This document shows positions 1 through 34,049 of a stretch of DNA of 34,049 nt, in pieces. The position numbers and the translations under genes were made by a program. Origin of the DNA: Candidatus Woesearchaeota archaeon (lineage in GTDB: Archaea > Nanobdellota > Nanobdellia > SCGC-AAA011-G17 > JAFCDX01); assembly GCA_018302265.1 (NCBI GenBank), contig JAGVZV010000029.1, positions 1 to 34,049 on the forward strand, given 5' to 3'. The first letter of the stretch is position 1; every line of letters begins with the position of its first letter. The notes beneath the pieces were generated by a model. That model did not search any database and was not told the origin of the DNA. It saw nothing but the letters and a program-made list of their open reading frames with translations.

Positions 1-167
1 CCTCTCTTTTACAAAATTTCATAATTAAATTAAAGAATCTATTATTTTTAAGCTTTTGGTATTATTAAAAATACCCTCTTTTTTACCAAGATTCATATAA
101 ACCTAAAGAATTTATTATTTTTAAGCTTTTGTATTATTAAAAATACCCTCTTTTTTCCAAATCTCAT
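1..167. repeat. Imperfect tandem repeat, ~72-74 bp unit, ~2.3 copies (promoter-like block plus start-codon segment on the minus strand)
   Basis: AAAGAAT(C/T)TATTATTTTTAAGCTTTTG(G)TATTATTAAAAATACCCTCTTTTTT occurs twice. CCTCT..TTT..CAA.AT.(T)CAT ends at 22, 96 and 167. Confidence 0.85.
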
Positions 168-614
168 TTATTTCACAACCTCTTTCCCTGTTCTGATTTT
201 TAGAACAAATGTTCTAATTTTTAGAACAAATTTCCCTGCCATATCAATTATTACTTCCTTTGCATTTTCTCTTGAAGCAGATTCTATCTCGCCATAAACA
301 AACTGATTCCTCGCTTTTCTAATATTATCAAAATAATCAACCAGTTCTATATCAAATCCTGTTTTTCTTAAAAACTCAAAAACATTTTTATGATGCTCCT
401 TTCCAATAGGTCTATATCCAAGATGAAACATAAAACTTCTGCTTGCTCTTAAAACCGCATTATAAGCTATAGAAACAGCCCAATTATAGTCTTCAGAACT
501 AAAATTATGCTCTGCTGATTTTATATCTTTTTCTGCAAGATCAGCATTGAACTCTTCTTTTTCAACTTCCTCTATTCTCTTGCTGTCTAATAATTCTTTG
601 AAATTCACTTTCAT
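168..614 (-). CDS. HEPN domain protein (MNT partner)
   Basis: AEKDIKSA..DYNWAVSIAYNA..H..RKARNQFVY pattern; overlaps the end of the upstream MNT gene. Confidence 0.85.
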   Translation of the reverse strand: MKVNFKELLDSKRIEEVEKEEFNADLAEKDIKSAEHNFSSEDYNWAVSIAYNAVLRASRSFMFHLGYRPIGKEHHKNVFEFLRKTGFDIELVDYFDNIRKARNQFVYGEIESASRENAKEVIIDMAGKFVLKIRTFVLKIRTGKEVVK

Positions 615-1143
615 CCCCTTTTATCATTATTTTGTTTTTTTTCATAATGTCTTTAATAAATGCTTTATTCTTATACCTTTTCAACTCATCTAGTGTCCAG
701 ACAATTGGGTTGATTTCCCTTATAATTAATTTTTCAATGGGTTTTAATAATTTAAATATTTCCCGCTGTTTAGTATTTCCTATAACAAGCAGATCGATAT
801 CACTATCTAAAGTATAATTTCCTTTTGCAAAGCTTCCAAATATCAAGATAAATTTAATATCTTGTTTTTTTAATGCTTTTTTTATTGGATAACTAATAAA
901 ATCTGTTTTTAAGAATATCCTTTTTAGGTCTTCAAGAAAGGGGTTTGATTCATTTAAAGAAAGTTTGTTCTTTTGCTTATTAATCAACCCTAAGTTAAGA
1001 AGATTATCAAGCTCCCTTTTAATAACGCTTGGGGATAACGCAAGGTCCTTGGCTATTTCTCTAAGGTAAGTTTCCTTTTTATGAAAAAATAAGTATTCTA
1101 ATATTCTTATCCTTGCTTTTGAAGTAAATAATTTTTCTAACAT
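562..1143 (-). CDS. wHTH-minimal nucleotidyltransferase (MNT) antitoxin
   Basis: N-terminal wHTH (YLREIAKDL..SPSVIKRELDNL) and an FGSFAKG..DSDIDLLVIG NTase motif. Confidence 0.9.
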   Translation of the reverse strand: MLEKLFTSKARIRILEYLFFHKKETYLREIAKDLALSPSVIKRELDNLLNLGLINKQKNKLSLNESNPFLEDLKRIFLKTDFISYPIKKALKKQDIKFILIFGSFAKGNYTLDSDIDLLVIGNTKQREIFKLLKPIEKLIIREINPIVWTLDELKRYKNKAFIKDIMKKNKIMIKGDESEFQRIIRQQENRGS

Positions 1144-1205
1144 TTTCCCTCTTTTTTTCCAAATCTCATATTATCTTAATGAATTTTCTCCTTTTTAAAC
1201 CTTTT

Positions 1206-2426
1206 TTATTTGTTGAGCAGCCATTTCCATAATGGAATAAAATATATTTCATTTTCTCTTTTTTCTATATTCTTTGTCAAAATAATTAGTTCTCCTGCTT
1301 TTGATTTAAATTCCTTCTTAAAATCTAATAATGCCTTTATCTCTCTTTCCTTAATTTCATCTGTATAAGAGACATTTATTGCGCTTAATGAATTATCCTT
1401 ATTTTTTATTATAAAATCCACTTCACTTGATTTTTTCCAATAATATATTGAACTCCTTTTTCTTTTCAGCTCAATAAAAACAAGATTTTCTATTAATTTT
1501 CCTTCATCCTTGGAAAATTTAAAGCTGACTGCATTTCTTAATCCATTATCTATGCAGTATATCTTTGAAGCATGCGTTTTTTGCTCCTTAAACGAATAAG
1601 AAAAATGATCTAATGTAAAAAATAAGAAAGCTTCTTTAAAATGAGAAAGGTAATCTTTTGTTGTATCATAAGATATTTTTAATGAGTTTCTTATATTTCT
1701 TAAAGATATCAAACCGGCTATATTTGTTATAAAAAATAGTGCAATATCCTTTGTTTTCTGGCTGTTTAAATTATACCTGTCAACTATATCTTTATACAAA
1801 ATATCATCGAAATACTGCTCAAGAAGCTTTATTTTATACTCTTTTTGCTTGAATACAACCTCTGGAAACCCTCCAAGCGTAAGATATTCCTGCAAATAGT
1901 TTAAAATAATAAATTTTGTTTTTTCAAGCATTATTCCCTTTTTTAGATTATCTTTATTTACTATTATATTATTAAATAATAAAAATTCTTCAAAACTTAA
2001 TGGAAATACTTCGAATGTTAAATTTCTTCCAGTTAATAATGTAGAATATTCTTTTTTTAAGAGATAAGAGCATGAACCAGAGATTATAAATTTTTCTTCA
2101 CTTTTTAAATCATATTTTTTTCTAATCCATGATTCCCAGCCTTCTTTTTTGTGTATTTCATCAATAAAAATATATGATTTTTTATCAGGATTTATACTTT
2201 CTTTATAGCTTGAATAGATTAATCCATTCTTTAACAGATTATCAATCATCTGGTACATTAAAGTGCTTTTGCCGGATCTTCTTACGCCTGTTATTATTGT
2301 TATCTCTTTTATATTAATAGAATTAACTAAATGTGCATAAGCAGGTCTGTTTCTCCCCCTTAATTCTTCAATAGGTTGTGGATTTTCCCACCAGGGATTC
2401 CATTCACTTAGTTTTTCTATTATCAT
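1206..2426 (-). CDS. AAA_14 ATPase with DUF4143/C-terminal PD-(D/E)xK-like domain; apparent short internal deletion
   Basis: Walker A GVRRSGKST, Walker B IFIDEIH, LTGR, GGFPE, KIYCIDNG, EVDF. Confidence 0.88.
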   Translation of the reverse strand: MIIEKLSEWNPWWENPQPIEELRGRNRPAYAHLVNSINIKEITIITGVRRSGKSTLMYQMIDNLLKNGLIYSSYKESINPDKKSYIFIDEIHKKEGWESWIRKKYDLKSEEKFIISGSCSYLLKKEYSTLLTGRNLTFEVFPLSFEEFLLFNNIIVNKDNLKKGIMLEKTKFIILNYLQEYLTLGGFPEVVFKQKEYKIKLLEQYFDDILYKDIVDRYNLNSQKTKDIALFFITNIAGLISLRNIRNSLKISYDTTKDYLSHFKEAFLFFTLDHFSYSFKEQKTHASKIYCIDNGLRNAVSFKFSKDEGKLIENLVFIELKRKRSSIYYWKKSSEVDFIIKNKDNSLSAINVSYTDEIKEREIKALLDFKKEFKSKAGELIILTKNIEKRENEIYFIPLWKWLLNK

Positions 2427-2478
2427 GTTACAATGAAGTGTAACATGTCATATATAAATGTTACGTTTTAATGTAACA
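2424..2478 (-). promoter_or_regulatory. TATA box flanked by two TGTTAC-N8-GTAACA palindromes (putative operators)
   Basis: Palindromes at 2426-2445 and 2459-2478 surround TATATAAA at 2451-2458. Confidence 0.7.
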
Positions 2479-2608
2479 ACTTTAAAATGATTAATTCAAG
2501 AACAGTTTAAATTAATAAATATCCAGTTATAATGCCAAATAGTTTGTAAATGTTTGAATTATAGTGCAAATTATTAAAAAATGAATTATAACTACAGACT
2601 TTTTAGTT

Positions 2609-2817
2609 ATCAAGATAATGAATTTTTAATTGAAGGGAAAAAAATAATATTTAAGCCTACTTGGAAATGGTTGCTGGAGAAATAAGATTCTGAAAATAAT
2701 AAAAGTTTAAACTTAACTATAGCCCACCGATGTCTTCTGCTATTTCCTGCAGTTTTTCTTTAAGCTCTACAACGGTCTTATCATCTATTTTTTTAGTGTT
2801 GTCTTCAAGCTCTTCAA
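2609..2817 (+). repeat. Diverged direct repeat of 4071-4279 (3' remnants of the ATPase gene and of the small convergent gene)
   Basis: Colinear at offset 1462. Encodes QDNEFLIEGKKIIFKPTWKWLLEK* on + and ELEDNTKK..LKEKLQEIAEDIGGL* on -. Confidence 0.9.
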
Positions 2818-2882
2818 CAACAGTATCTGTCTTCTATATAAACAATATTATTAACATTCTTTATACTGCCATTAGAAACATA

Positions 2883-2912
2883 TTTCTATTGACAATAGAA
2901 ACATTTATATAT
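2883..2912 (+). promoter_or_regulatory. Inverted repeat overlapping the BRE-TATA of the ATPase gene
   Basis: TTTCTATTG-A-CAATAGAAA (2883-2901), then CATTTATATA ~25 nt before ATG 2933. Confidence 0.6.
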
Positions 2913-2932
2913 TAGTTTATTATACCAATCTT

Positions 2933-4147
2933 ATGATAGCCAAAGAAACATTAAAAGAAATAATAATTTTACAGAGAGACTCTTTGGAAAAATTAGATAC
3001 AGGTATTCTGAGGGAGAAGGAAAAAGAAGTTAAAATATTGGATTCTTTTGCCCTTTTAATTACAGGAATAAGAAGATGCGGAAAAAGCACCTTTCTTCAC
3101 CAAATCTTAAAAAAACAAAAGAAATGGTACTATCTTAATCTTGAGGATCCCAGGCTGGAAGGATTTGAGCTTTCTGATTTTAATAAAACAGAATCAATAA
3201 TGAAAGAGGTGTATGGGGAAGAAGGAATATATTTTTTTGATGAAATTCAAAACATCGAAAAATGGGAAAAGTTTGTAAGATACCTAATTGATAAAAAAGA
3301 AAAAATCATTATCACGGGCTCTAATGCCTCCCTTCTAAGCCGGGAATTAGGCACAAAATTAACAGGCAGGCATTTGCAATTGGAATTATTCCCCTTCTCA
3401 TATTCAGAGTTTTTGAAGATAAAAAAAGAAAATCCCTCAATCAAATCTTTTGAAGAATATTTGGATAAGGGAGGTTTCCCCGAATATTTAAAAAAAGAAG
3501 ACCCCTCCATTAATAATGAACTGCTTTCTGATGTAGTTATGAAAGATGTTGCAGTGAGATTTGGAATTAAAAATACAAGCATGCTCAATAAAATTGCAGT
3601 TTATCTTATAAGCAATGTTGGAAAGGAATTTTCATATAATTCTATAAAAAAGATGTTTGAAATTAAATCTGTTCAAAGCGTTATTGATTATGTCTCTTAT
3701 TTTGAAAATGCTTATTTAATATTCACCGTCCCAAGATTCAGCTATTCTTACAGGCAACAACAAGTAAACCCAAAAAAAGTGTATTCCATTGACAACGGAT
3801 TTTCTCATGTTAATTCCACTTCTTTTTCAAAAGATAAGGGGAAAATGCTGGAAAATGCAGTATTCCTGGGTTTGAGGAGAAAATTTAAAGATATATTCTA
3901 TTTTCAAGAAAAGAATGAATGCGATTTTGTCATAAAGCAAAAAAATAAGATAATAATGGCTGTGCAATCATGCTTTGATTTTAATGAAGAAAATAAAAAC
4001 AGGGAAATCAAGGGGCTTTTGGAAGCCTTGAATGAATTTAATCTGAAAGAGGGGGTTATTTTGACATTTAATCAAGATGATGAATTTTTAATTGAAGGGA
4101 AAAAAATAATAGTTAAACCTGCTTGGAAGTGGTTGCTAGAAAAATAA
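2933..4147 (+). CDS. AAA_14 ATPase with DUF4143 domain
   Basis: GIRRCGKST, YLNLEDPRL, FFDEIQ, ITGSNASLLS, LTGR, GGFPE, KVYSIDNG, ECDF. Confidence 0.92.
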   Translation: MIAKETLKEIIILQRDSLEKLDTGILREKEKEVKILDSFALLITGIRRCGKSTFLHQILKKQKKWYYLNLEDPRLEGFELSDFNKTESIMKEVYGEEGIYFFDEIQNIEKWEKFVRYLIDKKEKIIITGSNASLLSRELGTKLTGRHLQLELFPFSYSEFLKIKKENPSIKSFEEYLDKGGFPEYLKKEDPSINNELLSDVVMKDVAVRFGIKNTSMLNKIAVYLISNVGKEFSYNSIKKMFEIKSVQSVIDYVSYFENAYLIFTVPRFSYSYRQQQVNPKKVYSIDNGFSHVNSTSFSKDKGKMLENAVFLGLRRKFKDIFYFQEKNECDFVIKQKNKIIMAVQSCFDFNEENKNREIKGLLEALNEFNLKEGVILTFNQDDEFLIEGKKIIVKPAWKWLLEK

Positions 4148-4178
4148 AATTCTAAAAGTAATAAAAGTTTGAAGTTAA

Positions 4179-4355
4179 CTATAGCTCGCCAATGTCTTCT
4201 GCTATTTCCTGCAGCTTCTCTTTAAGCTCTACAACAGTTTCATCAGCTATCTTCTTTGTATTGTCTTCAATCTCTTCAAGATTCCAGACTTCTATCCAGT
4301 TAATCAAGTCGCGGATCTTATTTTCAACTATTTTTACCTGCTTTGGGTCTGCCAT
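4179..4355 (-). CDS. Small acidic helical hypothetical protein (58 aa from MADPKQ)
   Basis: TATA-like AGATTTAAATAT ~25 nt upstream of ATG 4355. The paralogous remnant at ~2717-2817 largely preserves the amino acids. Confidence 0.6.
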   Translation of the reverse strand: MADPKQVKIVENKIRDLINWIEVWNLEEIEDNTKKIADETVVELKEKLQEIAEDIGEL

Positions 4356-4461
4356 TATAATAATAATAATACTCATTTTATATTTAAATCTTACTGTTGG
4401 CTGATCTATCATTCAATAATTAATACAAAGATTTAAAAGATTCTTTAACCAATAAAAACCA

Positions 4462-5247
4462 ATGAAATATAACCTAAAAATAGTGGCTTTGATGGTTGCT
4501 TTGTTCTTTATCGCCCAGCTTATTGGATTGTATGTTGTTAATCAATACACAGCAAAAGAGCTGCCATACAAAATAGAAAGGCCACAATTTGAAGAATCAA
4601 CGTCTTACATACCAATTACTTTTATGATTATAATTGCAACAGGCATTGCTTTGTTCATGATTAGATTCAAAACACAAAGACTGTGGAAGATATGGTTTTT
4701 TCTTGGAATAACCTTTGCTTTATTAATATCATTTGCCGCATTTATCCCGGATATGCTTGCTTTGTTATTGGCTGTTTTGATAGCTGCTATAAAAGTTTTC
4801 AGGCCAAATTATATTATTCACAATCTTGGGGAGATATTCATGTATGGCGGTCTTGCTGCAATATTTGTTCCTGTTCTTTCACTTAAATCCATATTTATCT
4901 TATTGGTCATAATTTCTGTTTATGATATGATAGCTGTATGGAAAACAAAGCACATGATAAAACTGGCAAAGTTCCAGTCTGACATCAAGGTTTTTGCAGG
5001 CTTATTAATACCTTATACTGATAAAAAAACAGCAATACTTGGGGGTGGGGATATAGGATTTCCCTTGTTGTTTGCTGGCACTGTCCTGAAAACGTATTCT
5101 ATTGTAAGTGCCCTAATAGTTGTTGTTTTTGCCAGCATAGCACTATTCATACTATTATACTATGCCAAGAAAAACAAGTTTTATCCGGCAATGCCCTTCT
5201 TGAGCATAGGATGTCTTATCGGATATTTGGTTAGTTTATTATTATAA
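4462..5247 (+). CDS. Presenilin/signal peptide peptidase-like intramembrane aspartyl protease (A22 family)
   Basis: Multi-TM protein with SVYDMIAVW (YD), LGGGD (GxGD) and PAMPF (PAL-like) motifs. Confidence 0.92.
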   Translation: MKYNLKIVALMVALFFIAQLIGLYVVNQYTAKELPYKIERPQFEESTSYIPITFMIIIATGIALFMIRFKTQRLWKIWFFLGITFALLISFAAFIPDMLALLLAVLIAAIKVFRPNYIIHNLGEIFMYGGLAAIFVPVLSLKSIFILLVIISVYDMIAVWKTKHMIKLAKFQSDIKVFAGLLIPYTDKKTAILGGGDIGFPLLFAGTVLKTYSIVSALIVVVFASIALFILLYYAKKNKFYPAMPFLSIGCLIGYLVSLLL

Positions 5248-5283
5248 GAAAGGTTTAAATTTGTTACACTCTAAGAAATATCA

Positions 5284-5709
5284 ATGAAATCCTATAATAA
5301 ACTGACTTGGGCTTTGGTTAACGGATTTGCTGGAAAGAAAGATGAACCCGGATTACTTCGCTTGATTTATAATACAAAAACAAAAGAGTTTTTTGCCGTG
5401 CCTTCCGATTATGAACATGTAGGTTTTATTAGAAGATTATTGGGGGTGACAGAAGACGAAATAAAAAATAGAGAAGTTGACAATTCTTATTTAATCCCTG
5501 TAACCTTAGATATAGATTTAGTTAATGGCTTAGTAAGGGGTTTTTTTATTGGTGTTAGTGGTTTGGCTAATTTGTTCAAGGCAGTGAGATACCGAGAAAA
5601 TGATCTAAAAGAAGCTGAACTTGCTACTATAAACTTTATTAAGGATGGAGAAATTATTCTAGATAAGAATTTTACTATTAAGGTAACAAAGAAATATGTA
5701 TATAGATAG
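5284..5709 (+). CDS. Hypothetical protein, paralog of 5981-6412
   Basis: BRE-TATA GAAAGGTTTAAAT at 5248-5260; shares KSYxKLTxALV, VPxxxEH, IGVSGL and GEI motifs with the paralog. Confidence 0.8.
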   Translation: MKSYNKLTWALVNGFAGKKDEPGLLRLIYNTKTKEFFAVPSDYEHVGFIRRLLGVTEDEIKNREVDNSYLIPVTLDIDLVNGLVRGFFIGVSGLANLFKAVRYRENDLKEAELATINFIKDGEIILDKNFTIKVTKKYVYR

Positions 5710-5745
5710 AAAGATATATAAACTGTGATATATATTTTAAAACAT

Positions 5746-5988
5746 ATGAAAAACCTTAGAGAAATAATTGATCAATTACCTGGCGGGACGATTAGATTTA
5801 ATGATATCTATGAACTATTAATAGTTGCCCAGCAGAATTTTGAAGACCCTTTTCATCCTATTGAAGAGGTTATGGCTCTTGCAAGAGACAGATCTGATCC
5901 TAAACGTTTACCCGCATATTTACATAACTTAAGATGTTCTATTATTCTTAACCCAAAGATTAAGAAATTACTTTCACTTTATGATTAA
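5746..5988 (+). CDS. Hypothetical protein (~80 aa)
   Basis: ORF with its own promoter GAAAGATATATAAAC (5709-5723); ATG 5746 fits leaderless spacing better than GTG 5725. Confidence 0.6.
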   Translation: MKNLREIIDQLPGGTIRFNDIYELLIVAQQNFEDPFHPIEEVMALARDRSDPKRLPAYLHNLRCSIILNPKIKKLLSLYD

Positions 5989-6412
5989 AATGGTAAAATC
6001 TTATCCTAAATTAACACAAGCTTTAGTAGCATCGCCCGTATACATAAATAGGAAAAAACCAGGCAGAATTAGTTTTATAGTTTATACCCCTCTTGGGGAT
6101 ATTTATCCTGTCCCAGTGAATGAAGAGCATATAGATTTTTTTAAAAGAATATTATTACCAAACATACCAAAAGAAAATTTTGGTATTTATGTGCCAGCCG
6201 ATATAGATTTGGAGTTGACAGGTTCAGGATTATATATTGTTAAAAATACGAGAATTGGTGTTAGTGGATTAGAGATAAGGCTTGGGATAAAACATAAAAA
6301 AGCAGATTTAGAATTGGCTGCTATAATATTAAAAGCTTTTGTTGAAAATGGTGAAATAAAAGTGCAGGGTGAATTAAAACAAGAAATGGTGTATAGACAC
6401 ACATGTGATTGA
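5981..6412 (+). CDS. Hypothetical protein, paralog of 5284-5709 (start may be ATG 5990)
   Basis: Full-length motif similarity to 5284-5709. Confidence 0.8.
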   Translation: MIKMVKSYPKLTQALVASPVYINRKKPGRISFIVYTPLGDIYPVPVNEEHIDFFKRILLPNIPKENFGIYVPADIDLELTGSGLYIVKNTRIGVSGLEIRLGIKHKKADLELAAIILKAFVENGEIKVQGELKQEMVYRHTCD

Positions 6413-6449
6413 TTAGAAAGCTTTTTATTTGTTATATGTACGTATTATT

Positions 6450-7643
6450 ATGGACATATCTGATTTAGTAAAACCAACCCAAAAGGAAGAGCAAAAGTCT
6501 AAAGAGATTGTTAGCAAATTTCTTGATCGGCTTAATAATAAATTAATCGCAGCAGAGGCAATTGTTGGCGGTTCTTTTGCAAAAGATACCTGGCTGAAAG
6601 GGGATCATGATATTGATATATATACAATATTCAGCAGGAGATATGATCCAGCTAAAATATCCGAGATACTTGAAAAATTACTGAGAAAAGAATTTTTGTT
6701 CATAAAAAAGATCAATGGCTCAAGAGATTATTTTCAGATCAAATTCAGAGGTTACTTATTTGAGGTCATTCCGGTCTTGAAAATAGACAACCCTAACGAG
6801 GCAGAGAATATCATGGACATATCTCAAATGCATGTCTCATGGGTGAAAGAAAATATCAACGGGTTAAACAGTGATGTAAGAAAATTAAAATTATTCATGA
6901 AGGCAAACAACTGCTACGGCGCTGAGTCATACATCAGGGGATTTTCTGGATATGTATCAGAAATCTTAGTTATATATTACGGTTCTTTTGGTAATGTACT
7001 GAAAAATGCCATCCTTTGGAGGGAATTCGAGATTGTTGATACAAAAAATAGAAAAATATTAATTAAAAATATGGACAAATCAAAGATAAGCCCATTGATA
7101 GTAATAGATCCTGTGCAGAAAGAGAGAAACGCTGCAGCTGCGCTGTCAAAAGAAAAATTTGATTTATTCATAAAGAAAGCTAGAGAATACATAAAAAAAC
7201 CATCCATCAAGTTTTTTAGCCGTACATTTGTTGTGCCTGAAGATGCAACAGTGCTGAAAGTAAAACCTCTTGTTGGGAGAACAGATGTAATAGGAGCTAA
7301 ATTACTGAAGGCATACGAATACATCAGAGACAAACTGGATGAGGAGTTTGGCATATCTGACAGTTCATGGAACTGGGATGGAAAAGCAGTATTCTGGTAT
7401 ACCACAAAAACAAAAGAGCTGGCGGAATACACAAAACACTATGGCCCTCCAGTAGAGGATGAAACCAATCTCGAAAAGTTTAAGGAAAAATGGGAAGGCT
7501 ATAAATTATTCATGGAAAATGACAAAGTCTACATTAACATCAAGAGAAAACACACAAAATTAAAGCCATACTTGAATTATTTAGTAAAGAATGATGATTT
7601 GAAAGATAAAATTAAATCAATAAAAATCGTCAGAATAAAATAG
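6450..7643 (+). CDS. cca: Archaeal (class I) CCA-adding enzyme
   Basis: GGSFAKDTWLKGDHDIDI, CYGAESYIRGFSGY, PLIVIDPV..RNAAAALS, H.GPP motifs; ATG 6450 preferred over TTG 6429. Confidence 0.95.
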   Translation: MDISDLVKPTQKEEQKSKEIVSKFLDRLNNKLIAAEAIVGGSFAKDTWLKGDHDIDIYTIFSRRYDPAKISEILEKLLRKEFLFIKKINGSRDYFQIKFRGYLFEVIPVLKIDNPNEAENIMDISQMHVSWVKENINGLNSDVRKLKLFMKANNCYGAESYIRGFSGYVSEILVIYYGSFGNVLKNAILWREFEIVDTKNRKILIKNMDKSKISPLIVIDPVQKERNAAAALSKEKFDLFIKKAREYIKKPSIKFFSRTFVVPEDATVLKVKPLVGRTDVIGAKLLKAYEYIRDKLDEEFGISDSSWNWDGKAVFWYTTKTKELAEYTKHYGPPVEDETNLEKFKEKWEGYKLFMENDKVYINIKRKHTKLKPYLNYLVKNDDLKDKIKSIKIVRIK

Positions 7644-7656
7644 AAAAGCTTATACA

Positions 7657-7698
7657 TTAATTATATTTTAATTATATTTTAATTATATTTTAATTATA
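7657..7698. repeat. 11-bp tandem repeat TTAATTATATT x3.8
   Basis: Exact units at 7657, 7668 and 7679; partial unit at 7690. Confidence 0.85.
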
Positions 7699-7709
7699 GG
7701 TGATATACA

Positions 7710-7889
7710 ATGAGTACAAAAACACAAATTGGCAATATATTTCATAACGCAGAGAAAAAGAACCAATATGACAAATTTATTCATGCAATCCAGCAACCAA
7801 AAATGAAAGAGTTGTGGGATAATAAAGAGGGTGAGGCTTGGAATAATTATTTAAAACAAAAATTAACAACAGAAAGCTTTATAAAGTAA
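7710..7889 (+). CDS. Small antitoxin-like protein (59 aa), not in the ORF track
   Basis: GGTGA Shine-Dalgarno at 7699-7703. MSTKTQIG...[18 protein letters not shown] matches the C-terminus of the adjacent antitoxin ([18 protein letters not shown]). Confidence 0.6.
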
Positions 7890-7904
7890 GAAAATTCTTA
7901 CTTT
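7872..7904 (+). promoter_or_regulatory. BRE-TATA plus perfect 10-bp inverted repeat (TA operator)
   Basis: GAAAGCTTTATAAA, then AAAGTAAGAA-AA-TTCTTACTTT (7883-7904) directly before ATG 7907. Confidence 0.75.
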
Positions 7905-7906
7905 CT

Positions 7907-8167
7907 ATGATAATCAAAACAATAAAGGTTTCTGATAAGGGCCAGATAGCAATACCACAAATTATTAGGGAACAAGCTGGAATAAACAAAGGGGATAGCA
8001 TTATATTAATTCAGGAGGATAGTAAAATTATGATAGAAAAAACCAATAAATTCGCTAATTTAATAAAAGAAGATTTTAAGGATATACAAAAGTTCAGTGA
8101 GAATTCTCTAAAAGAGGTTTGGGATAATAAAGAGGATGATATCTGGAATAACTATCTAAAAAAATGA
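7907..8167 (+). CDS. AbrB/MazE/SpoVT family antitoxin
   Basis: [24 protein letters not shown] swapped-hairpin motif; ATGA overlap with the toxin gene. Confidence 0.9.
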
Positions 8168-8505
8168 ATATCAAGCAAAAAGAGATTGTATTACTGCCGT
8201 ATCCATTTAGTAATCTTGAAGAAACAAAAGTAAGACCGGCAGTTGTTATATCTAATAATTTTTTTAATGACAATTCAAATGATTTTGTTGCAATTCCAAT
8301 AACAAGTATAGCAAAAGAAGACCCATATTCTGTAATGTTGGGCCAGAATGATTTAGATTTTGGTAAATTACTGAAAGAAAGCAGAATTAGAGTTGATAAA
8401 ATTTTTACAGTTGAGAAAAATCTGATTATTATGAAAATTGGCGCAATAAATAACAAGACATTTGAGAATATTAAATCAAAAATTAAGGAAATACTTTCAT
8501 TATAA
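8164..8505 (+). CDS. mazF: PemK/MazF family toxin (endoribonuclease)
   Basis: [35 protein letters not shown]. Confidence 0.9.
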
Positions 8506-8561
8506 AATAAACAGAAAGATTTATAAACAATTAAAATACACAATAATTAACTGATTCTAAA

Positions 8562-9212
8562 ATGAAAGAGAATAATGATGTGTTGAAAACAGGAACTACA
8601 ACTGTTGGCATTGTATGCAGTGACGGTTTGATACTAGCTGCAGATAAGAGAGTAACAGTTGGGATGGGATATGTGATTAATCACGATATTGAAAAAGTGA
8701 TTATTCTAAGCGATAACATAGCTGTAACTATGGCAGGCAATGTATCTGATGTTCAATTATTGCTGAAATTACTGAAAGCAGAAATACAGATCAAGAAAAT
8801 GAGGCGTGAAAAAGAAGGCTCTGTAAAAGAAGCTGCTAATCTATTGGCAAGAATGGTATATAATAACATAAGAAAGATGTCGATGCTGCAGGGTGTATCG
8901 CACTTTATTCTTGGCGGAAGAGATGAAAATGGTTTTCACTTATATGATATATACCCGGATGGCTCTATAAATGAGGTAAAAACTTATGTTTCTTCTGGTT
9001 CGGGTTCTCTAGCAGGGGCTTACTCTGTTTTTGATACTCTTTACAGAGAAGGAATCACAATTGCTGAGGGCATCAAACTGGCTGGCAAGGCAATTAATGC
9101 AGCATTGCAGCGAGACGTGTTTTCCGGTGATGGGATTGATATAGTTACAATAACCGACAAAGGCATCAAGAAGGTATTGACTAAACTATTAAACACAAGA
9201 CTGGAAATTTAA
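8562..9212 (+). CDS. psmB: Proteasome subunit beta
   Basis: KTG|TTTVG propeptide site, LAADKR, SGSGS, RD..SGDG; adjacent to aCPSF1 as is conserved in archaea. Confidence 0.96.
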   Translation: MKENNDVLKTGTTTVGIVCSDGLILAADKRVTVGMGYVINHDIEKVIILSDNIAVTMAGNVSDVQLLLKLLKAEIQIKKMRREKEGSVKEAANLLARMVYNNIRKMSMLQGVSHFILGGRDENGFHLYDIYPDGSINEVKTYVSSGSGSLAGAYSVFDTLYREGITIAEGIKLAGKAINAALQRDVFSGDGIDIVTITDKGIKKVLTKLLNTRLEI

Positions 9213-9237
9213 TTATGTTTTTCTTAAAATAAAAAAA

Positions 9238-11142
9238 ATGACAAATATACTGGATGAAATAACTAAGTTGCTCCCTGATAAAGAGAAGGCTGGCATCAGC
9301 GACTCTTATTTTGAAGGAGCAAATATAGTTCTTTATACAAAAAATAAGGAATTTTTTCTTGATAATAATGGACTGATAAGGGAGATTGTAGATAAAATCA
9401 AGAAAAGGGTTGAATTAAGGTGCGATCCTTCTATAGTGGAAAGCGAGGAAAAATCCAAAACTGTGATAGACAAATTACTGCCCAAGGAAGCAGGTATTGG
9501 CAATATAATATTTGATCCTCAGAGATCTGTGGTTATAATAGAAGTAAAAAAACCCGGGCTAGCAATAGGCAAATCAGGGGACATATTAAAAGAAATAAGG
9601 AAACAAACACTCTGGGTTCCAATAATAAACAGGACTCCAGCGCTGAAATCAACAATTATAGAAAATATCAGGACGGTATTATACGAGAATAATGATTACA
9701 GGAAGAAGTTTCTTAACAAAACAGGAAAGAGGGTTTATGAGGGATATACGCGGGACAGAAAACACGAGTGGGTTCGTGTAAGTTTTCTTGGCGGAGCAAG
9801 AGAAGTAGGAAGATCCTGCTTATTATTACAAACGCAGGAATCAAGAATATTAATGGATTGCGGAATCAATGTTGCTGCTCCAGAAGAGGAAGCATATCCG
9901 TATCTTGATGCTCCAGAATTTAAGCTGGAAGACATAGACGCTATTATAGCAACTCATGCACACATAGATCATATAGCTATGATTCCATTATTGTATAAGT
10001 ATGGATTTACAGGACCTACTTACGCAACAGAACCAGTTCGTGATATCATGGCTCTATTGTGCCTTGATTATATTGAGATTGCGCAAAAAGAGGGAAGGAA
10101 GGTTCCGTATTCCAGCACTGACATAAAAAATATGGTCAAGCATACTATATGCCTGGATTATGAGGAGGTTACTGATATAACCCCGGATGTCAGGTTAACT
10201 TTGTACAATTCAGGGCACGCCCTTGGAGCATCAATGGCACACCTGCATATTGGAGAGGGATTGCATAATTTGTTGTATACTGGTGATTTTAATTTTGAAC
10301 TTACTAATCTGCTTGCTCCAGCTGCAACAAAATTCCCAAGGCTCGAAACCTGCATAATGGAAAGCACTTATGGTGGATCAGACGACAAGATCACAACAAG
10401 AGACGAATCAGAGCAGCAGTTCATCAAAGTTGTCAAGGAAACCGTTGCAAAGAACGGAAAGATACTGATGCCTATTCTTGGTGTTGGAAGATCGCAGGAA
10501 ATAATGCTGATAATTGAAAGATTGATCAGGGAGGGGAAATTAGACAAAATACCCATCTACATGCAGGGAATGTGCTGGGATGTTACTGCAATACACACAG
10601 CATATCCGGATTTTTTCAATATGAAAATAAAGAAGCAGATATTCCATCAGGATGTTAATCCATTCTTGTCTGAAATCTTCAAAAGAGTTGGATCGCAAAA
10701 AGAAATGGAGCAGGTGATGACAGAATCAGGACCATGCATAATAATGGCAACATCCGGTATGATGCAGGGCGGTCCATCTGTCGAGTATTTCAAGAAATTG
10801 GCTGATAATAAAAATAATGCCCTTATCTTTACTTGTTACCAGGGTGAGGGATCCTTGGGAAGACGATTAGAACAGGGAGATAAGCAGATTAATCTTGGAA
10901 ATATGGACAAGCCCGAGATTATCGAAGTGAAAATGTCTGTAAATTCAATAAAGGGATTTTCAGGGCACTCAAATAGGGAGCAATTAATGAATTTTGTTTA
11001 TAGATTGGATCCAAGACCGAAAAAAATAATTGTTGTCCATGGTGAGAGCTCAAAATGTCTTGACTTGGCAAGCTCTATACACAAGCAGAACAGAATCGAA
11101 ACAAATGCTCCAAAGAATCTGGAAGTAATCAGGTTAAGGTAA
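9238..11142 (+). CDS. fttA: Beta-CASP ribonuclease aCPSF1 (FttA)
   Basis: Two KH domains (KPGLAIGK), LGGAREVGRS, HAHIDH, GH.LG, MESTYG, FSGHS, VHGE. Confidence 0.96.
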   Translation: MTNILDEITKLLPDKEKAGISDSYFEGANIVLYTKNKEFFLDNNGLIREIVDKIKKRVELRCDPSIVESEEKSKTVIDKLLPKEAGIGNIIFDPQRSVVIIEVKKPGLAIGKSGDILKEIRKQTLWVPIINRTPALKSTIIENIRTVLYENNDYRKKFLNKTGKRVYEGYTRDRKHEWVRVSFLGGAREVGRSCLLLQTQESRILMDCGINVAAPEEEAYPYLDAPEFKLEDIDAIIATHAHIDHIAMIPLLYKYGFTGPTYATEPVRDIMALLCLDYIEIAQKEGRKVPYSSTDIKNMVKHTICLDYEEVTDITPDVRLTLYNSGHALGASMAHLHIGEGLHNLLYTGDFNFELTNLLAPAATKFPRLETCIMESTYGGSDDKITTRDESEQQFIKVVKETVAKNGKILMPILGVGRSQEIMLIIERLIREGKLDKIPIYMQGMCWDVTAIHTAYPDFFNMKIKKQIFHQDVNPFLSEIFKRVGSQKEMEQVMTESGPCIIMATSGMMQGGPSVEYFKKLADNKNNALIFTCYQGEGSLGRRLEQGDKQINLGNMDKPEIIEVKMSVNSIKGFSGHSNREQLMNFVYRLDPRPKKIIVVHGESSKCLDLASSIHKQNRIETNAPKNLEVIRLR

Positions 11143-11176
11143 TCTTTATAAATTATAAAATTTATTTCTTTTACAT

Positions 11177-11384
11177 GCCGAGGTGGCACAACCTGGTAAT
11201 GCGCTGACATAACAAAATTATGGTGCAAGATTGCTATCAAGCATTTACTGATTGATGCGTTATGCTGAATATGAAGTAAATTACCACGCAAACATCCAGT
11301 GTCCTTACGGACTTGGGGGTTCAAAAGAGCTTTTCTTAAAAGAAAAGTTCGCAAAAGAAAGTTCTGAAATTCCCCCCCTCGGCG
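11177..11384 (+). tRNA. tRNA-Ser(GCT) with three introns (29/30: 11207-11228; 37/38: 11237-11293; 59/60: 11326-11370)
   Basis: Spliced 84-nt product: acceptor GCCGAGG/CCTCGGC, anticodon arm CTGGA-TTGCTAA-TCCAG, variable arm GTCC/GGAC, T arm GGGGG-TTCAAAT-CCCCC, discriminator G. Bulge-helix-bulge-type junctions at all three sites; no encoded CCA. Confidence 0.92.
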
Positions 11385-11539
11385 TTATAATTCAAATTCA
11401 AAGCCTCAGGGTACCTTAGGGGTATCTAAGTTTTAAAAAGAAGTCTTATGGAAAATGATAAATCTGCCCTCAAAAGTAAAATTCAAGTTTGGATGGGAGC
11501 ATAGATAGATTTATATACTACTTAATAAAAGTAACATAT

Positions 11540-12223
11540 ATGGCAAATAAATCAATTATACTAATAAGCATAATTTTTGTAATGGTTTCTTCTCTAGCAT
11601 ATGCAGATTCAGTTACGTCTGAACTTGGAGCAATAACATCTGCATCAGCATGCAATTCAGGATGGAAATGTCAACTTCCTTATTTTATGGCTTATAGATC
11701 GTCAACATGCAGCTGGAGCGACAGGGAATATTGCTTGTTCGGATGTTCAGTAGGCAAATGCATAATAAAACCAATAAAGATAGTGGGTGATAGCGATTGT
11801 GTTCTAAAAACAAACCAGGCACTTACACTTTTGAAAAAAGAAGCAAGAGTACATTATAATGTTGTAACTAAATCTGTAGGGGTTATAAAATGTGTAGACA
11901 AGGGTTTTGGAATATATGTGGGAATAAATCCCCCAAAATATGTGGTTGGAAAAGCTACAATAAATGCAGGCACAATCTGGTATGCAAGCACGATAGTCCA
12001 TGATGCATGCCACTCAAAACAATATCATGATTATCGGGTAGACCATCCATATGCTACAGTGCCTTTGAAGATATATACTGGAAAAAATGCAGAAGCTTTA
12101 TGCCTTAATGCACAGTATGATGCTTTGGTTAAAATTGGTGCGAATCAAATAATTTTAGATCACATAAAAAACATCATAAACTCTGAATACTGGGAAATTC
12201 CTAAAAAAGACAGATGGTGGTAA
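11540..12223 (+). CDS. Secreted Cys-rich protein with a zincin-like domain (HDACH variant motif)
   Basis: Signal peptide from ATG 11540, a six-Cys module, and STIVHDACH followed by a distal AE. Confidence 0.65.
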   Translation: MANKSIILISIIFVMVSSLAYADSVTSELGAITSASACNSGWKCQLPYFMAYRSSTCSWSDREYCLFGCSVGKCIIKPIKIVGDSDCVLKTNQALTLLKKEARVHYNVVTKSVGVIKCVDKGFGIYVGINPPKYVVGKATINAGTIWYASTIVHDACHSKQYHDYRVDHPYATVPLKIYTGKNAEALCLNAQYDALVKIGANQIILDHIKNIINSEYWEIPKKDRWW

Positions 12224-12295
12224 GCAAATTATTGCTTTATTTACTATTTAATGCTCTCAGAAGGTTTTTAAATATAAAAATTAACAATTAAACCT

Positions 12296-13345
12296 ATGAA
12301 AAAGAAGGGGTTAGTGATTCTAATATTTATAATTCTATTATTAATTTTAGTGATGTTAATAGTTGGATTTTTTACAGGAACTGCTGAAAGAAAAATAGTT
12401 GAAAATAATTCTAATGATAATGTTACATCTGTTGTTGAAAATGAGGAGAATATAACTACCCCAATAAAAGTTGAGCAAAAAGTAGAAATAAATAAAGATA
12501 TTGAAAAAATAGTTGAAGAATATAAGAAAAATCCAGATTTAAATTTAACTAAATCTATTGAAAGTTTGCCTAATATCAAAACTTCTAGCGGAGGGTATAA
12601 AATAGGGAGTAAATGGATTGAACAAACAGTTATAAGATTATTTGATGAACAAGAATTAGTAAGGGTTGATATTACTGGAGGTAATATAGATAATATTTTA
12701 TCTAGTTTAGGAAATGATTTTCAAGCCGAAGAAATAGCTAGAGATATCGGTGCTTTTAAAGGAAATATTACCAAAGATGGATTCATTAAATTATTAAACG
12801 ATCCTAATGTTGATGTAATAGAAATACCAAAAATAGTAAGTGCTCTACTTGATTATAGTATTTTATAGTATTCCATTAATAAATATAGATAAAATATCTG
12901 ATGATTTTAAAGGTGATGGACAAACTATTTGTTTAATAGATTCAGGAGTTGATAAAACCCATATGGCTTTATCTGGTAAAGTTATAGGAGAACATTGTTT
13001 TTGTAGTGAAAGAGATGGTTTATCTCCTCACTGTTGTCCAAATAATTCTACAGAACAAAATGGTGATGAAAGCGCATTAGATAATAATGGTCATGGAACA
13101 CATGTTGCGGGAATCATTGTTTCTGATGATATAAGTTATAGGGGAGTTGCTCCTAATTCAAAGATAGTTGCTGTTAAAATTTTAAATTCTACAGGAAAAA
13201 TATATCCATATGATATCTCATCTGCAATAAATTGGTGTGTTTCAAATAAAAATAAATATCATATTACAATAATTAGTTTGAGTCTTGGTGAAGGAGCTTA
13301 TACCAGTCAAAGCAATTGCGATCAGCAATCAGAAAGTTTAGCAGC
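12296..13345 (+). pseudogene. Subtilisin-like (S8) protease, frameshifted and 3'-truncated
   Basis: MKKKG-TM leader and prodomain. A 10-bp duplication TTATAGTATT (12853-12872) shifts the frame. IDSG and HGTHVAG are present; the GTSMA serine motif is absent. Confidence 0.85.
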
Positions 13346-13498
13346 ATCCAAGGAAATTGCAGATACATCCGCTCCAGAATCTAACAGAGCAACTGTCTCG
13401 AATCTTTCCTTTCCCTCCAGCAAAATAGGAATTGAAGGTGTCTTGACTGTTGATCCATCAGGTCTTTTAACACTTTTATATTTAAAAGAGACAGTCAT
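13322..13498 (-). pseudogene. Retropepsin-like aspartyl protease, N-terminal fragment (58 aa)
   Basis: MTVSFKYKSVKRPDG..TPSIPILL..VALLDSGADVSAI; starts 1 nt after the DUF5678-like gene. Confidence 0.75.
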
Positions 13499-13499
13499 T

Positions 13500-13694
13500 T
13501 TAGAAAATCATTGTTTCTTTATCAGGAACTCTTGTTAATAATGGTCTTTCATTAGGGCACTTTTCTTTAGCTTCTTGAAACACCTTCTTAATGCTGTTTC
13601 CATGAGAAATAATCTTCTGATTGCATATAGCTATCCATTGCCCGATATAACCGTCAAGGTCTGCTTTCATGAAAAACTGATAGTTCTTGTCCAT
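13500..13694 (-). CDS. DUF5678-like small protein
   Basis: YIGQWIAICNQKIISHG..KKVFQEAK..P pattern; GAGGT Shine-Dalgarno and GAAAGATTTATAAAG promoter upstream. Confidence 0.75.
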   Translation of the reverse strand: MDKNYQFFMKADLDGYIGQWIAICNQKIISHGNSIKKVFQEAKEKCPNERPLLTRVPDKETMIF

Positions 13695-13903
13695 GGTTTT
13701 ATACCTCTTTAAATTGAAGATGCTTATTTTCTTTATAAATCTTTCTGAGGTAAATAACAGTCCTTTGAATTATCTTCCCCACAACCACAATCTTTATTTA
13801 GAAGCTCAACTTCTTTGATTACAAAGTTGTTCATAAAGTTCAATGTTCAGGAAATTGTGCAACTTTAGGTTACAGCAGATTGTGAAATCACTCCCCTCGG
13901 CGT

Positions 13904-14458
13904 TTATTTTATAACATGATCCATTTCCAATTGTCTTATTATTTCCTCTGCAATTGGCTTTTCTGATGAATGCAAGTAGCTAATGACTTCGTCTTTGCCG
14001 CGCCATTTTTTGTCGTATAAATCATCTCCTAACCTAATCTTATTTCTTCTCCCAAGATATTCTATAACAAAATATGATAAGATTTTTCCAACATTTCCTC
14101 TGTCTTTGTAGTAAGCTAGTGTTTCCTCAAAAAATTTTCTTACCCATCTTATCTTTGTGTCTGTTGGTGTTCCGAAATCTTTTACTCCAAGCTCCTCACG
14201 CAATTCTCTTAGCAGGGCTGCTTCTAATGACTCTCCATCATTCACTCCCCCTTGGACAAATCCCCAACAATTTCCCCAATGTAATTTTTTTACGAGAAGA
14301 AATTCATTGTTTTGGTAAATAACTCCGGCAACAGTTTTTCTGTACCTTTCGAAAGATAATCCTTCATATTTTACTTTTCCTTCAGTTTGTTTACTTGAAT
14401 CTGGTTGTAAGTTTAAGCTACCAAATCGTTTCTTTTGCGTTTCAATTTGTTCGTGCAT
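13904..14458 (-). CDS. NUDIX hydrolase (RppH-like)
   Basis: QGGVNDGESLEAALLRELREELG NUDIX box. Confidence 0.9.
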   Translation of the reverse strand: MHEQIETQKKRFGSLNLQPDSSKQTEGKVKYEGLSFERYRKTVAGVIYQNNEFLLVKKLHWGNCWGFVQGGVNDGESLEAALLRELREELGVKDFGTPTDTKIRWVRKFFEETLAYYKDRGNVGKILSYFVIEYLGRRNKIRLGDDLYDKKWRGKDEVISYLHSSEKPIAEEIIRQLEMDHVIK

Positions 14459-14512
14459 GGTCTCCTTTGCTAAAAGAGTTATATAAAAATATTTATCTTC
14501 TTTAAAATATAT

Positions 14513-15400
14513 TTAACTTCTCAAGAATGTGTCTACTGGAACAAAAATAGTCTGCACTATTTCCTGCGGCTGATTTGGATTGGAGTTTGTTTTATAGATA
14601 GAATATTCCTCTGAAAAACCCTCTTGCTCGTTTGTGTAAGCGTACTCTGTTGACAATAAATTATTTTCTTTTAATATCTGATAATCTGCTTTCCATATAT
14701 CCAGATTGTTTTGGTTATTCAAGAAAAAATTCTTGTAAATTATATGCGCTATCTCATGATAAATAACACGCACATCATTTGTTGCATTATAAATCAAGAT
14801 GTAATCGTACAAGGAATAATAAGCTCCAAGTATCTGTTTTTCCTCGTCTGTCAATGGCTGCTCGTCCTTGAAATAGAAAAATGGAATCCCTAATCTTGAA
14901 TAGTCCTCCTGATCATCAGCAACCTGCATAAAAAGGGGCTTCATACGCGCGTAAACCATCTCATTCTGGTATAAAACAAGAGTTCCGTGATACACTTCCT
15001 GTATTATTTTACTATCCCCTATGGTTTGTAATGATTTTACTAATTCAGTTAATTGAGCCTCCTTGTATTTGTTTTCTTCTTCTAATTTTTCAATTTCCTG
15101 GTTTGCATTTACAATAACATCCTCTTTTTTCTCTAATTCCTGCGCATAATTTGTTACTTGCTTATTTAAATTAGAAATTTGAGATTCTCTTTGTTTCAGG
15201 GTAAAATTAAGATAATTAATGTCTTGTATTGCATTGCTTAAACTCCCGGTTAAGTCACTTATGTGATAGTATGCGCTTTTAAGATCCTGGTTTTGCTGCA
15301 AGATTGCATCTCTCTTTAGCGTGTTATCATATATAAGATAGGTACTTAGTAGTACTAAAATTATGGTTATTGAAAAAAAGAAAAGATTTTTGTACCTCAT
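14513..15400 (-). CDS. Membrane-anchored coiled-coil Zn metallopeptidase (anthrax lethal factor/ATLF-like zincin)
   Basis: N-terminal TM, heptad-rich stalk, YHEIAH, and STEYAYTNEQEGFSE. Confidence 0.7.
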   Translation of the reverse strand: MRYKNLFFFSITIILVLLSTYLIYDNTLKRDAILQQNQDLKSAYYHISDLTGSLSNAIQDINYLNFTLKQRESQISNLNKQVTNYAQELEKKEDVIVNANQEIEKLEEENKYKEAQLTELVKSLQTIGDSKIIQEVYHGTLVLYQNEMVYARMKPLFMQVADDQEDYSRLGIPFFYFKDEQPLTDEEKQILGAYYSLYDYILIYNATNDVRVIYHEIAHIIYKNFFLNNQNNLDIWKADYQILKENNLLSTEYAYTNEQEGFSEEYSIYKTNSNPNQPQEIVQTIFVPVDTFLRS

Positions 15401-15522
15401 ATTCGCTGATTTAAGAATGAGTTCTTAAACTTTACTCTTTTAATATGCAAATTAGGTTATGGAAAGCTTTAAATACTATTTATGATACTATTTTGCAATG
15501 ATAAATGAGTGGTGAATGATAA

Positions 15523-18500
15523 ATGGTCAAAGAAAAAACTCCAAAAACTCCACAATCCAAAACTAATGTAATTCCAGCAAGTGAGTCAGACAATAAACAA
15601 TGCTTGCAGTTATTCCCGTTTTATTTCTTACCAGCAAATAAAAATTTTGAAGAATTTGAAAATATATACGGCTCTCTTGGAGAACCTAAAAAGAAAGAAG
15701 TACTTACTCCACAAGATAAACATGATGCAGGCTTTGTTGAGACTGGAACAAAAAATAATCCGGCAAATCCTAGAGATTATAAATTTGGTGAAGCACTTGT
15801 ACCAGATGATAAATTAAAAGGAGAGCAACCCGGTCAAGGCGGTCATTTTTCTGAGGTTGATGATAGATACAATAAGAATAAAGAACCAGCACCAAATGCA
15901 CAAACAGCAAAGGGCAGTCCTTCAAGATTTAAAAAATGGGCAAAGAGAGCAGTAGTTGGATTAGCTGCAACAGCTTTAATTTCTACTGGAATAGGCTATT
16001 GCAGAGGGGAAAAAGTTTGTTACGATATAACCAATAAAAAAGTAGCAACAATGTGTTATGCTCAGCAAACTCCTGGCTTAAACAGGATAGATTTTATACA
16101 AAATTCTAATTTAATTAATAATCACAACCGAATGTATGCTGCAAAGAATGAGACATTGGATAAGAAATTTTTAGCCCAATTTAGTGAAGAGGAGAAAAAT
16201 TTATCTGCGATTCCAGTAAGTTACGAAGCACAAGATGTTCCAAAAGAAGCAGAACAAGTTAAGGAAACAACAGGATTCCCACAAGTAACTGGAAAAGTAG
16301 TAAAGAAAAAGGAAAAAATAACAACCTCGGGATATGCAGTAAGGCACCCAGGAATAGAAGAAATGGGATTGAGCCTGCATTTTGAAGGTGGAAAATTATA
16401 CTATCTGGTAAATTCAGATGTGCTTGAATTTTCAAAATCAGATGGAAGAGGCCTTGAAGCTATTGTTTATGCGCCAGATGAATTTAATCTTGCCCCATTA
16501 AAAGCAGAGTTTAATGAATGCGGTCTTTCATCCATAGATCTTGGAAAAGATGCAGGGAAATATCAATTAGCAGCAGTAGCACTAAAACAAGCTCCAACAA
16601 GCCCTGTCGATAGAGTTGAAGGTCAAGGTCTAATTATTGCATCTTCAAGATTTGACACTAACATTCAAGATAAGAATATACAAACTCAGCTTGAAAAAGG
16701 ATATGAATGCATAACTCCAAAAGACAAAGAGCAGCTAGAGGGTGTAATTGGAGAAGTTGCTGAGAATACAGCTCCAGCAATGTTTAATGCATTGGATATA
16801 AGAAAAGCTAAGATAGGAGAACCCTTTGAAGCATATGCCTTTGCAATAGATAAAGAGGATTCAGCAAGCATTGTTGTGAGGGGAATTCCAGGAAGAGATG
16901 ACAATAAAAAATATAATTTTGGAACAGAAAGTGCTGATGTTGATATAAACACAATACCTCCATTGGCTGAAATAGTAAGAGCAAATAAAGTGGTAGTAAG
17001 CTCATACAGAGTCATTTCAGAAAATCCAATAAAAGATGATTTTGTTACTGGATTGTGCGCGCTAGACCAGAATCACGAGGATATATCTGTAGAAAAACAG
17101 TGTTCGGATTATGCTGTTACCTTTGATAAAGAAGATGGAAAGGCAACTGTTAGCGTAGTTTCTGCTCAGGAGCAGGGGCCTGATGTTATTGCTAAAGAAA
17201 AAGTTTCTTCAGCAGCGCACGGGAAAAGAAGAGTACATTCAATATGGGATGCTTGGTCTCCATCACAAAGCAGAAGCACAATAACAGAAGAGACGATAAC
17301 TGAAGGTCAGCCTATAGGTCTTGAAGAAACAGTTGTAGTTGCTGGAACAGCAGCTAAAGCGCAGGAAGATGGGTTTGAGATGCAGCTTAGAAGAAGATTC
17401 CCATTGAGAAATCAAAATTACATTGATCTTGAAAAAGCAGTTAAGAATCCAGATGAGCTAAGGAGATTCTACATTCCAGAAGAGAACTATGGAAGAGGTT
17501 ATGTTGTGCATATGCTTAATGCAGACCAAAACCAGGATAAAAAGATTGTATTCACAAATTATTTTGAGGATGGAACATCTGTATCAAAATTATTAAAAAT
17601 AAACAGACATGGCAGTGTTAAGATTAAAAAGAGAATGCTTGAAGGGGCAGTTTCTACTATAGAAGATCCTGTCAGCCATGATTTACTGGCTGTCAAAAAC
17701 GTGGACGGAAAGCTGCAGGCCTATTACATTTATGATTCTTCCGAAACTGTAGTTCCATACGATACACTTGACGAAAATAAAGATGCATCAACGGAATTGC
17801 CAGAAGGGGATTATGGATTAAGGCCAAGCGCAGAGAGATTCATGCATGATAATTATATGGTAAAAGTAAGCCTTAATGGCGAAGAAAGAACTTCTAATGA
17901 AGATGAAGTTGAATTCAGCCTTAAGGGTGGGGATGAATTAAATATTAAAACAGAAGGGCATTCGCCTCCAGAAAGAGCATACTACAATGAGATAAAGATA
18001 AAAGTAGAGAAGAACAGAGAGGAAAAACAGACAGAAGAATCCAAAAAAACTCAGGAAGTTAAAGAGGATGCTCCTAAAGTTTCATTAAGCAGAGAAACCA
18101 GATTGCCAAAAGTAAGTTATGAAGCAGGGGTTTCATTAAGCGATAACAGCGGGAAGGTTGAATCTTCAGCATGGGAAAATGAATACCAAGAATCAGGATA
18201 CGAAGGGAATATTGATGTATCATACTTAATTAAGGATGCTTTAAGGCTTGGGATTACAACCAGGTTCGGGCAATCAGAATCAGACATAGACAATATTGGA
18301 GAGGCTGATACAACAACTCTTAGCATAGGCGGTTATGGAGATTTAAGATTGGATAAAAATCAAACCAATCTAAGATTGTTTGGACTGTATGACAGGACAA
18401 ATGAGAAATCAAAAATAGAATTATTGGGATCCAATATTGAACAGGATGCCATAACAGACAGAATGCTTGGGGATGTGCAGCTTGATGTTAATGGTCTTGG

Positions 18501-18981
18501 AATTGAAGCTCTTGGTTCATACAAATTATATTTACTGACGCAGGATAATCCAAGTGTTGATGAGCGCGGTGCTGATAGTGATGTAGTGCTTGCTCCATTC
18601 TTCAGATACGGTGATTCAGTAATACAAGCATACTTGCATCAATACGGAAGATACAGCATACAGCTTCAAGAGGAATTAAAGGGATTGTCAGCAGGTCTTG
18701 CTGGTGCATACACCCCAAAAAGCGACAGACTAAGCGGTTTTGCTTTTGCAGGATTCCCGGTGTCAGATGAGGACATGCAGGCTTATAATTTTGGAGCTGG
18801 ATTATCATTCAGGCCATTAAAAGATAAAAATTTCTATCTTAATTTAGCTGGAGAATTCGATCAAGAAACATATAACCAAGGCAGTGATGAAATAATGAAT
18901 CAGGGTTCATCTGTTGGGCTTAGCGTAAGCAACAGAAACTTGATTGATCTAAGGCCATATCTAACTAATCTATTACACTGA
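15523..18981 (+). CDS. Large membrane-anchored hypothetical protein with a predicted C-terminal beta-barrel
   Basis: RFKKWAKR plus a hydrophobic segment near aa 135-160; about 14 amphipathic beta-strands in the last ~290 aa; promoter GAAAGCTTTAAATA at ~15462. Confidence 0.75.
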   Translation: MVKEKTPKTPQSKTNVIPASESDNKQCLQLFPFYFLPANKNFEEFENIYGSLGEPKKKEVLTPQDKHDAGFVETGTKNNPANPRDYKFGEALVPDDKLKGEQPGQGGHFSEVDDRYNKNKEPAPNAQTAKGSPSRFKKWAKRAVVGLAATALISTGIGYCRGEKVCYDITNKKVATMCYAQQTPGLNRIDFIQNSNLINNHNRMYAAKNETLDKKFLAQFSEEEKNLSAIPVSYEAQDVPKEAEQVKETTGFPQVTGKVVKKKEKITTSGYAVRHPGIEEMGLSLHFEGGKLYYLVNSDVLEFSKSDGRGLEAIVYAPDEFNLAPLKAEFNECGLSSIDLGKDAGKYQLAAVALKQAPTSPVDRVEGQGLIIASSRFDTNIQDKNIQTQLEKGYECITPKDKEQLEGVIGEVAENTAPAMFNALDIRKAKIGEPFEAYAFAIDKEDSASIVVRGIPGRDDNKKYNFGTESADVDINTIPPLAEIVRANKVVVSSYRVISENPIKDDFVTGLCALDQNHEDISVEKQCSDYAVTFDKEDGKATVSVVSAQEQGPDVIAKEKVSSAAHGKRRVHSIWDAWSPSQSRSTITEETITEGQPIGLEETVVVAGTAAKAQEDGFEMQLRRRFPLRNQNYIDLEKAVKNPDELRRFYIPEENYGRGYVVHMLNADQNQDKKIVFTNYFEDGTSVSKLLKINRHGSVKIKKRMLEGAVSTIEDPVSHDLLAVKNVDGKLQAYYIYDSSETVVPYDTLDENKDASTELPEGDYGLRPSAERFMHDNYMVKVSLNGEERTSNEDEVEFSLKGGDELNIKTEGHSPPERAYYNEIKIKVEKNREEKQTEESKKTQEVKEDAPKVSLSRETRLPKVSYEAGVSLSDNSGKVESSAWENEYQESGYEGNIDVSYLIKDALRLGITTRFGQSESDIDNIGEADTTTLSIGGYGDLRLDKNQTNLRLFGLYDRTNEKSKIELLGSNIEQDAITDRMLGDVQLDVNGLGIEALGSYKLYLLTQDNPSVDERGADSDVVLAPFFRYGDSVIQAYLHQYGRYSIQLQEELKGLSAGLAGAYTPKSDRLSGFAFAGFPVSDEDMQAYNFGAGLSFRPLKDKNFYLNLAGEFDQETYNQGSDEIMNQGSSVGLSVSNRNLIDLRPYLTNLLH

Positions 18982-19005
18982 TCATAATTTATTGGGAAGG
19001 CAAAT

Positions 19006-21378
19006 ATGAAATTGAAAGGGGGGTTAGTCGGAATAGTAATATTTTTGATGTTTTTAGTAGTTCTGACTCCTGCATTCTCAGCTGTTTCTATTACAATAAG
19101 CCCGGCAAATCCGGATGACAGTAATGATTTAACCTGCTTGATGAATGGAAAAACAAGCGGATTTAATGCAAAGTGGAAGGGAAGCGGAGTGACCCAGCAG
19201 GGAATTATAGTAAACCCTCTGCCAGCGTCAAAGACGCAAATTGGAACAGCCAAGTGCGAAGCATGGGTTCCAAATCCATTGGGAAATCCTATTCTTGCTG
19301 GAAGCGCTTCTGCAACAGTAACTTCTGTAGATACTTGCGCAGGAAATCATGCTCCAACATTGAATATATCCAATCAAAGTGTTGATCAGACAAGTACATT
19401 AATCCTAAACTTAAGGGATTATTCTTCAGACCAGGATGGAAATGCACTTAATTATACTGTAAGAAACGAGAATATATCACAAGCTGACTGCTCAATATCC
19501 GGAAGAACGCTTACCATAACACCAGTTTCAAGCTTTAGCGGAATGGCTTCCTGCAGAATAAGAGCAACAGATACTTGCAATGCTTTTGCAGACAGCACAT
19601 TCAATATAAGTGTTAATTTCGTTGATACAACAAATCCAATTGTCAGTTTAATAGACCATATTACACTGGATGAGGATACAACTGCAACACTTGCACTTGA
19701 TGATTATGTTTCAGACAATAACCCTGATTCTACTCTAACATGGACAGTAACAGGGAATACAAATATTCAGATAACAATAGATCCAGTAACACACGTTGCT
19801 ACTTTTGTGCCTGCAGGAAACTGGTCAGGACAAGAGGATGTAACATTCACAGCTTATGATCCTTCTGGTAATTACGGACAGGATAATGTAAGAGTAATAG
19901 TTAATCCTGTTAATGATGCTCCTTGGATAGATCCTGTAATACCAGACCAAACTGCACAAGAGGATTCTGCACCATGGAGTCTTGATTTAAAAAATTATCA
20001 GCATGATGTTGAGTCAAGCACTTTAATATGGACAGTTTCAGGAGTTGATGCAAGTTTGTTAATTATAACAATAGACGCAAACAGCAATGCAATTTTCACT
20101 CTTGTTCCTAACAGAGACGGCAATGATACTGTTACATTTACGCTAAGCGATGGTCTTGCTTCAGTTTCACAGGATGTTTTAGTAACTGTGACCCCTATAA
20201 ATCACGCTCCTGTAATAATTGCATTCTCACCTGTGCTAAATGTTGTAATGAACGAGGGAAGCTCGCAATTATTTGCAATAACAGCATCTGATCTTGATAA
20301 TGATACTTTAGTATATGATTGGCTGCTTGATGGAGTTTCAGTTTCAAACACAAATGAATTTAATTATTCTGCTTTGAACGGACCTGAAACTCATACTTTA
20401 CTTGTAAATGTTTCTGATGGTTTGCTAAGTGCAAGTGTTACATGGACTATTAATATTTTAAATTTGCCTCCAACAATTAGTGCAGCAGCAGATATAGTGA
20501 ATGAATCACAGACAACAACTGTAACAGCAAATGCAAGTGATCCAGGAATAAATGATGCTTTAACATACTCATTTGATTTTAATAATGATGGGTCATTTGA
20601 AGTTCAGGATTCTGTTTCAAATATTGCAACTTACACATGGATGGATGACGGAATTTATCCTATAAGAATAATTGTGGATGATAATGATGGCGGTACTGCC
20701 AGTATAATAATAAATGCTGAGGTTCTTGATCTTGGACCAACAGCAGTAATAAATGCTCTTTTAACAGTAACTAATGAAGGAAGCCCATTAATCTTTGATG
20801 GAAATCTATCAACATCATACCCTGATACAATAGCATTATATGAATGGGACTGGAATTATGATGGAACATTCGCAGCAGAAGACACAGGATCTGATGCATC
20901 TCATATATGGATGGATAATGGAACTTATGTTGTAGGTTTAAGAGTAATTGATGAGGATGGCTCAATGAATATTGCTGCAATAAGCATAGATGTTCTTGAT
21001 CTTGGACCTGTTGCAGACTTTATATTTTCATCCAATAACAGTTTTGCAGAGCCAAGCACTGTTTCATTTATTGATACATCATTCTCATACCCTGACTTGA
21101 TAGTTTCATGGTCATGGGACTTTGATAATAATGGTGTAGAAGATTTAAATATACAGTTCCCAACACACGATTTCATACAGAATGGAACTTATCCTGTAAC
21201 TTTAATGGTAATTGATGAGGATGGCTCTAATAGTACAATAACAAGAGATGTTGTTATATATGATACTCACCCAGTTATAACTGATTTATCCGGTCCATTG
21301 AGTATTGTAGAAGGAAATGAAGCAACATTCAATTCTGCTGCAGCAAGTTCCAGAATGGAACTTATGAAGTTATTTTAA
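19006..21378 (+). CDS. Giant PKD/cadherin-like surface glycoprotein, 5' part
   Basis: Signal peptide, NHAP/VNDAP Ig/cadherin-like repeats and WDFDNNG PKD repeats; breaks mid-PKD at ~21350. Confidence 0.85.
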   Translation: MKLKGGLVGIVIFLMFLVVLTPAFSAVSITISPANPDDSNDLTCLMNGKTSGFNAKWKGSGVTQQGIIVNPLPASKTQIGTAKCEAWVPNPLGNPILAGSASATVTSVDTCAGNHAPTLNISNQSVDQTSTLILNLRDYSSDQDGNALNYTVRNENISQADCSISGRTLTITPVSSFSGMASCRIRATDTCNAFADSTFNISVNFVDTTNPIVSLIDHITLDEDTTATLALDDYVSDNNPDSTLTWTVTGNTNIQITIDPVTHVATFVPAGNWSGQEDVTFTAYDPSGNYGQDNVRVIVNPVNDAPWIDPVIPDQTAQEDSAPWSLDLKNYQHDVESSTLIWTVSGVDASLLIITIDANSNAIFTLVPNRDGNDTVTFTLSDGLASVSQDVLVTVTPINHAPVIIAFSPVLNVVMNEGSSQLFAITASDLDNDTLVYDWLLDGVSVSNTNEFNYSALNGPETHTLLVNVSDGLLSASVTWTINILNLPPTISAAADIVNESQTTTVTANASDPGINDALTYSFDFNNDGSFEVQDSVSNIATYTWMDDGIYPIRIIVDDNDGGTASIIINAEVLDLGPTAVINALLTVTNEGSPLIFDGNLSTSYPDTIALYEWDWNYDGTFAAEDTGSDASHIWMDNGTYVVGLRVIDEDGSMNIAAISIDVLDLGPVADFIFSSNNSFAEPSTVSFIDTSFSYPDLIVSWSWDFDNNGVEDLNIQFPTHDFIQNGTYPVTLMVIDEDGSNSTITRDVVIYDTHPVITDLSGPLSIVEGNEATFNSAAASSRMELMKLF

Positions 21379-24300
21379 CTATTTACGAAGCTGATGGAGA
21401 TTACAACACCTCTTCATGGAATATAACGGTCCAGGATACTGTTCCAGTTGCAATTGCAAGATCAGATTTCGTTTTTGTTAATGAAGGAATACCACTGCAA
21501 TTCTATGGAAACAGTTCAACAGCTTATGATGGAATTTTATCATACTCATGGAATTTCTCTGACGGAACTCCATTGGACACTTTAGACAATCCTGCACATA
21601 CATTTGTGCAAGATGGAATTTATGATGTTTATCTAACTGTAACTGACAATGATGGAAGCGTAAACACAACAAGATTAACAGTCGGTGTAATTGACATTAA
21701 CCCAATTGCAAACTTTTCATTCTTGCCAATAAATCCATTGGAAACAGAGCTGGTTGACTTTGCAGATTCATCTTATAGCTATGATGGTATAATCAATTGG
21801 TCTTGGAACTTTGGAGATGGAAATATAACGCAAGGGGTACAGAATCCAGCGCATAATTACAATTCCGGAAATTATAATATAACTTTAACAGTATTTGAAG
21901 CTGATGGAGATACAAGTTCAGTAACATATCCTATCAGAGTAAATGATACTGAACCAGTTGCAAATTTCATTTATGCACCAAACCCAGCAAATGAATGGGA
22001 TAATGTAACATTCACAAGCACAAGCACTTATCCGCACGATCAAATAGTCTCATGGCTGTGGAATTTTGGTGATGGTTCAACAGCAAGCGGAGAAATAGTA
22101 AATCACATTTATGCAAGCAATGGAACTTACAATGTTACACTTACAATAACAGATTCGGATGGAAGCGTTGATAGCATTGCACAAACCCTCGATGTACAAA
22201 ATGTTCCTGTTCAGGTAACACTGACAGCAAATCCATTAAATGGAAATGAGCCACTGAATGTTTCATTCACATGCACAGCAACAGGAAATGCTCCTTTCAC
22301 TTACTCATTTAATTTCTTGACAGGAAGCATAACAACAAACAGCTCAAGCTTTATTATAAATACAACTTACAATAACGGAACATACAATGCAACTTGCTCG
22401 GTAATTGATGCAGACGGAGATACGAATGTTAGTTCACAATTAATAAATGTAGATGATTTAGCTCCGCAGACAGCATTTTATTACAGTCCATTAAATCCAA
22501 TTGAAAATGAATCCATTAATTTCACAGATAATTCAACTTATGTAGTTGATCCTATCACTGATTGGTCATGGAATTTTGGTGATGGTAATGCAAGTGCATT
22601 GAGAAATCCAACACATAGCTATTTACAGAATGGAAATTATGCTGTAACTCTGACAACAACAGATGTTGACGGTTCAGTAAATTCAACTTCTCAGATAGTA
22701 GCTGTAGGAGATACAGTGCCAACAGTACTAATAGTTGCTCCAAGCACTGCAGTGGAGAATACAACTGTTACATTTACTGGATTTGGAGCAGGTTATGACA
22801 TACCGCTAAATTATTCATGGGACTTTGATGCAAACAATGGAATTACAGAGGAAGCTACAGGGCAGATTGCAACTAATAGATACCTGCAGAATGGAACTTA
22901 TATTGTTACTTTAACCATAACTGATAATGATGGGGATACAGCGAGTGCAACACACACTATTAATATAACTGATACAACCCCAATAGCAGTAGCACAAGCT
23001 AATCCGTATCCTTCTGTTGCAGAGGGTGTTTCAGTGCAGTTTGATGCAAGCAATTCAACTGGCTATGATCAGCCACTGACTTATTTATGGAATTTTGGAG
23101 ATAGTTCAACAAGCACTTTAGTAAGTCCAACCCATGTTTATACAGACCAAGGAAATTATGCTGTGATATTGACAGTAAGAGATAATGATGGGTCAACAAA
23201 TACAGCTATTCTGAATCTGGCTGTAGCAGATGCAGTTCCAGTAGCAGACTTTACTTTTGTTCCAGTAAATCCAAATGAGGGAAGCCTAGTTCAGTTTAAT
23301 GATTTATCAACGCCTGGTTATGATGGTATTGTGTCCTGGTTCTGGGATTTTGGTGATGGAAGCAATAGTACTTTACAAAATCCAGCACACACTTACGTGG
23401 ATAATGGAGTCTATACAATAATCCTGACTGTTAATGATTCAGACGGTTCAGTTGCAAGTGATACAACTCCGATACAAGTTAATAATGTCAATCCAATTGC
23501 TAATGCAAATGGCCCTTACGCATGCGGCTTAGGAAGTTCTGTATCTTTGAATGGAAGTGTATCAGATCCTGGAAATGATACTCTCACTTTTGCTTGGGAT
23601 TTAGACAATAACGGGGTTTACGAAACAAGTGGGCAGAATGTAACATATAGTTGTTTAGTAGAAGGAGTGCATGATATTGCTTTACAGGTTACAGATGATG
23701 ATTTGGGTGCTGATACTGACAATACAAATGTAACTGTTTATAACATTGTAATAAATGAATTTGAATCTAATAACGGTATTAATAATTCAGAATGGATAGA
23801 AGTATTTAATCCATCAACAAGTATAATCAATTTAAATAATTGGTATATTCAAGATAGAAGTGGAAATGGGTTTAATCTTACAGGAATATTAAATCCAAAT
23901 AATTATACAATAATTTCTATGTCAAATAGATTAGATAATGGTGGTGAGGACTTAGCATTATATGCTTATGGAATTATCATTGACAATGTAAATTATAATT
24001 TAGCAGATGATGGAAGTATTCCTAATAATTGTTGGGCAAGAGTTCCAAATGGTGTAGACACAAATACAATGGCAGATTGGATATTCCAATTATGTACAAG
24101 AGGAGCAACCAATAATTTAGTAGTAAACACTGCACCAACTTTAGCGATATTACCAGACCAGAATTATTTACAAGATTCTGGATCCCATGATAATGTTATT
24201 GACATATGGGCTTACGCTAGTGATGCACAAGATGCAGATAGTGTAATGACTTATTCCATTATTTCAGAAACAAACACAGCAGTTGTTGATTGTTTAATTG

Positions 24301-26342
24301 ATTTAAACAGGTACATTAATTGTAGTGTACAAGCTGGAATGATTGGATTCTCAGATGTTACAGTAAGAGTAACAGATACTGGATTACTAACAGCTGATGA
24401 TACATTCAGAGTAAATGTTAATCCACTTGGATTGCCTCAGTGCTCAGACGGCGTTGATAATGACGGAGATTTGTTAACCGATGCAAATGATGCAGGATGT
24501 TATAATGGAGTTGGGATATATGATCCTAGCGACAATGATGAATTAAATAATGGAGCATTCCAGTGCAATGATGGACTGGATAATGATGGAGATACATTTG
24601 TGGATTGGAATTATGATGCACAATGTTCAAGCCCAATCGATAATAGCGAAGCTCCTATAACAGCACAATGTTCAGACGGAATTGATAATGATGGTGATGG
24701 AGATATTGATTATCCTAATGATCCTGGCTGTGTTGATACTTCAGACAATGATGAAACAGACCCAGTACCAATGCCATTGTGCTCTGATGGATTGGATAAT
24801 GACGGAGATCTTTTGATAGATTATCTTTCAGATCCTGGATGTACAAGCGCTTCTGATAATGATGAAACTAATGTTGTGATAACACAATGCAATGATGGAA
24901 TTGATAATGACGGAGATTTGTTAACCGATGCAAATGATGCAGGATGTTACACTAGCGGAGTTTACGATCCAAATGATGTTAGTGAAGTAAATACATTACC
25001 CCAATGTTCAGACTTTTTTGATAATGATGCTGATACATTTACAGATTATCCAACAGATATAGGCTGTTTAAATGCAGTTGATAATGATGAATCAAATCCA
25101 TTGCAAACAATAATAAATTCATTTATCTACGGAACTTATTACCCCCTTAATTTTGAATGGCAGGTAGTCGAAGTTCCTGTAATAAGCTCTACAATAAAAG
25201 ATTCTAGCATTATGGGAATCACAGCAAATTTCATAACAAATTCAAACATAACTGGAAGTTCATTAACCCTTGTTGCTGGTGCTGGTGAAACACCAAACGT
25301 AAATAATTGTGTATTAATTGATTCTACTTACACTTATTATGATTGTGTTGATGTTTACATAGACCCATCAGATATATTTATGAGTAATGTTGGTGGATCA
25401 ACAATTACAGACTCGCATATATGGTATTCAATATCAACAAATTCAGATATTTCCAATAGCACAATTGATAATTCTACTGTTACAGGGAGCACAATTAATA
25501 ATGCTACAATTAATTATGCTGTCATAAATAGTAATATAATTAGTTCTGGAACAATAACTATCAATGGAAGATACTATAATGCAACTGAAAGGGGTTCAAT
25601 GAATATCAATAGAATAGCTAATAATATCGTACCTGTTGCAAATGCTGGTTCTGACCAGAGTGTATCAACAGGAGCTACAGTTACTTTAAATGCAGGTTCA
25701 AGTTCTGATGCAAACAGTGATAGTTTAACCTACAGATGGGTGCAAAATTTAGGAATAAACGTTACTATAAATAATCAAAACACTGCGGTTGCAACATTTA
25801 ATACTTCTTTGGATGGAATATATACATTTAAGTTGGTTGTTGATGACGGAATAACAAACAATTCAGATTCGGTTACAATAACTGCTTCAACACCATGCAC
25901 AAATTGCGGTGGCGGAGGCGGTGGCGGAGGTGGAAGCCCTGGAGAATTAATATGTTCAGTAGAATTATTCAATTGCACAGAGTGGAGCAATTGTAATCCA
26001 GATGGAACAATGACAAGAGCATGTGTGCCAAATAGAAAATGTATCTGGGGAACTAAACCACAAACAAATGGTACATGCACTTATTACCCAAAAGAAACAA
26101 CTCCGGTGGTTGTAAATGAAACTGAAGAACCAGCAGAAACTCCTGTGGGAGCAGTTACATATAACTTAGGACCGATTATACTGACAAAAGACCAGTTATT
26201 ATACGGCGGGATTGGATTAGGAATAATTTTGCTTATGCTGATTGGATTAATTGTTTATAAACTAACAAGACCAAAAATAATAGAACACACCAGTCCGGTT
26301 AATCCAGTAGCAAAAGACTTTGTTAAAAAGAGAAAGAGGTAA
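21351..26342 (+). CDS. Giant surface glycoprotein, 3' part (PKD repeats, lamin-tail-like domain, QCSDGxDNDGD repeats, Ser/Ile-rich solenoid, poly-Gly, C-terminal TM)
   Basis: The frame is open with PKD sequence from 21351 (QNGTYEVILTIYEADGD), before the TTG 21573 call. Many WNFGDG motifs, IVINEFES..EWIEVFN, and a TM followed by KKRKR. Confidence 0.88.
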   Translation, partial: QNGTYEVILTIYEADGDYNTSSWNITVQDTVPVAIARSDFVFVNEGIPLQFYGNSSTAYDGILSYSWNFSDGTPLDTLDNPAHTFVQDGIYDVYLTVTDNDGSVNTTRLTVGVIDINPIANFSFLPINPLETELVDFADSSYSYDGIINWSWNFGDGNITQGVQNPAHNYNSGNYNITLTVFEADGDTSSVTYPIRVNDTEPVANFIYAPNPANEWDNVTFTSTSTYPHDQIVSWLWNFGDGSTASGEIVNHIYASNGTYNVTLTITDSDGSVDSIAQTLDVQNVPVQVTLTANPLNGNEPLNVSFTCTATGNAPFTYSFNFLTGSITTNSSSFIINTTYNNGTYNATCSVIDADGDTNVSSQLINVDDLAPQTAFYYSPLNPIENESINFTDNSTYVVDPITDWSWNFGDGNASALRNPTHSYLQNGNYAVTLTTTDVDGSVNSTSQIVAVGDTVPTVLIVAPSTAVENTTVTFTGFGAGYDIPLNYSWDFDANNGITEEATGQIATNRYLQNGTYIVTLTITDNDGDTASATHTINITDTTPIAVAQANPYPSVAEGVSVQFDASNSTGYDQPLTYLWNFGDSSTSTLVSPTHVYTDQGNYAVILTVRDNDGSTNTAILNLAVADAVPVADFTFVPVNPNEGSLVQFNDLSTPGYDGIVSWFWDFGDGSNSTLQNPAHTYVDNGVYTIILTVNDSDGSVASDTTPIQVNNVNPIANANGPYACGLGSSVSLNGSVSDPGNDTLTFAWDLDNNGVYETSGQNVTYSCLVEGVHDIALQVTDDDLGADTDNTNVTVYNIVINEFESNNGINNSEWIEVFNPSTSIINLNNWYIQDRSGNGFNLTGILNPNNYTIISMSNRLDNGGEDLALYAYGIIIDNVNYNLADDGSIPNNCWARVPNGVDTNTMADWIFQLCTRGATNNLVVNTAPTLAILPDQNYLQDSGSHDNVIDIWAYASDAQDADSVMTYSIISETNTAVVDCLIDLNRYINCSVQAGMIGFSDVTVRVTDTGLLTADDTFRVNVNPLGLPQCSDGVDNDGDLLTDANDAGCYNGVGIYDPSDNDELNNGAFQCNDGLDNDGDTFVDWNYDAQCSSPIDNSEAPITAQCSDGIDNDGDGDIDYPNDPGCVDTSDNDETDPVPMPLCSDGLDNDGDLLIDYLSDPGCTSASDNDETNVVITQCNDGIDNDGDLLTDANDAGCYTSGVYDPNDVSEVNTLPQCSDFFDNDADTFTDYPTDIGCLNAVDNDESNPLQTIINSFIYGTYYPLNFEWQVVEVPVISSTIKDSSIMGITANFITNSNITGSSLTLVAGAGETPNVNNCVLIDSTYTYYDCVDVYIDPSDIFMSNVGGSTITDSHIWYSISTNSDISNSTIDNSTVTGSTINNATINYAVINSNIISSGTITINGRYYNATERGSMNINRIANNIVPVANAGSDQSVSTGATVTLNAGSSSDANSDSLTYRWVQNLGINVTINNQNTAVATFNTSLDGIYTFKLVVDDGITNNSDSVTITASTPCTNCGGGGGGGGGSPGELICSVELFNCTEWSNCNPDGTMTRACVPNRKCIWGTKPQTNGTCTYYPKETTPVVVNETEEPAETPVGAVTYNLGPIILTKDQLLYGGIGLGIILLMLIGLIVYKLTRPKIIEHTSPVNPVAKDFVKKRKR

Positions 26343-26351
26343 GGTTTTGAT

Positions 26352-29300
26352 ATGAAACAAATATTTAAATTATTTTTATTTTTTATTTTTACGGTTTTAT
26401 TAACTAATTTTGTATATGCTGTTTGGGATGTGGATATTCCTTATTCTGGGGGTATTAGTATTAATACTAATGATCTATTAAATGAGAATTATACAATCAG
26501 CGTTACTCTAGATACATTTACTTTGATATCTGAAGGTAAAATGATGCCTGATTGCTCTGATATTTATGTTGTATACGATGAACTTATAGAATTGGACAGA
26601 ACGGTTTACTATTGTAACACTGATTATTCTAAGATAGAATTTATGTTAAAAGAATTTATACCAAAGAATACAGTTGAGAATGCACATTATAAAATCTATT
26701 ATGGTAATCTCACACACCAAGCAGAATCAGATAAAAATAAAATATATCTGTTGTGGGATGATTTTGATGATGGTGATTTAAATCTTAGCAAGTGGCAAAT
26801 TATAGATGCCGGATTTTCAGAAAGCGGTACAACTCTAAATGTACCAAGTGGTAACCCTAAAAGAATGAAATCTGTTAACATTTTTGGGTTAAATAAAACA
26901 TTGATAGCAAATGTTAGTTTTACAAATACAGGTGTAGACCAGCAGGTTGTTGGTTTTGATTGTGCAAATACATGTCATATACAAGGGGGTCAAAATATAG
27001 TAATCTTCCATGATTTTGGGGACCCATCATTCCTTTATGGTTTACAAACTAGCTGGATTGCAACCGGTTCATATGGACTGTATTCTAGAACAGCATTCAA
27101 TGGACAAGTGTATAACAATAATTATAATCTATATCAAATTGATAGAGCTTCAAATTCAGCAAAATTTTACATAAATAACATATCCTTTGGGGAAATTTCT
27201 TCAAACTTGCCTAGGATAGAAACTCCTATCGGAATATCTACCAGTAATTATCCATTTACTGTAGACTCAGTACTAGTTAAAGAATACGTAGATAATGCAC
27301 CAGTGGTTGATATTATAGTACCAATAATAATAGCAAATTTTTCCTATGAACCAGTATCTCCTTATGAAAAAGAAGCTGTTCACTTTATCGATACTTCTAT
27401 TTCAACATATGATATAATAAATTACCAATGGACTTTTGGTGATACTGGAACATCGACAAATAGAAATCCTTATCATATTTACAATACACAAGGTAATTAT
27501 GATGTTACTTTAACTATCAGGGATGTAAATGGAACTGAAAGCAGTTTAACTCTCCCACTAACAATCTTGGATTCAGTACCAACTGTCTCAGCAGGCCAAG
27601 ATCAGATAGTATCAGAAGGAGAGCTTGTTAATTTTAATGGCATTGGTTCAGGAAATGATCAGCCTTTATCTTACTCATGGAATTTTGGGGATGGAGAAAT
27701 AGGAACAGGACAATCTGTATCCCATCTATATGCCCAAGATGGTGTTTACATTGTAACACTCATTGCAACAGACAGCGATGGTTCACAGGATAGCGATAAT
27801 TTACTTGTTATTGCTGAGGATACAAATCCAAATATATTTGTTGCTTCAGATACCAATTTTATACAAGAAAATATGGCTGTCCAATTTTATTCTACTGGCT
27901 CCAATGCATATGATTCTCCTTTAAGCTACTCATGGAGCTTTGGTGATCTTTTAACAAGTAATGAAGAAAATCCAATACATATTTTCACACAAAATGGAAT
28001 CTACATTGTTATTTTGACTATTACAGACAGCGATGGAAGCACTAACAGCACAAATTTGACAATAATTGTTACGGACACTGTACCAATGGCTGATGCAGGT
28101 ATTGATAGAACTGCAGTTGTAGATCGTTTAGTCCAATTTGATGCAAGCAATTCAACTGGCTATGATCGGCCTTTAACCTATTTCTGGGACTTTGGAGATG
28201 ATGGAACAATAGACTCAACCGGGGTAACAGCATCAAATACATATACTGCTTCTGGAATCTACACTATTAAATTATTGGTGATGGATAGTGATTTAGACAC
28301 AGCACAAGATATCATAACCATAGATGTAATTGAAAATAGTCCTCCGATAGTCTCGGACATTCCTGATTTTGGCTTTGATGAAAATACGGTATATAATTTA
28401 AACCTTGATGATTATGTCTTGGACCAAGAAGACCCTGATTCAGAATTGGTATGGACAGTAACAGGAAATACAAATATTCAAATTACAATTGATCCATTAA
28501 CACATGTTGCTGCATTCATACCTACTCCTTATTGGGTTGGATCAGAGATTGTAACATTTAGTGTTTGTGATCCTGGCATTTTATGTAATCAAGATGGTCT
28601 AGAAGTAACTGTGAATCATGTAAATATTGCTCCAGAAGCCTGGATTGTTTCTCCAACAGATGGAAACTCGTTTGTACAGGATACAATTATAAACTTTTTT
28701 GGGGTAGGGATGGACTTAGAAGACGGAAATTTAACAGGATCTTCATTAAAATGGGCATCAGATATTGATGGTTTGTTAGGATATGGTGAGTCTATCAATA
28801 TCCAAACTTTAACTATAGGAACGCATGTAATAACTCTAAATGTTAGCGACTCTAATGGTTCCAGCGATACTTATTCAATTAGTATTGAGATTATTCCGGA
28901 ACAAATAAACAAAGAAATACAGGTTTTTATAGACGGTAATAATTTGCTGAATGCAACATTTGAGGGGTACAGATATGGCGCAGATTATATGGGGATTTTA
29001 ACTCATTATAGCCCAGAGAGTACTGCTAAGTTTTTCTCATGGAGTCTATATTTTCCCGCATCCAATATTGCATTAAATATGAACTATTCAAGTGGGATTT
29101 GTAGCATATCTAATATGACAATATTTGAAACAAGATATGATTGGACTGAACCAAGAATCACAAATTATTTAATGGGAGACGAATACGTTTCTGGTGTGTG
29201 TGATCTTGATATGGCAAACCAGATTTTATCAATTAGTACAAGTGAAGCAAACCCTGTAACAAATGTAGATAGGGATACCGATGGATTCACGAAGGAAATG

Positions 29301-29411
29301 TTTGGCGGAACAGACTGCGATGATGATAATAATGCTATTAACCCCAGTATAACAGAAGTATGTGATGGCATAGATAATAACTGTGATACGCAGATAGATG
29401 AAGGGTGTTAA
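26352..29411 (+). CDS. Secreted DUF2341-like/PKD protein with a C-terminal MopE-related metal-binding motif
   Basis: Signal peptide, LISEGKMMPDCSDI..YKIYYGN, four PKD repeats, and DCDDDNNAINP..EVCDGIDNNCD..DEGC. Confidence 0.85.
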   Translation: MKQIFKLFLFFIFTVLLTNFVYAVWDVDIPYSGGISINTNDLLNENYTISVTLDTFTLISEGKMMPDCSDIYVVYDELIELDRTVYYCNTDYSKIEFMLKEFIPKNTVENAHYKIYYGNLTHQAESDKNKIYLLWDDFDDGDLNLSKWQIIDAGFSESGTTLNVPSGNPKRMKSVNIFGLNKTLIANVSFTNTGVDQQVVGFDCANTCHIQGGQNIVIFHDFGDPSFLYGLQTSWIATGSYGLYSRTAFNGQVYNNNYNLYQIDRASNSAKFYINNISFGEISSNLPRIETPIGISTSNYPFTVDSVLVKEYVDNAPVVDIIVPIIIANFSYEPVSPYEKEAVHFIDTSISTYDIINYQWTFGDTGTSTNRNPYHIYNTQGNYDVTLTIRDVNGTESSLTLPLTILDSVPTVSAGQDQIVSEGELVNFNGIGSGNDQPLSYSWNFGDGEIGTGQSVSHLYAQDGVYIVTLIATDSDGSQDSDNLLVIAEDTNPNIFVASDTNFIQENMAVQFYSTGSNAYDSPLSYSWSFGDLLTSNEENPIHIFTQNGIYIVILTITDSDGSTNSTNLTIIVTDTVPMADAGIDRTAVVDRLVQFDASNSTGYDRPLTYFWDFGDDGTIDSTGVTASNTYTASGIYTIKLLVMDSDLDTAQDIITIDVIENSPPIVSDIPDFGFDENTVYNLNLDDYVLDQEDPDSELVWTVTGNTNIQITIDPLTHVAAFIPTPYWVGSEIVTFSVCDPGILCNQDGLEVTVNHVNIAPEAWIVSPTDGNSFVQDTIINFFGVGMDLEDGNLTGSSLKWASDIDGLLGYGESINIQTLTIGTHVITLNVSDSNGSSDTYSISIEIIPEQINKEIQVFIDGNNLLNATFEGYRYGADYMGILTHYSPESTAKFFSWSLYFPASNIALNMNYSSGICSISNMTIFETRYDWTEPRITNYLMGDEYVSGVCDLDMANQILSISTSEANPVTNVDRDTDGFTKEMFGGTDCDDDNNAINPSITEVCDGIDNNCDTQIDEGC

Positions 29412-29512
29412 AAAGAGAAAAAAGTAAAAACAAAAGCTTTATATACCAGTGTTACTATAAAATAGTAAAATAAAAACGATAAATATATATACTATCCATT
29501 TAGTTTAAAAAC

Positions 29513-30208
29513 ATGAAAAATAAAATATTATTCGGATTGTTATCAATTTTGCTAGTTATTCCTTTTGTTTTAGCTTTGCAGGGAGATTATGATGGAAGTG
29601 AGTCTTACGGTGTTCCTGATATAGATGGGATGAAAGCGATGATAGAAGGGCGTGAAACATGTAATGTTGGATTAATGGATATGAATGATGATGGTTTATG
29701 CACAGAAGTGGATCTTTGGGCTATAATGGCTAATGTTGTAGGATGTGTTGATAATGATGATGATAATTATTATACTTGTGAAAATACTGGGGGGGGTTAT
29801 AATGGATTAAAAGACCTTAATGATAATGATCCTTTGGTAAATCCTGGTGCAGATGAAATATGTGGAAATGCTGTTGATGAAGATCAAGATGGTGTTTTAG
29901 ATAATGGCTGTGGAACTTTCTCTGGAATAGTTTATAGTACATTTGATTGGATTACTCCATTGGGTGGAGCAACAGTAAGCTTGTATGATCCTTTAACAGA
30001 TAAAACTTATTTATCTACTCCTTCAGGAGTGGATGGTAGTTTTACATTTAAGTTGCCAGAAGGATTAAATTATGAGTTTAATGTAATTCTTGTAGGGTAC
30101 ATTTATCCTAGCACAACATATCCATTTGCAATAGTAGATCAACCAGTTGTTATAACCGATGGTGGTACAAATAATGAGATTGTATTTATGGAGGAAGAAG
30201 TTGTATAA
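29513..30208 (+). CDS. Secreted protein with dockerin-like, MopE-related and carboxypeptidase-regulatory-like modules
   Basis: GDYDGS..PD and DMNDDG..EVD Ca-loop pair, VNPGADEICGNAVDED, GATVSL..DGSFTF. Confidence 0.7.
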   Translation: MKNKILFGLLSILLVIPFVLALQGDYDGSESYGVPDIDGMKAMIEGRETCNVGLMDMNDDGLCTEVDLWAIMANVVGCVDNDDDNYYTCENTGGGYNGLKDLNDNDPLVNPGADEICGNAVDEDQDGVLDNGCGTFSGIVYSTFDWITPLGGATVSLYDPLTDKTYLSTPSGVDGSFTFKLPEGLNYEFNVILVGYIYPSTTYPFAIVDQPVVITDGGTNNEIVFMEEEVV

Positions 30209-30210
30209 TC

Positions 30211-30975
30211 ATGAAAAATAAATTATTACTTATCACATTAATATCTATTTTAATAGTACCTTTTGTATTATCAGCAGAATATTCTATATCAGGTACAATA
30301 TCCTTTTCTGTTGGAGGGGTAGCAACTCCTGCAGAAGGCGCACTAGTTGAATTAAGAGATATAAATAATATTCTAATTGGAGAAAATCAAGTAACAACAC
30401 TTAACGATGGAGCATACTTATTTATATTAGATGATACTTTAATTCCAGGAGCACCACCTAAAATTGTTGTAGCAACTATGCCTAATTATCCTGAAGTAGG
30501 AGAAAAATTTAAATTAACTAACGCGTATGCAGTTAATAATATTATAAGTTTAACTTTTGATTATGCATGCCCTGATTCAGATCTAGATACTTATTTTGCA
30601 GATTGGTGTGGTGGAAATGATTGCAATGATAATGAGGCTTTAATTAATCCAGCAGCATTGGATAATACTGATGATGATGTAGATAATGATTGTGATGGTT
30701 TAAAAGATGAAGATGTACCAGTCATACCTCCAGTAGGTGATGGAAGTTCAAGTTCAGGTGGAGGCGGTGGAAATAGTCACCCAGTTCTTATTACTCCAGT
30801 AGTACAAGAAACAAGAACACTTGAACAGCCAGTTGCAGAAGAACCAGTACAAGAGAGCAATGATTTAACAGGGGCAGTAACAGCAGAAACAGGCGCTGGA
30901 AATTATCTTATTGCGGGACTTATCATACTAGTTTTACTGGTAGCAGGATACTTCTTGTGGAAGAAATATAAATAA
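30211..30975 (+). CDS. Membrane-anchored surface protein with a MopE-related motif
   Basis: Signal peptide, GALVEL..DGAY, DCNDN..INP..DNDCDG, poly-Gly, LTGAVT, TM and KKYK. Confidence 0.75.
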   Translation: MKNKLLLITLISILIVPFVLSAEYSISGTISFSVGGVATPAEGALVELRDINNILIGENQVTTLNDGAYLFILDDTLIPGAPPKIVVATMPNYPEVGEKFKLTNAYAVNNIISLTFDYACPDSDLDTYFADWCGGNDCNDNEALINPAALDNTDDDVDNDCDGLKDEDVPVIPPVGDGSSSSGGGGGNSHPVLITPVVQETRTLEQPVAEEPVQESNDLTGAVTAETGAGNYLIAGLIILVLLVAGYFLWKKYK

Positions 30976-30986
30976 ATTAACTTTTT

Positions 30987-31291
30987 CTATTTAACCATAT
31001 CTTTTAATTTAGGACATATCTTTTTTGTAAATGCTACAACTTGCTTTGCATATTCTATAGTCAATATTTTTCCATAGTAAGTTACAGAATTTCTGAAGTA
31101 TCTTAAATCATTAAGAAATGAAATATCATTATCTAAAAACCCTGACTTTTTAAGATAAGAAATTTCTGCTTCATGGGCGTAAGATCCAGAAGAATTATAT
31201 CCATCCAAAAGGAGTTTAGCCCTTAGTTAATGGAGCATTTTTTGATTATTCCTTGCTTGATATATTCTTCAAATTCTTTTGGCAGATTCAT
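30987..31291 (-). pseudogene. HEPN domain protein with an internal deletion and frameshift
   Basis: ATG 31291 (ATGA overlap with MNT) gives MNLPKEFEEYIKQGIIKKCSIN*. Another frame resumes RAKLLLDGY..HEAEISY..RYFRNSVTYYG. Confidence 0.8.
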
Positions 31292-31860
31292 ATTTCAATG
31301 CTCCCTTTTAATACTATTCCATTAAGTATATTATCTTTTAAATGTTTATGCATATCTTTCCAAGAATTATAAAAATTAATAGAAACTGTTCTTTCCAGCA
31401 TTTTATTAAATTTAAATAAATTTACTTCTTTTCTCTTTGTTCCAATTATGGCTATATCTATGTCTGAGCGGTTCTCTTCATCAATCCAAACATCTTCTCC
31501 CCTTGAATAGCTTCCAAAAAGAATTATAGTGCAACCAGGAAATTCATTAAATAAGAATCTTGGGAGCTCAGATTCATAAATCATCTTCAGATTTTCAACC
31601 CGCTTCATTTCAATTGCTTTTGGACTATCCCTATTAAACTCAATAGATAGAAGATTCATTGTTTTTGACTTTTTTATTTTTATAAGCCCTTCTCTTCCTA
31701 ATTCAATTAATGCATGGGAAACTGCTGTTGGGGAGACTTTCAGCATTCCAGCTATCCCTCTCAAATTCAGAATTTGCCCTGATTTTATACACAAAAGTCT
31801 AAATATTTCTGCCTGCAATCGTGTCCATTTTAATTTATACATATCCATTTTAGTTAACAT
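31288..31860 (-). CDS. wHTH-MNT nucleotidyltransferase (start may be 31848)
   Basis: LRGIAGMLKVSPTAVS HTH; LFGSYSRGED..SDIDIAIIG. Confidence 0.9.
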   Translation of the reverse strand: MLTKMDMYKLKWTRLQAEIFRLLCIKSGQILNLRGIAGMLKVSPTAVSHALIELGREGLIKIKKSKTMNLLSIEFNRDSPKAIEMKRVENLKMIYESELPRFLFNEFPGCTIILFGSYSRGEDVWIDEENRSDIDIAIIGTKRKEVNLFKFNKMLERTVSINFYNSWKDMHKHLKDNILNGIVLKGSIEI

Positions 31861-31965
31861 GTGTCTATTTTAGTTTATATATCTTTCGGTTTTTAACAAA
31901 TAGCCGACTTCTTCTTGTGGAAAAAATATAAATAAATTTAAATACAACTTCTTTTATTTTATTAC

Positions 31966-32427
31966 ATGTATTCATTACTGAGCTTTATTGGGATATTAAT
32001 TGGTATTCTAATAGCAAAATATACAAAAGAGGAATTAAAACAAGGAAAAAAGTACTTCTTGTGGATAGAGAGAGCGTCTTTAATATTAATTCTATTGGTA
32101 ATAGCATTTAATTTTAAATTATCCTGGTTGGTTCTGATAGGTTTGATGGCAGGATATTTTATTCCTGTACAATACTTGGCATTTGGCTTAATCTTAACCT
32201 CCTTTGAAAATATAATAATAGCCTGTTTAATATTTATATATGGATTGCCGTACGGTTCTCTGATAAACAAGGATAAAACCAAAAGGGTTTTAAAGGAATT
32301 AATTTTATTTATAATACCTGCATTGTTATTAATCAATAATTTTGGCTTAATGTACCAAAAAGAGTTAATCTCGGTTGCAGCAGGCATATTATTGATAAGG
32401 GGTGTAAATTGGAGTTTCAAGAAGTAA
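31966..32427 (+). CDS. Hypothetical integral membrane protein
   Basis: Several hydrophobic segments; overlaps the downstream methyltransferase gene. Confidence 0.75.
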   Translation: MYSLLSFIGILIGILIAKYTKEELKQGKKYFLWIERASLILILLVIAFNFKLSWLVLIGLMAGYFIPVQYLAFGLILTSFENIIIACLIFIYGLPYGSLINKDKTKRVLKELILFIIPALLLINNFGLMYQKELISVAAGILLIRGVNWSFKK

Positions 32428-33158
32428 TAAAAGATTTAAAGCAAAAAAGAGAGCTTTCTGACTTAGATGACAGTTTCATCAAAAGCAGGGTTATGGACTA
32501 TCTAAATCAAAACAAGCTTTCTGACAAGTTCATGGAAAAGAAATTCTCAAAGACATCTGTATACAAAAGAATGTTCAAGGATATAAGAAGAAAACTGCAT
32601 GAAATCTATGGTATTTTCAGATCAGATACATTCAAAGAACATCCATCAGTAAAGGAGAGACTGGTATATTACAAGGAAATATATCACAAGATTTTCTCGA
32701 TAACAGGAAAGCCAAAGAAAATTCTAGATATTGGATGCGGATTAAACCCAATGTCTTACAAGTACTTGGGGTACAAGCCGTATTATTACGCTGCTGATAT
32801 AAGCAATTATGATGTCTCTAAAGTGTATCAATTCTTCAGGGTAAACAAGATAAGGGGAAGGGCATTTACATTCAATCTAATTGATGATCCATGCTCCAAA
32901 CTGCCTATAGTTGATGTCTGCTTCTTATTCAAGGTTCTTGAGTCATTAGAGGCTATTAAAAAGGGAATTTCCGAGAGCATAATCAAAGGATTAAGATGCG
33001 ACTGGATTGTTGTTTCCTTCTCAAAAAAACAGATCTCGGGTCTTAAAATAAGAAAAGCAGGCCGTTCCTGGTTCAGAAGAATTCTTGGAAAGCTAAAATT
33101 GCACTATGTTGTATTTGACATTGGAGATGAGATATTCTTTGTTATAAAGAGAAAATAG
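32409..33158 (+). CDS. ArmA/Rmt/FmrO-like 16S rRNA (guanine-N7)-methyltransferase homolog
   Basis: KLHEIYGIF, HPSVKERL, ILDIGCGLNP, FLFKVL, IVVSFS. Confidence 0.8.
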   Translation: MEFQEVIKDLKQKRELSDLDDSFIKSRVMDYLNQNKLSDKFMEKKFSKTSVYKRMFKDIRRKLHEIYGIFRSDTFKEHPSVKERLVYYKEIYHKIFSITGKPKKILDIGCGLNPMSYKYLGYKPYYYAADISNYDVSKVYQFFRVNKIRGRAFTFNLIDDPCSKLPIVDVCFLFKVLESLEAIKKGISESIIKGLRCDWIVVSFSKKQISGLKIRKAGRSWFRRILGKLKLHYVVFDIGDEIFFVIKRK

Positions 33159-33215
33159 ATTTATAATAAATATGTATAAACCAGAGTTAAAATATATTAA
33201 CTAAAGTTTCCATTA

Positions 33216-33893
33216 TTAAACAGGAATCAAAATCTTATCTTTTGCATTTTCCATTGATTTAACAATCAAAACTTTTTCTAAATCCAGGATTTTTTTAACA
33301 ATCAAGCTTTCAGAGTTTAGTGCGTATAAGATTGTTTTTCCAAATTTTCTTCTTGGTTTAATAATATTATACATTTCTAAAAATATCCACGAATTAAAAA
33401 TAACTTGTCTGGAGACCTCTAAGTTTCTAGCTATCTCTTCTTTAGAGAAGTCTAATGGATAATTATCTGATAAAAAATCAATTATTCTCACCTTTGTAAT
33501 ATTTGAAAATTTAGCTAAAAGTGATCTTATATTTCTTCTTATTTTTCTTTTTCGAATATTTATATTACTTAATTGTCCTTTATTTATAGATATATTTGGA
33601 TCTTTTTCAATATCTTCTAAAGTTACTAATCTTTGATTTTTTGGAGAAAATAATAAGAAAAGAACATTATCTAATTTTTTAAGTTCTTTTAATTTTTTTT
33701 CTGTTATTAGAAATTTTTTAGATTTAGTGTATCTTACTTCGATATAAAAAAGCTTATCATCTTTCTTTGCAGTTATATCAAAATGTGAAGTTGGTTGCTT
33801 TTTACTAATCCAATGAATATCCTTAAATTTTAATTTTTTAAGATATAATATTTCCTTTCTTTCATAAAATTTACCTACTTCATAAGTATTCAT
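33216..33893 (-). CDS. PD-(D/E)xK-like nuclease domain fused to a C-terminal wHTH
   Basis: HFDITAKKDDKLFYIEVR; C-terminal KVRIIDFL..DFSKEEIARNLEVSR..RKFGKTILY. Confidence 0.65.
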   Translation of the reverse strand: MNTYEVGKFYERKEILYLKKLKFKDIHWISKKQPTSHFDITAKKDDKLFYIEVRYTKSKKFLITEKKLKELKKLDNVLFLLFSPKNQRLVTLEDIEKDPNISINKGQLSNINIRKRKIRRNIRSLLAKFSNITKVRIIDFLSDNYPLDFSKEEIARNLEVSRQVIFNSWIFLEMYNIIKPRRKFGKTILYALNSESLIVKKILDLEKVLIVKSMENAKDKILIPV

Positions 33894-34033
33894 TTAGTTA
33901 CCTCTATTTTTTCAATTTCTATCCTTAATAAATCTCCTTTTTCTATATTTAATAGCCGTATCATTTCTGTTGGGAGATTGATGGATAAACTTGTTCCGCT
34001 TTTTCTAACAGCCCTAATAAATTGTTCTTTCAT
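33890..34033 (-). CDS. AbrB/SpoVT family small DNA-binding protein (47 aa), not in the ORF track
   Basis: MKEQFIRAVRKSGTSLSINLPTEMIRLLNIEKGDLLRIEIEKIEVTK; ATGA overlap with the nuclease-wHTH gene. Confidence 0.8.
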   Translation of the reverse strand: MKEQFIRAVRKSGTSLSINLPTEMIRLLNIEKGDLLRIEIEKIEVTK

Positions 34034-34049
34034 TCTAATATAATATAAG

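Follow-up and report, generated by a model that had tools for sequence, protein, structure and literature searches.

The stretch of DNA analysed here (the window, 34,049 nt) is contig C34 of an assembly of 588,803 bases in 44 contigs (81.8% complete, 0.29% contamination). The organism is a Woesearchaeota-type DPANN archaeon; nearly all of the best 80 of the 234 relatives of its EndA endonuclease that we confirmed among 297 candidate stretches of public genomes are titled Woesearchaeota or Nanoarchaeota. On the plus strand of the window we identified a candidate gene for tRNA-Ser(GCT) that is interrupted by three introns. The initial annotation had proposed this gene with four exons, and each of its exon ranges matches the sequence. 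The features of the locus and of a second gene relevant to it are:

6429-7643, plus strand: gene for an archaeal CCA-adding enzyme (PF09249 at 6873-7217, 129.4 bits)
11145-11152, plus strand: TATA-like box TTTATAAA, which begins 32 nt before the tRNA does
11177-11206, plus strand: exon 1, 30 nt; 5' strand of the acceptor stem, D arm, position 26 and anticodon-stem positions 27-29
11207-11228, plus strand: intron 1, 22 nt, at site 29/30, with a strict hBHBh' motif
11229-11236, plus strand: exon 2, an 8-nt micro-exon; positions 30-37, including the anticodon GCT
11237-11293, plus strand: intron 2, 57 nt, at the canonical site 37/38, with a relaxed motif
11294-11325, plus strand: exon 3, 32 nt; position 38, 3' strand of the anticodon stem, long variable arm, 5' strand of the T stem and the T loop up to position 59
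11326-11370, plus strand: intron 3, 45 nt, at T loop site 59/60, with a strict hBHBh' motif; contains a copy of a hairpin repeat
11371-11384, plus strand: exon 4, 14 nt; position 60, 3' strands of the T and acceptor stems and discriminator G, without CCA

The sites 29/30, 37/38 and 59/60 are known positions of archaeal tRNA introns. The gene directly upstream of the tRNA gene (9238-11142) encodes a beta-CASP/KH protein of 634 aa that belongs to the transcription-termination type of FttA (aCPSF1), and the TATA-like box begins 3 nt past the end of this ORF. The box is a probable archaeal promoter, a function that we assign from its sequence and position; in nine of the 11 Ser(GCT) orthologs discussed below, such a word begins between -34 and -30. 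A minus-strand ORF at 10998-11354, which overlaps both the end of the upstream gene and the tRNA and has no Pfam match, was taken as spurious.

Joined by their coordinates, the four exons give an 84-nt product that ARAGORN cleanly assigns as a class II tRNA-Ser(gct), in agreement with the earlier proposal of a three-intron tRNA-Ser(GCT) with an 8-nt anticodon exon. The program folds it with a 7-bp acceptor stem, a 3-bp D stem, anticodon and T stems of 5 bp each, a variable arm made of a 4-bp stem and a 4-nt loop, and a discriminator G. The identity elements of tRNA-Ser are a long variable arm, the discriminator G73 and a serine anticodon, and all of these (the last as GCT) are present. The spliced tRNA has a GC content of 59.5%, compared to 33.1% for the window.

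The splice motif sought at each junction consisted of a pair of 3-nt bulges, in each of which cleavage follows the second base, with a 4-bp helix between them and an outer and an inner helix on either side. In intron 1, the central helix GCGC/GTGC is paired at all four positions (one of them G-U) between the bulges TG|A and AA|G, with an inner helix of 5 bp and an outer helix of 7 bp. Intron 3 has a fully paired central helix TTCA/TGAA (4/4), the bulges AA|A and AT|T, an inner helix of 8 bp, and the 5-bp T stem as its outer helix. The central helix of intron 2, TTGC/GCAA, is likewise complete (4/4) and its 3' bulge AC|A forms properly, but the 5' bulge has no inner helix next to it, leaving a relaxed form that resembles a bulge-helix-loop. 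Its outer helix has 2 bp in the precursor and grows to 8 bp after the removal of intron 1. The initial annotation had described the motifs of introns 1 and 3 as strict and that of intron 2 as relaxed, and all of the helices and bulges it named are found in the sequence.

A strict motif alone proves nothing in this AT-rich window, because such motifs occur there at background level: with a central helix of 4 bp, flanking helices of at least 4 bp, a length of 15-100 nt and G-U pairs allowed, we counted 90 on the two strands, compared to 68-83 in five shuffles. For any specified pair of ends, a strict motif has a chance of about 1.5e-5. By this reckoning from the sequences, the occurrence of two strict motifs exactly on the junctions that rebuild a cloverleaf, together with the evidence from orthologs, is far beyond chance.

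C/D box guide RNAs have terminal C (RUGAUGA) and D (CUGA) boxes at guide-length spacing, and the intron of Haloferax tRNA-Trp carries one. Inspection of intron 2 by eye revealed no 5' C box and CTGA words spaced about 6 nt apart, which are not conserved in the related genome G005, and a search of 11100-11460 against Rfam at E<=10 gave no small-RNA family. With the C box absent and the CTGA words not conserved, a guide RNA in intron 2 is unsupported.

A DNA search of 40 related genomes and the window's own genome yielded Ser(GCT) orthologs from 10 of the 40, all of the same order. The other 30 genomes, with weak matches or matches to other serine isoacceptors, were left out. The introns are distributed among the 11 genes as follows:

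Introns 1, 2 and 3, at the same sites: window, G005, G007, G022, G020, G034 (four families)
Introns 1 and 2 only: G010
Introns 2 and 3 only: G029, G019
Intron 3 only: G024
Intron 2 only: G013

All three introns are thus present in 6 of the 11 genes, with the window included; intron 1 occurs in 7, intron 2 in 10 and intron 3 in 9. Wherever a relative lacks an intron (four cases for intron 1, one for intron 2 and two for intron 3), its exons abut exactly as predicted, which excludes a shift of the junctions by even one base. The junctions of the earlier proposal therefore match those of relatives that do without one or two of the introns. ARAGORN called all 11 spliced forms as Ser(gct). Across these forms 258 of 264 stem cells are paired, compensatory changes occur in 7 of the 24 pairs, and exon 2 is identical in all 11.

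Between the window and G005, which belongs to a different genus, 75 of 84 exon positions are identical, as are 18 of 22 positions in intron 1, 40 of 64 in intron 2 and 39 of 45 in intron 3. The central helix is fully paired in most carriers of each intron (6 of 7 for intron 1, 8 of 10 for intron 2, and 8 of 9 for intron 3). An adjacent inner helix of at least 3 bp is found in 6 of 7 carriers of intron 1 and 4 of 9 carriers of intron 3. For intron 2 it is found in just 2 of 10, so this intron appears to be relaxed throughout the group. The 7-bp outer helix of intron 1 is kept in only 3 of its 7 carriers.

Unspliced, the gene escapes the usual programs. ARAGORN reported no tRNA gene in the whole window, nor in the unspliced segment 11101-11460 with or without its intron mode, and Rfam at gathering scores gave no matches in the window. 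Over the whole genome the Rfam tRNA model had 25 matches at E<=1, of which 23 were above the cut-off and none was in C34; at E<=10, Rfam found nothing tRNA-like in 11100-11460 among six chance-level matches to unrelated families. No serine tRNA was called anywhere in the assembly by ARAGORN or the Rfam tRNA model. The earlier expectation that standard tools would overlook this gene is thus borne out for these two tools on unspliced DNA. The program tRNAscan-SE 2.0 includes an iterative routine that handles up to three introns (PMC8450103). The intron mode of ARAGORN, run over the whole genome, produced implausible calls (for example, one with a 501-nt intron) and was not used to assign isotypes. 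An automated intron solver with a motif filter and ARAGORN as the judge, which halted at the fewest deletions and returned several conflicting isotypes per gene, was too permissive and was dropped from the census of tRNA genes.

For that census, a scan for an acceptor stem with a T arm found 28 loci, 26 of them tRNA-like, and four more from Rfam brought the total to 30, some of which are probably duplicates on overlapping contigs. By our own reading of their lengths, 6 of these loci need no intron, one is ambiguous and about 23 exceed the length of a mature tRNA of their class, in several cases by 50-70 nt. The long loci include C1:15677-15822 with its near-twin C2:922-1068, C3:15684-15811, and C7:1711-1843, the last of which we read by eye as Lys(TTT) with two introns. 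A second three-intron gene, for tRNA-Ser(CGA), lies at G000:C7:8-173 (L026), G000 being the window's own genome. Its introns are at 30/31 (17 nt), 37/38 (28 nt) and 59/60 (37 nt), its anticodon exon has 7 nt, and the joined form is called Ser(cga) by ARAGORN; only two of the four central pairs form in its intron 2.

The codons AGT and AGC make up 31.8% of serine codons in the 318 ORFs of at least 200 aa. Another Ser(GCT) gene, which the initial annotation had named, in combination with unspliced RNA only, as evidence against its reading, was looked for in the 81.8%-complete assembly with ARAGORN, the Rfam tRNA model, the acceptor/T-arm scan and a scan for anticodon stem-loops, and was not found. 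The last of these scans gave 13 contiguous stem-loops with a GCT "anticodon" in the genome. The only GC-rich one, on C13, is the end of a small ORF with a terminator-like hairpin, and the remaining 12 were rejected as Ser(GCT) genes from their flanking sequence alone. The C13 region (minus strand, 8624-8900) contains two adjacent small ORFs, both ending in Gly-Met-Val-Gly-Gly-Cys, the second of which is followed by a GC-rich hairpin and a run of T.

Three public groundwater DNA runs from three different studies contain contigs that span the gene or nearly so; none of the runs listed for 10400-12400 is of RNA. The contig from the groundwater run X1, which may be the source sample, covers 10900-11595 with no differences; that from X5 covers 11175-11380, also with none; and that from X2 covers 11175-11450 with two differences (11267 and 11281), both inside intron 2. 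Exon 1 (within the segment 11174-11210) is common to contigs of other community members with up to 100-fold higher summed depth. These contigs diverge right past 11210, inside intron 1. Judging from their sequences, exon 1 seems to be shared by other organisms in the samples, in which a different intron occupies that site.

The genome has a single endA gene on G000:C20, encoding a 192-aa protein with an N-terminal PF02778 domain and a catalytic PF01974 domain (107.9 bits). Searches of the 81.8%-complete assembly with PF01974, PF02778 and tblastn at E<=50 found no second endA gene. Given that degree of completeness, the assembly may be missing a further EndA subunit or a further Ser(GCU) gene. 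The best relatives of solved structure are the Nanoarchaeum equitans alpha subunit (E 1e-36) and the Methanocaldococcus jannaschii EndA (E 1.4e-30). The alignment with the latter (1a79) covers residues 47-192 with a single one-residue gap and no insertion, and Y128, H138 and K169, which we take to be the catalytic triad of alpha4-type EndA, match its aligned Y, H and K. Alpha4-type EndAs are homotetramers of one protein of about 180 aa, which has an N-terminal and a catalytic domain, and they have no beta subunit. The six residues that precede the His in the N. equitans alpha subunit are absent. From its sequence we classify the enzyme as probably of the alpha type, and we found in it none of the traits that go with broad specificity, that is, an extra subunit, a three-unit fusion or an insertion near the His.

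The initial annotation held that multi-intron tRNA genes need a broad-specificity endonuclease, and only part of this applies here. The gene does contain off-site introns and a relaxed one, but the off-site introns 1 and 3 are strict and the only relaxed intron is at the canonical site. The broad-specificity enzyme itself was not found in the 81.8%-complete assembly, the only EndA there being a plain alpha type without specificity insertions. The endA gene is flanked (L001, G000:C20:5886-9146) by genes for a tRNase Z-like protein of 300 aa and a 370-aa protein with LAGLIDADG-like and helix-turn-helix domains. A gene for the RtcB ligase is present at G000:C18:11081-12395 (L110, L111) in two pieces on the same strand, 25 nt apart, which correspond to profile positions 1-48 and 48-426.

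From these data, the locus is very probably a functional tRNA-Ser(GCU) gene with three protein-spliced introns, and probably the sole such gene of this Woesearchaeota-type DPANN archaeon. A precursor of about 208 nt would be transcribed from the TATA box 32 nt upstream, starting near 11177. EndA would cut within the 3-nt bulges, at 11206|11207 and 11228|11229 for intron 1, at 11236|11237 and 11293|11294 for intron 2, and at 11325|11326 and 11370|11371 for intron 3. RtcB would then ligate the exons. Because the gene encodes no CCA, the CCA-adding enzyme would be needed to finish the 3' end, and the product would read AGY serine codons. The data show the anatomy of the gene, its junctions, the conservation and covariation of its sequence, and the existence of genes for these enzymes; we infer that the gene is transcribed, how and in which order its introns are cleaved, and that a single alpha-type EndA makes all six cuts.

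Introns 1 and 3 would have complete motifs already in the raw transcript. The cutting of intron 2 most likely follows the excision of intron 1 and the ligation of the exons on either side of it, since the anticodon stem, which is the outer helix of intron 2, is interrupted by intron 1. Stepwise cutting and joining is likely because the 8-nt exon would otherwise be held by only two base pairs. The central helix of intron 1 uses G24, C25, G26 and C27 and would therefore compete with the D stem, suggesting that the precursor has a fold other than the cloverleaf. What weighs against this explanation of the locus is that intron 2 has no inner helix while the sole EndA found has no specificity inserts. 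The incompleteness of the assembly, the background frequency of strict motifs and the loss of the 7-bp outer helix of intron 1 in 4 of its 7 carriers count against it as well.

The relaxed motif of intron 2 could also be a sign that the locus is a decaying pseudogene, a former tRNA-Ser gene that has received three insertions and gone out of use. The occurrence of the intron 3 repeat outside tRNA genes would fit this, as the intron could then be the insertion of a mobile element. We consider such decay very improbable. The interrupted gene is kept in at least four families of the order with compensatory changes in its stems, the anticodon exon is invariant among the orthologs, and the insertions sit exactly in the geometry of the splice motif. 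In addition, both of the strain differences in X2 fall within an intron, and no other Ser(GCU) gene was found to serve the 32% of serine codons that are AGY.

A real gene whose exons and introns are arranged differently, with shifted junctions or only two introns, is highly improbable. ARAGORN does accept products made by two deletions, and is by this token a permissive judge when used alone, but those products have a 4-base anticodon and no isotype. The relatives that lack intron 1, introns 1 and 2, or intron 3 join their exons as proposed, and sliding a junction by one base alters a base that is conserved in those relatives. A chimeric contig, assembled from tRNA fragments of several community members, could be suspected from the many high-depth contigs that share exon 1 (a depth of 865, compared to about 8.5 nearby, in X1) and part after 11210. 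Single contigs nevertheless span the gene in X1, X5 and X2 (with 0, 0 and 2 differences), and the same layout recurs, at 78% identity, in a relative of a different genus; an artefact of this kind is extremely improbable.

Intron 3 contains a copy of a hairpin repeat with the core GAGCTTTTC...GAAAAG. Within its own genome it resembles the T-loop intron of Ser(CGA) and the intron of Gly(TCC) at 37/38, which is a close variant of the repeat. It is also similar to introns of different tRNAs in G004, G005, G024 and G037 and to a non-tRNA site in G019. None of 500 shuffles reaches the score in any of these comparisons; the T-loop intron of Asp(GTC) was also likened to it. It has no likeness to the same-site introns of six Ser(GCT) orthologs from other families (14-158 of 500 shuffles reach the score). 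The exact core pattern occurs at 23 places in 12 of the 41 genomes, compared to 3 for a reversed control. By our reading of the flanks, 10 of the 23 are at 59/60 in tRNA genes, 8 are elsewhere and 5 are chance-like. The repeat sites are as follows:

Window 11326-11370: intron 3
G000:C27:3774-3877: repeat site
G000:C37:1443-1549: repeat site
Loci L112-L133: repeat sites

Among the eight copies elsewhere, one is two bases behind the 3' end of a tRNA and one is upstream of a gene start; the others comprise one flanked by an RNase P-like motif, a tandem cluster (G003:C15), one in a lysine-rich ORF and two in non-tRNA flanks. The copy at L115 (G004:C60, approximately 1165-1280) lies about 18 nt past the word GAGGAAAGTCCG, the conserved core of RNase P RNA; judging by this word, a helix of an RNase P RNA may carry the repeat element. 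A 90% match to intron 3 lies in G019:C27 (L012/L122, 101-277), in frame within a lysine-rich ORF of 58 aa and with no adjoining tRNA. This copy was rejected as an intron, as no acceptable splice motif surrounds it. The sequence upstream of it recurs ahead of a repeat copy in G029:C150.

One tentative explanation, somewhat less likely than not, is that intron 3 is a copy of a small mobile hairpin repeat of the Woesearchaeales that seeds tRNA introns, and that a plain alpha4-type EndA copes with the load. The repeat would provide an inner helix wherever it landed beside a suitable 4-base helix, and new tRNA introns would thereby be seeded at 59/60 and 37/38. The loop-less alpha4-type EndA would have to handle the resulting introns, relaxed motifs included. 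Transposition of tRNA introns has reportedly been described in the Thermoproteales (by Fujishima et al. in 2010), and the present case is similar in that related introns occur in different tRNA genes and at different positions. It differs in that the shared sequence is a hairpin repeat that is also found outside tRNA introns.

Parallels for the gene as a whole are also known in the Thermoproteales. According to PMC8450103, tRNA genes of this group, for example in Pyrobaculum calidifontis, have up to three BHB introns at canonical and off-canonical sites, and in some archaeal tRNAs one intron must leave before the motif of the next can form. The Woesearchaeota gene shares with those described there its three BHB introns at canonical and off-canonical sites. 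Its host differs in being a DPANN archaeon with a genome of about 0.6 Mb and 33% GC, and in having a single alpha-type endA gene in place of the (alpha-beta)2 EndA with a crenarchaeal loop. Within the DPANN, Fujishima et al. 2011 (PMC3239211) and Hirata et al. 2012 (PMC3488258) describe off-canonical tRNA introns in ARMAN-2/Micrarchaeum, as in the present organism, together with a three-unit epsilon2 EndA. As compared with that fusion of about 390 aa, the EndA described here is only 192 aa long and consists of a single N-terminal and a single catalytic domain.

In our literature search on multi-intron tRNAs of Woesearchaeota or DPANN, the only paper found on the topic, besides one on a group I intron and one on Asgard archaea, was that of Kaneta et al. 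2018 (PMC5829648); more may be in print. These authors included a single genome each of Woesearchaeota and Pacearchaeota in their tRNA predictions, linked alpha4-type EndAs of several DPANN lineages to increased tRNA disruption, took incomplete tRNA sets as a sign of unidentified disrupted genes, and urged manual curation. The Woesearchaeota Ser(GCU) gene is a case of such a disrupted DPANN gene. In PMC5829648, only (alpha-beta)2 and epsilon2 EndAs are said to cut non-canonical introns, and the cleavage of relaxed motifs is tied to EndA inserts. Kaneta et al. connect the DPANN EndAs with a loop, L3, whereas the EndA of this genome has no insertion relative to that of M. jannaschii.

The three-intron gene is a well-supported example of a kind already known and usual for this lineage, and it leaves the knowledge of tRNA splicing unchanged. 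It raises the question of how the relaxed intron 2 is handled by a loop-less alpha-type EndA, against the rule given in PMC5829648. It illustrates the gaps that routine tRNA finders leave in DPANN genomes; because the missing genes are present in pieces, tRNAs that seem to be lost from these genomes should not be taken for a biological loss. The gene also provides a clean case, supported by comparison among relatives, for studying how archaea with a one-gene endonuclease process off-site and relaxed introns, and it bears on where tRNA introns come from.

What the first reader, a model, noticed from the sequence alone, without database searches (positions are those of the whole stretch)
18106..18981. 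Outer-membrane-style beta-barrel at the tip of a membrane-anchored archaeal protein
Seen: the last ~290 aa of the 1152-aa ORF parse into about 14 alternating-hydrophobic strands (VSYEAGVSL, YEGNIDVSY, LRLGITTRF, LSIGGYGDL, LRLFGLYDR, MLGDVQLDV, IEALGSYKL, VVLAPFFRY, IQAYLHQY, LSAGLAGAY, LSGFAFAGF, YNFGAGLSF, FYLNLAGEF, SVGLSVS). Short turns alternate with long polar loops, and many strands end in an aromatic residue. Known: this is the pattern of autotransporter and porin barrels, which belong to diderm bacteria and organelles. Unusual: there is no cleavable signal and no terminal Phe beta-signal, but there is an internal N-in anchor after RFKKWAKR. Inference: a tethered pore that inserts into a host membrane or a second membrane.
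Basis: partly seen in the sequence, partly recalled or inferred. Interest (0 to 1): 0.85.

Follow-up and report, generated by a model that had tools for sequence, protein, structure and literature searches.

The report
Outer-membrane-style barrel on archaeal surface protein
A tiny, probably symbiotic archaeon has a surface protein that ends in a barrel of the kind found in bacterial outer membranes, and this barrel is predicted to dock the tip of the giant adhesin encoded next to it, which may be how such archaea grip other cells.

Summary
The last ~290 aa of the 1152-aa ORF (15523-18981) form about 14 amphipathic strands, with long and short connections alternating, behind an N-proximal membrane anchor. 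The gene is genuinely archaeal: it sits in conserved synteny in Nanoarchaeia (DPANN) genomes. Only six relatives were found, and all share the architecture.

The barrel reading rests on several indirect lines:
- Pfam Autotransporter scores near threshold (21.7-25.7 bits here; 28.1, above cut-off, in a homolog).
- Protein-language-model neighbours are autotransporter beta-domains for two members that are 16% identical.
- One strand face is almost free of charges in all six members.
- An ESMFold2 co-fold places the N-terminal domain of the downstream giant PKD adhesin on the crown of long loops (ipSAE 0.66, best control 0.02).

The pairing of a barrel-tailed protein with this adhesin recurs in other families of the order. 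No Omp85/BamA was found in 240 genomes.

Most likely this is an OMP-type barrel that docks the adhesin tip and sits in a foreign membrane, possibly that of a bacterial host. Membrane insertion is inferred only.

The parts
15523..18981 (+). Whole gene, 1152 aa: polar N-terminus, one hydrophobic anchor, long extracellular region, charged linker, C-terminal beta-barrel-like domain, short tail
   Evidence: Syntenic orthologs in G006, G007 and G001
15523..15951 (+). N-terminal polar, Lys-rich region (aa 1-143). Its length varies between homologs (about 27 to 140 aa). Presumed cytoplasmic
   Evidence: alignment A1. Topology is inferred from the basic residues before the anchor
15952..16002 (+). Hydrophobic segment aa 144-160, read as a signal-anchor (N-in). 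A homologous segment is present in all 5 full-length relatives seen
   Evidence: KD 1.66; 5 K/R in the 12 residues before; for the relatives. No predictor was run
16003..17889 (+). Extracellular 'passenger' region (aa 161-789). It matches no Pfam, NCBIfam or PDB family, but has blocks conserved with P0002 and P0003
17890..18105 (+). Glu/Lys-rich linker (aa 790-861). The relatives have N/S/Q/K/T/P low-complexity linkers at the same place
   Evidence: 15 E and 10 K in 72 aa
18106..18936 (+). Beta-barrel-like domain (aa 862-1138), about 14 amphipathic strands with alternating long loops and short turns
18937..18981 (+). C-terminal tail (aa 1139-1152 plus the stop) with a conserved Pro. It ends in Leu-His in 4 of 6 members, and a fifth has the same Leu-His four residues before its end. 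This is the most constrained part in the one close pair (dN/dS 0.14, only 13 codons)
   Evidence: It is the only ORF of 150 aa or more in this genome that ends in LH
18988..26342 (+). Downstream giant adhesin: signal peptide, conserved N-terminal domain, PKD/Big_9/cadherin-like repeats, C-terminal membrane anchor. It is read here in two overlapping frames (18988-21378 and 21321-26342), so a frameshift lies within 21321-21378
19084..19350 (+). N-terminal domain of the adhesin (aa 27-115), predicted to dock on the long-loop end of the barrel
   Evidence: alignment A5; co-fold; the domain recurs in the order

Best explanation
The last ~290 residues fold into a closed, 12-14-stranded beta-barrel of the bacterial outer-membrane type, closest to the autotransporter beta-domain. 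Its apolar face points outward and its polar face lines the lumen. The barrel sits at the far end of a fast-evolving surface protein of a Nanoarchaeia (DPANN) archaeon.

The protein is held in the archaeal membrane by an N-proximal signal-anchor. It reaches outward through about 650 aa of unknown fold and a flexible charged linker. The crown of long loops on the barrel is the docking site for the N-terminal tip domain of the giant PKD-repeat adhesin encoded immediately downstream, so the two genes form one attachment module.

These genomes have no Omp85/BamA, and the barrel's belt is apolar. I therefore infer that the barrel is embedded in a lipid membrane other than the archaeon's own cytoplasmic membrane. 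The most likely candidate is the (outer) membrane of a bacterial host or prey, where the barrel would act as a self-supplied anchor or receptor for the adhesin, and possibly as a pore.

Shown by computation: the sequence pattern, the family, the synteny, the near-threshold family matches and the predicted docking. Inferred: the closed fold, the outward apolar belt, membrane insertion and the identity of the target membrane.
For: (1) The gene is real and archaeal. Proteasome beta, FttA/aCPSF1 and the archaeal CCA enzyme lie 4-9 kb upstream. FttA is 79% identical to that of G006, where an ortholog occupies the same position on a 536-kb contig. dN/dS between the G006 and G007 copies of the domain is 0.41.

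(2) Pfam PF03797 (cut-off 26 bits). This protein scores 21.7 bits whole, 24.6 as the domain alone and 25.7 in six frames. Homolog P0002 scores 28.1, above the cut-off. In all, 3 of 6 members match at E<=1. Among 401 genomes of the class, only this gene matched PF03797 at E<=1e-3, so low-GC composition does not produce such hits.

(3) ESM Atlas features. For this domain, 26 of 30 nearest clusters are autotransporter beta-domains (score 0.95). For P0004, which is 16% identical and has no Pfam hit, the figure is 24 of 30 (score 0.93).

(4) Strand faces. The apolar face has 2 of 82 charged residues here and 21 of 407 in the five relatives. The other face has 20 of 68 and 88 of 337. Mean hydropathy is +1.10 against -1.06. 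Conserved aromatic columns lie near both strand ends.

(5) Co-fold by ESMFold2 with the adhesin N-domain. ipSAE was 0.56, 0.66 and 0.68 in three runs (median 0.66); the best of 3 controls was 0.02. This mark was reached by 58 of 80 solved complexes and 2 of 110 mismatched pairs; the counts hold only roughly because my own alignments were used. The partner's pLDDT was 85-86 and the barrel chain's 86-87. The runs share at least 83% of their contacts. Every barrel contact lies on six of the seven loops on the long-loop end (S1-S2, S3-S4, S5-S6, S7-S8, S9-S10, S13-S14). None lies on the short turns or the tail. Contacts inside strands have the parity of the polar face (with numbering).

(6) Module conservation. 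The adhesin follows directly, with overlapping or nearly abutting stop and start, in G000, G001, G006 and G007. Its N-domain matches the ORF downstream of a PF13505-type barrel-tailed protein in another family (hhalign probability 97.7, E 1.5e-12). The domain occurs in 43 of 240 genomes of the order. In 26 further loci, 17 have an abutting upstream ORF, and 11 of these end in F, W or Y.

(7) No Omp85 at E<=1e-3 in 0 of 240 genomes of the order, of which 107 are at least 90% complete.

(8) Hints of a bacterial target. Homolog P0003 carries an NlpC/P60 murein endopeptidase domain in its passenger (E 8e-29). SLT lytic transglycosylase domains are present above cut-off in 8 of 8 genomes of the family. 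Peptidoglycan hydrolases are reported as prominent in Nanoarchaeota (PMC12352652, passages). A predatory lifestyle has been proposed for Woesearchaeota (PMC9723730, passages).
Against: This protein's own PF03797 score is below Pfam's cut-off. All matches cover only about positions 8-108 of the 255-position profile.

A profile of the family finds nothing in the PDB sequences or in the E. coli K-12 chromosome at E<=10.

hhalign against nine E. coli autotransporter barrels scores 24.2. That is far above column shuffles (12.4 +/- 1.7) but barely above shuffles of 12-column blocks (16.3 +/- 2.9, maximum 23.7). The signal is therefore mostly generic strand-hairpin likeness.

Atlas scores of 0.93-0.95 are reached by 1 to 10 in 100 shuffled proteins, and the method was not calibrated for parts of proteins.

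I never saw coordinates. A two-sheet beta-sandwich would also give one apolar face per strand, and its alternate loops could gather at one end.

There is no terminal aromatic beta-signal in 5 of 6 members and no known insertion machinery.

Long loops are not more variable than strands in the one close pair (dN/dS 0.45 against 0.38).

NlpC/P60 is absent from the 8 genomes of the family, and the organism of P0003 is unknown.

Only 3 of 14 abutting upstream tails scanned in other families give a Pfam OMP_b-brl hit, and those are weak (16.8-18 bits). These tails show no detectable relation to this barrel.

The adhesin N-domain occurs in tandem copies in some genomes, so it may be a general Ig-like repeat rather than a dedicated docking module.
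Confidence: 0.5

Rival explanations
1. A soluble beta-rich tip domain, such as a two-sheet sandwich or lectin-like fold, that merely resembles outer-membrane barrels in sequence pattern. It binds the adhesin tip or a host surface molecule and never enters a membrane.
For: One apolar face per strand is also what a sandwich core needs. Profile matches are partial and near or below threshold. The hhalign signal is mostly generic. There is no BamA and no terminal aromatic. The co-fold shows a protein-binding surface.
Against: No lectin, ConA-like or other sandwich family appeared in Pfam at E<=1. The Atlas neighbours are 26 of 30 and 24 of 30 autotransporter barrels. The strands are 9-15 residues long, with Gly or Ala at about a fifth of the positions on both faces and aromatic columns at both ends. 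In the co-fold, in-strand contacts on S5, S6, S7 and S13 all have the polar-face parity, which fits a partner sitting over a lumen rather than on one sheet.
Confidence: 0.22
2. The barrel sits in an outer layer or second membrane of the archaeon itself, and the rest of the protein spans the space to the cytoplasmic membrane. It would serve as an anchor or portal for the giant adhesin. From recall, this resembles the way the N-terminal retention module of LapA-type adhesins plugs its outer-membrane channel, or the way TpsB handles the N-terminal domain of TpsA.
For: The protein has an anchor at one end and a barrel at the other. The barrel is predicted to bind the N-terminal domain of the co-transcribed adhesin. 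The gene order, barrel first and adhesin second, is conserved.
Against: No Omp85 in 240 genomes of the order. I recall no report of a double membrane in Nanoarchaeia, and none turned up in my searches. The adhesin has its own C-terminal membrane anchor.
Confidence: 0.15
3. A bacterial autotransporter gene present through mis-binning or chimeric assembly, and not an archaeal gene at all.
For: One PF13505 hit in the order lies on a contig with 67% GC that looks bacterial, so contamination does occur in these genomes.
Against: Archaeal housekeeping genes lie on the same contig. Orthologs sit in the same position next to FttA on a 536-kb contig of another genus. GC (0.37) and GC3 (0.25) match the neighbouring genes. 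Contamination of G000 is 0.29%.
Confidence: 0.02

Closest known systems
Type Va (classical) autotransporters, Pfam PF03797 beta-domain
   Same: A large N-terminal passenger, a linker and a C-terminal beta-domain of about 280 aa. This is the only Pfam family matched. The nearest language-model neighbours are of this family. NCBI already names homolog P0002 'autotransporter domain-containing protein'.
   Different: Archaeal host with no Omp85/BamA. An N-proximal signal-anchor follows 27-140 polar residues, in place of a cleaved Sec signal. The linker is low-complexity or charged; the pore-filling alpha-helix is recalled, not tested. I count about 14 strands by sequence, against 12 (recalled). 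A 14-aa tail ends in Leu-His rather than in a terminal aromatic. The match covers only the first ~100 profile positions. The loops are predicted to bind a second protein.
Small outer-membrane barrels of the OMP_b-brl type (Pfam PF13505; OmpA, OmpX and Opa-like)
   Same: Weak match here (E 0.018-0.043). Relatives of this type occur in 25 of 240 genomes of the same archaeal order, 7 of them above cut-off (one is a contaminant). Examples include a signal-peptide protein ending in Phe on a 382-kb archaeal contig, and a barrel-tailed protein upstream of the same adhesin N-domain.
   Different: No detectable sequence relation between those tails and this domain. This domain is longer and lacks the terminal aromatic.
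Intimin-Tir attachment of enteropathogenic E. coli (recalled, functional analogy only)
   Same: The attacker supplies its own membrane-embedded receptor, to which its own surface adhesin then binds. Here the barrel would be the receptor and the PKD adhesin tip the ligand.
   Different: No sequence or fold relation. Tir is helical and is injected by a type III system. Here the receptor would be a beta-barrel that stays tethered to the producer. Entirely untested.
PopA of Bdellovibrio, a predator's porin-like protein
   Same: [quoted passage not shown] That paper also mentions a possible distant relative in DPANN Altiarchaeales.
   Different: PopA is a pentameric lipid-trapping assembly made by a diderm bacterium that has BAM. 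No similarity to PopA was tested here.
Two-partner secretion (TpsB/TpsA) and LapA-LapE type retention of giant adhesins (recalled)
   Same: A barrel gene lies next to a giant repeat adhesin whose N-terminal domain engages the barrel.
   Different: TpsB belongs to Omp85, which was not found. LapE is TolC-like. Both act in the producer's own outer membrane.

Membership tests
Type Va autotransporter | C-terminal domain matches PF03797 above Pfam's gathering score (26 bits) | tested here: inconclusive
   This protein scores 21.7, 24.6 and 25.7 bits, all below the cut-off. Homolog P0002 scores 28.1 bits, above it. Of the 6 members, 3 match at E<=1. Only profile positions ~8-108 of 255 are covered.
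Type Va autotransporter | 12-stranded closed barrel with the linker (alpha-helix) inside the pore | not testable with these tools
By sequence I count about 14 strands. The linker is Glu/Lys-rich here and low-complexity in the relatives.
Type Va autotransporter | Cleavable N-terminal Sec signal peptide | tested here: not met
   The hydrophobic segment lies at aa 144-160, after a 143-aa polar region. In the relatives it starts at about aa 29-117. This was read from the sequence; no predictor was run.
Type Va autotransporter / outer-membrane barrels in general | C-terminal beta-signal ending in an aromatic residue | tested here: not met
   Four of 6 members end in Leu-His, one in Gln and one in Tyr. 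In every member a tail follows the last strand (about 14 aa in this protein).
Outer-membrane barrels in general | Omp85/BamA insertase in the producing organism | tested here: not met
   PF01103: 0 of 240 genomes of the order at E<=1e-3. None in G000, which is 82% complete. One hit of 16.5 bits, below the cut-off, in G004. The controls matched in 7 of 14 named genomes.
Outer-membrane barrels in general | Even number of amphipathic strands, short turns on one end and long loops on the other, an apolar outward belt, aromatic girdles | tested here: inconclusive
   The strand pattern, the connection lengths and the charge-free face are met at the sequence level in all 6 members. Closure and an inward polar face are inferred from the contact list of the co-fold. 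No coordinates were seen.
Two-partner secretion transporter (TpsB) | Omp85-family barrel with POTRA domains | tested here: not met
   No PF01103 match in the protein or the genome.
Soluble lectin or sandwich domains (LamG, ConA-like and similar) | Match to a profile of such a family | tested here: not met
   None at E<=1 in Pfam for the six domains. None in NCBIfam or PDB.

The most novel reading that the evidence does not exclude
An order of DPANN archaea that has no BAM machinery deploys bacterial-type outer-membrane barrels as self-supplied anchors. The barrel is planted in the outer membrane of a diderm bacterial host, either spontaneously or by using the host's own insertase. It stays tied to the archaeon through its passenger, and the archaeon's giant adhesin then locks onto its loop crown. 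This would be an inter-domain counterpart of intimin-Tir, and it could double as the conduit through which the archaeon draws metabolites.
Probability: 0.2. Interest if true: 0.92.

Novelty: new variant of a known kind. Interest (0 to 1): 0.72.

Why it matters
Beta-barrel outer-membrane proteins are treated as a hallmark of diderm bacteria and their organelle descendants. How DPANN archaea attach to and feed on partner cells is largely unknown.

A conserved two-gene module in BAM-less Nanoarchaeia, made of a barrel-tipped anchor and a giant adhesin predicted to dock on it, gives a concrete and testable molecular handle on that attachment. Together with the murein hydrolases of these genomes, it bears on whether some DPANN archaea have bacterial rather than archaeal hosts. 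It would also be a natural case of an outer-membrane-type barrel that must fold without its usual insertase.

My six literature searches found no paper that describes such a barrel in Nanoarchaeia. The nearest items were a putative AT-1 family protein in a Nitrosocosmicus genomic island (PMC13245735, passages) and a possible PopA relative in Altiarchaeales (PMC12228718, passage). Supplementary tables were closed and could hold more.

Tried and rejected
The ESM Atlas holds no model of P0001 or P0004.

Search for relatives.
- The word-based search with the whole protein (region 850-1152) found nothing.
- The exhaustive phmmer search over 1.84 billion representatives found only P0002 and P0003.
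- Profile A3 found only P0004 and P0005 among longer proteins, and nothing among proteins of 160-534 aa at E<=1.
With A4 it found no relative in genome contigs or metagenome contigs.

Links to known barrels.
- PDB by sequence and by profile gave nothing for the barrel. For the whole-protein profile, the only hits came from the NlpC/P60 domain of P0003.
- The A3 profile found nothing on the E. coli K-12 chromosome.
- hhalign against E. coli autotransporter barrels was only marginally above block-shuffled controls.

Links between barrel types. The G004/G003-type tail and the family-f4 tails could not be linked to A3. The f4 profile found nothing meaningful in the PDB.

The alternating-9-mer count proved unspecific, because SecY scores as high.

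Expression. No RNA holder was listed, and read laying was not used.

A wider sample of bacterial autotransporters through 'of: W01' was not accepted and was not pursued.

Considered and rejected:
- A PGF-CTERM or archaeosortase-type sorting signal. The tail is not hydrophobic.
- A degenerate NlpC/P60 domain in P0001. There is no Pfam hit and no catalytic Cys where A1 aligns it.
- Recent horizontal transfer. GC and GC3 match the neighbouring genes.

Full report
OBSERVATION. The window holds an ORF at 15523..18981 (+) of 1152 aa. The finding's span, 18106-18981, is aa 862-1152 plus the stop codon. An automatic scan for 9-mers with an alternating apolar register recovered 8 of them. With 14 strands placed, the connections measure 20, 3, 17, 6, 18, 2, 16, 4, 6, 6, 7, 5 and 14 residues, so long loops alternate with short turns as described. 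The protein ends in His. Its one strongly hydrophobic 17-mer is aa 144-160 (Kyte-Doolittle 1.66; next best elsewhere 0.82), with five K/R in the twelve residues before it.

The alternation exceeds chance: 8 alternating 9-mers against 2.9 +/- 1.5 in 200 shuffles, maximum 7. The count is not specific, however. Among 460 six-frame ORFs of this genome the domain is one of 15 with 8 or more. By a stricter rule it ties for second, and SecY tops both lists.

ORGANISM AND REALITY OF THE GENE. The window is archaeal. It encodes a proteasome beta subunit, FttA/aCPSF1 and the archaeal CCA-adding enzyme at 6.4-11.1 kb. The genome is 589 kb in 44 contigs, 82% complete, with 0.29% contamination. NCBI labels the relatives 'Candidatus Nanoarchaeia archaeon'. 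In G006, a different genus of the same family, a 1004-aa ortholog sits on a 536-kb contig in the same neighbourhood. FttA there is 79% identical (498 of 634), and the downstream giant adhesin is homologous. GC (0.374) and GC3 (0.25) match the neighbouring genes. Between the two species of one genus, G006 and G007, the domain is 79% identical with dN/dS 0.41. This is therefore a selected chromosomal gene, not a contaminant. It also evolves fast: 16% identity between G000 and G006, where FttA keeps 79%.

THE FAMILY. It is very small. An exhaustive phmmer search of 1.84 billion representatives found two proteins, P0002 (1136 aa, E 1.8e-29) and P0003 (1315 aa, E 1.6e-20). A profile search of 240 genomes of the order found four genomes, all in the window's own family: G000, G001, G006 and G007, that is 4 of the 8 genomes of that family. 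In the five full-length members (N-terminus of the G001 copy not fetched), the plan is:
- a polar N-terminus of variable length;
- one hydrophobic segment after basic residues;
- a long region without known domains;
- a low-complexity or charged linker;
- the beta-domain of about 280 aa;
- a short tail with a conserved Pro.
The tail ends in Leu-His in four of six members. P0003 alone carries a clear NlpC/P60 murein endopeptidase domain in its passenger (E 8e-29; PDB hits to Spr/MepS). The organism of P0003 is unknown.

LIKENESS TO OUTER-MEMBRANE BARRELS. Pfam's Autotransporter beta-domain (PF03797, cut-off 26 bits) is the best and almost the only match. This protein scores 21.7 bits whole, 24.6 as the domain alone and 25.7 in the six-frame genome search. 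P0002 scores 28.1 bits, above the cut-off, and NCBI names it 'autotransporter domain-containing protein'. Three of six members match at E<=1. Only profile positions ~8-108 of 255 are covered.

The match is not a composition artefact of low-GC archaea. Among 401 genomes of the class, this gene was the only PF03797 match at E<=1e-3. Independently, the ESM Atlas feature search returned autotransporter clusters as 26 of 30 neighbours for this domain (score 0.95). For P0004, which has no Pfam hit and is 16% identical, it returned 24 of 30 (score 0.93).

Against membership: the family profile finds nothing in the PDB sequences or on the E. coli K-12 chromosome. hhalign against nine E. coli autotransporter barrels scores 24.2. 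Column shuffles give 12.4 +/- 1.7 and the reversed alignment 14.9. Shuffles of 12-column blocks give 16.3 +/- 2.9 with a maximum of 23.7. The likeness is thus largely that of strand-hairpin units, and the order-specific signal is modest. I conclude that it works like, and probably folds like, an outer-membrane barrel. Membership in the autotransporter family is not established.

STRAND FACES. I assigned an 'out' and an 'in' register to the 14 strands from this sequence and transferred it through alignment A3. The five other members then show 21 of 407 charged residues on the out face against 88 of 337 on the in face. Mean hydropathy is +1.10 against -1.06. The Fisher p of 4e-16 overstates the case because the rows are relatives. 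Conserved aromatic columns lie near both ends of the out face. Gly or Ala fills about a fifth of the positions on both faces. One face per strand is therefore almost free of charges throughout the family. On its own, this fits either a membrane belt or a sandwich core.

THE CO-FOLD. Stand-alone structure prediction was off, but the one complex job was open. I asked whether the barrel domain (alignment A3) binds the conserved N-terminal domain of the downstream adhesin (residues 27-115, alignment A5). The tool's verdict was that the model supports binding and does not show it.
- ipSAE was 0.56, 0.66 and 0.68 in three runs (median 0.66). The best of three controls was 0.02.
- The mark was reached by 58 of 80 solved complexes and 2 of 110 mismatched pairs. 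These counts hold only roughly because my own alignments were used.
- The partner's pLDDT was 85-86 and the barrel chain's 86-87. The runs share at least 83% of their contacts.
- No solved complex resembling this pair turned up in my PDB sequence searches, so a pass from memory seems unlikely, though I cannot exclude it.

The contact list is informative about the fold. All barrel contacts fall on domain residues 16-27, 59-67, 100-115, 144-151, 185-188 and 258-265. These are six of the seven loops I had placed on the long-loop end. No contact falls on the six short turns or the tail. The first and the last hairpin loops touch the same 89-residue partner, which is what a closed barrel predicts. 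The in-strand contacts (100, 102, 104; 111, 113, 115; 144, 146; 258, 260) all have the parity of the polar face. The partner therefore sits over a polar lumen and the apolar face points outward. This last step is my inference from the contact list, not an observed structure.

THE MODULE RECURS. In G000, G001, G006 and G007 the adhesin gene follows the barrel gene directly, with overlapping or nearly abutting stop and start. The adhesin has a signal peptide, PKD/Big_9/cadherin-like repeats and a C-terminal membrane anchor. Its N-terminal domain also heads the ORF just downstream of a different barrel-tailed protein in G081, a member of another family. That protein has a signal peptide, scores 27.6 bits on PF13505 and ends in Phe. 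The hhalign probability for the N-domain match is 97.7, with E 1.5e-12 over 103 columns.

A profile of the domain matches 43 of 240 genomes of the order, mostly in three families. In some proteins it occurs in tandem copies. In the 26 further loci I examined, 22 had an upstream ORF on the same strand. Of these, 17 abut the adhesin-like gene (gap -28 to +34 nt), and 11 of the 17 end in F, W or Y.

Pfam is much less convinced. Of 14 such tails scanned, 3 gave weak OMP_b-brl hits (16.8-18 bits) and 11 gave none. L060, the one other abutting upstream ORF I scanned, gave no barrel-family hit, and the five non-abutting ORFs were unrelated enzymes or gave no match. Thirteen of the family-f4 tails form one BLAST cluster. 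That cluster has no detectable relation to this barrel or to any PDB chain.

In G004 and G003, both in the window's own family, a third kind of beta-rich tail precedes a PKD protein. Its matches are sub-threshold: OMP_b-brl 17.9 bits and Omp85 16.5 bits.

PF13505 itself matches 25 of 240 genomes of the order, 7 of them above the cut-off. One of the seven is an obvious high-GC contaminant. Another match (28.2 bits, just under the 28.7-bit cut-off) lies on a 382-kb contig between aIF2-alpha, SRP54, FtsY and TruD and is flanked by PKD proteins.

NO INSERTASE, AND HINTS OF A BACTERIAL TARGET. Omp85/BamA (PF01103) was not found at E<=1e-3 in any of 240 genomes of the order, 107 of which are at least 90% complete. 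The same search matched 7 of 14 control genomes. SLT lytic transglycosylase domains are present above cut-off in 8 of 8 genomes of the family. NlpC/P60 is present in 0 of 8, although P0003 has it. In print, peptidoglycan hydrolases are 'particularly prominent' in Nanoarchaeota (PMC12352652, passages seen). A predatory lifestyle on bacteria was proposed for Woesearchaeota from lytic transglycosylase and haemolysin-like genes (PMC9723730, passages seen). [quoted passage not shown]

HOW IT MOST LIKELY WORKS. The protein is made with its N-terminus in the cytoplasm and held by the signal-anchor. The passenger and the flexible linker carry the barrel away from the cell. The barrel has an apolar belt and no home in a BAM-less, presumably single-membraned cell. 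It is therefore taken up by another lipid membrane, most plausibly that of a partner cell and perhaps a diderm bacterium. The tip of the very long adhesin, whose other end is anchored in the archaeal membrane, then locks onto the barrel's loop crown. If the linker runs through the lumen as in autotransporters (recalled), the loops would face the archaeon, as this model needs.

The steps shown by computation are the architecture, the family, the synteny, the near-threshold matches, the conserved faces, the predicted docking and the absence of Omp85. The inferred steps are closure, belt orientation, membrane insertion, the target and any pore function. My estimates are about 0.8 for an OMP-like closed barrel, about 0.6 for docking of the adhesin tip, about 0.5 for residence in a membrane and about 0.3 for a host membrane.

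RIVALS. The first is a soluble sandwich-like tip domain that only binds the adhesin (0.22). The second is a barrel in an outer layer of the archaeon itself, serving as anchor or portal for the adhesin as in LapA-LapE or TpsB-TpsA (both recalled) (0.15). The third, contamination, is refuted by the synteny.

LIMITS. I saw no coordinates and ran no membrane-topology predictor. Supplementary files of papers were closed and may hold relevant annotation tables. Claims of absence refer to the genomes searched, not to the clades.

Noticed in passing
window 21321-21378: The downstream adhesin is read in two overlapping open frames (18988-21378 and 21321-26342). The PKD repeat continues across the junction in the second frame, so a frameshift, real or an assembly error, splits one gene of roughly 2400 aa. 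The G006, G007 and G001 homologs are single frames of 2093-2775 aa.
   Followed up: partly
G174:C1:131528-132049 (L038, L041): A 195-aa protein with a signal peptide, a near-threshold OMP_b-brl match (28.2 bits; cut-off 28.7) and a C-terminus ending in Phe. It lies on a 382-kb archaeal contig (aIF2-alpha, SRP54, FtsY and TruD nearby), between PKD proteins. PF13505 matches 25 of 240 genomes of this order, while Omp85 matches none.
   Followed up: partly
G004:C7 (L028:1335-3191) and G003:C2 (L030): A second kind of protein in the same family: signal peptide, passenger, Pro/Glu/Lys linker and beta-rich tail. In G004 (the G003 neighbourhood was not examined) it abuts a PKD adhesin. Only sub-threshold OMP_b-brl (17.9 bits) and Omp85 (16.5 bits) matches. 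No detectable relation to the window's barrel.
   Followed up: partly
protein P0003 (aa 787-898): One of the six family members carries an NlpC/P60 murein endopeptidase domain (E 8e-29) and an acidic double-disulfide repeat in its passenger. It comes from a 9.7-kb contig of unknown organism.
   Followed up: partly
G000:C29:5715-6119 and seven related genomes: SLT lytic murein transglycosylase domains above Pfam's cut-off in all 8 genomes of this archaeal family, whose members should have no murein of their own.
   Followed up: no
G118:C24 (L033): A contig with 67% GC carrying an OmpW-like protein and a GMC oxidoreductase, inside a low-GC Nanoarchaeia genome rated 100% complete. It looks like bacterial contamination of that bin.
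   Followed up: no
window 14513-15400 (-): The divergently transcribed neighbour encodes a 295-aa protein with an N-terminal membrane anchor, a coiled-coil stretch (only weak coiled-coil Pfam hits) and, read by eye, a His-Glu-x-x-His motif near the C-terminus. It may be a membrane-tethered metalloprotease.
   Followed up: no
window 26352-30975: Three more secreted proteins follow the adhesin: a 1019-aa PKD/DUF2341 protein and two proteins of about 240 aa. All carry the MopE-type Cys/Asp-rich metal-binding motif, so the barrel gene heads a surface-protein cluster of about 15 kb.
   Followed up: no
window 12840-13538 (+): A 232-aa ORF with a GTG start matches only the first 129 of 288 positions of the subtilase (Peptidase_S8) profile. 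It may be a truncated or split protease gene, and it overlaps the ORF at 12296-12868.
   Followed up: no
window 1206-2426 (-) and 2933-4147 (+): Two divergently oriented paralogous AAA_14/DUF4143 ATPase genes in the most AT-rich part of the window (GC 0.26-0.31).
   Followed up: no
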